Shown here one piece after another: positions 1 through 64,000 of a DNA stretch of 64,000 bases (positions within the stretch are counted from its first letter, which is position 1; each line of letters begins with the position of its first letter). The translations under genes were made by a program, and so were the position numbers. The DNA is taken from positions 182,094,001 to 182,158,000 of the forward strand of contig CM097883.1 of NCBI GenBank assembly GCA_044892505.1, given 5' to 3'. Below the pieces are notes generated by a model. That model saw only the letters and a program-made list of their open reading frames with translations. It had not been told where the DNA came from and searched no databases. This DNA is from Schmidtea nova (Eukaryota).

Positions 1-2331
1 TTTACTGGACAAAAATCCTATAAATCTTTTGCCGGCCTTAATTGTGTAGAGGATTTCCTAAATGAAATAGAACTTATAAGTCGCCATATAGTAACACCGT
101 ACTATTATAAAAACGCTAATAAAGCTATGATAATTAGCAATGAGCAACAAATTGAATTTAACAACAGCACAATTTGTTATTTATGTAAAAAGCTATTATG
201 TCGACCTGTTAGGGACCATGACCATTTCACCGGTCTTTTTCTTGGAGCAGCTTGCTCAGAATGTAATAAAAATAGGCAGATTAGACATACCCTTCCTGTC
301 ATCTTTCACAATTTAAAGGGGTATGATCTACACCATATTCTAAAATATGGTTTATCTAAATACAGAAAATGGAATATTAGCTGTATTCCATTAACCAGTG
401 AAAAATTTCTTAGTCTTTTTGCTAGGATTGACTCTTTAACTGTCAAATTCATAGACTCATACCAATTCGTCAGCGAGTCTTTAAATAATGCTGTCAAAAC
501 TCTTACTTCCTTACCACTCACCGAATCAGAATTTCAGGGTACTATAATAACAGCCAAGGGCATTTTTCCCTATGATGCTGCAACTTCCTTAGAAGTTTTA
601 CATTCTACTTTAGCTCTCCCGCCGATCTGGAAAGATGTAAAGCCAGAAGAATATGCAATGGCACAAAGAATATGGGTTGAAACATCATGTAATTCACTTT
701 TTGATTACATGATGGTTTATTTAAAACTGGACGTTTTTTTACTTGCTGATTTTTTCCAGCAATTTCGTTTCAAGTCTATTAATCATAATAGACTTGAACC
801 TCTGAATTTCCTCGGGATTCCAAGTTTATCTTGGAGTTCTGCCTTAATGACCTTAGAATCTCCAATCGAGCTCCTCACCGATATGGAAATGTACAATTTT
901 TTCGAGGGCGGTATCCGTGGCGGACTAACTTTTATTAACAAACACTATGTAAAAACAAGCCCGGATACCGCATTGCTTTACATAGACATCAATAACTTGT
1001 ATGGATGGGCCTTAAGCCAACCTTTACCTTGTTCGAATTTTGAATGGGTCACAGATGACCACTTATTAAATGAAATCGTTTGTCAGTGCACATCGGTTGA
1101 TCTAGATGCACTTCATTATGGCTACACCATAGAAGTGGATTTGGAGATACCGGCATCAATTCACGACAAACTGGATGATCTTCCAGTTGCCGCTGAAAAG
1201 ATGTGTGCACCGGGATCCAAGGTTGAGAAGCTGATGCTCACGCATAATCCAAAGAAGAACTATGTTCTTCATTGGCGGCTTCTGCAACTATTTCTTAAAT
1301 TAGGCATCGTGATAACAAAGGTCCACAGGGCCATAAAATTTAATCAAAGCAAAATTTTTTTAAATTATATTAATACCAACACGACGTTACGATCGGCGTC
1401 AACAACTAAATTAGATCGAGATTTTTATAAATTATTAAACAACAGTCTTTACGGCAAGACTGTTGAAAATTTAAAAAAGCGTATTAATTTGCGCCTATGT
1501 AATAATGCCGAAAAATTATTAACTTATTGCTCGAAACCTACGTTTCGTAAAACTAATAAAATAGACAATGATCTTATTTCTGTCTTGCTGCGAAAGGAGT
1601 CAGTATGTTTGGATAGACCCAGCTACATCGGTCAAACTGTACTGGATTTATCCAAACTAAGAATGTACCAGCTACAGTATGTAGAGTTACAAAAATATCG
1701 TGACGACTACAACTGTAAGATTAACATCGTCGCTGGGGATACTGACTCCTTTTTTCTTGAGGTCAAAAACTGTAGTCTTGACACTCTTTTACCGGCTATG
1801 GTTAATGATTGCTTGCTGGACACCTCTAATTATGACCCTATGGATCCTTTATACAACAGAAACCTTGACTCTGTCATTGGAAAGTTCAAAGACGAGAGTA
1901 AAGGGATGTTGTATAAAGAGTGGGTGTTTCTTAGACCGAAATGCTACAGTTTAATGGGTGATGAGGAAAGTATGAAGGCTAAGGGGATATGCATGAAGGA
2001 TACTGGACTAACTCATCAGTCGTATCTCGATTGCTATTTAAATAACAAGATCTATAAGGTCCCCCAGTTTAGGATAACATCGAAAAATCACCAGCTTTTT
2101 AGTGTGAAAAATAATAAGCGTGCATTAAACTGTAGAGATGATAAGCGCAATTGGGTAGGGAAAAATAAAAGCCTGGCATATGGCCATTATAGAGGGGGTA
2201 ACAGTATTTTAGATACGGAGCAGCCTCAGCAGCAGATTCAACAACAACAACAGATACAACAGCTACAACAACAGCTACAAAATGATCCGTATTTATTTTA
2301 CGAAGAGCCGGAGCATAATTATTTGCAATGA
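1..2331 (+). CDS. Protein-primed family B DNA polymerase (Polinton type), 5' end outside window
   Basis: Frame 1 is open from base 1. Motifs: CYLC..RDHDHFTG..GAAC..CN, HNLKGYD exonuclease, YIDINNLYG, KLLNNSLYGK, GDTDS, KCYS. The C-terminus is Q-rich. Confidence 0.93.
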   Translation, partial: FTGQKSYKSFAGLNCVEDFLNEIELISRHIVTPYYYKNANKAMIISNEQQIEFNNSTICYLCKKLLCRPVRDHDHFTGLFLGAACSECNKNRQIRHTLPVIFHNLKGYDLHHILKYGLSKYRKWNISCIPLTSEKFLSLFARIDSLTVKFIDSYQFVSESLNNAVKTLTSLPLTESEFQGTIITAKGIFPYDAATSLEVLHSTLALPPIWKDVKPEEYAMAQRIWVETSCNSLFDYMMVYLKLDVFLLADFFQQFRFKSINHNRLEPLNFLGIPSLSWSSALMTLESPIELLTDMEMYNFFEGGIRGGLTFINKHYVKTSPDTALLYIDINNLYGWALSQPLPCSNFEWVTDDHLLNEIVCQCTSVDLDALHYGYTIEVDLEIPASIHDKLDDLPVAAEKMCAPGSKVEKLMLTHNPKKNYVLHWRLLQLFLKLGIVITKVHRAIKFNQSKIFLNYINTNTTLRSASTTKLDRDFYKLLNNSLYGKTVENLKKRINLRLCNNAEKLLTYCSKPTFRKTNKIDNDLISVLLRKESVCLDRPSYIGQTVLDLSKLRMYQLQYVELQKYRDDYNCKINIVAGDTDSFFLEVKNCSLDTLLPAMVNDCLLDTSNYDPMDPLYNRNLDSVIGKFKDESKGMLYKEWVFLRPKCYSLMGDEESMKAKGICMKDTGLTHQSYLDCYLNNKIYKVPQFRITSKNHQLFSVKNNKRALNCRDDKRNWVGKNKSLAYGHYRGGNSILDTEQPQQQIQQQQQIQQLQQQLQNDPYLFYEEPEHNYLQ

Positions 2332-2559
2332 TGGCTGGAAAAATTATCTAATCAGAAAATGGAAAAAGAAAAATAAGAGAAAATCAAAAAACAAAATTCA
2401 AAAAATCAAAAAACAGAAAATCAAAAAAAAAAAAAAAAAAACAGAAAGATATGCGAATGCACAATCGGCCCTCTTCAGGGCCACAATTTATGATTGTTAA
2501 AAAGTTTTTGCAATTTTAGATTTTTAGAAAACAGTACCGATAATAAAACAGAAAGGAAA

Positions 2560-2710
2560 ACAGATTCAGAAACCAGAAAATAAAACTGAAAAGAAATATG
2601 AAAAGTAACCGAAAAGAAAATACATAAAAGAAATATGAAAACCGAAAAGAAAAACCGAAAAGAAATATGAAAACCGAAAAGAAAAAACGAAAAGAAATAT
2701 GAAAAAAGAT
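2560..2710. repeat. Degenerate tandem repeat GAAAAGAAATATGAAAACC
   Basis: Several imperfect copies are visible downstream of the pPolB stop. Confidence 0.75.
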
Positions 2711-2829
2711 TGAGAATGAAATAATGGTCCTCTTTAGGGCCTTATTTTATGATTGTAAATAATATTGCGCAATCAATAAAAACTATGAAAATATTTTATT
2801 TTGTTTTGTTTGTTTGTTTTTGAAATTAT

Positions 2830-3331
2830 TTTTATAAGTTAATATTATTATTTTTTATAAGTTATTATAATTATAAGTTATCATTATTATTTTTATAAGT
2901 TATTATTATTATTTTTATAAGTTATTATTATTATTAATATTATAAGTTATTATTATTATTATTATTATTAATATTATTATTAACACTATCATTAACACTA
3001 TCATTATTCTTTTTTTTTTATAAGTTATTATTATTATTATTATTAACACTATTATNNNNNNNNNNNNNNNNNNNNNNNNNNNNNNNNNNNNNNNNNNNNN
3101 NNNNNNNNNNNNNNNNNNNNNNNNNNNNNNNNNNNNNNNNNNNNNNNNNNNNNNNNNNNNNNNNNNNNNNNNNNNNNNNNNNNNNNNNNNNNNNNNNNNN
3201 NNNNNNNNNNNNNNNNNNNNNNNNNNNNNNNNNNNNNNNNNNNNNNNNNNNNNNNNNNNNNNNNNNNNNNNNNNNNNNNNNNNNNNNNNNNNNNNNNNNN
3301 NNNNNNNNNNNNNNNNNNNNNNTATCACTAA

Positions 3332-3404
<73 letters not shown>

Positions 3405-3446
3405 AGTTACTATCACTATTATCACTAATATTATCATTATTATCAA

Positions 3447-3519
<73 letters not shown>

Positions 3520-3543
3520 AGTTACTATCACTATTATCACTAA

Positions 3544-3607
<64 letters not shown>

Positions 3608-3625
3608 TTTATTATTATTATTAAA
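2830..3625. repeat. (TAT)n microsatellite / low-complexity tract spanning an N gap
   Basis: Long ATT runs on both sides of the N run 3056-3322. Confidence 0.95.
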
Positions 3626-3996
3626 ATGATTGCCAAAATAATGATGAAAATAGTTGAACGATTAAAATGTATCAATCAAACTTTTGTTAAAAAAGAATAT
3701 GAAGTCAGATACCAAAATCAAACAGTTGAAAATGAAAAAAACAGCCATTGTATTACATTATATAAGTTTATTTATATTAATAATTATAATGATGTTATCG
3801 GCATCCATACGGCTGGAGAAGATTTCAAATATTCCAAAGAATAATATTCCGACAAATACTAGTATTCCGATGAATAATATTACAATGAATAATATTCCTA
3901 TGAATAATATTCCGAGTAATCCAGATGTAAATAATTTTGAAACTAAATTTTGTACACGTACACAACGATATATTTATAAATAAATTTAATTTTCAA

Positions 3997-4132
3997 TGTC
4001 TTTGTTCATGTTGCACGTGTATTGCAAAGTCTTGCACGTGTATTGCATTGTCTTTGTTTAAGTTGCACGCGTGTTGCAAAGTCTTGCACGTGTATTGCAT
4101 TGTCTTTGTTTAAGTTGCACGCGTGTTGCAAA
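3997..4132. repeat. 52-bp tandem repeat, about 2.6 copies, rich in TGCACGTG/TGCACGCG
   Basis: Units start at 3997, 4049 and 4101. Confidence 0.85.
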
Positions 4133-4169
4133 CCTTTCGATGACTAATATTTCTGTTAAAATTATTTAT

Positions 4170-4882
4170 GTAAAAAAAAAATTTGTGTAAAAAAAAAAAA
4201 ATTTACAATTATAAATTTGGCGGGAAAAAAAATTTGAAAAAAAAAATTTTTAAAAATTTAAAAAATTTTTGGCGCGAAAAAATAATTTTTGAAAAAAAAA
4301 AAAAAAAAAAAAAAAATTTAGCCCCCCCCCCCGGGGGGGGTCTCGAAAAAGTTCTTTGTTTAAAAATTTTTACGCCCACGCATTAAAAAGTTCTTTGTTT
4401 AAATTTTTTACGCCCACGCATAAAAAAGTTCTTTGTTTAAAAAAAAATTTTAAAAAAAAATTTGTATGAAAAAAAAATTTGTGAAAAAAAAATTTGTGAA
4501 AAAAAAAAAAAAATTTGTGTTAAAAAATTTTGTGTTAAAAAATTTTGTGTTGAAAAAATTTGTGTTAAAAATTTTATGTTAAAAAATTTTGTGTTAAAAA
4601 ATTTTGTGTTGAAAAAAATTTGTGTTGAAAAAATTTGTGTTAAAAAATTTTATGTTAAAAAATTTTGTTAAAAAATTTTGTGTTAAAAAATTTTGTGTTA
4701 AAAAATTTTGTGTTAAAAAATTTTGTGTTAAAAAATTTTGTGTTGAAAAAATTTGTGTTAAAAAAAAATTTGTGTTAAAAAAAAATTTGTGTTAAAAAAA
4801 AATTTTGTGTTAAAAAATTTTGAAATTTAAATTTGGCGCGAAAAAAAATTTTTCAAAAAAAAATTCAAAAATTTTTGGCGCG

Positions 4883-4916
<34 letters not shown>

Positions 4917-4985
4917 TTGACCCCCCCCCCGGGGGGGGTTCGGAAAAAAAAGTTCTTTGTTTAAAATTTTCCGCCCACGCATTAT
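4170..4985. repeat. Subterminal complex repeat: two direct copies of a block with a C-run/G-run palindrome, separated by an (AAAAAATTTTGTGTT)n array
   Basis: TTTGGCGCGAAAA...CCCCCCCCCGGGGGGG...GTTCTTTGTTTAAAA...CGCCCACGCA occurs at ~4215-4385 and ~4820-4985. A 15-16 bp array lies at ~4460-4810. Homopolymer lengths may be sequencing error. Confidence 0.8.
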
Positions 4986-5849
4986 GACTCATTTCTTTGT
5001 GTTTGACTCCACACATCTACCTACTCATTAACTAGATATGATATTTAAAACTAACTGATTCTAAATGTAGTGTCATAAAATTAAATTTATTACTTTGAAT
5101 AATTGAATTAATCTTAAGTTGATTATCAGTTTTTAAAAAGGTATACTTTTTATATTTTTTAAAAGGTATATTTTTTATTAAATAAAGTTCTTTAAATTTT
5201 GAATATATTTAAAATACAAATGACTTTTAATCCAAAGCTCTATTGAAATCATTGTTCATCTAATTCTTCACTTGCTAACTAACATGTATAATTAATTTAA
5301 AAATCATTATAAAAACTCCGTTAACTAGGTAAACCTATTAAAATGATAAGTAAGCAACTAATGAAATGTTTTTTGATACTTCTTATTACATGTTCAAATT
5401 AATTTTTCACTCCGTTAATTTAAAGGATTAAATAAATAAATATTCAATTAATTCTTTATTGATTGTCAATAAATTCTAAAATTAATAAAATGTATTCAAA
5501 AATTTCAATACAAATATTTATTTATTAAACATTTTTATTAACCACGCTAAACAGTGCTACCACGTGTTTTTTGTCATTGGATTCTAGTATCAGATTCTGT
5601 TATATTCAATTCACATCAACATAGCAGCGAATAATCTAATCCCATTGGATAAAACATGTGTATTTTATTGGGTTTCACATAGGGGTGTGTGGTCTAGAGG
5701 GCCACTGGTCTTAGGGGCCATTAACTATCTACTTATATGAATTTGACAGAATGTCGCGATTAAATAATTGTAATTTAACTATTTTTTAAAGTCAAATATT
5801 ACAATAGCCGTTTTATTAACATCCTGTAGCTTTATATTTAATTCATTTA

Positions 5850-6010
5850 ATTGTGAAAATAAATCAGTAAAAAAATAATTATGCAAGGCATTCTACATCC
5901 AATAATTGACTGTGTTGCTCAATAATATTCTCCTTATTTAGAAATAATCTAATTTTCACTAAACAATTTACAGATCTTTGCAAAACATTTCCGTGGCTAA
6001 ACCATTGTAC
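5850..6010 (-). pseudogene. Possible hAT (Charlie/ZBED5-like) transposase remnant
   Basis: The minus strand reads QWFSHGNVLQRSVNCLVKIRLFLNKE, resembling the hAT RWLSRG.vL.rf..l..eI..FL motif. Confidence 0.4.
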
Positions 6011-6051
6011 ATTATTGTATAAAAGTAAGCTATTGTATGATGACTTTAAAC

Positions 6052-7187
6052 CAGGGGTCTCAAACTCAAACTAGCCTGCGGGCCGCATTAGACTAGTATC
6101 ATAAGCCGGCGGGCCGCAGCATAATTTTTTATGAAAATAAATACTCAAGAATGTATCATAATTGCAATTTATTAGAAAGAGGAAAAAAACATTATTATGA
6201 ACATAAAAATGTAACACAAAATTATTTAAATAAAGACAAACAAAGTGTCAAATATATTATTTTTATTTCTGGCTACTTAGTTGGCAACGTTTAGCAGCCA
6301 CAAGAGCAACAATATTAGGAACAATCTTTTGAGATGTGTCCAGTCTTAGTGTTGCTTGCAAATTTTCGTCACTTAACTTTGTTCTTGTTGAAGATTTGTT
6401 GAATTTCATCAATGAAAAGAAATGTTCACAAAGATAGGTGCTTCCAAACATTGCAATTATTTTTACTGCCTGAGAATGCAAACTTGGAAATCTTTCTTGT
6501 TGGAGATATGAATATATGAATGATTTTAACTGAATAATTTTCTCTTCTCTTAATTTTCCATGGAATTTGTTGAATTTGTTGCCATGAAGTGTGTTATAGT
6601 GGCGACTATGATTGAACTCTTTTGCTACCGCAATTGTTTGATGACAAATAAGACACACAATTCGGTCCTTTGTTTCAATAAAAAATACATATCTTCCCAC
6701 TTGTCTTGAAACTTTCTGTTTTCATCTTCAATTTTTCTTTTTAATGTCACCATATCTGTTTCCAACTCAACATCCATTTTTGATTTATTTTTGATAGGCA
6801 TTTTATATATTATTTATTTTATTTGGAGCTGTTGAAAAAATTAAGTAAAAATTATTGAATAATTCGTTAAAATTTACGACAATGATCAAATTATTTTATT
6901 ATAACGTTTGATTATGTTTTGTTTTAGTCAAATTTTAAACAAAAAAATATTATAATTTTCTTAAATAAGCATTTCTTTTAGTAATAATAATAAGTTTTTA
7001 ATAAGTTTAATAATAAGTTTTTCTTTAATAAGCATTCATAAAAATATTGAAGTCATGCTTTTAATTTTAAAAAAATCAATTTAAAAACTTATGCAGTTCT
7101 TGTTATTTAATTAATTTGAATTTGAAATTATAAACTTATTTTGGTAATTTATGAAAGTCTTCGCGGGCCGCGTGTTTGAGACGCCTG
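6052..7187 (-). mobile_element. Internally deleted hAT transposon (SPIN/Charlie, GTF2IRD2-like)
   Basis: TIRs CAGGGGTCTCAAAC / GTTTGAGACGCCTG; 8-bp TSD CTTTAAAC / CTATAAAC. ORF 6263-6700 joins the N-terminal zinc finger (CLICH..HY...H) to the C-terminal FGSTYLCE..FS dimerisation motif. Confidence 0.88.
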
Positions 7188-7699
7188 CTATAAACCAATG
7201 ATATTGTAGTAATTNNNNNNNNNNNNNNNNNNNNNNNNNNNNNNNNNNNNNNNNNNNNNNNNNNNNNNNNNNNNNNNNNNNNNNNNNNNNNNNNNNNNNN
7301 NNNNNNNNNNNNNNNNNNNNNNNNNNNNNNNNNNNNNNNNNNNNNNNNNNNNGTTAGTAGAGTTAATTAAAGTATAATAATAAGGTAAAATTGTTAAGTC
7401 TTTCTTCGAAATGTTTATTTAGTAAAATATTTCGATCTTAAAAAGATTCTGATCACTCCAATACGAAATTCTTTTCAATTGACTTCCTACTTCCAGAATA
7501 TTTTCTTACTCCTGAATTCTGATTTAATATAAATTATTGAAACAATTTTAAGATTTATTCTCGAGATAGATTAAATTAAAATTTTTATTTATTAATCTTC
7601 TATGATTAGAGCGTTATAAAAAATTATATACAGAATCATAATTATATACAAAAAAGAGCATTTTATTATAGAAAAGATTTTGATTATTGGTGACAATGT

Positions 7700-7975
7700 G
7701 ACAAAAATGAAACTTTTGAAGATGAAAGAGTTGAAGTTCGAGACTTTGTCGAACCCTCCATATTCACCTGACCAGTCACTTATGCCTTTTTACTTTTTTT
7801 AAACACCTGGAACATTAACTTAATAATAAAATTCAGAAAGCAGTGTGAAATTGAAGAGGCCTTTAACAAATTCATCACCTCCCGCAATGATAAATTTTAC
7901 AAGAAAGAAATTAATGACTTACTGTCAAGATGGAAGAACTGCATAGATACAAAATGGAACTATTCTGACTGAATA
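7700..7975 (+). pseudogene. Mariner transposase C-terminal fragment
   Basis: NPPYSPD..., FFKHL..., INDLLSRWKNCID..WNYSD*, matching the mariner HPPYSPDL...RWQKCVD..G.YFD terminus. Confidence 0.8.
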
Positions 7976-8156
7976 ATGTAGTTTTTTTGTTGCTTTTAAT
8001 GAAAAAGAATTTGGTATGTTCATCGGCAATTTTCTTATTTTTTTTGCACAAAATTATTTACATATATAATGTGATTTAAATTTAAAAAAACAATTGCACA
8101 AATTAATGATATTATTTGAAAATTAATTATGAAATTAAAACAGCAATTAGTATTAC

Positions 8157-8741
8157 CCGGCATGAATTAAACACTTTTTTCATTTGTTGCATTGTCATTG
8201 GCTTTTCATCACGTGTTTTTGTAGGCACAACTAATTCCAATCTCAAACATAGCCAATATTTCATTAAACTATATGCAAATCTTGATGACCGACGGATTAT
8301 TTCAGCATTTATAACTTGAATTTCACTCTCAATCAACGGCCACACTGATTGATGGAGCGTTAAATTACCAGAAATGTTCCAATATGGAACGAGTGGTTCA
8401 CGAGATTTTAAATACACTTCATCGAGCCACCACTGTTGATATAATGGAAATTAAACTTTAGCAAGCTACTATTGATGAATTATTACATTTTCCAACCAAT
8501 TATCAAAGAATTTAGATCGTGATATTAGGGCACTTTGTAGTTTTTGTGACTCCTCGCTATTCAAAAATTTTTCAATGAGATTTTTAAGATTATTTAAATC
8601 TTCAGTAACGAGAGCACTAACAGAGCGAAAATATAACTCAAATGTTTCTTTTAAAGTTGGAATTGGAAGTTTTGGCAATTTATCATCGAAATAAAAAGTT
8701 TCAGCATTTGATTTTATAACTTTAGTTAACGGAGTATGCAT
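8157..8741 (-). CDS. Choline/carnitine O-acyltransferase family (CROT/CRAT-like): two 5' exons (8741-8487, 8432-8157); remainder not found
   Basis: TFYFDDKLPKLPIPTLKET...NWLEN, then a 54-bp GT-AG intron (8486-8433), then WWLDEVYLKSREPL...MTMQQMKKVFNSCR, followed by a GTAATA donor at 8156. Confidence 0.75.
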
Positions 8742-9269
8742 TTATTTTATTAATTGATTTAAACAATCTTGGGGTTTACGCAGTTTATGAATTTAAATAA
8801 TTTGTAAAATAATTTAATAAATTAAATTAGAATGATTAAATATTGTAGTGCCTCTGCTTTATGCATATTTATAATATACAGTATATACTAAATTAAAATA
8901 TTTATTTATTTATAATATACTATACATAAAAAATTAGAATTTAAATAAAATACGGTTGTTTGAATATTCAAGAAAAAGCACAAAAAATGCAAGAGAATAT
9001 GGTGGTCACGTCTAGCTGCGACCATATTAAAATTTAATTGAAATATTTATGGAATTTGGATTAGTTTGAGGGATTGGGGGATAGGGGGACCTTTTTAATT
9101 TCTAAATTTAAAATGTTTGGGTTTTTGAAAACATTTGGTTTGATTGGTTTTTTAATTAAATAAAATGAATCAATTTTGGGGTAATTTGGATTTTTTTTAA
9201 TTCAAAAAAGCTGTAAATTAAACAAAATATGTTCGGTATTTTGTTAAAAATTTGAAATTTCAATCAATG

Positions 9270-9601
9270 TCCTGGCATTATTTTGGACATTATTTATTAT
9301 TATTCAACAAAACGGAGTGGAAATTATTGCTTACGATCAAGGAAATAATACAAGTCACATACCGATGCAGAGCGATTGATTGGAGATGCTGCAAAAAGCC
9401 AAGTTACAATGACACCAAATAATACAGTTTTTAGGCTCCAAATTTGATGAACCGTCTGTGCAGAGTGACATGAATCATTGTTCATTCTATGTTATCAATG
9501 AAACTGGAAGACCGAAAATACGCGTTGAATTCAAAGGTGAAACAGAAATATTTTCCCCAGAATAAATCTCATCGATGGTGCTGATAAAAATTAGAGAAAT
9601 T
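9270..9601 (+). pseudogene. HSP70 N-terminal fragment (degenerate)
   Basis: Reads [52 protein letters not shown], with deletions and stops. Confidence 0.85.
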
Positions 9602-10245
9602 GTTCACTGACAAGCTGGTCAATGTGGTAACCAAATTGTTGCCAAGTTTTTGGGAAGTTATTTCTGATGAGCGTGGTGTTGAGCAAACTGGTACATACCA
9701 CGGAGATTCCGATTTTCAACTAGAAAGAATTAATATATATTATAATGAAGCTACTGGTGTTAAGTATGTTCCCCGAGCAGTTCTGATTAATTTGGTTCAG
9801 GAATTATGGATTCTGTGAGAGCTGGATCATTTGGTAAATTATTCAGACTAGACAACTTCGTTTTCAGACAAAGTGGAGCTGGAAATAACTGGGCCAAAGG
9901 ACATTACAGCGAAAGAGCAGAATAAGTCGATTCTGTTTTATATATTGCACGAAAAGAAGCTGAATCTTGTGATTGTTTGTGACGTTGTCAATCGACCCAC
10001 TCGTTGAGAGGAGGGATAGGATCTAGTAGGGAAATCCTCCTTATCTCTAATATCAGAAAAAATATCCAGACAGAACTATGAACACATTCTCGGTTGTGTT
10101 ATCAACCAAAGTGTCAGACACCATTGTTGAACTATACAATGTTACGTTTTTAGTCGACAATCGGTTGGAAATACAAAAGAAACTTTCTGTACTGACAATG
10201 AAGTCTTATGCGATATTTGCTTTAGAACTTTGAGATTAGCTGCGA
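9590..10245 (+). pseudogene. Beta-tubulin N-terminal ~220 codons (degenerate, no introns seen)
   Basis: [80 protein letters not shown], with frameshifts and stops. Confidence 0.92.
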
Positions 10246-10729
10246 AAACCAGATGGAGTACAAGCAAGATAATAAAATACAGCACGCATCACCAATCTAT
10301 TTTATATGTAATAAAATTTTGTGGTTATTTATCGTTTTTTGTTCAGTCTAGATAATTATGGTCAGAACCTGTCAAATTTTAGTTGTTTGAAAGATTTCAC
10401 TAATTCTAGTCAGTTTCCAAGTTATCAGTCAGATCCTTTCGTTTTATATTTCTTTCCTTTGGAACTCAGTTGGTCTCGTCGTAGAAATTCACCTATGAGT
10501 CATCACAAAGTTGATAAGTTCGCAAAATATTCAATATATTTTAATAAATTCCACACCCGAATCGAATTCCATGTTTCGCTCAAATAAATTTAATCGATCA
10601 ATTACTTTTGCAGAACCTGTTGAAAAGAAATTCCACTTTTTTCTTGGGAAATGGGGTATTTCAAGCAAAGATTTAAATCGACCTAGAATTATAGCCATTG
10701 ATGGGAAGAATGAAACCATTCACAATAAA

Positions 10730-11225
10730 AAAACGGAAATCATCGAGCAATCAATGAATAATATCCTCCAATTCATCTTTGTTAATAACTAAACATTTCA
10801 CTTGAAATCCAATAGCTATCTTGTTCAAGATTTAGCATCACATTCGATTTTTTACCCAATGGACGTCGTGCAACTTTAACATGAGGTCAACGATCCAGAA
10901 TTGTTTGTAGAGTTGTCTTATAATCGAATAATCGAGCTGGTAATGAATGAAAATCTTACTTGGGTTGGATTTCATTGTAATCACGACTTGGCATATATTC
11001 TGAAAATTGTAACCAGTAAGAAAGAAAGGTCAGATAATTATCAGGATTTTTCAGAATTGTCGCAAATTTATTCCCCGAAAACAATATATCTCAATACATT
11101 GGCGCCAGAGGCTCGTGCAAAGCACTACGTTCTACAAGAATTCACAAACACGTTAAAAGTGGAACGACTGAGAAGTCAAATTCAATCCAGTAGCGATTTG
11201 AGATTAACGAGTGAGTCGTATTTTA
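10730..11225 (+). pseudogene. CAF1/POP2 (CNOT7-like) deadenylase fragment
   Basis: LVMNENLTWVGFHCNHDLAYILKIVT...LKVERL..QIQSSSDLRLT resembles CAF1 W.tFHsgYDfgYL.K.LT...lERig.qHQAGSDsLLT. Catalytic residues look eroded. Confidence 0.6.
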
Positions 11226-11639
11226 AAAATATTTTTTATTATATTATATTATATAATATTTTATATTTATTTATATTATTTACATTTATAGTAACTTATA
11301 AAATGTTTTACAAACTCACTCTTCCCAAATTCCTTACCCCGTCATTTTCTACACCCAAACTACAAATTACGGTCGCTACCCTACCGGTTTATCCACCATA
11401 ATCTCTATCCTGACGCGCTTTAATCACAAAATACGAGAAGTCACCGTCACCACGGATTTACACACTGACATCGGCGCCTCTCTTCGCATCAATGAGACAT
11501 CCTTTTACATGTCGTGCAACGGGTTCCGAGTTTCGTCAATCACTTAGGTTCTTTCCAATTCAATCTTAGACATCCACTGTCACATCCTAAGGGGCGTTCG
11601 TACCGCAGCAGAACCGTCTTCCTCATCCGGCTCCTTTCA

Positions 11640-13050
11640 CCCGATTATGTTCTGCCTCGATCCGGACGGTACACATTCATCGTGGTTTCGCATCTTTGAA
11701 ACTCGTACGTTCTCTTTCCCGAAGTCACGCGCAGGTCATCTTTGACAACTTACCTGCTGAATTGATATCCTAACTTGCCCCAAAATCACCAAATCCCTAG
11801 ATGAAGAGAATCAATGCGAAAGCCTGAAAGCCTGAAAGCCCTAATAATTTCCAAATACACCTTTTCACAGACCCAAGCTTTGCAAAATCTATTGGCACCA
11901 TAGATATACTCAGGCCAACAATCTAGCCTCATTTTTGCAGAGATAGTTCGTTCAAACGATCCGGCAGTACCCGACCTTTCTAAAAATGCTCTCCTCTACC
12001 ATCTAAAATATTTGCTGGCATTGGTTGACTCCGAAGACCCATATCACCTCGCTAAGATCGCTGACCGCATTCACGCACTCGAAACACATAAACCACGCAC
12101 CACCGCTACCCACAGCCGTTAATACAACTCATACACCCAGTCTTTCCTTTCCCTGCTACGCTAAAAGATACTTCAGCGACTCATCATCTTCATATCAGGG
12201 GTAACATGCCAATCATTCACCAACAACACGCACATAAACCCTACAGCCAAGAAATAGAGCCCGCTAATCTGCTTTTATCACAACAGATTCAGACAACATG
12301 CACAGAAATGCTGTAATAGTTGCACGTCAGAGCTTCGCACCAATCAAAATTCAATAATCCCGACGTGCATCCATCATCACTTTTTTAAGAACGAGACCGT
12401 ATCGTGACTAGGCGGGTGTTCGTGGCATCACTCGTCTAAAAACTAATTAAGTCATCAAATACCCCTGGACGGCCTGATGACTTCCAGTCAGTTAATCCTC
12501 CTTCTCACAGCAAAACACATCCAACACGTACAACATCAACCCCGTCAACAAACACTATTTCAGGAACAACCGCTACTCTCTCCACATCTCAATCATCTCA
12601 CACAGCACCACTTACCACACCACCCAGTACACCACCCACAGTACCACTTACCCCGTCTGATGATGACTTTCAAACAAGCGACCCTCTGCTTCCACCACAA
12701 ACACCACGCACCACATTTTACACACTACTTACCACATCACCGATCGCCAAAATCAACACTCAAACTTTACCTTCACTCACTTCGCACGGAACCACTGGAA
12801 ATTTCTTTTTCAACGCTCAATTTTGCGACACCTCTGAACCATTCAACCAACGCACCATAACACTACTGGTAGTTACAGGCTCGTCCTATTCTATCCTACA
12901 TACAAACTTCGCCACAGACATAGCCTGCTTCTTCTCCGTGGTTGCCACGAACGGTACACACATACCGCTATCCGGTACAAAGACAATCCAATATCTCTGA
13001 TACCACCTTCTACATGCTAGGCCTCGACTTCCTAACAAACGAAGCAGTGC
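11640..13050 (+). mobile_element. Degenerate Ty3/Gypsy gag-protease remnant
   Basis: Gag-like SWFRIFET, DNLPAELIS, ESLKALIISKY, LAKIADRIHALE. Protease-like LLVVTGSSYSIL...VATNGTHIPLSGTKTI with the catalytic D lost. Many stops. Confidence 0.65.
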
Positions 13051-13124
13051 ACATTGAAAGTTGTACTTCGTGTTGCATACCGATTTTGTATTAAAACTTT
13101 TATTATTTTCACCTATTTAAAACA

Positions 13125-13790
13125 ATTTTATTGCGTTTTCATTGTAATAAGGTATATATAAAATATAAATTGTTATAAAATGACTTGATTAGAAATTTGT
13201 CGAATTTTGTGATGAATACGTGTTTTGTGTTAACATTTGTATTTTTCACATATAAACAGTAACTTTATTGAATTTTTATTGTAATATTGTAGGTGTAAAA
13301 TTTAAATTTCTATAAAATGATTTGATTAGAAATTTGAAAGTTGTCGTGTTTTGCGAATAAGGTTTTAAGTATCAACTATTTCAAATTATTTTATTGAGTT
13401 TTTATCGTAATAAATTGTGTGTAAAAATTAATTTTATACAAAATGGTTTGATTGAAAAATTGGTTTCTCGAATTTTGTAAAGCACATGTGTTTTGTTATT
13501 AATTTTTGTATTTTTCATCTAAATGAAGTAATTTTATCGAGTTTTGATTGTAATAAAGTATAGATAAATTTTAATTTTCTATAAAATGACTTGATTCATA
13601 GTTTAAAGTTTTTTTGTGTTATATATATAATTATTAATTAAATTTTACATTTTTCACATATATACAGTAATTTTATTGAATTTTTTATTGTAATATTGTA
13701 AGTTTAAACTTTAATTCTCTATAAAACATTTTGATTCAAAATTTAAAGGTTGTCATATTTTGTGTTGCACACTTGTTTGTTTAGAATTGA
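13125..13790. repeat. Degenerate ~135-140 bp minisatellite, about 5 copies
   Basis: TTTTATTG.GTTTT.ATTGTAATA...CTATAAAATGA.TTGATT recurs at ~13127, 13265, 13390, 13533 and 13672. Confidence 0.7.
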
Positions 13791-16179
13791 CTGAATTGTT
13801 TGAATTTTTATAAAATCTTTGAATAATTATGGTGATTTGGAATACTTTTCATATAAATATTGGATACATTTCTGAATGAATATATTGAATAGGGAATATT
13901 TTGAGTTCGGAGTATATTATCTTTAACTACTTTGTTAATAATTTCTGGTCATTTTATACGTTTTTAATAAAATTATTAGATATTGACTTATTTTTAACAG
14001 TTTATTAAAGAATATTAGGTGTGATATATATATTTTTTTAAATTAAACTTTACTATTTGATTACGTTTTGTTAAAAGTCTTGAGTGTAGAATATATTTGT
14101 AATTAAATTTTACCGGACGACTAAATTTTATTATTGTGAAATATAATTTGAATAAATATTTTGAGTGTGGGTTTATTTTATAATTAAAACTTTATTGGTT
14201 AATTTTCTTTTCAATGACTATTTTCAGTGTTGAATTAAATATATAATGAATTTTAATTAATTTAGTTTTAAATATTGGTATTACTTTTTCACTAAACTTA
14301 ATGGACACAATATATTTTAGGAGTTGAATATATTTTAAATAAAAACGGTTGACTGTGGAATAGAGTTTCAATAACAATTCTGAGTCATGAATTAAATTGT
14401 TAATGAACTTTTACTAATTTAAGATTATTTTTATAAAATCGCATTTTTATATTACATTGGCTATAAAATGGGTTAATTATAAGAAATTTTAATTATTTCA
14501 ATAAATATTATATTTTACTAACCATTTTATTAATATATTTACATTATTTCTATAAGCAAACATATTTAGTGAATCTAATTAGTAATTATTTTAATTAATA
14601 TTAGTAATAAAACTTTTAAATTATTGCATTTCAATGCAAACAATAAATTAAAACAGATTGTTTTTAGTAATAAATTTAGGTAAATTAGGTAATTTTTCTT
14701 TTTTCTTATAACTTTAAATTAAATTTTAGATAAAAATTTTCATATTTCAGCGAAAACAAATAATTCAAACAAATAAATTTAGTAATCATTTTAGATAATA
14801 AATTAATTTTTATATTTTGTAGTTAATTAATTTAAATTTTAACTTTAATTTTTGATTAGTCGCATTTTAAAAAATTAGTTTAGTAATTTTGTATAATTTT
14901 GTAAAAGTTAATAAAGTAATTTGAAATAAAATATGTTTTAATTATTTATTTATCAAATTTAAATAAATTATATTATGATATACATGATAATTACTATAAA
15001 ATTTTATATTATTTATAAAAAAATTAATAAAATTCTAATTTATAAGCAAATTTATGAAAATACACAATTTTATTAATATGCGAATGACTTTATTTTATGT
15101 TCCATTTAACTAAACATATTGTTTTTTTTGTTTTAGGCTGAAAATCTAAATAAACTTAATTTTATGGTAATTTTATTTCAGTATTGCTAGTAAATATTGA
15201 AATAATATTATCACTATCTTAAGTAAAATTGTGATATATTTTAAAGATATTAAACTAAAATGAAGATGAATAAATGAAATAAAAATATATATAAAATCTA
15301 TTTTTGTGATTCGAAAATTTATATTACAGTCCGGTCAGTATTAAATATTTAGTACAATTTGAATGCTGTAAACTTTTTCTTGATAAATTTATTATATGGT
15401 CGTTATTTTCTTGGATTAAAATTTTTACAATAAATTTGCATGTGTATTAGTGAAAATAATGGGAAATGTGTGAATTATCGATAAAGTTTGGTATGGATCA
15501 ATGCTAAAATATGAAGAACCATCAGTACTTGAAAGAAATTACGAAATTCAATGTTTTATCAATTAATTATGATAATAATCATCATTCTATGAGATTTATT
15601 GTTACTTGCTATATTGTCTTTAAAAAACAAAGTAAAGTATTCAATATATTCTGGTAAAATTATAATAATGAATGTTTGTAATTTGTAATATAAAATTAAT
15701 ATCACAGGAGATTTTGATGTATTCTTTGCAGTTTTAATGTTAATCCATTATTAATCCATTATTACATTTTTGTCAGTAAAATATTTTGGAAATTATATTA
15801 AATATTGAAAGAATGTCTATTTTTAAATAATTATTTAACACAATTTTCTTTTATTTAGAATAATTTATGAAAGAATATTTATAATTTGGTATGAATTGAT
15901 CATTTAATAAAGAAATTTAAGTAAAGAATTTATAAAATTTTATATTTTAACATAATTAATTTATAATAACAATTACATGGTATTTTAGAAGCAAGGTTAC
16001 AGTAAAATGCATAGGTTTTAAATTACCAACAAGGATAAATAATTAAATTAATGCATAAAGTATATAAAAATGTTTCATATTTTGATATGAAATTAGTATT
16101 AGTATTAATTTAGTTTGAATAAAGGAATATTTTAATTCATTTTAAGAGTGTAAAAATTTTAAATAGCATTTATAATATC

Positions 16180-16635
16180 TGAAAATTATGATTCAAATCA
16201 ACCTTTATACAGTAGGAACCTTGATTCTGTCATTGGCAAGCTCAAAGACTAGAATAAAAAGCTTAAGTACAATGAGTGAACCTAAATGTTATAGTCTTTT
16301 AGGTTATGACGAAACTAAAAAAGATAAGGCTGTAACATTGGAGGGTACTGGCATAAAGCATCAGTCATACCTGGACTGTTTTAATAAATAACCAAATATT
16401 TTCTGTTCCCCAAACCAGAATCACAAGTAAAAATCCTCAACATTTTACTATTCAAAATGAAAAGACTGCACTGACAAACGCAGATGATAAAAGGAAATGG
16501 GTAACAAAAAATAAAAGCTTGGCATATGGCCATTACATGGGAGGTGACTTGGTTATATTTCAACATACCGAACCCAGAATCAATCCAGATCAGCAATTCC
16601 AAGATCAAACTGAAGAAGAAACAGTTTTATTTAAA
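16180..16635 (+). pseudogene. Polinton pPolB C-terminal remnant
   Basis: Clearly homologous to 1825-2330 (AACCTTGATTCTGTCATTGG, CATCAGTCATACCTGGA, GATGATAA, AATAAAAGCTTGGCATATGGCCATTA), with frameshifts and stops. Confidence 0.88.
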
Positions 16636-17189
16636 TAAAATTTGTTGAAAAACTTTGTTTTTTAATTATTTAGTTATAAATTTTACAGATTAGTTTCACT
16701 CTGTTTTTATAATTTGGGTAATAATTTTTAGAAACTATGGTTATGTCATAGAAATAATAGTAATATTAATAGTAAAATTATAAATAATAAATAATTAGTT
16801 TAATATTTATCGTATTTCACCATGTGATATATTCTTATAATATTTTGAGTAGTGCTTTCATTGAACGTTTATCATTGAAGGTGTTCAAAAATAATAACAA
16901 TAATAATAAATTATACTAACAAAAGTAAATAATTAATATAAAAAAATAAATAACTGATTAAAAAAAATTAATAAATAAATAAATAAAAATAAATAAATAA
17001 ACAAAAAATCCGAAAAGTAAAACAAAACATAAATTCAAAATGGCACCAAAAAACGCGCGATAACTCATAGTGGTTTAGACCTGACACTGTCTTCTACTGA
17101 CGGTATTTCACGTGATTTTTCACTGGTCACATCTAGTTATTTATGAAATATTGAAGAAAATATTAATTGTGTTCTGAAAACAGTATATT

Positions 17190-18705
17190 CAGTGACGTAG
17201 CTGGGGGAGCAGGAGGAGCGGCCGATCCCCCTGAGACCATTTTTCAAAAAGTTGGGCTTTTTCAAGAATAAAACAAATACTTTATTCAATAATTTCAATT
17301 TCCAATTTTGCAAGTCACAAAGATGTATTTATTTATTTCAATCGTTCAAATAACATAAAAAGTTAAAAGCTGTGTTCACTCCGTCCATAAATTCGATAGT
17401 TTAACATATCCTTATCCAAGTACAAAATTCACAACTGGAAACTAGTAAGTTTATCTTAGAGTCAAACTGATTTATCATCTGTTGCAAGATTGTTGGAAGA
17501 ATTGACGTCTTATAATTTAATGTCTTTGCTCATAAAGACAAACCAAAGATTATATATTTCATTGACCGTAATGTTATTTGTTTATTATAATCATCGTCTG
17601 CTGTTTATAAAAAAATAAAAATATTAATCAATTGAATTAATTGAAAATTAAATATTGTGATTTGTGACCTAGAAACTGAATTTTTTGGAAAATTTAATGG
17701 AAAATAACACTGAAAGAAAGAAACTGTCTGGGCCATCTGGATGGGATAAAAAGAGGGAAAAAGAGGGAAAAAGAAGTCGAAGATCGTGAAAGAGAATCTT
17801 TAAAATATGCAAAATTGGATGCATATTTTTCATTCAGCAATTCTTCAAGTACTATCTGATTCTCGAAAAAGGTTTGTGGTTGAAATCTACTTAGTGTCAC
17901 TAGATTGTGTTATAACCAGCACAACTAAGAGATTTGAGCATTTTAACAACGTGGCATCCAAATTTAGTTGTTTAGATCCAAAGCATTTTAGCAACGCCGA
18001 TAATGTGACCAAATTAGAATATCTGTCAGAGATGTACTCTGACGTTGTCGAAAGTAAAACTGAAATTGTTCAAGAGTTTCTTTCTTTTAAAGACATGCAC
18101 AAGGAAATAATCATTATTAATAATAAGGACAATTCCAGTGATGAAGAAATGAGTCAAATGACCATCAATAATGTACTGAAATTCATGATCGCCAATGACA
18201 TGTGTTCCATTTATCCTAATCTGTCCACATTGTACCGCATTTTTCTAACCTTGCCAATCAACAGTGCTGGCGCGGAACGATCGTTCAGCCGACTCAAACT
18301 CATTAAGTCATACGTACTTTCTACAATTGGCGAAGACAGGTTGTCGGGTTTAGCTTTGATGACGATTGAAAGACAGTTTGCTAGTGAAGTGGATTATAAC
18401 GAAGCAATTAATAACTTTGCTAAAATGAAGCCTAGACGAAAAATGCTGATGTAACTGGTTTATTCTGATATACAAATACAATAACATATTTTGATATTAC
18501 TAAACATTATTGTTTTTGATTGCAACTTTATGGGTGTTGGTGACTTGGTGTTTCATTTTTATATTTAAAATGCAAAAATAAATGCGTATAAACTATATCC
18601 CAATTGATATAATTAGCTGAAATTAAATGAGTTATTTTGATATTGGTAAGTGGGCCTTTTCTAATCTTCTTGCTCCCCTGGTGTTAAAATCTGGCTACGC
18701 CACTG
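17190..18705 (+). mobile_element. Internally deleted hAT transposon (ZMYM1/hAT-dimerisation type)
   Basis: TIRs CAGTGACGTAGC / GCTACGCCACTG; perfect 8-bp TSD AGTATATT. The N-terminus (RKKLSG, from ~17697) is joined to the C-terminal YPNLSTLYRIFLTLPINSAGAERSFSRLKLIK domain (ORF to 18454). Confidence 0.92.
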
Positions 18706-19363
18706 AGTATATTATATTAAACTCGACTAAACTAGTGAATGCTTATTATTGCTCTTTATCAGTGTCGAATATCAATTTCGGATACCGAAATATGAAGTAA
18801 ATTGAGTTAGGGGCAGCCAGAAAAGTCAATTGCATAGTATACTGAAATTTGGATTTGTATTTCAAAGATTAGCCATATTTCAGGGAATTTCTAATTTGAA
18901 TCTGGTAATACAGCATATATTAAATAGTGATTTTTTGGTAACCGCACTAAGTATTAAATAATTAATAAATAACAAAATAAGCCTTTGCTGCAAAATTTTT
19001 TATTAAGTGAAAATTTTCGATTATAATATAAAACCCGAGCGGTAAGAGGTACCCGAATCAAAAATGATATAATTGGGTTTAGGACAAACAAAGCAAGAGG
19101 TGCTAACGAATAATACAATCAAACATGAGATTCATTCAATTAAAGAAACAGTATAAAAGGAGATCGAATCTAGAATTCAAGTCTGAGTGGTCGAAGAAAA
19201 AAAACTTAAAGTGAGTAATTGTAATACAAGAGTGTCAGTCAGAGTCAGAGTCAAAGTCAAATTTATTCTTTGTAGCGTACCAGAAAGTTAAATATTCCTT
19301 TTGAATACGTATGCCTATGCTGTTAATTTGGAAAAGATTGAAATTGTGTAAGATTGTGTAAGA

Positions 19364-20037
19364 TACGGTGACCAGATTTCTTGATAGTGAATGTGGTAGA
19401 GAGGGGTGGTTTTTCCAAAAATAAAAAAAAAATATTAATTTATATATGACACATATTTATTGTATCACAAAAAAAAAAAAAAAGTACATTTTCTTCTCTT
19501 TACATTTACGTTTGATGACATGATTATCGCTTATCCTTCAAGAATTTTTTTTAATGAAAATAAAATATTTATTAATTATTACTTTTAACTTACAATTTAA
19601 TTAAATTGACAATTTATTGTTGAAATAAATAATAATAAAGCTGATATTTAAAAAATCGCATCCGAATTTTTAATTACATTTTTTTTCACGTTAAAACACA
19701 GCCACACAGCCTACTTATCAAGTGCATTTAAATTAAAATATTAAACTGTCAAAGATGTCATAGTGATGTGAATTGACAAACAGGGTTTTGTAAGAAATTT
19801 ATTTGTCGTTCCTTCCGGCGATATAAATTAAAATCGATATATTTGTTATTAATATATCGACTCCTAAAACAACCCAGTAAACTTAAAACTTTTACAAAAA
19901 ATGATTGATAATTTTTTAAATCGATATATTAATGAAATGACTTAAATGTGGTACAAAATGTGGTGCAGTTGACAATGTTGGACGCCTGTTCAAAATGTTG
20001 TACTGTACCACACAATGTGGTACGTATGGTCACCGTA
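19364..20037. mobile_element. Non-autonomous hAT-type MITE (674 bp)
   Basis: TIRs TACGGTGACCA / TGGTCACCGTA; perfect 8-bp TSD GTGTAAGA; no coding capacity seen. Confidence 0.88.
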
Positions 20038-20752
20038 GTGTAAGATTGTTGAAATTGTGTAAAGAGAATTGTTATTAAATAATTGTATTGAATAAATGTT
20101 GTAGTATATACCCAATCCTGTTTTTACAGTCGTTTTTTGCACGATTTTGAAATAACACGGTTGAAGAAATATAAAAAATCCTGATTTTACACGATTTGAA
20201 TTTTTTACACGGACAAAGATTTTACTTCTAAAAAAATTCACAAAAGAATTTATGAAATATTTTGTGATTTGGTTAAAATGTATATAGGCCAGCCATGGTG
20301 TGTTAACAAAATTAATAAGTTTTTATTTTTTTTATTTAGTGTTATAGTTTTTTAATTTGAGATGAATTATTTACTAGTTGAATTTAACTCTGTTTTCGAA
20401 AAATAAAAAAAATATTTAAAAGTATGATTATGTATGTAATTGCGTAATTTTGACTGGTATGGTGTAATGGGGGAATCCCAATTATATTTATTATATTTAA
20501 TATTTCATTCTAGTTTTATTTCTTGTTTTTCATTACGGTTTAAACATTGAAGTGAAAAGTCATATTAAAAACTTTGAAGTTCGTAATTTTTTATCGTTAA
20601 TTTATTATAATATGTACGTATTATTTATTATGTTGAATTGAAAATCCATAAAATAGATTGCTTAAATTTTTTATGTTAATTAATAGAATAAAGTAAGTTC
20701 TAGCTTTTATAATTCTTAAGTAAATTATTCAATATTAAATTTTTATTTAAGC

Positions 20753-23700
20753 CTACACAAAAATGACCGATACAGCTGCAACAAAAACGTTAAAATGACA
20801 ATCCATTTCTTTAGAAACAAAGATACAAATCCGAGATCGACTAGCAAATAGGAAGGTTCCAGTTTTGTTGGTAAATGTTTTAATTTGAACGGAGCTACGA
20901 TCAGAACAATTCATAAAAATGAAACCACTATAAGACAATCGGTGACATATGGTTCAAAATTTAGCGCTAAATGTTTTTCATATACAAGAGATGTAATTTT
21001 ATAAAGAACGGAACAGATGTTGGTAGCATGGATAGAAGATCATACGAAAAACATGTAACAGTAGATATCAATACCGTTAAACAGAAGACTTTAAGAATTT
21101 ATGAGAGATTAAAATACCTGAAACCAACTGATGAGAACAACAACAGATTTACTGCAAGTAATGGGCGGTTGCAAGGATTTTTGGAGCAAGATGCGATTTT
21201 CTAATGTTAAAATTAAAGGTGAAATTGCTTCAGAAAATATAGCAGCGGCCAAAGAATATCCTTCGGAGCTTGCCAAAATAATTGAAGATGGTGATACAAT
21301 AGTCATCAAGTGTTTAACGCCAAGGAAACTGACATCTTCTGGAAAAGGATGCCTAGCAAAATATACATAGCAAAACACGAAAGAAGCGCTAGTGGTTTAA
21401 GGCGACGAAAGATCGAATTACGTTTTTATTTTGCAGCAATGCAGCAGGAAATCGTAAACTAAAACCTGATAAATAAATCACTTCAGCCACGAACAATGAA
21501 AGGAGTACATATGAATACACTGGTAGTCCATTGGAAAGCTAATAGAAATGCGTGGGTTACTACAGCAGTTTTGAGTAAGTGGTTCAATACTTGTTTTGTT
21601 CTAGAAGTAAAAAGTTATATGACAGATGAATTTATATGTAGTGATCTATTTATCAGCAAAGGTTTTAGTTTACAATCTCTGGCTGCATTGCTGCAAAATA
21701 AGAAAGTAATTCGATCTTTCGCCGCCTTAAACCACTAGCGCTTCTTTCGTGTTTTGCTATGTCATTTAAAATTCTTTTGGTTGCAGACAACGCTCCTGGC
21801 CACCCAGATTTGGGGCATCCTAATGGAAAAATTATTTTTTTGCCTCCTAATACTACTGTGCTTATTCAATCATTGAACCAAGGTATAACTGTAGCATTTC
21901 AACAGTATTACATAAAGAATTATTTTCAATACATTTTGAATAAAATGGATACTGATGTAAACCTTAGTGTCATCGACGCTTGGAAAAGTTTTTCAATATC
22001 GGATTGTGTGAAACATGCAGACGTAGCCTTATCAGAAATACGACCATTGACCTTGAATGTCTGTTGGCAAGCTATTGGGCCGCAATATGTTAGAAGTGAA
22101 AATTCTAATATCACATCAAATACGACAGACAAAGTGTGTAATGAAACAATCACTTTGGCACGAACAGTTAGAGGTGAGAGTTTCGATAATTTTACCATTA
22201 ATGATATAAACGAAATGGCTGTGGATAGAATCCTTAACGAAGACGAGTTACTAGATATTGCATTGAAGAACGAAGACACAGATCCACAAAATAGCAATGA
22301 TGAGGACGAACAATCCTGACTAATAGCTAATTCAACTTTTGAAGGCCTTAAAATGGCAAATAATTTGGCAGATTATTTTCTAACTAATGATCATATAACC
22401 GAACGAGCTGCGAAATTTCAATCTGATCTGAAATCTTGTATGGCTTGCTACAAGGAACTTGTGCTTAATTTAATTATTATTATTATTATTATTATTATAT
22501 TTAATTATTGTTTAATTTAATTTCAGTTGTTTTAATATTGAGTGTATTTGAAATAGATTTTAAAATTTTAGAAGCAATTGATGTTATATAATAAATATTC
22601 CAAAATTTGTTAATTATTTTTACTACAAGCTATCGCGGCCAACGATGGAAGTTTTGAATTATCTGGAAAAATTCGATGGAACCGGCAATGTTGCAAGCTG
22701 GTTTGCTCAACTCAAATCAATTGTAAAGATGTTGAAGATAGAAACTATAGAAGTTTTTATGCCTATTTTTTTGAAAGGTGATGCATATGTTGTCTACAAA
22801 CATTTATCAGAAAAGGACAACGCTAGTTTTGAAGGAATTGAGGATGCATTGGAAAAAGCTTTCTCTCCAAGTATGTTTTTATCATACGAAAAAATGAGAA
22901 ATTATAGATAGACTGGAGGATCAGTGGATGTATTTTTGGCCGATCTAAGATTTCATTCAAGACTTGTAATAGGGAATGAGAACTCCGTTAGAAACGCTTT
23001 TGTCGTAGGACTACCTAAAGACGTGTCGAGATTGTTGTAGGCTACTTCAAAGATTGATACTGTGCCAATGGAGGATATTGTTCAAATAACACGGGCAATG
23101 ATGAATACGAGAATTCAAGACATTGAATGTGTCAACGTTGTATATAACAAAGTAAAACGTTGTACTCATTGCGATAAGATTGGCCACGTAGCTGAATGTT
23201 GTTTTAAGAAGTTTGGTACAAGGTGTTGGTCTTGTAACGGCACCGATCACATATCTAGAGTATGTCCAAATAAGAATTCAAAAAACGACAACGGGGTAAC
23301 ACTAACGCCGGTGTCTACTCCATTGAACCAGTAATGGCGTTGCAAATAATCACAATTAACGTGAATGGGAGAGAGGCAAATGCTTTGATTGATTCCGGAT
23401 GCTCAAGATCTGTTGTTTTGGCTTCATTGGTAAGCAAACAGTTGAGAAGAACGGACGAGATGATGATAGCAAATGGAACCTCTGTGTCGTGTTATTGTGA
23501 TATATTGGTAAACTTGGTGACTAGAGGTATAGATTTACGAGTAAATTGTCTGGCTCTCGAAATATTACCCTACGATATTGAGATGATCCTGGGCATGGAT
23601 ATTATTGGAAGATTAGGGATGTCCTCATTAAAACAGATGGAGTCGTTTTTTCGAAAGAGAAGGTATGTGTGCTGAGTGATAAGTGTGTCACTGGGGCAAG

Positions 23701-26510
23701 TTCTTCTCCGAGCGTCATCAATATTATAGATGAAGATTTCGAAGCTAGATTCGACAAGAAATGTGTCGTCAAATGGAAATGGAAGTCTGGACCAGCGATA
23801 TTGTGGAACAAGATTGCTTGTTATAAGATGGCAAACGATATTCAAGCACCGATTGATGCAGAGATGAGGCGTTGGATAGAGGAAGGATGGCTTGTACCGG
23901 CCGAATAAAACGTCGGTGGTACGATTCCATTAATGGCAGTGGATCAGCCAAACAAGAATAAAGTTCGACCTGTTATGGATTTCCGAGAATTGAATAAGTT
24001 CGTCAAGAGTCACACTGGGCAAAGTGACGTGTGTGGAGAGTCATTGAGACAATGGCGAAAGATGGGTAGAGATGTTATTATGCTCGACTTAAAGAATGCT
24101 TATTTACAGTTGCATGTCGATGAAGAATGTTGGAAGTATCAAAAAGTATGCTATGACGATAAGTTTTACTATTTGACTAGACTGGGATTCAGGTTGGATG
24201 TAGCCCCAAAGATTGTGTCTAGTGTTTTGTAAAAAGGTGTTGAGTCTACGAAGTGACATTGCTAAAGCGACAGATAGTTATATAGACGACATAATAGTAG
24301 ACCAGTCATTAGTTTGCGTCTCGGATGTTGTAAATCATTTGCAGAAATACGGGTTAGAAGTGAAAGATCCAGAGAAGTTCGATGATGCAAGAGTTTTAAG
24401 ATTGCAAATAACAATGCGTAACATGGATCGGATTTGGACAAGAGGTAATGAGCTTCCTGTCTTGAAGAGTGGGCAGGAAGTGTCGAGACGTCAATTATTT
24501 TCAATTTGTGGTCAATTGCTCGGTCACTATCCAGTAGCAAATTGGTTGCGAGTTGCGTGCGGTTTCATAAAACGTCACAGTATTGGAGAAAAATGGAATG
24601 ATAAAATTGGGCATATTGCGCAAAAGATGTTAACTGACACTATTGCTCGTGTTTCCAAAGACGACCCGGTGCATGGCGAATGGCATGTGTCAGAACAACT
24701 TAACGGTGTAGTATGGTGTGACGCAAGTAGTTTGGTCTTGGGTGTTTGTTTGGAAATTGGAGGTCATGTAGTTGAAGATGCGTCCTGGTTGAGGAAGAAG
24801 ATTGATGTATGTCATATTAATGTAGCCGAGCTAGATGTCGTTATTAAAGGCATAAATGTAAGTCTAGCTTGGGGCCTGAAAGATATCTTAATAAAAACAG
24901 ATTCAGCCACTGTGAAATGTTGGGTTACCTCTATATTGTCCAATCAAGAAAGAGTACGTACACACGGAATATCAGAGATGTTAATTCAGCGGAGATTACA
25001 GATAATCAAGGAGTTGCAAGAAAGTTTCAATTTAGCTCTTTCGATAGAGTTACTATCTACAGAGAGGAACAAAACGGATATACTATGGAGAGTACCTAAG
25101 ACGTGGTTGTACTGGGTAAAGGCTGTAACATCTGTAGTAATTACAAGAATGGATGACTTAGTAAAGTCTCACAATGCTCATCATTTAGGCGTTGAAAGAA
25201 CGTTGCATCTTGTTAAGAGAAAATTCCCAAATATTACTAAGAAAGACGTGCAAACTGTCATTAGCAAATGTATAGAATGCAGATCTATTGATCCAGCACC
25301 GGTTAAATGGAAGCACGGGAAGCTTGATGTCAAGGTAAATTGGAAGAGGATCGCGATCGACGTGACTCACTATAAGGATAAAAGGTATTTAACAATTATC
25401 GATTGTGGACCGAGTCGGTTTGCAATTTGGATGGAGATAGCTAGCGAGGAAGTTGGAGTCATAATTCGAAATTTAGAGCAGATATTTAGGGAAAGAGGTT
25501 CACCAGTAGAAATACTCGTAGATAACGCTACATCTTTTAGATCTGGAGCGATGGATTCACTGTGCAAGAAGGGGGGGGGGGTTAGGCGCATGTTCAGATG
25601 TGCTTATTGACCTGCTGGAAATGGGATAATCGAGCGGAACCATAGAACGATTAAGCGTATGGCATCACGGTCTGGCGGAGAACCATTGGATATGGTTTAT
25701 TGGTAAAATGTGGCGTTAAGAGACGATGTTGATGAGGACTTGTCTCCTTTCGACCTAACGTTCAATTACGTAAAGAGACACCCAGATGAAGTGGAAGATG
25801 TCTTGACGGATCCAGAAGGCGGGTTTACTGTGGGAGAGGCGGTTTTTGTAAAACCTCCTGATGCAAGATGTACTTCTCGGTGGAATGAAGGAAGAGTGAC
25901 AAAAGTAAATTCATCTACAAATTTTGAGATTGACGGTATGCCTTGTCATGTTTCCGACATAAGATAAAAAGAGAATTCCACAGAGGACGAATTACAAATG
26001 CAAGACACTACCGAGGTCGCAGAGTTAGAAGTTGAGAATTCAGTGCGTAGAAGTATAAGAGTACGAAATCCGCCGCGTTACTTGGATGACTATGAACTGA
26101 CGAGCGATATTCATGACGACATCACGGGGAGATGTGCTTAATTTAATTATTATTGTTATTATTATATTTAATTATTGTTTAATTTAATTTCAGTTGTTTT
26201 AATGTTGAGTGTATTTGAAATAGATTTAAAATTTTTAGAAGCAATTGATGTTATATAATAAATATTCCAAAATTTGTTAATTATTTTTACTACAGAACTG
26301 TACAGAGAACTGTCCAGACTAGGAACACAGCCAAATATTACGGTATTTTCTATTAAAATAAGTAACGCTGTGCGTGAAACTGTCTCTGATAACCGATTAG
26401 CACTAACAGCAGTTGAAGTTGATGTACTAAACATTTCTTTTGACGATAGTGATTTTAAGCCAACACAGAAAAAGAGAACGCGGCTACTATCCGAAATTGA
26501 CTTTGAATAA
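20753..26510 (+). mobile_element. Tigger/pogo transposase pseudogene (20753-22459 and 26295-26510), split by an LTR retrotransposon
   Basis: CENP-B-like HTH (SISLETKIQI), FTASNG, KDRITFLFCSNAAG, LLVADNAPGHP, FLPPNTT. The frame ACYKEL resumes as YRELSRLGTQPNIT after the insert. TIRs were not confidently located. Confidence 0.85.
22460..26294 (+). mobile_element. Compact Ty3/Gypsy-like LTR retrotransposon (3.8 kb), degenerate
   Basis: LTRs 22460-22627 and 26133-26294 (TG...CA), perfect 5-bp TSD GAACT, PPT ACGGGGAGA. Gag with two CCHC knuckles (22645-23334), PR IDSG, RT LDLKNAYLQ/YIDD, RNase H, and integrase HHCC-DDE, all broken by stops and frameshifts. Confidence 0.93.
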
Positions 26511-28631
26511 AAATAATTAATATTAAAAACCATTTTTATTTTCGTGAATACAAATGTGATTTTTGAAAATTTTTTTTCTAAGGCTGAATATTTTTTAAAA
26601 ATCTATATTAAAACTTTAACGGCTATATAATAAAATAATAATAATAATAATAATATGTGTTAAATACAGGGAAAATGTTAAAAGTATTTGAATTTGATGA
26701 ATAATATAGCAAAAGGATGAATAGATACAGGTTGAACATACACATTGAGCCAGCCCCAAACAAGTCGTAAAATACGAATATTCCTTGCCGATGACCAAAT
26801 TATTTCTCTTCGAGATCCTGACAGTTCATTTTGTGATTGATTTTGACAATTTATCTTTATTATGTTGACAATTAATTTTTATAATCTATCACCATGAGAA
26901 TTTATTAGAATGACAATTTATAATTTGACAATTTATCAATTTACAATTTGAGATCTTGCGAACATTTATTGACATTTTTTATGGCGATGAACAAAATTTT
27001 ATGCATTTTGAAAGTATATTTTGTGTAGAGCCCACCAAATAACCTAAAAACGGAGAAAATAATACAACAATTAAAAAAAAAATAATAAAAATAATTTACC
27101 AAAACATAGCAATCTAGAAAAAAGAATAGAAATAAATAAGCAATTAACAATAAATAAATTACCAGTAGAAAGAATTAGCATATTTCGCAACAGAGCGACC
27201 AGCGGGGGTCCTGAAATAGAAAATTATAAATTAATAAAAACTAAGTCCAAATAATTAAATAATTACTTGGAAAATCAGGACCACCCAATGAGAAATCTGA
27301 AACGGAAATAAAATATTATTTAGAATAAAGAAAAATGAGTGACATACTTTGATAGACGGCCTGATCCTGATTGGTCAATCTGACCAACTGGATCAATATA
27401 AATACCGATCCGAAAACCACAATAGCAGCATATATTAAAACTTAAAAGTGAGACTCAAAACGATTACATTGTTTTCAAGCCGTCATAATTTACAATATTA
27501 TTAAAAAGAATTTGCTCAATTCTTAAAGCCAAAGTAAAGTTTATTCGTTGTTGTATGATTTTTAATTTATTGTTTCCATGATTTCATCGATTAATATAAT
27601 TTAGTTATAAAATTTTCATTTTTATTTTATGCTTCAATAACCTATAGATATGCTTCTTCGACTGCTAACGCGGCAAGGGAGTTAGTCGTTGTCTTGGAGC
27701 CCTGGGGCTTCACACGGCGGTTAGACCTTTTTATTTTTATGTTTTGGTTAAAGTTTTGATAATTTCATTAGAACTATTTTTTGATGAAAGCTTTTAAAAA
27801 CTAGTTTCAGTATGAAACATGTTTTATTTTTGCAAATTATTTTGCAGTTCCACGGTTGCACATAGGGTGGGTCGGAACACCCAGAGATGAAAGACATATT
27901 TGTAAGGGGAAAGAATAACTCAGCCTTAAGCGGCATCCCGAAATTTTATTTGGCTCATCATATTCCAACACGACACATTTAATGAGGGGCAAATTGACAT
28001 TTTCAGAAAGAGACATTCAACAGGGATTTTAACACGTTTTTACCAATAGCAAGTAAACGAGGTTCTATGAGAAATAGCACAATTCAGCTCAACACATGGC
28101 AGACGAATAAACTAGATAATTATAAGGCGATCATTTGATTACTAATCGACAGTTTTACTATAAAATCGATTGCGAATTGAACAATTTGGTGTAATACGTA
28201 AACACCTCGTAGTGATCATATTATTTTATTACTAAACCATCCACATTTTCAATAAAGCGAACAAAGTCGAACAATTTTCTCGATCGAATTATCCAGCGAA
28301 TAATGCGGGTACCGATTTAGAGTAAACAAGATCGGATCTAATTAATGTAAATTTTAATCCTGATTGCTGTAGGTAGCGCAGGAATTTAACGAAAATTTTT
28401 ATGGTATTTATCATGATCGCTGTACATAGCGCAGAGAGTATATGAAATAAAAAATTAATCAATCCGATCGTGGTATATCGCAACGGTGTTGATTGAACAG
28501 GTAGATAAATTTCGCTTTCCAAATATTTAATTTTCTCTCAATAATTTCATGGATTTTTTCTATAAAATAATTCTAAAAATCTTGATTTATCAACCAGTTA
28601 ATTCGTTAATCCTATTATGGTAATAATACAG

Positions 28632-29170
28632 ATGAACCCAAGCGATGTAAAGAAATTTTTAACTACTCATAGAGAGTCATCAAAATCCGTCAATACTGGA
28701 CCCTCTAGGATGCTTCGGATGGGGCTGAAAATTTTGCTATCATCGATACTGCGAACCGTGAATGCGCAAATGTTTAAATGGCGGAGGGAGTTTGGGAAAA
28801 GATGCCCGTTCTCCGTTTGGAACACAGGCAAAGATCTCGTGCTGTATCGGGGAGGCCCGGGTGGCCGATTTCCAACCAGGACTATTCCTCCAAGTTCGGA
28901 CCACTGATGATTTTAATAAATGGAACAAATTGAGAACCAACTAAAATCGTTTATTGGGGACATATCCCTCAAAGTGAAATAGCCAAATTGGGCCTGCAGT
29001 TATTTACATCGCCTCGGCCCCTTGGAGATGAATACGAACAGAGTCAACCGAAGTTTTCCCTGAGCAATTTGCGTAAATCACCGATCAATCAAGGGTTTCA
29101 TGTCGCCTATGTTTTTAGAACAGATTTTTCCAGTTCATAAATCCGTGTGTATTAGTACAAAATAAATAAT
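28632..29170 (+). pseudogene. LTR ORF A homolog, frameshifted
   Basis: SILRTVNAQMFKWRREFGKRCPFSVW, then after a frameshift WPISNQDYSSKFG..IVYWGHIP...KLGL; homologous to 34267-34731 and 40227-40703. Confidence 0.85.
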
Positions 29171-29277
29171 TGCGTTTAAATTTTCTTGTTTTACTTCATG
29201 TATTAAGCATTCATATGCATAGGATCAATTATTCTGAACTAGAGAGATAAAATAATCATTTACCAAACTATTTCAGT

Positions 29278-29870
29278 ATGAACTCAGAAACTCATCAACA
29301 GAAGGAGATTGAGAAGTTATGGCGAATCAGACGGGCTCAAGAGAAAGAGCTGGTTCAAATAAAAGCCCAGTTATCTAAAGCTGAGGCGCAAGTAACATAT
29401 CTACGAAAAGGTTGGTTCGCTCCTGCCAGGATGAAGAATCAAATTTCCCGAACCGAAAGGGCACAACGAACTGCGGCGGACTACAAACTGGAGTGGGAGG
29501 CCACAAAGATCGAGTTGAGAAAATGCCTCCACTCGGTAACGACTTCGTACATTGAGAAGGAGTTGAAATCGCAAATCCGACCCATCACTTATCAAAGCTG
29601 GGTATCGGAGCAAAGAACTATGTGTTCAATTGGTACCGATGTCGAACGGCTATCTGAAGGAAAATCGGACAACACTCAGCAGGCCACCCATGAGGTTCCC
29701 ACGAATACCACTTACTTGAAGCGAAAAAGGATCGGTCAAAAACGCCGGAGATAAAGGAAACTCGTCACCCAGCGGCTCCAGACCCAAGTGGATCGTCTGT
29801 CGAGCCTAACCAAACTCGACTTACTAGCCGAAATCTTTCCACCAGAAGGAAATTTCACCGAATTGTTGTA
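29278..29870 (+). pseudogene. LTR ORF B homolog with one internal nonsense codon (29752-29754)
   Basis: Coiled coil plus WFAPARMK; the frame continues past the TAA as RKLVTQRLQTQVDRLSSL..., aligning with the C-terminus of 41020-41604. Confidence 0.85.
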
Positions 29871-30923
29871 GTTAATAAAACCTTTTACGAAGTGTGCCGA
29901 GATTTCTGTTGTTATTTCTGAATTTTCGCTAATTATAATGCAATTAAACAAAAGGTAGCTAATTTGTAACAATCACATTTTTTTTGTAAAGCTAAATAAT
30001 AAATCATTAACACGGGCGCTCGAGTGAGATAGAAAACGATATATGCATGATCATGGACGGGATATCCCTAGTACCAGTTAGAATTTCTATCTAACCCCTC
30101 CATGAACCCAGCATTTGGTTTGAAAATATTTTATGTAAATTAATTTTTTAAACTATTTGGAACATGGTTTATATTTTGATTTATATCTTAGTATTTTAAT
30201 TCAATAAAATAAATTATAATAATAATAATAAAATAAATAAATAATACTGATTGTTTAAATAAGTTAAAATAAATAAATTACTGTTTGTTTAAATAAATTA
30301 TATTTATGACCTACAAAGGTCAGCAAAATGAAATAATATTCCAAGGTTAAAAAAAATAATTCTATTTTGAAAACAACTCTGTTTTCAAAAAACAATTTCA
30401 ATCAACACAAAAAGCAAAATAGCAATCATTATTTGCAGATTAAGTGCCTAAAAATTTACTATATAAACTGACTGGTTTTCAGTCAAATCACCCATAAAAT
30501 CTTTTAATCTAAATAGAGTTACAATTTCGGTAGACGGCATTTGTAAAACAAATTAGAGCATACAAAATTTACACATTCTATCTCAGGAGACTGTATACAC
30601 TTACATAACACTTATAAACACGAAAAAAATAAAAATCTAATTTTTATTAAGCTTTAAAATGTTTGTGATAGATAAATAAAACTTAGTAAACAGACTTTGT
30701 GTTTTATTTATATACAAACCATCAAGTTGAGATTCTCGGAACCTCAACATATGTATGGATATATGTACTAAACTACAAAACTTGATTTTGATTCTTTAAT
30801 TATTAATTTTTGTACTTTTTATTTGTGGAACCTATCTCGTGTTTTTTGTACTACCGTCTTTTTACACGATTTTTTAGACGATGGTTCGTGGAACCTATAT
30901 ACCGTGTACAAACAGGATTTGGT

Positions 30924-30950
30924 GTATATATATATATATATATATATATA
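30924..30950. repeat. (TA)n microsatellite
   Basis: Direct sequence. Confidence 0.9.
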
Positions 30951-31492
30951 TTCGTAATCTCTGGTAAATTTGAATGGGTTTCGTACATTAAAACGTGAGT
31001 TTTAAATTTATAATATAAAAGTCTTCACAATATTTGCATTTTCAAAATAGTCTTGGGAGGAAATCAGTCAGATAAACGTTAAGTCTACTGTAATAGCCGA
31101 ATTTAATGAAAGTTTTCTGAATATAATATGGCTATAAATGTCTTCAGTGATTTTTAACCTTTTAATTGTCACGACCCACGGAATAGCCATAAAAATTGCG
31201 GTCCCAGTGCAGTCCAAGTTTGATCTGGTTTTTCTCTGATTTTCTAACTTTTTATTATTGTTGGCAAATTTAATCTTTTATTTATTATTGATTTTTTATT
31301 TGTAAATTGGCTTTCAATAGCAAGCCAAATTCAAATTTATAATTGGAATATATATAATGGACAAAAAAATATACAAAAAACGGGGGAACAGACTAAAAGG
31401 GGGCAATAATCAAACGAATTGTGAACATTACAATTATTTATTATAAAAAACCGTTAAAAACAAAAATAATAAAAGCTAAATTTTATTAAATC

Positions 31493-32378
31493 TTATAATT
31501 GCGGGAAACTTGGTTTCTTTAAATAGACAGATTGATGCGAATCATCAACTATGTTTTCTGATACTGGTGAAGGCTTATCAACTTCGAATCCTGATCCCCT
31601 CAATAGTCCATCAACACTGGCATTTTGTCGATTGGGAACAACAGGAACTGAAATAGAACCAATAGGATTAATTGTAACAAATACGTTATTAGTCTTACGC
31701 ATAAATTCAGTGCTACCGGGAAACAATGATATCGGTGCTCGATCATCCGATACTTGTGCTAATAATATTCTCGCATATGCCTCTTCCAATTGTCGGGCTC
31801 TTTCAGCCGCTTGTCTACGTTTCTCTTCCAATGTCAATTTGCTGGGCCGATAACAAGGGGTGTCCATAATAGTATATGGCTCAGGAATTGGTGGCACAGA
31901 TGTCGGGAATTTCAACAGATTTGACAGAACATCTTCATAGCAATACATTCCCGTATTCAACGGTTTTGAAGTTGTTTTTGTATTTTCTGCAGCTGAAACA
32001 CATATATAATTAAGACAAATAGTGCTAGCGTTTCACTTAATACTACGGAGTTTAATTGGTGCACACGGACGAATCAGTACGTCACGAATTTCATAAACAT
32101 TGACCCCTTTAAGAAGCAGCATGTATTTGATGTCGGTTAAATTAGTAATATTTCGATTGGAATTTTCAGTTAGTTTTCTTGAATCATAACCCAAAGTTAA
32201 TAAAACTAGATGATTATTTATAATATATAAATATGAGAAATCATAAATTTGTTATAAGCTAACAATTTATTACAATGCGACACATGAGATTAAAAGCATG
32301 TGAATCAGAATTTTTAAAACCTATTGACTCCAATATGGAAGCAATGGATGAGTGTAAACATTCAATTATTGGATCCAT
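31493..32378 (-). CDS. TAF8: TFIID subunit 8; exons 32378-32264, 32205-32047, 31992-31493 (257 aa)
   Basis: Histone-fold N-terminus (SIASILESIGFKNSDSHAFNLM...LGYDSRKLTENSNR..NLTDI) and TAF8 C-domain (VPPIPEPYTIMDTPCYR...RRQAAERARQLEEAYARI). GT-AG introns of 58 and 54 bp preserve the frame. Confidence 0.82.
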
Positions 32379-33555
32379 TTAGAATGAACACAATTAAAGT
32401 CTTTAAAATTTAATAAAAATTTAAATAAATCGCCATAAACATATATTATTAAAACAAATGACAAACATTTTATGAAAATATCGATTTTTCTTACTAAAAT
32501 TGCAAAAAATACAACTCAATTTCTATTTCATAAAATGCTTTGTATGATTAATAAAATAATAAATTTTGAATTTAGTATTATTATAAATAAATTTAACTTC
32601 AAATCAACAAAAAATACAATAAAATAAAATATTTAAGATGGTTCATCATTGATGCATATAAATTATCAATTTCTATTCCATTCTTTTCAATAGTTAACTA
32701 TTTAATTTTATTAGTTTCGAATACATTAAAATGTATGATTTTTTTCGTGGATTGTGGGAAGGTATCTAGCCTTGAATTCCTATGGTTACGAATGTTAATT
32801 AATAATAATCAGTAAAAATTCCTTTGACTCCTCCATCTTTATCCTAAAATATATACGGGAACGTATGTCTACGTTAGTAGTGTATATCTGTGGTAAATAG
32901 GTTGCTTCGGCAGTGAGGTCGCTTATCTCATTTTGCATTCTCACCTACTAGAGTGCATGTAGTAAACAAAAAATTAGTATAAATACGATGCTGATCTTAT
33001 TCATTCAACGTTTCAGTTGCCAGTCAACTTTACCATCGGTGAATGAGTTGATTAATTTTTGATGTTGCTTTTGTCACTGTAACCTAGAAACCGTTATGCT
33101 GGGTTCATGGAGGGGTTAGATGAAAAATGTTCTAACAATGACTAAGGATCCCTCATCCATGATCATACATAAAATGTGCAACTATACACTCAAGCGCCCT
33201 TGATTATTTCCCTGGAAAATCAAATTGGTGATGCGCATGGTGGTGAAACAATGATGGGCAGGTGAGCACTATTGCTAGTACTACTCCCCATTTAGAAGGA
33301 CTTACGCTTTACTGGTATGCTATGTAATTCACCTAAAATCTGGAGAATTGATCTTTATTATAATTATTTCATTCCTTTACCGTATATAAAATTTGCATGA
33401 AGTTTTCTAATTTGGTGCCCTTATAATTGTTTATTTACTTTATTTTTATTTATCAACTAATTTAAGAAATAGCAAAAATGACAACAATTCAAAATTCCAT
33501 TTATTTTCTATTAAGCTACTAAAAATTCCTTCTGGGGGGAACACTTCATTTAATA

Positions 33556-34096
33556 ATTAATCCTCGGATAATTTGTGTAGCCTGTCTACCTGACTTTGCA
33601 ACTTTTGGGCGAAGAGTTTTCGTTGTCGACGCTATTTCTGTCCGATTCGCTTACGCTTTTGATGCGTATTGACGATTGGAGTGGTAGTGTTGATTGGTGA
33701 ATTTGGTTCGGCGCGGTTTTCGATAAGACCTTCGACGTCCGTACCTATCGAGGTTCCCAATTTTTTCTCCGCCGTCCATTCCTGGTATGTTATAGGTCGT
33801 ATTTGATCCTTTAACTCCCGTTCGATGTAGGAAGTCGTCACGGAGTGAAGGCATTTACGAAGCTCGATTTTGGTAGCTTCCCACTCCATCCTGTAATCAT
33901 CCGCTGTCCGTTGTGCTCGCTCTGTTTTTCCAAGCTGCTCCTTCATTCGAGCAGGAGCGAACCAGCTCTTGCGCAGGTACGCGATCTGCGCCTCAGCTTT
34001 GGCTAGATTTTCTTTGAGGAGACCCAATTCCTTATCTTGGGCTCTCCGAATTCGCCACATCTTTTCGATTTCCTTCTGAGCGGCTGCTAGGTCCAT
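33556..34096 (-). pseudogene. LTR ORF B homolog (ORF 33632-34096, continuing past one TAG)
   Basis: QKEIEKMWRIRRAQ...WFAPARMK...KRKRIGQK*RRQRKLFAQKLQSQVDRL. Confidence 0.85.
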
Positions 34097-34266
34097 TTCT
34101 ATAATTTAGCTAAATTAAAATTTGATGTATCGTCCTCAGGTCAGGCATTATTTATATTTATCAACATTCTCTGCATTATGATATTAAGACAAAACAAAAC
34201 AAAAGAAAAAAAATCAACACCATGAGTATTACTGACTTATTTATTATTATTAAATCATAATGATTA

Positions 34267-34731
34267 TTATTGTGGAAATAAAATATGTAGTTCGTGATTT
34301 ATGGGGGTTCTGCGAAGTCTGGCCCATGAAAATGGGGATTGTTCATCGTTGCATTCTCTTCCGAACGACTTTTTTGGTATGAATGCTCGCAGCCCTAATT
34401 TGGACAATTCCTTTCGGGGGATGTGTCCCCAGTAGATAAGCTGGTTTGGCCTTCCGTCGGCATCATTGATCAAGATGACCATCTGTCCAAACTTCTCGGA
34501 GTAGGGTCTTTTTGAGACTGGCCAATCCGGTCCGGCCTCCCTGCCATCCGCCCAGATGGAGAATGGGCATCTCCGATTAAACCCTCGACGCCATTTGTAA
34601 ACTTGCGCATTGATGGTACGCAAAATCCGTGGTGGCAGCTCCTTGAATCCATTTGTCGCTCTCTCCTTCTCGATTTCCTCTTCCGAGGTGCGGATTTCGG
34701 TTAGTCGATAATTGATCTCTGCTGCCATCAT
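34267..34731 (-). CDS. LTR ORF A homolog (154 aa), unknown function
   Basis: Intact ORF sharing RT.NAQ..KWRR, CPFS.W and .YWGHIP..LG with the other LTR copies. Confidence 0.8.
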   Translation of the reverse strand: MMAAEINYRLTEIRTSEEEIEKERATNGFKELPPRILRTINAQVYKWRRGFNRRCPFSIWADGREAGPDWPVSKRPYSEKFGQMVILINDADGRPNQLIYWGHIPRKELSKLGLRAFIPKKSFGRECNDEQSPFSWARLRRTPINHELHILFPQ

Positions 34732-36858
34732 CTGTACTATCCATTTATCATGTATAATTTATATATAAAGCAAACATTAATAGGTTTCTAAATTTTTATA
34801 CATTGACTTGTCTTCGCCGTGATGTACCGCGGTCGAAATAATGTAATCACAATTTGTCCTGCGCTATGTACAGCGGTCAGGAAGAATAAAAATTCGGTTC
34901 TAAGATTTCCGCGCTATCTACAGCGATCGGTTTATAAATTCATAATTAGGATATTTCGCGCTATTTACAGCGATCGGTTTATATTTAGGTTTCTAGATCT
35001 AGTTTGGATTTCCGTCGCAGTCTGACGCGATCAGAATTTAATGGACGTACGTGTATACCTGTGTATACTTGTTGATTTCTAAATTTGATTATACCGATTG
35101 AAATCGGACTTTAACCCTGGTTGGATCGACAATTTATGTTGACTTATTCGAAATATTTCTACTTTTTATTCACCTCTCTCGACTCTGGGAGTTCAATTCC
35201 AACTTATTTTACTAAATGCTCTGGTGATGAGTCCGCCATACCCCTTAGGTGTCCCTCACCGTCAAATACCCCTCTAATTTTTTACTATTGCAACCGTGTA
35301 ACTCATCCTTTGTGCAACCAAAAAATAAAAATTTTCAATTATCTCCAGTAAATCGACTGGAATAACTCGAATTATCAAAATCTCGTTATCGAAAAATTTA
35401 TCAGACTAAAATTAGAAAAAGGTTGAACCTCCATGTGAGACCGTTAAGCCCCACAACGACGACTCGGGCTCCCTCGCCGCGTGAGCAGCCTAGGAAGCAT
35501 CACTATATGCATGGATAAAAAGTAAAAACAAATAAAAATTCAGCCTTTAAATAAGTTTTAATGAAAAAATCATGGTACATGACAAAATAAAATTACTCCT
35601 TAGTTTTCCGGATTGGTAGTTTCTTCAACAAATTTTCAAAAGTTAAAAGTTCTCTCAAGTTAACAAGTAGAAAAGTGTTAAAAATTGTGATTTTCGGATC
35701 GGTATTTATACTGATCTGGCTGGTCAGATTGACCAATCAGGATCAGACCGTCCATCAAAGTGTTTTTACCATTTTATTTAAATCTAAATATTATTTTATT
35801 TCCTTTTCCGGTTTCTCGCTGGGTGGTCCTGGTTTTTCAAGTAATTAATTAATTACTTGCACTATTAATTTATTTAATTCTTAATTTTCTTATTTCAGGC
35901 CCCCTTTTACTGATTGTTACCGTTTTATTTTTAAAATTTCCTTTTGCTGGAAATTTATTAAATATTATTTACTATTTTATTTCTATTTTTAATTTTTCCT
36001 TTATTGCTATTTTTGTGTTTATTATTTTAAACTTTTATTTTATTTTTGTTGTTTTAGCCTATTTGGTGGGCCCAACAGTTATGAAATACAACCGGTAATT
36101 ATGTCGGTACTGTATGCAGTGGTATGAGAACCAACGACCAAGTGAGCTTCGTTGGTTGTCGATAAAAGGTCTTACGCTCATGATTTCTTAATCTTTCAAG
36201 ATCCATTCATTAATTGTTTTGTATCTTTTAGAACATCATTTATTAATAACAAGCTTCTGCACTCATTTGTCTTTTAACATTTTGAATATTGTTGAGTTTT
36301 CAATGTTTTACCTTAGTCGATCTATATAATCTAATCTATATAATAACATTAAAAATGAGAAGTTTTTGGTTAATCTATTTTCCGCTCGTTAAAGTGGATG
36401 GGGCGAAATTTAGACCCTTGGTCTAAGGCGCCATAATTGCTAGGGCCGGCCCGAATATACTGCTCAAAAGATTTGTTTAATCTTTCATAATTTACAATAA
36501 AAAATTCAAATTATAAACAATAATAATCTTAAAATTTAGATTGCAAAATTATATTTCTAATCACAAAATTATTCTGAATATTAAAAGATACAATGCACAT
36601 ATTTTATTAAAAAAAATTAATAACAAAATTCATAAAAAAGCGCAACATTATCCAATTAGAAAAGCGAGGTAGTGTGAATCCTACAAAATTACAAATGAAA
36701 AAGCAAGTTGAAATATTGACAGGCACTAATATATTAATAAAAAATTTTAATACTAAAAAGCAAACTTTAGCAAAAAAAACCATAGAAAAATATTCCAGAA
36801 AAATCGCAAATTTAAATGCACTCGATATTCATATTTATATATATTAAATACAGTGATG

Positions 36859-37821
36859 CTACGATTCTGATTCCACCAAATCCAAGAATACCGCAACATC
36901 ATCTTTAATCTGTCTGAAATCCTTCAAATCACAATGAGGTATATCAGTGTTGGCCATGTATTCATCTAATCTCACCATTTCATTGAGAACTAATTTCATT
37001 TTGCTCTTCAATACTGAAATAGCTTGTTGTTGTTTTTGTAATTTGCTCTCCAACACCTCAACATGTTGATTCTTTCTCTCTCGGCATTTTCTGGCAGCTT
37101 CTCGATTCTTTTCCCTCTTGCGTTCAAGCCGTCTGGTTTCATCATTCGAGTTGCCGGATTTCTGATTCAGCGCGAATTTCGTATCAAAAACGGAATGCAA
37201 ATCATTGCGATGAGAAATCAATTGCGGACAGGGATTGAATTGAGTTGCAGTGGTGTTGGGAATAGTTATTGTGTTTGTGCAACTGTTGTACTGATAATTA
37301 TTCGAATACGGCATGTAATTATTATTATTAGGAGGGCATGATTGTATAATCGTTAAACCGGGGGAAATATTTGCTGGGATAAAAGTATTTGAACTAAACC
37401 GATCGGCATTTGGATGAAATAAAATTGCACTAGTCAAATTGGCATTTAAATCAATTCCAACTGGTGATGTATTGTTATTATTGTTAACATTTTGCTGTTG
37501 TTGTGAAACTGACAAAATTTCATCATTTAAGCTGTTTGGATTAGATTTGAAATCTTCATTAATTGCATTGGAAGACTGAGAAAATAGACTAAATTCGAAT
37601 TAACTGAAAATTAGAAAATAATGAGAATTTCAAACTCACTCTGAGATATTAGATTGGGGAGAAATATTGGAAACAGTATTTTGGCAATTGGTAGTATTGA
37701 TAATATTTATCCCAAAAATGTCATTGTTTATTTCTCCATTTATAGAATTGGGATTAAATGAGAAATTATTCTGTAAATATGAGTCATGCTCTATTTTTTC
37801 AGATTTAAATAAATGTTGCAT
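36859..37821 (-). CDS. AP-1 family (Jun/Fos/ATF3-like) bZIP transcription factor; exons 37821-37640 and 37588-36859 (303 aa)
   Basis: Basic region RKREKNREAARKCRERK followed by a heptad zipper. A 51-bp GTGAGT...TTTAG intron (37639-37589) joins the exons in frame. Confidence 0.85.
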
Positions 37822-38249
37822 ATGTTAGTCATACAATGAGTAATAAATGTGTTGTCAAATATTAGGATTTATTTAAACAAGAATGAAACATTTATTTAAT
37901 TAATTATTTTATGTATGTCAATTTTACATATTTTTCTGGTTATTATCTATTTTCTGATTATTTTAGAGAAAAAAAATGATCTTTAACATTTCTTTCAATG
38001 TGAAAAATCTAAATTCAAAATACTGAATTATTAATCAATTTACAAAAATTAAATATTTCTAAGCAGTTTGTAATTTATATAAATCAGCTAAATGTACGAA
38101 AACAATTAAATGTCAGAACATAGCCAATAAATAATTTCAGTAAAGTTTTCTTTTATGTTCAAATGAAATTGAATTCGAGTTTGAAATATATTCAGTTGTG
38201 AAGTGTATTTATGTAACTTATGGTGGGTTATTGGCAAAATGCGAAAACT

Positions 38250-38760
38250 AATTACTGTGGCTCTATCTTCAATAACCTCGCATATAAACAATGACTAACT
38301 ATATTGTTATTCATTACATCGTAACATTGGTTCTGTAACAAGTGAGTAAACATTCGCAAAAAGTGAGCACTGACTGATTCAGAACTATAATTGACCTGTT
38401 GTATTGGGTGGGTTCAAGTGCAACCGATAGAAGGTATAATGCCCATTTTCGCTCCTTCCTCTTTCAACTATCTACACTTTTCTAGTGATACTAACGTAAA
38501 ATTATATCGTTTATTTTCCTGGCGAGTTGCTGGTAAACAAAATAACATTAACTAAAGCTATGGCTCTATTCTTCAACAACCCTACATATAAACTTTGCAA
38601 AACAATCTTGCTACCCGTTACCCAGTAACGATGGAAAAGTAACAAGTAGGCGGACATCTGCAACAAGTGAATTTCGAGTGGGTCAAAACTATAATTGACC
38701 GAATGTTTTGAGTGAGTTTAAAGACGACCGACAGAAGGTATAATGCCCATTTTCTTCCCA
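38250..38760. repeat. Diverged ~300-bp tandem duplication upstream of the bZIP gene
   Basis: GGCTCTAT.CTTCAA..ACC...CATATAAAC, AACTATAATTGACC and AGAAGGTATAATGCCCATTTTC each occur twice, about 300 bp apart. Confidence 0.75.
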
Positions 38761-39255
38761 AACTTAATCTATCTCTTATAAATATTCGTTAAAATTCTTT
38801 TGGTTATTAAAATAAAAATTCACAAATACATTATTAATTAATAAATAAATACTTAATGATTTATTGGATATTCAACGCAAATGACTATTGTTGGGCCAGC
38901 CAAATAGAGAAAAAAAATGAAATAAAAGTAGATTAATTAAAACAAAAAAGAGAAAAATAAGGTAAAAAGGAGAATATTTATTTATTAAAAGAAAGGAATA
39001 ATATAGTAAAAATATAGAATAACTAAGTACAAGCTATAAATAAAAATAAATGAATTTATAGATATTAACGGGCCCAGGAGACATCTAAAAACAAATAAAA
39101 TACAAATAATAATAATTAAAACCAAATAAAAGTACTTGTTATTGAATAATTGTTTTTGAAACCCGGACCTCCAAGGAAGAATACAATCTAAAAAATAAAA
39201 ATTAATTAGAATCAAAAACAATAATTAAAACCCACCATGAAATCGGCCAAATCCG

Positions 39256-39299
39256 ATTGGTCAGTCTAGATCAGACTGATCAGTATAAATACTGATCAG
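39256..39299 (+). promoter_or_regulatory. Putative LTR promoter: inverted CCAAT (ATTGG) plus TATAAATA box
   Basis: The same arrangement lies ~370-395 bp from the LTR start in all three copies (TATA at 27397, 35710 on minus, 39284). Confidence 0.7.
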
Positions 39300-40226
39300 A
39301 CTTTGGATAAAACAGACTTAATACCTAATCTTACAACGTCAGTTGAGAGTGAAAAATTTAGCTCACTAATCAAATAGACTTTGAATTCTAGACGAACCGA
39401 TCGAAGCAAACCCAGACGAATTAGGTATTTTGGTTTCTGTATTATTTTATTTATGAGTGTGTCATTTGCTTTGTCATTTATCTATTGATCTAATTATTTA
39501 TGTGTTTATGCATTCATGTGTTGAAATTTGTTATATGAATTAAACGTTATTGTGATTAGACTCAACATTAAAATATATAATGATCATATTAATTTTGCGC
39601 CGTTGGGAGCTTTAGGTTCCCAAGGTGTCCGTCCGTGGCGTGGTGCTCGAGGGCTCCACACACGGTAAAGTAATAAATAGTAAAGCACAATTTTATTAGT
39701 AGTGGTTGAGACTTGCACATGGGACACCCAACAAATCCGGGAAATTATTTTCTGATCATTTTAGCTACAGAGGGGACGAGAATTTTTTGATAAAGCTTAA
39801 AGATATGAAAGAAGTTGTTAACCGGGAGGAGGCACAATTTTTCACCCTCACCATAACGCAGCTGTTTAATAAACGTCTAATAAACCTTAGGAAAATTATG
39901 TCGACCGCGTTTGGTACAAAAGAGCGTTTTTCGAATAAGCTAGGGATACATGACGGGAGAGAGCTTCCGTTTTAAGTTACCAATATTTTGAAACTCCAAG
40001 CAGACAAATCACCATTTTTTCGTCTATCAAATTGATCATAAACAGATAAAGCTAAGTAGATACGAGAGTAATGCATATTGTAACAAACAACAGTTTTTTC
40101 TTGATTTCAGCTAAGGTCTAAGGGGAAGGCAAATAATAAAGGAATCACGATGAGAGATAACATTTACTATGATTAATTATTGATGTAAATTGTAACTATT
40201 ATAAAATTCAGCATCGTTTTGGAATC

Positions 40227-40703
40227 ATGGCTAAGCATAGATACACTATCAAAAAACGACAAGAACGAGCCCGAGTTAGCCCATTAAAGCCGGCTCCTTT
40301 CGAGATTTTACAGCAAATCCACCAAAAGATGTGGGCATGGCGCCGAGAGCTCGAAACCGCCTGTCCATTTACAGTATGGGACCATCCACGGCACCACGTA
40401 TGGTACCGGGGATGCGCTAGTTGGCCAATCATTCCAGACGAGGAATACGAATCATGGCACGCCGCCTGGTTCATCATGATGTTGGACAAAGGTGGATTCC
40501 CGAGATGTGTCATTTATTGGGGGTTCATTCCAGCCTCTACCTTCAAGGAATTGGGGTTCAAGTTCAATACAGCCATCCGACCCCTCCGAGAAGCTGAGAG
40601 AATCCGTTTCCAGCAGGCCTCGTCCCATAACACAGGAATTCATACAAATTTGCAGATCCGCTCGGTATTTTCGTATCGAGGAAAAATGACCGAGGATGAA
40701 TAG
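40227..40703 (+). CDS. LTR-encoded ORF A (158 aa), unknown function
   Basis: Intact ORF with protein-level conservation (W.WRR, CPF.VW, IYWG.IP, LG) to homologs in both solo LTRs. Confidence 0.8.
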   Translation: MAKHRYTIKKRQERARVSPLKPAPFEILQQIHQKMWAWRRELETACPFTVWDHPRHHVWYRGCASWPIIPDEEYESWHAAWFIMMLDKGGFPRCVIYWGFIPASTFKELGFKFNTAIRPLREAERIRFQQASSHNTGIHTNLQIRSVFSYRGKMTEDE

Positions 40704-41019
40704 CTGAATCAATGGCCGCCTGTTTTTAAATTAAATAAATGTTTTAAAGAATTCTGAAATGTTCGTTTTGTTAATAGTGTTGTCATGTAGATTTAGTATT
40801 GTAGTTGTTATAGTCATTAGGAAATTCATTTATTAATATAAAATTAGTTCAATAAACCTTTTGAGTCTTCAATAATTAGATAGTTAAATAATTTTGCAAA
40901 GAAATCAATAATTAAAAACATTAGTATACATCTCGTTTAATAATAATAATAGTTGTTTAAATAAAATAACATTGTTGATAGGCCCTCCAGTGAATTTATC
41001 GTTATAATCTTCAGACAAC

Positions 41020-41604
41020 ATGCCGACTTCAGAAAATTCGAAGAAAATCATGGGACAAATTCAAGAGAGAAAGCTGAGGGACCAGCAGCGACAGATCAAG
41101 CGACTCACGGTCGCCAATGATGAATTGAAAGCGAAGTGGTTCTCGCCCGAACAGATGAAGGACCAGTCGAAAAAACTCGAGCGAGTGCAGGAAGCATTGG
41201 CTACAACCAAATTGGAACTGGATGCCGTCCAGCGAGAACTCCGAAATTGCCTGAACGCAGTAACAAGAAGTTACATCGACTCCGAATTGCGAGCGCTAAT
41301 TCGGCCGATCACGGCTCAGCGCTGGATACAATGCACTCACCAAGATGTCGCTTGCGGGACGGAAGAGGAAATCATCATGGCACCCACTCTTACAACGGAA
41401 GATTTGCCTATTTTTCCCAGCGATCCCCCGAGAACAATAGCGTCAGCACCGGCCACAAACCCACAGCTTCGAAAGCATCGAATGGGATCGCGACAGCGTC
41501 GTCGTCGCCGAGAATTTGCAAGGCGCCTGGACGAACAAATCCACCACCTGAACTCCTTAACCGAAGCAGAGTTAATCCAGGAGATTAGCCTGGAGTTTGA
41601 ATAG
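41020..41604 (+). CDS. LTR-encoded ORF B (194 aa): coiled coil plus Arg-rich motif
   Basis: Intact ORF, homologous to the ORFs at 29278 and 34096; contains RKHRMGSRQRRRRREFARR. Confidence 0.82.
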   Translation: MPTSENSKKIMGQIQERKLRDQQRQIKRLTVANDELKAKWFSPEQMKDQSKKLERVQEALATTKLELDAVQRELRNCLNAVTRSYIDSELRALIRPITAQRWIQCTHQDVACGTEEEIIMAPTLTTEDLPIFPSDPPRTIASAPATNPQLRKHRMGSRQRRRRREFARRLDEQIHHLNSLTEAELIQEISLEFE

Positions 41605-42137
41605 GAAAATCTCCATGTAACATAACAACCTGTCTTTATTATTTTAATAAAGTATTACTGTGTAAATTTTTTCTCTCATCGTGTGATTTCACTAAATAAA
41701 ATAAGACTACATAAGTAATTCGTAGAACTAAAAATCGCATCGTAAAACCTACACCGACCGTTACTTAGCAGCGAGAGTTTTCGTAGGCTTGTAGAACAGC
41801 GAGGGAGAGCGTCATTGGGAAAAGCGTGTGATAGATCATAAGGATATGTAGTATAAAATTCAGTAGGAAACGAACATCCATAGAATGTAAATGCGTAAGA
41901 CCTTCTATCGGCAGCAAGAACCCGAGGGAAGATAAATGGGGAGTAGTTTTGGCGACAAAGCTCACCTGCCCATCATTTTTCCACCACCGTATGCAGTACC
42001 AACTTGACTAGTAGGGAATAGTCAAGGGCATACGCGTGTAGTAGTCATGTTATGTATGGTTATGGGCGCGGAATCCCTAGTATGATTAATTGTTTATTTG
42101 TATTACTTAAAACCCACCCATAATCCCAGCATAAATT

Positions 42138-42156
42138 TGGGGGCTCAGCCGGGATC
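42138..42156 (+). promoter_or_regulatory. Primer-binding site, tRNA-Pro-like
   Basis: TGGGGGCTCAGCCGGGATC, 6 nt after the LTR end. It is complementary to a tRNA 3' end GATCCCGGCTGAGCCC-CCA and close to the canonical Pro PBS TGGGGGCTCGTCCGGGAT. Confidence 0.8.
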
Positions 42157-42484
42157 AACTTTGTTTTATGCGGAAAAGGTGAACCCAACGACAACAGAGA
42201 AATTTAAAATCAGAAGTTTGTGAGAAAAATAGTAACCGAATAAGTAATCGAGACGAAAGCGAGCTACGTGGAAATAGATCGTTATAAACAGAGAATCAAA
42301 TAAACTGAGTAAATAAAAACAACAACACAATGAAATAGATAAATTAAATAAATGCAATTATAAATAACAGGTCGGGACGACAATTTACCGAAACACGGGG
42401 GGAGGCTATAAAACTGTCAGAAACGAAACACAGTACTACTTTTCGAATAATATTAACACAGTGTTTAAATAAATTATCTAGGAA

Positions 42485-42946
42485 ATGGAGGAAAAACTGA
42501 AAGAAATCGAGGAATTTTTCAACACCAAGAACGATACATTTGAGACAGTCTGCGAAAAAATAACCCGAATAAGAGCATCCGAATATGAGGAACCTACGAC
42601 ACAAACTGAGGAAACAACTGAGTTAATAAAAATCATAGAGAAAGTAAATAAACTCGATATAAATACGCGATATAAATGGTACAAAGCACGATTAGAGGAT
42701 GCCGAGTTGAATATCAGATGCCGACATATAGAACAGCAGTTAAGCCTAACATATAACCGATGGACGTCGCAAGGGGTCGAGGCAGCAAAACAATATAAAC
42801 AATGTTACATATGCGAAAACAGTGAAATCCAAATAATGTTTTTACCATGTGGACATTTTCGATTCTGTAAAAACTGTGCGAATAAGTGTGATGAGTGCCC
42901 CATGTGCAATTTCTCTGTAGCTGATAAAATTGTAGTTTATTTATAA
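42485..42946 (+). CDS. Accessory protein with a C-terminal IAP/Mdm2-type C3HC4 RING (153 aa)
   Basis: CYICENSEIQIMFLPCGHFRFCKNCANKCDECPMCNFSVADKIVVYL* at the extreme C-terminus; no BIR domain seen. Confidence 0.88.
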   Translation: MEEKLKEIEEFFNTKNDTFETVCEKITRIRASEYEEPTTQTEETTELIKIIEKVNKLDINTRYKWYKARLEDAELNIRCRHIEQQLSLTYNRWTSQGVEAAKQYKQCYICENSEIQIMFLPCGHFRFCKNCANKCDECPMCNFSVADKIVVYL

Positions 42947-43419
42947 TAAATATTTAGAGTGTTAATATATTGTATCGAATGACAAAGTCAAGGGAGCAAT
43001 CAACAATGTTAATTAATTTTTGAGCTACTGTCAAGTAGTCCGTTAAGCACCCATTGGGAGGTACCAGTTGATCAACCCACTCGGGGTATATAGAAAGGGG
43101 CCAATCGCAAATGTTGGAAAGCTTTTGTGATGTGATTGATCACCACATCCCGCATTAGTAGACCAACGCGATCTTTTTGTATATTTTGGTTGGGGAGAGA
43201 AATAGGGAAAACCCTGATGAGGTAAGATGCGCGCAGAGAAAATAATAAAAATTGAATTATGACTGATCAGCGAAAGAATTAGTAATAAAACAAAGAATCG
43301 AGGAATTGTAGAGAAAAATAAGAGGTGCATAATCAGCTCGCATGAAATTGAGAGAACTCAGCTGAGAAATTGTAGTCGCTAGCGAAGTTAAGAATTACGA
43401 TTAACCGGTTAAGGAAAAG

Positions 43420-43633
43420 TTATCAGCGGGTTGTCCCTTGAAACAAAGGGTTATTAGAATTTGTCCCTTGAAACAAAGGGTTATCAGCGGGTTGTCCCTT
43501 GAAACAAAGGGTTATTAGAATTTGTCCCTTGAAACAAAGGGTTATCAGCGGGTTGTCCCTTGAAACAAAGGGTTATTAGAATTTGTCCCTTGAAACAAAG
43601 GGTTATCAGCGGTTTGTCCCTTGAAACAAAGGG
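43420..43633 (+). repeat. Array of 7 CCCTTGAAACAAAGGG hairpin cores in alternating 31/30-bp units
   Basis: Cores start at 43435, 43465, 43496, 43526, 43557, 43587 and 43618. Confidence 0.95.
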
Positions 43634-43639
43634 TTGAGG

Positions 43640-43825
43640 CCAAAGAGCCATATTGAATGACCTAGCTAGGCGTTATTGAGAGATATGATTTAAGGCCAAT
43701 AGAGCCATTTGAGATAATTGAGATATGAATTTAAGGCCAATAGAGCCATTTGAGATAATTGAGATATGAATTTGAGGCCATAAGAGCCATTTGAGATAAT
43801 TGATATTAATTAGAGGCCAAAGGAG
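43640..43825 (+). repeat. ~41-bp tandem repeat (AGGCCAATAGAGCCATTTGAGATAATTGAGATATGAA-like), about 4 copies
   Basis: Direct sequence. Confidence 0.85.
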
Positions 43826-43849
43826 CCAATAGGGATATCCGGATATATA

Positions 43850-44062
43850 GTAACGGAGGGAATATAGGCCCAGGGTTACAATTGTTGAGTAGCAACGGAG
43901 GGAATATAGGCCCAGGGTTGCAATTATTTAAAATTAAAGGAAGATAGTAACGGAGGGAATATAAGCCCAGGGTTACAATCGTTTGAGTAGCAACGGAGGG
44001 AATATAGGCCCAGGGTTGCAAGTGATAAGAAATAACAACAGAGGGAATATAGGCCCAGAGTT
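43850..44062 (+). repeat. Five copies of AACGGAGGGAATATAGGCCCAGGGTT with variable spacing
   Basis: Direct sequence. Confidence 0.88.
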
Positions 44063-44612
44063 GTGATCGTCGACGATAATGAGAATAGTGCGCACCGATA
44101 ATAGAGAAATGCGAGTAAAGCTGATTATGCGACCTAAAATAATGCATGCAAGTAGAATCGAGAAATAGGAGCTGACCGGAAAGACCGGCAGAATTAATAA
44201 TTAGAGGCTAGCAGAGAGAAAGATAAAGAGATGAAAAAATAATAATCGAGTCAAATGACTCAGGGAATTAGAGCGTTCGAACGACAAATAAATTGGGAGA
44301 CCGCGGGAAAAATAATCGATGTATTTTAATAACCGATAGATAATTGTTATGACTAAATAGATAATTGTGACTAGTATATAGATAATTTAAATAGACTTAA
44401 ATAAAGGGGAATCTGGGAATGGGGAAAAATAATAGAAACCCAGTAATGAGAAGTCCCGTAAAAAGGGAATAAAAGCGCAACGATAACAATAGAGTATCGT
44501 TGAAGTGACATTTGTATTTTAGATAAATCAATCAAACCAAACCAATCAACTAAGGAAGAAAAGAATCGGAACACGATAAGACAGGAAAATTGAGTATACA
44601 AAAGTAATCCCG

Positions 44613-47489
44613 TTGAGAAAAGGAGAAAAGAGTGTCATAATAAAACCAGCAGAAAAGAATAAAGCTACCAAGAATAATAATCAGAAAGGCCCAAAAGGAA
44701 GTAAAGCAAGGCAGATAATAATACAAAAGTCGATTATCGAAAACGATAAATTATCAGTAACAAGCAACAGTTCAAGCAACAAAGAAAATCAAGCAGAACC
44801 CGAGAGAAACCCAATAAGTGAAATAGAAGTCGACAAAACCAACAACGATTATATAGAAGAAATAGAAGACGAAGTAGAACAAGAAACAGAAAGTGACGAT
44901 ACCGATAACGATAGTAAAGCATCAGATAACGAATCAGCAAAGGAAACTGAGATCGACCGAAATTCAAGTGACGAACCTAACAGTGAACTAGAAACAAGAG
45001 GAAACGAAAGTAAAATAACTACAGACAGCGGAATCGAAATGAGTGAACCAAGAGAAGAGATAAAAGACAAATTTTCCGGAGAACCGTTTAATGGAGATGC
45101 GAGTAAATTAGAAACTTTCTTAAAGGAATTTGGCATATTCGTGGAAGTATGCAAGTGGAAACCAGAAACAACTGTAAGCAGAATTCAGCTATATTTGAAA
45201 GATAGCGCATTAGATCTATATTTGGAAGCAAAGAATGGAACTAATCCACCTACAAGTTGGTCAGCGATAAAGGACTTTTTCCAACAAACCTTTGGAATAA
45301 ATAAAGTATTGAATGAGGCATTCACGGAATTCTCAATGAGGAAACAAAAGATAAATGAATCGAATGCGGTATATGCAAGCGAATTGAAAAAGTTAGCAAA
45401 GTTGATCTTTAATCAAGACAGCCCAATAAATGAGGAGTTAATGGCAGCTATCTTTGTGGGAGGATTAAGAAGACCCGACATAAGAGCGCAAGTTGGATGT
45501 CAAGGTTGTAAAACCATCGACCAAGCACTAGAAACAGCTAATAGATTTGAACTACACATGATAGGAAATGACGGTAGAATCTATTTAGCTATGGATACAG
45601 CACAAAACGAACAAGAAGTGAACCTGAATAACCACATTCCAAATTCACAACAATTAAACCGACCACCACCGCAACGAAGGAATGAAGGGAATAAAGTATC
45701 AAATTACGGAAATCAAAACAATTACAACCCCCAAGGACCAACGAAACAATGCAAAACATGTGGGAAATTGGGACATTGGCAACAAGAATGTTATCAGAAC
45801 TTGAATTGTGGAAAATGTGGAGTAAAAGGGCATTCAGAGAGCAGATGTTACACAATAACCTGTTTTAATTGTGGACGACCTGGACACCTATCAAGAAATT
45901 GCGGACAAAGAAGCAATCAACGAGGAAGCTGGCAGAATACCGGAAACCGACAAAACTATGGAAACCAACCAACTGGTGGAAACCGACAGAATTATGGAAA
46001 TCAGCCAAATAATGGAAACCAGCCGGAATACGGAAACCAACCAAATAGTAATAATAATAACCAAAATAAAAATACCACTAAAGAGATACATTTAATGCAA
46101 GAGGTTCAAAGATTGACGGAGCTGATAAACAATACAACCAGAGGAAATCCGCAAACAGGTCAACAACAAATCAATATGATGAGAAAAATAGAAAGCGAAA
46201 ACGAACGATTGAATCGGGAAAGTCAAGCACGACATGCTCAGGAATGGGCAAGAATACAAAGAGAAGAGGAACAAAAACAGCAAGAAAGAGAACGACAACC
46301 TCTAAGAATTAATATGATGAGAGCAACCAATCAAACAAATACCCACGAGAAAGAGACTGTACCAGAAATAAATCCAACAAACCCGAATCCAACCAACAAC
46401 GAAGGCCGAAAAGAGATAATACAAGAAGATGAAGAAGCAGAAAAAGAAACAGAAAAGGAAGTAGAAAAAGAAGGGAACCAAGAAGAGAAAAGGAAACTCG
46501 GGAAAAGAGGAATGATGGTAATTTTGCCAAACAAGCACGTGTTTCGATTCCAATATAACATAAAAGAAGAAGTAGAAATATTGTTCAATAAAGTGAATGA
46601 AATGGCTCCAGGAGTAACGAAACTGCCCAGAGAAGCATTCCTAAAAATAGAAGGTGCACCAGAAGTAAAATTGAAACTAACGGATACATGGGAAAACCTG
46701 GGAGTAGTAGAGACAAAAAGAAATGTGATGGTAATCAAGGAAATAGAACCAGAAGGAATTCCATCGCCAGTGCGTCACGAAACACGAATCAGTCGAATAT
46801 TTAAAGGGAAAATGATACGAAGACGGTTGGGAGAAATAGACGAGTTAGAACGAAAAATGAGAAAGGTCGGAGTAGTAGACGACAAGAGTGAATCAACACA
46901 AAAAGCTATTAAAAGTGAAACAAGACCAACGGAAAATACACCAAGTGAAATCAACCAAATAAAACACATTAACATGTTGAGAGGCCAGGCAAAGAAATTC
47001 TCAGATGACGAAGAGGATAGTGACGTCAGTAGTCTAGCCGGAGATATGCTAAACGAACCGGAAATTGAAGACAAAAAGATAGAAGTAGTAAAGACACCAG
47101 AAACTATTCAAGTAAAAGAGGACGAGATCCAGAAATTATTAGATAACGCGCTAGAAGTAATATATAATGAGGAATTCATCGACAAGAAACACTACCGGAA
47201 ATTCATGAGAGCAATATTACAAATGAACTATAAAGAGTGGTTACCAGGCCGGGAAGTAGAAACACTAAGCCAATACGTAGGAAAATTATTAAAAGAACCA
47301 CTCCATGAATATATAATACTAATAGAGATAAAAACATGTTTGCCAAGGATTTGGATCAAAACTCCACTCACGGAAGATATTTATCAATGGGTGGAAGACA
47401 GATTAGGGAGTTCATATAAAAACAAATTCCTCTATTCACAGAATGGACTAGTGAAGAAAAGGACGCATTTGATAGAAACAGGCATATGA
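44613..47489 (+). CDS. Gag part of the giant polyprotein: acidic N-terminal region, capsid-like domain, three CCHC knuckles, N/Q-rich and charged regions, start of a ubiquitin-like domain
   Basis: The frame is open from 44580 and the first in-frame ATG is 45039 (MSEPREE..PFNGD..LETFL..F); the true start is uncertain. Knuckles CKTCGKLGHWQQEC, CGKCGVKGHSESRC and CFNCGRPGHLSRNC lie at 45750-45902. Confidence 0.88.
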   Translation: MRKGEKSVIIKPAEKNKATKNNNQKGPKGSKARQIIIQKSIIENDKLSVTSNSSSNKENQAEPERNPISEIEVDKTNNDYIEEIEDEVEQETESDDTDNDSKASDNESAKETEIDRNSSDEPNSELETRGNESKITTDSGIEMSEPREEIKDKFSGEPFNGDASKLETFLKEFGIFVEVCKWKPETTVSRIQLYLKDSALDLYLEAKNGTNPPTSWSAIKDFFQQTFGINKVLNEAFTEFSMRKQKINESNAVYASELKKLAKLIFNQDSPINEELMAAIFVGGLRRPDIRAQVGCQGCKTIDQALETANRFELHMIGNDGRIYLAMDTAQNEQEVNLNNHIPNSQQLNRPPPQRRNEGNKVSNYGNQNNYNPQGPTKQCKTCGKLGHWQQECYQNLNCGKCGVKGHSESRCYTITCFNCGRPGHLSRNCGQRSNQRGSWQNTGNRQNYGNQPTGGNRQNYGNQPNNGNQPEYGNQPNSNNNNQNKNTTKEIHLMQEVQRLTELINNTTRGNPQTGQQQINMMRKIESENERLNRESQARHAQEWARIQREEEQKQQERERQPLRINMMRATNQTNTHEKETVPEINPTNPNPTNNEGRKEIIQEDEEAEKETEKEVEKEGNQEEKRKLGKRGMMVILPNKHVFRFQYNIKEEVEILFNKVNEMAPGVTKLPREAFLKIEGAPEVKLKLTDTWENLGVVETKRNVMVIKEIEPEGIPSPVRHETRISRIFKGKMIRRRLGEIDELERKMRKVGVVDDKSESTQKAIKSETRPTENTPSEINQIKHINMLRGQAKKFSDDEEDSDVSSLAGDMLNEPEIEDKKIEVVKTPETIQVKEDEIQKLLDNALEVIYNEEFIDKKHYRKFMRAILQMNYKEWLPGREVETLSQYVGKLLKEPLHEYIILIEIKTCLPRIWIKTPLTEDIYQWVEDRLGSSYKNKFLYSQNGLVKKRTHLIETGI

Positions 47490-50400
47490 CCAGGAGAGGT
47501 GACAACACTATCGATATGCGATGATAAGAGAGAAGAGAACCTACAAGAAGTAGCAAAGGAAGCAAATATGTGTTTCGAGAAGAAGATAAAACCACGGTTA
47601 GAATATGAGAAAGGACGAATCTTACGAGGAAATCTAAATTCCATGATAGAACAAATCATCCCACAAATCAAAAAACATAGAAAGGAGTTAATGAGAAGCG
47701 AATACGAAAAGTTGAAACGATGTATCGAATGCATACGTGACACAAGTCACACGAGATGGTCACAGATCTCATACGGAAAAGTAATTGCAAAAATGGGAAA
47801 AGCAATGTTCAGACAAGGGAAAATAACAGATCTGAAAATTGCAGTAGAGTTACCTAATGAGGATACCAAAGAAATTGAAGTGGTAGCAGATTGTACCATA
47901 AAAGAATTAGTAAATGTCATCAACGAGACACTATTACAAAGAGAACCAGAAGAAGAATGGGAAGATGACATAATCATGAAATACAACGAACATGTATTAT
48001 GGGATCACGATGAAAGACGGCTATATAAAATTGGTATATGGGATAATCACCAAACCATCCACGTTATCAGAATGGACGATACACCAAGAGAAACTGCTAA
48101 AGATGAGAAAAGAGAACGGGAACGAAAAAAAGAAGTTGTGCATAAATTACAACAAATAGTAGACATTTATCGAAATTGGCGGATTTGGCCAGAATGGGAA
48201 GACGTATTAGAAGAACTCAATCTCAACAGACGATTACCAACACCTGTAGAAAAACAATGGAACGAACGAGGAAAATGTTGGGAACCAAAAGCAGGCGAAT
48301 ACGAAGAGGAATACGGAATAGGCATAGAAGACGATCACAAACCGGAAACCGGAAGAGTCTGTATGGTAACAAGAAAAGCCATGCCAGCAGATTTAGACGG
48401 ACCAGAAACGACAACCATGTGGTTGGAAAGAGAAAAACAAAAAACGGAAGAATTTGTCGAAATATTAAAAACCAATGCGCACGGCAAGAGAAAAGTAGTA
48501 AAAGGTCTCGCAGATTTTTTCGTAGTTAATGGAGAAGACATAACATGCTTGCGTAAAGTAGCAAAAGCAATCGCCGAATACAAAAGAGTTAACGAGTGGT
48601 GTCCAGAACAATTGGATCACGTAATTAAAAAATGGAGAAACCAAGAATTCTCGCAGGAATCGCCACAGAAAGTACACCTAAGAATAGTATATCCGAACCA
48701 GGAAAAGGAAGAGTTTTGGGTAGGGATAGCGGAGAAAGTTCGAGACATTAAAAAGAAATTGAGATATGAACCACCATTCCATTTACAACACCAAGGACGA
48801 TCATTAGATAACAGCTTGGAAATTGGAATAACGCCAGCGCAATTAGATATCGCAAATACATTGACAGTGGCAGCAATAGCAGGCCAACCATTGAAATTGA
48901 AAGAGGAAAAGAAACCAAAGGGAAGTATGAGTACGCCGAGCCCAATGAAATCGGTAATGACTCCAGGAACAAGCTCAGAACAAGCTAGAACAACACCAAG
49001 AGATACAAGAGAAAGAACACCACCAGAACCATACGATGTAGACGAAATTTTTACAGATAGCGATGATATGTTAGAGGAGTTAATAGAGCTAACAAAAGAG
49101 AAAGATGATAATATTTTCGAAAGAATTCAAGAATTACCAACAGCAATACCGGTAACCAACACCGAAGATGAAGTTGAACAAGAAATAATCATCGAAGAAG
49201 TTAATGAAATAGCAGAAGAGGAAGCAAGGAGGGCAAATGTAGAAAATGTACAATTCACACAAGAAATGGAAAGATGGTTAGAAGAAAGAGCCAATGAACC
49301 AAGAGACGTTACAGAAGAAACTGGACGAGAAACAAGATTAGTAGAAACGGGCACGACAATGGATAAACGACCTAGAGGTAGACCCAAGATGGATCCAGCA
49401 AATGTAGTTATAAAATCAAGAGAGGAAAAAAGACGGGATCAATGGGATTTGTGTCTAAAGAAACTAAATAAAATAGCCGAAACGAAAGAAAAAGAAACAA
49501 CACAAACATACCAAGGCGAGGAATGGATATCAAAGATGTTAATGGAAATACTGGCAATAATCGATCCGGAATTAAAGAAATGGTGGAGAATAAACGAAAT
49601 AAGCGAAAGGGCGAAATCACTGCATAGCGCCATCGCACCAATCCTACCAGAACTAATAAAAGAGAAGACAAGGTCAAACCACCTAGATTGGCAAGGAACC
49701 ACGATGTTGATAAAGAAGTTAACGGAAGGAGCAGAGACGGATAACAAATATTTAATAGCTATAGCATACACCATCTACAATCTGCTGACACTGAGTAGAG
49801 GTCGACTGAAACCTACAGCACTCGAAAGACATATAAAGAATACAGCCAAAATTATAGAGAAAGAAATAGAACCGTACATCATCAGTAAAGGAGGATGGGA
49901 AACATTCACAAAAACGAACCAAAAGAAAAACCAAGCCAAAAATATGAAAAAGAAATTCGAAGAGATATTGGGAGAATTGGAAAAGGAAAAGTCGGGAACA
50001 GGAAACGGGAAATCATCACTAAACCTGAGTTCTATCATTATGATGATGTTAATATGGATGATTAGTACTGACGGAGCAACAGCATTTGAAGTATTCGATT
50101 GTGATCAAATGGCATTAGGTGAGAAATATTCACTACGAGGGACAGAACAATGTAAGGACGCAACCCCAACGGAGTTAAAAACATTAAAAAAGAGACAATT
50201 ATACCACGTATATCAGGAAGCTGAACTGATAAGAACAATGGTCAGGGAATGCAAAGTTTATAAAACCAGATTTGCTTTTTATTGTGGACACCGCCATTAT
50301 TCAGCAATCGTGATGCCAGGAACGGAAAGAGAATCGGTAATGCTGCAAGGAGAAGACTGTGAAAAATTATTTAAACATGGAGAAGTAGAGACTAGAGATA

Positions 50401-53400
50401 GAGTAAAGATAAGAGGAAAAACGGGAGTGATATTGCAACAAACATATTATGTAGCAGGAGCTATTACGGGAGGAGAAGGGTACTGCCAAGGAGCAACTTA
50501 TCCAATATTCGGAGTAGCAGCAACAAACCTAGTGGTAATAGATACGTATACAGTGGAACTAAAAACGTACGAGGCATTCTTCGATCCAACGACGGGAGAA
50601 ATGAAAACTCTACCTATGTGCAAAATCGAGTCAAACACTTGTCAGACTGGTATGTCAACCCTAACCTACCAGATACGAGGAAAGGAATGTCAACTACAAC
50701 TGTTAAAGGAAGCAGAATTCGATGAGATACAAGGGAAAACCTTCCAAGAGGAAGAAGAAGACGAGGCAGCAAGAGGAAAAATACTTCAAGACACAGTACG
50801 GGGAGAGAAAAAGATTGAAACCCGAACACAAGAAAAACAAATTAAAATGAGAAATACACCAACGGTACTAATTACCTCAGATGCAGATATCGGAATGAGG
50901 TTTGTAAAAGGAAAAACAGCCTTGAAATGCGGAGTAGCTATGTTGGAAACCAACTACCCCGGCATTTTTGTATCAAAACAAGAAGTACCTAGTGCGAAAC
51001 GCAAAGTGCACACGAACGATGTTAAATTACACCTTTACATGAACAATAAAATGGATTTTCTGTTCCATAGAGGACAAGCGTCACTACAAAAAGTGTATTA
51101 CGATTTAATTAACAACGATTGCATATTAAATAGGGAAATATTAAAGACAAAACTAGCGGTAGCAATCACAAACCCGGATAGTGCAATGCCATTATTACCA
51201 TTAAGAGAAGGTCATTTTGGAAGGGTAGTCGGAGAGGTCATGTACGTATACATATGTAAAAAGACAAATGCGAAGGTAGCGACAATGACAAAACTACAAC
51301 CAGGTCAGTGTACTAACGAACTAGAAATCGAATATAAAGGGAAAGTAAGATATGTACAACCAGTGACAAGAATCATAAATCCAATAAGCTTCGAACCAAA
51401 TCCTTTCAATTGCAGCAACGCATATGGACCACTATACCAAAAACCAGACGGAAATTGGGTTATGTTTCCGTCAAGAACAGAGGTACCAGCACCAAGGGAA
51501 TTTGAATTGATGCAACTATCAAAAGGACGAAAATTTAAAGACGTAGACGTAAGCAATATGGGATTCTATAACGCAAAGGATTTAGAAGCAGCAAGACAAA
51601 ACATACTATTTCCGGCAAGACGAGAAGCGGTGTTATCCAGTATTGTAACAATAACAGGAGGAACAAATTACCAAGGTGGACCAAATTACGAATTATTATT
51701 GTCACCAGCCCACTTTAAGAAGGCAACGGAAAACATGATGAAAGCGATGTGGGGAAGATTTTTAATATTTGGACAAATGATGGCAGGAATACTTGGTGTT
51801 ATACTAATTATACAAATAATACGGGTAATAATAACGCAAATGTTAGCCTGTTTTGACATCTATAAAAGAGAAAAGAAAGTAAATTGGAAATTGGTGGTAG
51901 GATTCTTACCATTTCTGGCTAAAACAATGGTATTACACGGTCATTCGAAAGATATTCACCGAATAAAGAGACTCCTAAAAATACTGGCAAAAATGAAAGG
52001 AACCGATGAAGAGGTGGGACGAAAGTTTAAAAAGATAATGAATAACGAGCAAGCAAGACAACAACTAAAGAAAGAGAGAAAAGGACTATGGGAAAGAATG
52101 AAAGGGTACAGAACCCAAGACGATTCCAGTGACGACGATGATGATGATAACGAAGGAGGTCAAGTATTTAAAAATCAAGTACCACAGTATGTCGAAAAGA
52201 ATCCAGCGGAAATGTGGAAATGTTACGCACCCCCACCGACCATGTACCAAGAACCAACACCAGGGATGAGACAAAATACAATGCAAATGATGCCGATGAC
52301 AAACATATATCCTATGATACCAGAAGACTATAGAACGAGACGGTGCAGAAGCGTAGATCCGCAAGGAGACTCACATACAATTGCAGTAATGTCATCAAAC
52401 ACCGGTCCAGTATTAACTACAACAATCGAAATTAACGGAAGGGAAATAGAAGCGATGATCGATACAGGAGCAAATATCTCAGCAATAGATATAAAATGGA
52501 TACCACAAGAACAAAGACGGGATATTGAGAGAACCAACGTTCACGTAATAGCATGCAGTAAAGAAGTAGTAGAAGTTGCCGGAAGATGGTGGGTAAAGAT
52601 AAAACATCAAAACACGGAAATCGAAACGTACGTAGCAGTAATACCAGCACTGAGCGTACCATGCATTATAGGTACGGATCTGATGCCAGCATTATTTAAA
52701 GAAATAGTTATTGACCTCGGAACAATGAGATTAAAGGATAGGACAGGACAGATATGCGCAATAGAAGCAAAAGTAACAAGTTCGAAACAAATAATCGTAC
52801 CAGCACGGAGAGAGAAAATATGTTTCGTAAAAATAGATCCTACAATAGAAGGTGACATGATCTTTGAACCCAGTAAAAGATTTGAAAAGAGAAAGTCGTT
52901 GCCAATGGCAAGGGGATTAGTGAGTGCGAATGACAACGGAGAAATCCCGATAAATGTAGTAAATTTCGATGAGGAGGATAAAATAATTTATGAAAATGAA
53001 AGATTAGGTAAACTAACTCCAATGATAGATATCGAAATACCAATAAAAGAAGGAGTAAAAGAGGAGGAACCCACTTGGAACATTAATAGCCAACTATTAA
53101 ATGAGGACCAAAAGAAACAGCTAGAAAGATTACTGATGGAATATAAAGACATATTCGCAGCATCCGATTTAGATTTAGGGACATGCGACGTCACACTACA
53201 TACGATTCCACTAACAGACGAAACGCCGATTGCGTTAAGACCATACAAGTTAGCTGAAGCGCAAAAATCAGTAGCAGAAGCAGAAGTACAGAAAATGCTA
53301 GACGCAGAAGTAATTGAACCAAGCTGCTCACCGTGGCAGTTCCCAGTTGTAATGGTGAAAAAGAAAGACGGAACACAACGATTTTGTATTGATTATCGGA

Positions 53401-56400
53401 GATTAAATGCAGTTACAAAAAGGGATACATACCCATTACCGGACATCAACGAGATGTTATTGACATTACAAGGAGCGGCATATTTTACATCATTGGATTT
53501 GAAAAGCGGATACTGGCAAATTAAAATGAAAGAGGAAGACAAAGAGAAAACTGCTTTCACTATCGGAAGAGACTTGTACCAATTTAGGAAAATGCCATTC
53601 GGACTAACCAATGCGCCAGCATCATTTCAAAGATGTATGAATTTCGTTACCCACGGCATAAAACAATGCATGGTTTACATTGACGACCTACTGATCTACT
53701 CAAGCACATTTGAACAACACATCCAAGATATCAGAGATGTATTTGTTAGATTGAGACAATGGAAACTCAAGCTCAAACCATCGAAATGCGATTGGGCAAA
53801 AGAGAAAGTGACATTCTTAGGACATATTGTGTCCGCAAAAGGAAAGGAACCAGATCCCAGAAACATTGATAAAGTAAAAGAATGTCCAGTACCAAAGACG
53901 ATAACGCAGATCCAAGAATTTCTCGGATTATGCGGTTACTATAGAAAATTCATAAAGGATTACGCAGGAATTGCAAAACCAATCCAGGAGCTAGTAAAGA
54001 AAGACGTATCGTTCATATGGGGAAGCGAACAACAAACAGCCTTCGAAACATTACGAGATAAGTTAATAACTGCACCAATATTGGTTCACCCGGATTTTAA
54101 AAAGCCATTCTTACTCGCAACCGACGCAAGTGGATATGCAGCAGGAGCAGTGTTAGGACAATATGATGACGAGGGAAAAGAGCGGGTAATCGGATATTAT
54201 AGCAGAACATTCAAGAAACACGAGAAGAATTATTCAGTAACGGAAAGAGAAGCATTGGCAATAATATTAGCAATAAAACACTTTAAATATCTATTATGGG
54301 GACACATTATATGCATAACCACAGACCATCAACCACTTGTATGGCTAGGACAACATAAGGAAACATCCAGCAGATTAATGAGATGGGCGATGCAATTACA
54401 AGAATATTCACCAGATATAAAATTCAAATCAGGAAAAGCGAATGCCAACGCAGATTGTATGTCAAGATTAACGTTTCCAGAACTAACAGACCCAGAAGTG
54501 CAAAGAATATGCATAATGATAGCAGAGGACTTGGATTTCAGTGAGTTAAAGAAAGATCAGCAAGAGGATAAAGAACTAAAACCCATCATAGAATTTCTAA
54601 GCTCACGAAATATGGATGTATTCGAAGACAATGCGGAGTTAAAAGAACACATGAGGAAATACCAACACCGATACACAATAGAAAAAGGATGGTTGTTAAT
54701 ACAAGATGGAGAAAAACGATTAATGTGTCTGCCAAGTAATAGACGAAAAGAGATAATAACTCAATACCATGACGGAAAGCTAGGAGGACACATGTCCTCT
54801 AAGAAAACATTAGATCGTATGAGACAGAAATATTATTGGCCAACAATGGACGAAGACGTAAAGGAATGGATAAAGAACTGTTTAACTTGTGCCACAAGAA
54901 AGGATAGTGGGAAGAAATGGAAAAATCCCTTAAAACCCATGCCAATACCAGCGGAACCAATGACTACCATTGCGATGGATGTAATAGGACCATTGCCAGA
55001 AAGTTTAAACGGGAATCAATATATATTGGTAATAACGGATTATTTGACTAAATTCCCTGAAGCATTTGCGATGCCGGATCAAAAAGCAAAGACGGTAGCA
55101 AGAATTTTAGTAGAGGAAATATGTTGTCGATACGGAACCCCGAAACAAATACTAACAGATCAAGGAACAAATTTTATGAGCGAAATACTAGATGAAGTAA
55201 CAAATTACTTCAGAATAGCCAAATTACGAACGTCACCATATCATCCGCAAACCAACGGGCAAACGGAAAGATTTAACGGCACATTGATTCGAATGTTATC
55301 CAATTATGTAAGCAAACACCAAACAGATTGGGATGAATACGTAAAGCTATGTCTAATGGCATACCGAATGTCGATACACGCAGCAACAAAATTGAGTCCA
55401 TTTCAATTAATGTATGGAAGGGAATGCAATATGCCAATAGATCTTGAATATCAACCACCTTTGTCTCAATATATGGAGGAAGATGATTACGTCACCAAAT
55501 TCAAAGAACGAATGCAAGAGATATGGAAGACAGCAGAACTAAACATAAAGTTTTATCAAGAAAGTTACAAGGACCTACACGATCAAAAGAAAAATGTTAA
55601 AACAAATGATCTTAAACCCGGAGATTGGGTAATGATAGAAACCCCAGAAATAATACCAGGAACCGTTAAAAAACTACAAAGACCAGGAAAAGGCCCTTAC
55701 GAAGTTATATACAAAAAGGAAAACAATGTGAAGGTAAAACTTGTTAATCGACCATTGATACGACCAATATACGTTAATACATGCAGATGTAAAAAAGTAC
55801 CAAAGACAATAACCACAGCGCCAGAAGAACGAATAATAACCAGATCCCAGACAGCCAGAATGAATATGCTCAGAGCAACCAATGAAAGTACCGAAGCAGA
55901 GAACAATCAACGAGGAAAAAGAAACAAGGAAATTGTACTAAAAGCCAGAGAAATAATGGGAAAATGGCATGTCAGAGACGATATATTAAGAGATATTCAG
56001 TCGATAATTAGTGATTACGCAAGGGGACTACCAACAAAACCAGTCATTTCAGAACTACTGGAAAAGATTCCAGAAATACTTTCACTAGAAGACATAGGAG
56101 GACAACCAGCATTACATAACGCCATAAAATGGGGAGAAGTAGAGAGAGTAAAAGAATTTCTAAAAATCGCTAAGGAAACAAACCAACACCTTGGTTTTGG
56201 GAATAGCGAACAAGAAACACCATTAATGGTAGCAGCCATCTACAAATCGGATAAAGCAATAATAGACCTTTTGATAAATGCCGATTTCAACTGGACGGAA
56301 CGCGATAGAGAAAACAAAACAGTCTTGAATCACGCAATATGGAGCTCAAATCAGATAATGCTCAAACAAATAATCGAGAAGGCCACTTGGGAAATAGACG

Positions 56401-59400
56401 AACTGATCAAAGGTGATATAATCAAGGAGGCAATAAAAATCGGTAACTGCAAAACAATACGCAAGCTAATAAAATGGAAAAGATCCGAAAATGATACATG
56501 GGTGTTAAATATAAACGAGGTATACAGTGAAGGGCAAAACACGTTATTACAATTCCTATTAAAATTCGTTTGTGACCAGAAAGCACTGTTAACGTTATTA
56601 GACAGAAGAAATATCATAATTTCCAAAAACAAAGAGGAGTGTAAATTCGAAAGTGAAAAAGAAGCATTATTCAGGAAAATTAGGGAATGGTGTGCAAAAT
56701 CGCTAACCAAGACGATAACTTACAAAGATATATCCAATTTTCAAGATAAATACAAAACGGTGGAGGAAGAGTATGACAAACTAATAGACATATTAAACCA
56801 CCCCGAAAAATGCAAACAATTCCTATGTCAAAAGGAAAGAGAAAGCAAAAGGAAAGTTACACCACTTTTCAGCGCAGAGGTACCATATCAAGAAAGGTTA
56901 GATGCGATACAGGACAAAGCAAAAGAACTATTACCAGAATTCGAAAATTCTAAACATACACTGGAGATACTCGGATCAATTGTGGAAAAGGTACACGCAT
57001 ATGCGGAAGGAACTTACAATGAAAACGATATGATGATCATAAAAAGAGAAATGCCAGTGACTTTCTTATTAACAAAGAATGGAGTATTGCCAATACATAG
57101 AGCCTTACGAGCAGGAAAAAATAGGAGGGTAGTCGAAATTGCACGGTTGATGCAAGATTGCGGAAGTGACATGAACATGAAAGATAAAAAGGGAGACACC
57201 CTCATGATATTTGCAGCAAGAGCGAACACAAAAACCCGAGTGTTACAGGAACTGTACGAAGTAGGTGCAGGACTCATGGGAAGAACTAACAAAGACAGCT
57301 CAATACTAGACGTAGCGTTGTTAACGTACAATTGGGAGGTGATAAATTTTATAAAAACAATCACAAATCAGGAGGAAATAGAATACCTTACAAGGAGAGT
57401 TAAAAAAGCTAGCGTACATTCCATGATGCATAACGCTGAACTAACTGAAGTAATACTCAATTGGATGAACCCAAACACCAATGAACCAGCATTCAGGATC
57501 AACGAGTGCATGGAACAAGGCCAGAATTTATATATAAAGTGTGCATTAATAATAAACAAATGGCCAAACATAATAGACATCTTCATGAGAAGAAAAGATT
57601 TACGATTCACAAACAACCCAAAGGAAACAGAACGTACGGACAAATGGAAAGAACTAATGAAAACGTACCTTAATAATTGGATAAAAGCCAAGAAAGAGAT
57701 TCTAGATTGTAAATTAACCGATAAGGAAATACCTAAGCAGGCAGTAACACAAGAATATGAAGCAAGTATACTCACAACCATAACGTATGAAAAAATGATA
57801 GAAGCAATTAATGTCGAGGACGACATTTTCAACGACCAAAGGGGAGGCGACAATACAGGAAACGACGACGATAGTACTCGAGAAAATCCAGAGGATCATG
57901 AGTTACTAGATAAAGAGGACAGTGAAGAGAAAGGAAGGGACACAGAGAAAAATGATAAGAAAAATGAATTTGGGAAACAAAGAAACAACAACTATAAAAA
58001 TAAAAACGAAGTAAAAAGAACAGGCTACAAACAAACAATAAACCCATTCTTTAAACCAGAACTATTATTACTAACGATAATCATGACCTTAATTAGTCCC
58101 ACTCAAGGAATGATATGTGAAGAAAGAGCGACAATACAAATTGGAAACGCAAAAGGAATCGAACGAGTATGTTGGTCAAAAAAGGACAAAATCTCGGGAC
58201 AAAATAGTCCAATGGATTGCAGGATCTCAGAATACGAACAAGAAATCATAGAGATCGATGACCTAGAGCTAGATACTTGGTACAGAATGTGCACCGTTCG
58301 GAAACCAAAGGATCCGAGATCACATAAGACAATTGCATGTGCAAATTACCTAACACCCAAAGTAACCATAACAGTACAGCAGTCATCCAAAGGAGACTAT
58401 GTCGTAGGAAAGTGTGGAAGAACAGAGACACAAGGAACAAAAAACAAGAAACCTCAGACAATAGACAGACGAACAACGCCAACTATACAAATTACCATAG
58501 ACAGGCCCGAAGTAAGAGTAACCACAAATGAAACTGAAAGAGTGACCTACCAAACAGAATTACTATGTTTAGCACTCATATTAACAATGTTAAAACGGTT
58601 AGAAGAAGGGATAGACATTGACACAATGGCAGTAACAGAGATGAACGACACCCAAAACACCAACCCAAAGTGTTGGGCCAGAAGCAACGAAGAAATTGGC
58701 GTAAGCGAAATAAAGACGAGTCGGAAAAGGAAAACAAATAAAGTAACCAAGATATCAGAAGTAAAAGCAGACAGGACGTATGAACTATGTTTACTAGAAA
58801 AAGAAAGACACAAGAAAGGAACGACAATTTGTAAAACATTTCAACCTGGGGAAACAATAAAGTTCATACGACGAGGAAGAAGAAATAAACGCACCAAACG
58901 GAGAACAACTATAATGTTAGAGTTAACCGGAATAGAACCGGACGTCAAAGGCGTATGCTGGAAGAAGCAGGAAAAGAAAACAAACCAGAATACACCGCCG
59001 CAATGTCGAACAAACAGAGGAACAACCACAATACAGATAGAAGGGTTAGAAAGTAATCAAACGTACGAAATATGCCTGATCAGGAAGAGCGACAAAATAA
59101 CAGTAAATGAACTGGAATGCAAAATATATAAAACACCCACCGGAACAAGAATTGGAAAGACAACGCGAAAAAGCAGAAGACAACGGAACAAAGGAAAAAC
59201 GAGGTATACCACTACTTTTAAACCTAATGGACAACAGAAAAACCAAGAAATACAAATAAAAACCGAAAAGAATACTACAGCAACTCTTATACTATGGAGA
59301 ATAGACAATAAAACGTTAGAAATATGTTGGGCAGTAGTCCAGGAACAAAAAGAAAGACAGCCACGATACTGCGAAAACGTAAAAGGAAAAGAAGAAATGA

Positions 59401-60002
59401 GTATCAAAAATCTGAAATTTAATAGAGAATACGAGATATGTGCGGTAGAAAAGACGGACATATTAGGAAATCAGCAGGAAAAATGCGAAACGTACTACAC
59501 ACCGGTAAACTCAACGTCCAAAGGGAAAGTGAGAAAACTCGAATTTAAAGAATTAAGTCAGACAACGAAACAAATGGACGCGGAACAAATAGTAATAGAC
59601 CCTTACGCAAGATGGACGCCGGAAGAAGTAATTAAAGAAGTTAAAAGAAAACAACAAGAACGAGAACAACTACTAAATAAACTAAAGGGACAATATGGAC
59701 CAATGATTAACCAGAGTGAAATTACGAAGATGGACGTAAACAAACAAGTTAGAGAACTAATTGGTCTAGGAATACTAGCAGCAACTATTCCAGTAATAAC
59801 AGTATTATTAATAATATGGATATATGATGTATTCAACAAGAAACCAATAACACATTGGCCAGATATAAAGATTATGAACTACAGTATAGAATTACCGGAA
59901 GAAGTACATAAAGAATTCCAAAGGGGGACGAAAGGTAAAGAATTTTGGAGACAAATAGAAGATGAAGAGCGATACGAAGGAAAGACAGTGATGGTGATAT
60001 AG
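47490..60002 (+). CDS. Polyprotein continuing the gag frame: Ubl domains, AT-hook, Bcl-2-like domain, signal peptide + chuvirus-like glycoprotein + TM, PR, RT, RNase H, integrase, ankyrin repeats, signal peptide + 4 FN3-like repeats + TM
   Basis: PR IDTG at 52461; RT LDLKSGYWQ and YIDD at 53676; RH TDAS; IN H-H-C-C, DDE and GPY. Glycoprotein ~50085-51855; BH2-like YIISKGGWETF at 49875-49907; ankyrin-like repeats ~56090-57340. Confidence 0.93.
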   Translation, partial: PGEVTTLSICDDKREENLQEVAKEANMCFEKKIKPRLEYEKGRILRGNLNSMIEQIIPQIKKHRKELMRSEYEKLKRCIECIRDTSHTRWSQISYGKVIAKMGKAMFRQGKITDLKIAVELPNEDTKEIEVVADCTIKELVNVINETLLQREPEEEWEDDIIMKYNEHVLWDHDERRLYKIGIWDNHQTIHVIRMDDTPRETAKDEKRERERKKEVVHKLQQIVDIYRNWRIWPEWEDVLEELNLNRRLPTPVEKQWNERGKCWEPKAGEYEEEYGIGIEDDHKPETGRVCMVTRKAMPADLDGPETTTMWLEREKQKTEEFVEILKTNAHGKRKVVKGLADFFVVNGEDITCLRKVAKAIAEYKRVNEWCPEQLDHVIKKWRNQEFSQESPQKVHLRIVYPNQEKEEFWVGIAEKVRDIKKKLRYEPPFHLQHQGRSLDNSLEIGITPAQLDIANTLTVAAIAGQPLKLKEEKKPKGSMSTPSPMKSVMTPGTSSEQARTTPRDTRERTPPEPYDVDEIFTDSDDMLEELIELTKEKDDNIFERIQELPTAIPVTNTEDEVEQEIIIEEVNEIAEEEARRANVENVQFTQEMERWLEERANEPRDVTEETGRETRLVETGTTMDKRPRGRPKMDPANVVIKSREEKRRDQWDLCLKKLNKIAETKEKETTQTYQGEEWISKMLMEILAIIDPELKKWWRINEISERAKSLHSAIAPILPELIKEKTRSNHLDWQGTTMLIKKLTEGAETDNKYLIAIAYTIYNLLTLSRGRLKPTALERHIKNTAKIIEKEIEPYIISKGGWETFTKTNQKKNQAKNMKKKFEEILGELEKEKSGTGNGKSSLNLSSIIMMMLIWMISTDGATAFEVFDCDQMALGEKYSLRGTEQCKDATPTELKTLKKRQLYHVYQEAELIRTMVRECKVYKTRFAFYCGHRHYSAIVMPGTERESVMLQGEDCEKLFKHGEVETRDRVKIRGKTGVILQQTYYVAGAITGGEGYCQGATYPIFGVAATNLVVIDTYTVELKTYEAFFDPTTGEMKTLPMCKIESNTCQTGMSTLTYQIRGKECQLQLLKEAEFDEIQGKTFQEEEEDEAARGKILQDTVRGEKKIETRTQEKQIKMRNTPTVLITSDADIGMRFVKGKTALKCGVAMLETNYPGIFVSKQEVPSAKRKVHTNDVKLHLYMNNKMDFLFHRGQASLQKVYYDLINNDCILNREILKTKLAVAITNPDSAMPLLPLREGHFGRVVGEVMYVYICKKTNAKVATMTKLQPGQCTNELEIEYKGKVRYVQPVTRIINPISFEPNPFNCSNAYGPLYQKPDGNWVMFPSRTEVPAPREFELMQLSKGRKFKDVDVSNMGFYNAKDLEAARQNILFPARREAVLSSIVTITGGTNYQGGPNYELLLSPAHFKKATENMMKAMWGRFLIFGQMMAGILGVILIIQIIRVIITQMLACFDIYKREKKVNWKLVVGFLPFLAKTMVLHGHSKDIHRIKRLLKILAKMKGTDEEVGRKFKKIMNNEQARQQLKKERKGLWERMKGYRTQDDSSDDDDDDNEGGQVFKNQVPQYVEKNPAEMWKCYAPPPTMYQEPTPGMRQNTMQMMPMTNIYPMIPEDYRTRRCRSVDPQGDSHTIAVMSSNTGPVLTTTIEINGREIEAMIDTGANISAIDIKWIPQEQRRDIERTNVHVIACSKEVVEVAGRWWVKIKHQNTEIETYVAVIPALSVPCIIGTDLMPALFKEIVIDLGTMRLKDRTGQICAIEAKVTSSKQIIVPARREKICFVKIDPTIEGDMIFEPSKRFEKRKSLPMARGLVSANDNGEIPINVVNFDEEDKIIYENERLGKLTPMIDIEIPIKEGVKEEEPTWNINSQLLNEDQKKQLERLLMEYKDIFAASDLDLGTCDVTLHTIPLTDETPIALRPYKLAEAQKSVAEAEVQKMLDAEVIEPSCSPWQFPVVMVKKKDGTQRFCIDYRRLNAVTKRDTYPLPDINEMLLTLQGAAYFTSLDLKSGYWQIKMKEEDKEKTAFTIGRDLYQFRKMPFGLTNAPASFQRCMNFVTHGIKQCMVYIDDLLIYSSTFEQHIQDIRDVFVRLRQWKLKLKPSKCDWAKEKVTFLGHIVSAKGKEPDPRNIDKVKECPVPKTITQIQEFLGLCGYYRKFIKDYAGIAKPIQELVKKDVSFIWGSEQQTAFETLRDKLITAPILVHPDFKKPFLLATDASGYAAGAVLGQYDDEGKERVIGYYSRTFKKHEKNYSVTEREALAIILAIKHFKYLLWGHIICITTDHQPLVWLGQHKETSSRLMRWAMQLQEYSPDIKFKSGKANANADCMSRLTFPELTDPEVQRICIMIAEDLDFSELKKDQQEDKELKPIIEFLSSRNMDVFEDNAELKEHMRKYQHRYTIEKGWLLIQDGEKRLMCLPSNRRKEIITQYHDGKLGGHMSSKKTLDRMRQKYYWPTMDEDVKEWIKNCLTCATRKDSGKKWKNPLKPMPIPAEPMTTIAMDVIGPLPESLNGNQYILVITDYLTKFPEAFAMPDQKAKTVARILVEEICCRYGTPKQILTDQGTNFMSEILDEVTNYFRIAKLRTSPYHPQTNGQTERFNGTLIRMLSNYVSKHQTDWDEYVKLCLMAYRMSIHAATKLSPFQLMYGRECNMPIDLEYQPPLSQYMEEDDYVTKFKERMQEIWKTAELNIKFYQESYKDLHDQKKNVKTNDLKPGDWVMIETPEIIPGTVKKLQRPGKGPYEVIYKKENNVKVKLVNRPLIRPIYVNTCRCKKVPKTITTAPEERIITRSQTARMNMLRATNESTEAENNQRGKRNKEIVLKAREIMGKWHVRDDILRDIQSIISDYARGLPTKPVISELLEKIPEILSLEDIGGQPALHNAIKWGEVERVKEFLKIAKETNQHLGFGNSEQETPLMVAAIYKSDKAIIDLLINADFNWTERDRENKTVLNHAIWSSNQIMLKQIIEKATWEIDELIKGDIIKEAIKIGNCKTIRKLIKWKRSENDTWVLNINEVYSEGQNTLLQFLLKFVCDQKALLTLLDRRNIIISKNKEECKFESEKEALFRKIREWCAKSLTKTITYKDISNFQDKYKTVEEEYDKLIDILNHPEKCKQFLCQKERESKRKVTPLFSAEVPYQERLDAIQDKAKELLPEFENSKHTLEILGSIVEKVHAYAEGTYNENDMMIIKREMPVTFLLTKNGVLPIHRALRAGKNRRVVEIARLMQDCGSDMNMKDKKGDTLMIFAARANTKTRVLQELYEVGAGLMGRTNKDSSILDVALLTYNWEVINFIKTITNQEEIEYLTRRVKKASVHSMMHNAELTEVILNWMNPNTNEPAFRINECMEQGQNLYIKCALIINKWPNIIDIFMRRKDLRFTNNPKETERTDKWKELMKTYLNNWIKAKKEILDCKLTDKEIPKQAVTQEYEASILTTITYEKMIEAINVEDDIFNDQRGGDNTGNDDDSTRENPEDHELLDKEDSEEKGRDTEKNDKKNEFGKQRNNNYKNKNEVKRTGYKQTINPFFKPELLLLTIIMTLISPTQGMICEERATIQIGNAKGIERVCWSKKDKISGQNSPMDCRISEYEQEIIEIDDLELDTWYRMCTVRKPKDPRSHKTIACANYLTPKVTITVQQSSKGDYVVGKCGRTETQGTKNKKPQTIDRRTTPTIQITIDRPEVRVTTNETERVTYQTELLCLALILTMLKRLEEGIDIDTMAVTEMNDTQNTNPKCWARSNEEIGVSEIKTSRKRKTNKVTKISEVKADRTYELCLLEKERHKKGTTICKTFQPGETIKFIRRGRRNKRTKRRTTIMLELTGIEPDVKGVCWKKQEKKTNQNTPPQCRTNRGTTTIQIEGLESNQTYEICLIRKSDKITVNELECKIYKTPTGTRIGKTTRKSRRQRNKGKTRYTTTFKPNGQQKNQEIQIKTEKNTTATLILWRIDNKTLEICWAVVQEQKERQPRYCENVKGKEEMSIKNLKFNREYEICAVEKTDILGNQQEKCETYYTPVNSTSKGKVRKLEFKELSQTTKQMDAEQIVIDPYARWTPEEVIKEVKRKQQEREQLLNKLKGQYGPMINQSEITKMDVNKQVRELIGLGILAATIPVITVLLIIWIYDVFNKKPITHWPDIKIMNYSIELPEEVHKEFQRGTKGKEFWRQIEDEERYEGKTVMVI

Positions 60003-60127
60003 GAGGCGGGATATGACTGTAAATAATAGTGTAAATAACAATGCATTACCGTAATAGTATGGGTATCGATATTATAAAAATATAAAAAGAGAAATCGAGA
60101 AAACGATTAATGTATATAATTTAGAAA

Positions 60128-60484
60128 ATGAACGAACAGGAAGAAATAGCAGAAACTACTATGGCTATGCGATGGAAAGCCCAGTGTGACATGTTAATAC
60201 GAACAATCAACTCACTACAAAATCAGTTAATTGAGAAACAGAATTTGTTATCCGAAAGTTATAATAATAGTTTTGAACAACTCCACAGAATCGAGGAGCA
60301 ACAGAGATTGATAACGCAACTTACCAGAGAGAATCAAGTGATGAGCGACATAAATCAGAGACAAGCAATAGAGATAGACCGTTTAACAATGGGAGAGACA
60401 GAAGAAGCAGAGGATGGATGGACAAATTGGGCAATAAACAGATCAGAAAATGACCCAGAACCAGATTCAACAAACGAGCCGTAG
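60128..60484 (+). CDS. Small coiled-coil accessory protein (118 aa)
   Basis: Intact ATG ORF preceded by an AG acceptor-like site; heptad Q/E/L-rich. Confidence 0.7.
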   Translation: MNEQEEIAETTMAMRWKAQCDMLIRTINSLQNQLIEKQNLLSESYNNSFEQLHRIEEQQRLITQLTRENQVMSDINQRQAIEIDRLTMGETEEAEDGWTNWAINRSENDPEPDSTNEP

Positions 60485-60575
60485 ATAAATAAAGCGAAAA
60501 ATTGTAAATATGTAAAAACAAAAACAAGAAAAATCAAAAAATAGATAACAAATCAAGTGTATATATCATTGTAGA

Positions 60576-61958
60576 ATGAATACAGAAGGAAAAGCCGAAG
60601 AGCGGATAATCGAAATTTTGAGAGCCGAGAACAGGAAATGGAGTCAGAGACTCACTTGTGTAAATTGTAAAAACATAATATTGAAACCAAGACAAACCCT
60701 ATGCGGATGCAGAGTATGTACCAAATGCATACACGAGTTAAGTATGAAAAGACCACCAGAATGTCCAGAATGCAAAGAAGGACAAATAAAATTCGAAGAA
60801 ACCGGACCAGATAGAGCAACTCAGAGAGAAATCATGAACACGAAAACCGAATGTATAAATCAACCATGTATATGGCAAGGACAAATACGCGATCTCGAGA
60901 ACCATCTGGAGAACTGCGAGGAGAAGAGAACCGAATGTAACAAATGCCAACAAAAAATAACTATAAAGAATAAAGAGCAGCACAAAGATGAATGCAAAGA
61001 AGAGGAAAGTCTATGCGAATATTGTGGAACTCGAGAAACGAGGAGAAAGATCGAGGAAGAACACCTGAATGTAAAAGAGGAGAAAGTATGTAGACAATAT
61101 GTAGGAATATGTTCAAACGAATGCGAGATAACGGCAGAAGTAAAATTACAAGAACATTGGAAAATGTGCACGGAGAAACCAAGGGAATGCCCTTATAACA
61201 AACAGGGATGTATGGAGAAAAGAACGCAAAAAACCATGAAACAACATCTGGAGGAAGCATTGCTAAAGCATGCGGAAATGACAAACGAAGCAACAAAAGA
61301 AACCGAACAAACAATCAAAAAATTAGAAAGAGAAATAGAGTCACACAAGATAATGGTAAACCTACTGTTGGAAACCAGAGAGCAATTCGAACTAACACGA
61401 GAAAAGATGGAGGAAAAGATAAAAGCTATCGAAGAATTGGCTAAAGGAATGAAAATCCAGTACAACAAACTCACCCAGGATACCGAAGAAAAGTTACCAA
61501 TCGCACCATATGTGTGGAAAGTGACAGATTTTAGAAACAAATTAACAGAGGCCAGAAATATGACGAAAACAGCAGTAATAAGCCCACCATTTTATTTATG
61601 GAGAAACGGAGCTAAAGTGAGATTGAAGCTATACCCAAATGGAGACGGAAGAGGACGAGGAACACATGTGTCAATATTTTTCTCGCTATGTAAAGGAGAA
61701 TACGACGACCTAGTAGAATGGCCCTTGAAAGTAGGAGTCATTGTAAGAATCAGAAGTGTAACAAAACCAGTGGAAAAATTCTTTGAGACAGAGAAACATG
61801 CGAGTACGAGCGAGAAACCAACCACAGAATGCGGATTAGCAGCGGGAGAACCGATGTTTATAACGAAAGAAAGCCTATGGGAACGATTATATGCAGACAC
61901 CCTATACATAGAAATGGAAAGGAATGAGAAAGCAGATAGAAAAGGATGGCTGACGTAA
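60576..61958 (+). CDS. TRAF-like protein (RING, TRAF zinc fingers, coiled coil, MATH), 460 aa
   Basis: CVNC..PRQTLCGCRVC..C..CPEC RING; C..QPC.W.G...L..H...C finger; MATH motifs WKV.DF, SPPFY, LYPNGDG.G.GTHVS.F, EWP. Confidence 0.92.
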   Translation: MNTEGKAEERIIEILRAENRKWSQRLTCVNCKNIILKPRQTLCGCRVCTKCIHELSMKRPPECPECKEGQIKFEETGPDRATQREIMNTKTECINQPCIWQGQIRDLENHLENCEEKRTECNKCQQKITIKNKEQHKDECKEEESLCEYCGTRETRRKIEEEHLNVKEEKVCRQYVGICSNECEITAEVKLQEHWKMCTEKPRECPYNKQGCMEKRTQKTMKQHLEEALLKHAEMTNEATKETEQTIKKLEREIESHKIMVNLLLETREQFELTREKMEEKIKAIEELAKGMKIQYNKLTQDTEEKLPIAPYVWKVTDFRNKLTEARNMTKTAVISPPFYLWRNGAKVRLKLYPNGDGRGRGTHVSIFFSLCKGEYDDLVEWPLKVGVIVRIRSVTKPVEKFFETEKHASTSEKPTTECGLAAGEPMFITKESLWERLYADTLYIEMERNEKADRKGWLT

Positions 61959-62071
61959 CAAGAGAAGTGATCATGTAAATAATATGTACAGTTAAATACC
62001 CAAAAATTATTATATAAACAAAAATAACTGATATATAAACCGATTAAAATTTTCATTCTGTAATTTTAGCA

Positions 62072-63133
62072 ATGGGAAATATCGAGGTATGCTTACAGGA
62101 AATTACGATGCATCAAGCAGAAGCGATTAGCGATCATCTAGAACAGATAGAAATATGGGTCAATGCATATTATAGAAAGCAAGAGGAGATAGAGAGACAA
62201 GCCGAATTATTAAAAGAAGCGGAAAGATCAAGTCAAAGAAGTCGAGAAAAAATAGAGGAAGTATACAAAATGCTACAACAACAAAAGGAATATTACCAGA
62301 GAATGATGAAAGAGCGACGAGAGGAAAGAGACAGACAGCAGATGGAAGCTGAACACAAGATGTATTCGATTACAGAACAAGCAAGATATTGGAAGAAAGA
62401 AGCGAAAGAATCTTACGAAAAAGCTAGAGAAATAATAGAAAGGACAGCTTATAGCGATGACTGGAAATTATATAAAGAGATCGACGAATTAAAAGACGAG
62501 TTAGAACAGAAAATACACCAAGAAGTGTTGAATAAAAGATGGAATACAAAGAGACAGCAATTTATCCGGGAACAAGCAAAGAAAATTAAAGGACTAACCT
62601 ATCAAGTTCAAAGAATGGGAGAAGAACTAGCTAATCAAGAACAACTGAAAACTATGCTCACCGGAATATGGAATCAGAAAGAAGAAGAGATGAAGAGAGA
62701 TATAAATGGTTATCAAGGGGTGATTACTCAAAAGAAAATAGAGCTAAAAAGAACCAGGGAAAGGTTAAAGGAAGAGAAACAAAGTTACGAGGAAAATTTA
62801 ACGAATTTGATGAAAGAAAACGAAGAATTGAAACAGAAACGAGTAACAGTATCAGTAATACCCAAAGAACCAAGTATAACGGCAGCCGTAACAAAAATGA
62901 TAAAAGAAGACGAACAAAAGACAAAAGTAATCGAATTAGAGAAACAAATAGAAACATTAACAGAACAAGCAAATTACCTAGAATATTTGCTAGACGAGGA
63001 GATCCAGATATCTCACATGTATCGAGATGAAGTCGAAATGTGGAGGAGCAGGGTTGTTTGGATACCACTCCCCACGAACCAAGTAGAGCCTCAGGACGAA
63101 GGTTTCTATGAACCAAATGAGACGATTGTGTAA
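62072..63133 (+). CDS. Long coiled-coil accessory protein (353 aa)
   Basis: Intact E/K/Q-rich ORF with an AG acceptor-like site 2 nt before the ATG. Confidence 0.75.
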   Translation: MGNIEVCLQEITMHQAEAISDHLEQIEIWVNAYYRKQEEIERQAELLKEAERSSQRSREKIEEVYKMLQQQKEYYQRMMKERREERDRQQMEAEHKMYSITEQARYWKKEAKESYEKAREIIERTAYSDDWKLYKEIDELKDELEQKIHQEVLNKRWNTKRQQFIREQAKKIKGLTYQVQRMGEELANQEQLKTMLTGIWNQKEEEMKRDINGYQGVITQKKIELKRTRERLKEEKQSYEENLTNLMKENEELKQKRVTVSVIPKEPSITAAVTKMIKEDEQKTKVIELEKQIETLTEQANYLEYLLDEEIQISHMYRDEVEMWRSRVVWIPLPTNQVEPQDEGFYEPNETIV

Positions 63134-63214
63134 ATAAAGCGGAAAATATATTTTTGTAAATAATTGTATGAAATGTAGTGTCAAATTGTATTGACCTATC
63201 TGTAAAGAAACAGT

Positions 63215-63787
63215 ATGAAAAAGCTCAGAATACCGATATTCCTATATCTAATAACAATCACCCTACAAAGAGAAGATCTTCAACTCACAGAGAAGGAGCT
63301 ACGAGCCCTACCCGAGAAAACCTATCAAGAACTAGATAAACTAATCAGCGAAGCAACACAAGAAATCACCCAACTTCAACAGATAACATCAGACAACCCA
63401 AACGATGAAAAATTTCAACAGGTCCTATATGAACATCGAATCAAATTGAAAACAATCAGAAAAACCCTAAAAGAAGGTCGAGAACCCATAAAAAGCTTAG
63501 CCCAAGCAGAGATAGAATATCAAGAAAAATGGATCATCGCAATTATAATAATCCTTGCACTCAGCGTGACCATTATCGCGATCACAATCCTCATAACATC
63601 ATACCGAGTGAAGATCTTAAAACAAAAACATGTCATCCTGAATCGAACAACAATACAAGACATCAGAACCCAAAAGCGAATGAGAAAACACCTAAACCGA
63701 ATCCAAAGCCACTACGAACTACGAACAATCAGCGAAAGAACCCCAATCCAATCCAATACCAATCATGAAATCAAAGAGCTTGTGTAA
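63215..63787 (+). CDS. Predicted membrane protein (N-terminal hydrophobic leader, helical domain, TM, basic tail), 190 aa
   Basis: MKKLRIPIFLYLITITL leader; TM WIIAIIIILALSVTIIAITILIT. Confidence 0.72.
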   Translation: MKKLRIPIFLYLITITLQREDLQLTEKELRALPEKTYQELDKLISEATQEITQLQQITSDNPNDEKFQQVLYEHRIKLKTIRKTLKEGREPIKSLAQAEIEYQEKWIIAIIIILALSVTIIAITILITSYRVKILKQKHVILNRTTIQDIRTQKRMRKHLNRIQSHYELRTISERTPIQSNTNHEIKELV

Positions 63788-63991
63788 AACTGATATATTA
63801 CATTCACTTTATGTATGATCCACTTACATTTAACAATAATATGACTTTGTGCTTACGTATAAAATCTATCACCTTACGTGATTCTTTATGTATATGTAAA
63901 TTGACATTTATCTGCTTAATTTTTATGTATGATGATATAGGTGTAAATGTATAATTAATTGCGGGACGCAATTTTAGGGGTCCCCGAGTGA

Positions 63992-64000
63992 TGTTGGGCC
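63992..64000 (+). repeat. Start of the 3' LTR (truncated by the window)
   Basis: TGTTGGGCC is identical to 38889-38897 and comes after the last internal ORF. Only 9 bp are visible. Confidence 0.7.

What the first reader, a model, noticed from the sequence alone, without database searches (positions are those of the whole stretch)
60576..61958. Complete intronless TRAF gene carried 3' of pol
Seen: RING, zinc fingers, coiled coil and MATH domains intact in one exon inside the LTR boundaries; the RING has Cys in place of the usual His (CGCRVC). Inference: a captured host mRNA used to rewire TNFR/TLR signalling. Retroelement amplification could also help explain lineage-specific TRAF expansions in a host genome.
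Basis: partly seen in the sequence, partly recalled or inferred. Interest (0 to 1): 0.75.

Follow-up and report, generated by a model that had tools for sequence, protein, structure and literature searches.

The report
Giant retrotransposon carrying its own TRAF
A complete, single-exon TRAF signalling gene sits inside a giant retrotransposon of the Burro type, likely from a planarian flatworm, likely travels with it as long-standing cargo and is predicted to help keep the host cell alive; TRAF domains in such elements were already reported, so this is a new arrangement of a known thing.

Summary
ORF 60576-61958 encodes an intact 460-aa TRAF: RING, five zinc fingers, coiled coil, MATH. It lies inside a roughly 28-kb Ty3/gypsy element (5' LTR 38889-42131; 3' LTR starts at 63992). 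The element has the Burro layout: gag, env in frame ahead of protease, RT, RNase H, integrase, ankyrins, plus an XIAP-like RING ORF. The TRAF is not a one-off insert. Public-run contigs cover it at the depth of pol (304-427 against 306-482), it has no flanking duplication or poly(A) tail, and its silent sites share pol's A bias (0.61). It nests among planarian-type TRAFs. The His-to-Cys RING change is shared with named planarian TRAFs, so it is inherited. A 2019 review already reports MATH/TRAF domains in Burro elements. Not found in print: a full stand-alone TRAF 3' of pol, in a row of four ORFs with 81-125-nt spacers, acceptor-like sites and a repeated TGTAAATA motif, which suggests spliced expression. 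Likely role: a pro-survival adaptor, like Burro1's IAP. Classical TNFR/NF-kB wiring is doubtful in planarians. Element-driven TRAF expansion is untested and explains at most part of the family's diversity. Verdict: new variant of a known kind.

The parts
38889..42131 (+). 5' LTR (3,243 bp, TG...CA), holding two ORFs of unknown function (40227-40703, 41020-41604)
   Evidence: ORF relatives in other LTR pieces of the window
42138..42155 (+). primer-binding-site-like 18-mer (tRNA-Pro likeness recalled)
   Evidence: sequence
42485..42946 (+). 153-aa ORF with C-terminal XIAP/cIAP-type RING and no BIR domain
   Evidence: Pfam zf-C3HC4_3 E 2e-11; XIAP RING E 1e-10; no BIR pattern in six frames
43221..43226 (+). 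the only splice-donor-like site (G|GTAAG) found between 38889 and 45100; candidate common donor for subgenomic mRNAs (inferred)
45039..47489 (+). gag, 816 aa, three CCHC knuckles; its TGA is in frame with the polyprotein that follows
47568..60002 (+). 4,144-aa polyprotein: weak ubiquitin-like and Bcl-2-like hints, viral fusion glycoprotein, protease, RT, RNase H, integrase, ankyrin repeats, then a signal-like segment, FN3-like repeats (lead) and a transmembrane segment
60003..60127 (+). spacer 1: TGTAAATA twice, acceptor-like YAG 3 nt before the next ATG
60128..60484 (+). accessory ORF, 118 aa, no confident family
60485..60575 (+). spacer 2 (91 nt): AATAAA at 60488, TGTAAATA at 60503, acceptor-like TAG at 60572-60574
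60576..61958 (+). complete single-exon TRAF gene, 460 aa (the finding)
60657..60773 (+). RING, residues 28-66, eight Cys (Cys45 in the His position)
60852..61271 (+). five TRAF-type zinc fingers, residues 93-232
   Evidence: invariant and near-invariant Cys/His columns
61260..61478 (+). coiled-coil helix, residues 229-301 (predicted)
61509..61916 (+). MATH / TRAF-C domain, residues 312-447
61959..62071 (+). spacer 3: TGTAAATA at 61974, T-rich acceptor-like site 2 nt before the next ATG
62072..63133 (+). accessory ORF, 353 aa, Glu/Lys/Gln-rich, no Pfam family
63215..63787 (+). accessory ORF, 190 aa, one transmembrane segment
63992..64000 (+). first 9 bases of the 3' LTR

Best explanation
The TRAF is an intact gene inside a giant Burro-like LTR element; it was likely taken from the host's planarian-type TRAF family long ago, is likely copied with the element, and is predicted to act as a pro-survival signalling adaptor in the cells where the element is active. 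Shown: gene, domains, position between the LTRs, element layout, equal contig depth with pol, shared silent-site bias, place in the tree. Inferred: (a) capture as a processed transcript, then long residence; (b) expression from a spliced subgenomic RNA, using the acceptor-like site 1 nt before the ATG, joined either to the leader donor at 43221 or to a spliced leader; (c) the protein trimerises through coiled coil and MATH, binds a partner set that differs from TRAF2/3's, and feeds the survival and stress pathways in which planarian TRAFs act; (d) this protects the carrier cell and so favours the element, as reported for Burro1's IAP. The RING has Asn and Lys where TRAF6 has Ile and Leu (the E2-binding role of those positions is recalled), so a scaffold role is more likely than strong stand-alone ligase activity.
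For: Layout matches the published Burro description, including env in frame between a Bcl-2-like region and protease. Five contigs over the TRAF have depth 304-427 with 0-6 differences; four over pol have 306-482; strongly diverged pieces have 6-69 (32 of 9,522 pieces shown). Three contigs from three runs bridge the upstream ORF, spacer and TRAF start with no difference. Four-fold sites are A in 0.61 of TRAF codons, 0.61 of the polyprotein and 0.63 of gag, against 0.19-0.39 in five ORFs outside the element; codon-usage correlation with RT-IN is 0.86 against 0.16-0.50. No flanking duplication or poly(A). The planarian-type clade holding the gene has support 99.6/99, and 92.4/99 after recoding; it includes TRAFs named from Dugesia japonica and Dendrocoelum lacteum. 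27 of the 39 listed coding differences across the laid stretch fall at third codon positions (p 5e-6), and the three unpaired abundant indels lie in spacers. YAG within 6 nt of the ATG with 7 or more T upstream: 5 of 7 accessory ORFs, against 1 of 349 ATGs inside gag-pol. Planarian TRAF RNAi raises cell death (PMC7586133, Discussion). Burro1's IAP protects stem cells (as summarised in PMC13465017).
Against: No expression or functional data. No listed contig joins pol to TRAF, so carriage in other copies rests on depth, and depth is not a copy number; the 4 runs are one study and may be the window's source. Only 2 of the 40 listed variable places lie in the TRAF, so selection on it alone is not measured. 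The genomic context of the three closest relatives (P0014, P0030, P0040) was not seen, and their grouping may be helped by shared composition (support 95/98, falling to 84.7/83 on recoding). The Bcl-2-like and ubiquitin-like domains are only weak hints (E 0.1 and 0.047), and there is no BIR. The background for the acceptor test is coding sequence, which is T-poor, so the test is lenient. The motifs were chosen after looking. Pro-survival function is by analogy only.
Confidence: 0.6

Rival explanations
1. The element's TRAF is a decoy. It forms mixed trimers with host TRAFs or occupies their partners and dampens the TBK1/TRAF innate response that would otherwise act on the element's RNA, cDNA or particles.
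For: Pocket changes against TRAF2/3: the positions of F456 and C469 are Ser and Glu, while 4 of 10 hot-spot residues are identical and 4 conservative (mapped through TRAF3). Polar residues in the RING at TRAF6's Ile and Leu positions. The element has an env gene. TBK1 restricts foreign nucleic acid and induces TRAFs in planarians (PMC13563047, passages).
Against: All domains are kept intact, whereas a decoy could do without RING and zinc fingers (inference). Planarian host-type TRAFs also vary at these pocket positions, and TRAF2/3/5 also lack TRAF6's Ile (and recall).
Confidence: 0.25
2. The TRAF is a passenger: captured once, copied with the element, with no current benefit.
For: No expression or function shown; two of the three closest relatives lack a recognisable MATH domain, which may mean decayed copies.
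Against: About 35% identity to the nearest relatives with zinc ligands kept, complete adoption of the element's silent-site bias with an open 1,383-nt frame, and a kept acceptor-like site imply long purifying selection.
Confidence: 0.08
3. The TRAF is the downstream adaptor of a receptor-like protein that the element itself encodes (FN3-like repeats plus a transmembrane segment at the polyprotein's end), forming a private signalling circuit with the IAP-type RING.
For: Signal-like segment at residue 3497 and transmembrane segment at 4061; FN3 families are the nearest feature hits at 0.87, a lead only; XIAP-type RING ORF; an altered pocket would suit a private partner.
Against: FN3 has no Pfam support. 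The RING ORF lacks the BIR through which cIAPs bind TRAF2 (recalled). No interaction data.
Confidence: 0.06
4. A recent one-off insertion of a host TRAF retrocopy into this single copy.
For: Other full-length copies were not seen end to end.
Against: Equal depth with pol, bridging contigs, no duplication or poly(A), silent-site bias equal to pol.
Confidence: 0.01

Closest known systems
Burro1 / GYPSM1 and Burro2-4, Schmidtea mediterranea (PMC6431247, section 7 read in full)
   Same: Giant Ty3/gypsy LTR element; gag with three CCHC knuckles; env in frame before protease; PR-RT-RH-IN; ankyrins; MATH_TRAF_C and IAP-related cargo; gag-to-pol frame about 4,990 codons here against 4,873 aa.
   Different: In Burro1 the MATH domain is part of the polyprotein, ahead of the ubiquitin-like and Bcl-2-like domains. 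Here it is a full RING-zinc finger-coiled coil-MATH gene on its own, 3' of pol. No BIR here. One in-frame TGA separates gag from the rest in this copy.
Burro-like element of Dugesia tigrina (same review; sequence not shown there)
   Same: MATH_TRAF_C encoded by a separate accessory ORF.
   Different: That ORF is upstream of the polyprotein; whether it has a RING and zinc fingers is not stated. Two CCHC knuckles there, three here.
Burro1 B-IAP (Lee et al. 2026, Dev Cell; not held, seen only as summarised in PMC13465017)
   Same: Host-derived cell-death regulator carried by a Burro element; this element has an IAP-type RING ORF too.
   Different: B-IAP has RING and BIR and a demonstrated role in stem-cell survival. 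Nothing is demonstrated for this TRAF, and that paper may already describe TRAF ORFs.
Planarian TRAF family (D. japonica TRAF2-like A; D. lacteum TRAF-2, -4, -5; PMC6109357, PMC7586133)
   Same: Same domain order, same Cys-for-His RING, same clade.
   Different: About 26-33% identical; normal amino-acid make-up; not known to lie in elements.
Vertebrate TRAF2/3/5 (PDB 1kzz, 4gjh, 1ca9 and others)
   Same: Same MATH fold; closer than TRAF6 by sequence (E 1e-22 against 1e-5 to 1e-7 for MATH).
   Different: His-containing RING; two pocket residues differ radically.

Membership tests
TRAF family | C-terminal MATH/TRAF-C domain | tested here: met
TRAF family | N-terminal RING followed by TRAF zinc fingers | tested here: met
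   eight-Cys variant
TRAF family | Coiled coil before MATH | tested here: met
   predicted helix 229-301, pLDDT about 90
TRAF family | Trimer formation, receptor binding, ubiquitin ligase or scaffold activity | not testable with these tools
   needs biochemistry
TRAF1/2/3/5 receptor-binding class | Ten conserved hot-spot residues (PMC6125299, passages) | tested here: not met
   4 identical, 4 conservative, 2 radical changes, mapped by eye through the TRAF3 alignment
Ty3/gypsy LTR retroelements | PR-RT-RH-IN order, gag, two LTRs, primer site | tested here: met
   the 3' LTR is seen for 9 bases only
Burro elements | Giant size (internal region up to 25 kb, long LTRs) | tested here: met
   internal region 21.9 kb, LTR 3.2 kb; about 28 kb if the LTRs are equal
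Burro elements | Fusion-glycoprotein env in frame before protease | tested here: met
   Monjiviricetes_fusion E 1.5e-67 ahead of RVP in one ORF
Burro elements | Ankyrin repeats and MATH_TRAF cargo | tested here: met
   MATH in a separate 3' ORF
Burro elements | Bcl-2-like, ubiquitin-like and dUTPase-like domains at the published positions | tested here: inconclusive
   Bcl-2 E 0.1 and Ubiquitin_4 E 0.047 at the expected places, no dUTPase hit; low-confidence model
Burro elements | BIR domain (Burro1-4) | tested here: not met
   no BIR pattern in six frames, no Pfam BIR in the ORFs scanned; hence filed as Burro-like, not as Burro1-4
Burro elements | RT groups with named Burro sequences; triclad host | not testable with these tools
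   no Burro sequence was retrieved; host inferred from named TRAF relatives

The most novel reading that the evidence does not exclude
Burro-like elements express a row of accessory genes as an operon-like cassette resolved by spliced-leader trans-splicing, with Pumilio-type 3' control, and so deliver a small signalling kit (receptor-like FN3 protein, TRAF, IAP-type RING, Bcl-2-like domain). Their copies make up a measurable share of the 'expanded' planarian TRAF family and have fed TRAF genes back to the host.
Probability: 0.15. Interest if true: 0.8.

Novelty: new variant of a known kind. Interest (0 to 1): 0.45.

Why it matters
Planarians are reported to have an unexplained excess of TRAF/MATH genes (121 domains in PMC6109357; 282 contigs in PMC7586133), and Burro1 was recently reported to be a mutualist through a captured IAP. 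An intact, ancient, multicopy TRAF gene in a Burro-like element joins these two threads. It makes two questions testable: how many counted planarian TRAFs are element cargo, and whether some wound- or infection-induced TRAFs targeted by RNAi are element genes. The A-rich signature is a cheap filter for this. The spacer anatomy also offers a concrete answer to how a 28-kb retroelement expresses genes placed behind pol. The core idea of TRAF cargo in Burro is not new, which caps the score.

Tried and rejected
No whole genome is held for the window, so copies could not be counted. No RNA holder was listed, which is no evidence on expression. Searches for DNA context of relatives found nothing: viral contigs with the TRAF, metagenome contigs with alignment A2 and with P0035. 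The env query returned one 28-residue match (L001), taken as chance and not examined. The whole polyprotein retrieved 5 generic gypsy or fused proteins, none Burro-like; the search for longer, fused TRAF forms gave 1 protein with no retroelement domain (weak evidence). The Bcl-2-like segment was not confirmed: no PDB sequence hit, no atlas hit, model pLDDT 48.7 and best Z 6.1 to unrelated chains. Complex prediction of the TRAF coiled coil-MATH trimer with the RING ORF gave no answer. No tRNA genes in the window and no Rfam family in 38000-64000. Earlier scan notes: nothing. Rejected: the RING Cys as an element-specific change; a one-off insertion; the minus-strand ORF 61592-62056 as a gene (antisense shadow, not tested further). 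The joint 61958 to 57976 (depth 276, 32 letters, 1 of 4 runs) is read as a misplacement on A-rich sequence but is unexplained. The careful tree did not finish; its quick tree used 66 of 111 rows, and one search used 31 rows, without the coiled coil and with the unalignable tails of P0030 and P0040 left out. Two papers that bear on novelty were not held: Lee et al. 2026 and Grohme et al. 2018 with its supplement.

Full report
Observation. The ORF at 60576-61958 is real and complete: 460 aa in one frame. MATH is at 312-447 (Pfam E 5e-21). The N-terminal 150 residues align with the RING and zinc fingers of TRAF6, TRAF5 and TRAF2 structures (E 7e-12 to 8e-10). In a 16-row alignment the Cys/His columns of five zinc fingers are invariant or nearly so. 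The model built from that alignment (mean pLDDT 84.8) has a 73-residue helix and a beta-sandwich, and every Foldseek row shown is a TRAF.

The element. A-skew on the + strand rises from 0.01 before 38889 to 0.39 in 45039-63991. The 5' LTR runs 38889-42131 and is followed by a primer-site-like 18-mer. Its first nine bases recur at 63992, the window's last nine. A related solo LTR at 36077-33097 (-) has the same start and end and a 4-bp flanking duplication, which confirms the termini. Inside lie an XIAP-type RING ORF, gag with three CCHC knuckles, and a 4,144-aa ORF with a viral fusion glycoprotein, protease, RT, RNase H, integrase and ankyrins. Weak ubiquitin-like and Bcl-2-like hits sit ahead of env, and an FN3-like, membrane-anchored region ends the ORF (lead only). 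Gag's stop is in frame with the long ORF; whether it is read through or particular to this copy is open, because the laid stretch began at 48001. This layout is the one described for planarian Burro elements (PMC6431247, section 7). The host is likely a triclad: the named best TRAF hits are from Dugesia japonica and Dendrocoelum lacteum. BIR is missing and no Burro sequence could be retrieved, so I file it as Burro-like.

Is the TRAF stable cargo? Four public runs hold 69-71% of the sampled words of 55000-63990; they are one study and may be the window's source. Laid on 48001-64000, each gave 2,146-2,775 contigs over a wide range of identity, as expected of a multicopy family. Of the 32 pieces shown (of 9,522), five over the TRAF have depth 304-427 and 0-6 differences; four over protease-to-integrase have 306-482; pieces with 40 or more differences have 6-69. 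Three contigs bridge the upstream ORF, the spacer and the TRAF start with no difference. None of the 15 joints shown (of 59) skips the whole gene. Two low-depth joints inside it fit diverged relatives. No listed piece joins pol to TRAF, and depth is not a copy number, so carriage in most copies is inferred. Composition gives independent support: four-fold sites are A in 0.61 of TRAF codons, as in the polyprotein (0.61) and gag (0.63), against 0.19-0.39 in five ORFs outside the element. The 130-nt flanks share only one A-rich 9-mer and have no A run over 6. Across the laid stretch, 27 of 39 coding differences among the 40 best-supported places (of 1,663) are at third positions, and the three unpaired abundant indels are in spacers (12 of 23 rows shown). 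Only two of those places are in the TRAF.

Origin. Trees place the gene in a clade with the named planarian TRAFs (96; 99.6/99 and, recoded, 92.4/99). Its nearest rows are P0014, P0030 and P0040 (95/98; 84.7/83 recoded), whose source organism and context are not given. They share its skewed make-up (0.58-0.65 against 0.45-0.50 for 11 other clade members), and two lack a recognisable MATH domain. They are likely cargo of related elements, but this is inference. The sister host gene is unresolved, so the direction host-to-element is the simplest reading and not a tested one. The Cys-for-His RING occurs in 11 of 13 aligned relatives with the segment, including D. lacteum TRAF-2, -4 and -5.

Expression. 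The four ORFs behind pol are separated by spacers of 125, 91, 113 and 81 nt. Each has a YAG 1-3 nt before its ATG. With the two LTR ORFs and the RING ORF, 5 of 7 accessory starts have a YAG preceded by 7 or more T in 15 nt, against 1 of 349 ATGs within gag-pol (a lenient background). TGTAAATA stands 15-21 nt after each of the four stops, never in 14,964 nt of gag-pol, and 0 of 5,000 shuffles put it in all four spacers (motif chosen after looking; its match to the Pumilio site is recalled). One donor-like site lies in the leader at 43221. Cis-spliced subgenomic RNAs and spliced-leader trans-splicing both fit; flatworm operon candidates are defined by gaps of 300 nt or less, and trans-splicing is described in S. 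mediterranea (PMC12582326, passages). I favour cis-splicing slightly because a donor is present. No RNA evidence was available.

Function. Of ten TRAF2 receptor-contact residues (PMC6125299, passages), mapped through TRAF3, four are identical, four conservative and two radically changed, both in the hydrophobic pocket. Partner choice likely differs from TRAF2/3. Planarian TRAFs are needed for cell survival and respond to wounds, irradiation and microbes (PMC7586133, Discussion). Burro1's IAP protects stem cells from apoptosis (summarised in PMC13465017). The element's other cargo points the same way. I therefore commit to a pro-survival adaptor (0.6 for the whole account; about 0.9 for the structural part), with an immune decoy as main rival (0.25). 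Clear NF-kB and IRF3 homologues were not identified in S. mediterranea, while TBK1 controls TRAF induction (PMC13563047, passages), so TUNEL and TBK1 read-outs suit better than NF-kB reporters.

Novelty. PMC6431247 states that Burro1-4 carry MATH_TRAF_C and that a D. tigrina element encodes it in an upstream accessory ORF. Ten searches listed no paper describing a full TRAF gene 3' of pol, the spacer anatomy, or a link between Burro and the TRAF expansion; 'Burro' with 'TRAF' returned only that review. PMC6109357 (passages) reports 121 MATH domains, and the passages seen draw no such link; PMC7586133 has no occurrence of 'transpos' or 'retro'. The two most relevant primary papers (Grohme 2018 with supplement, Lee 2026) were not held and may already cover part of this. 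PMC8532177, PMC6211748 and PMC11410931 (passages) added nothing on the TRAF. On expansion, 3 of 14 clade members examined look element-like, so elements cannot account for most of the family's deep diversity, though near-identical copies could inflate gene counts. Verdict: real, ancient, likely selected cargo; a new variant of a known kind; interest 0.45.

Noticed in passing
window 27011-30113 (+) and 33097-36077 (-): Two older solo LTRs, about 3 kb, 64-70% like the ends of the main 5' LTR; both keep relatives of the two LTR-borne ORFs (E 1e-7 to 1e-18). The minus-strand one has a 4-bp flanking duplication. The left end of the first is approximate.
   Followed up: partly
window 40227-40703 and 41020-41604: Two ORFs inside the LTR, no Pfam family, weaker A bias than the internal genes, conserved across LTR subfamilies.
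   Followed up: partly
window 58050-60002: Polyprotein end looks like a type I membrane protein: signal-like segment, repeats with FN3-like features and basic clusters, a transmembrane segment and a tail of about 58 aa.
   Followed up: partly
window 47487-47489: Single in-frame TGA between gag and the 4,144-aa ORF; the gag frame is also open for about 150 codons before its first ATG.
   Followed up: partly
window 43419-44080: Three sets of short tandem repeats (units of about 30-61, 36-38 and 42-55 nt) in the leader between the RING ORF and gag.
   Followed up: no
window 42485-42946: XIAP-type RING ORF directly after the primer site, without BIR, unlike Burro1's B-IAP.
   Followed up: partly
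window 1-2331: Protein-primed-type DNA polymerase B ORF (Pfam DNA_pol_B_2, E 5e-30), open at the window's start; Polinton-like by recall.
   Followed up: no
window 17807-18454, 21759-22319, 24414-25610: hAT dimerisation domain, DDE_1 transposase piece, and an ORF with DUF7047 and integrase hits: other mobile elements.
   Followed up: no
window 61958 (run X1): One abundant contig leaves the window's sequence right after the TRAF stop and continues with 32 letters that fit 57976; seen in 1 of 4 runs, unexplained.
   Followed up: no
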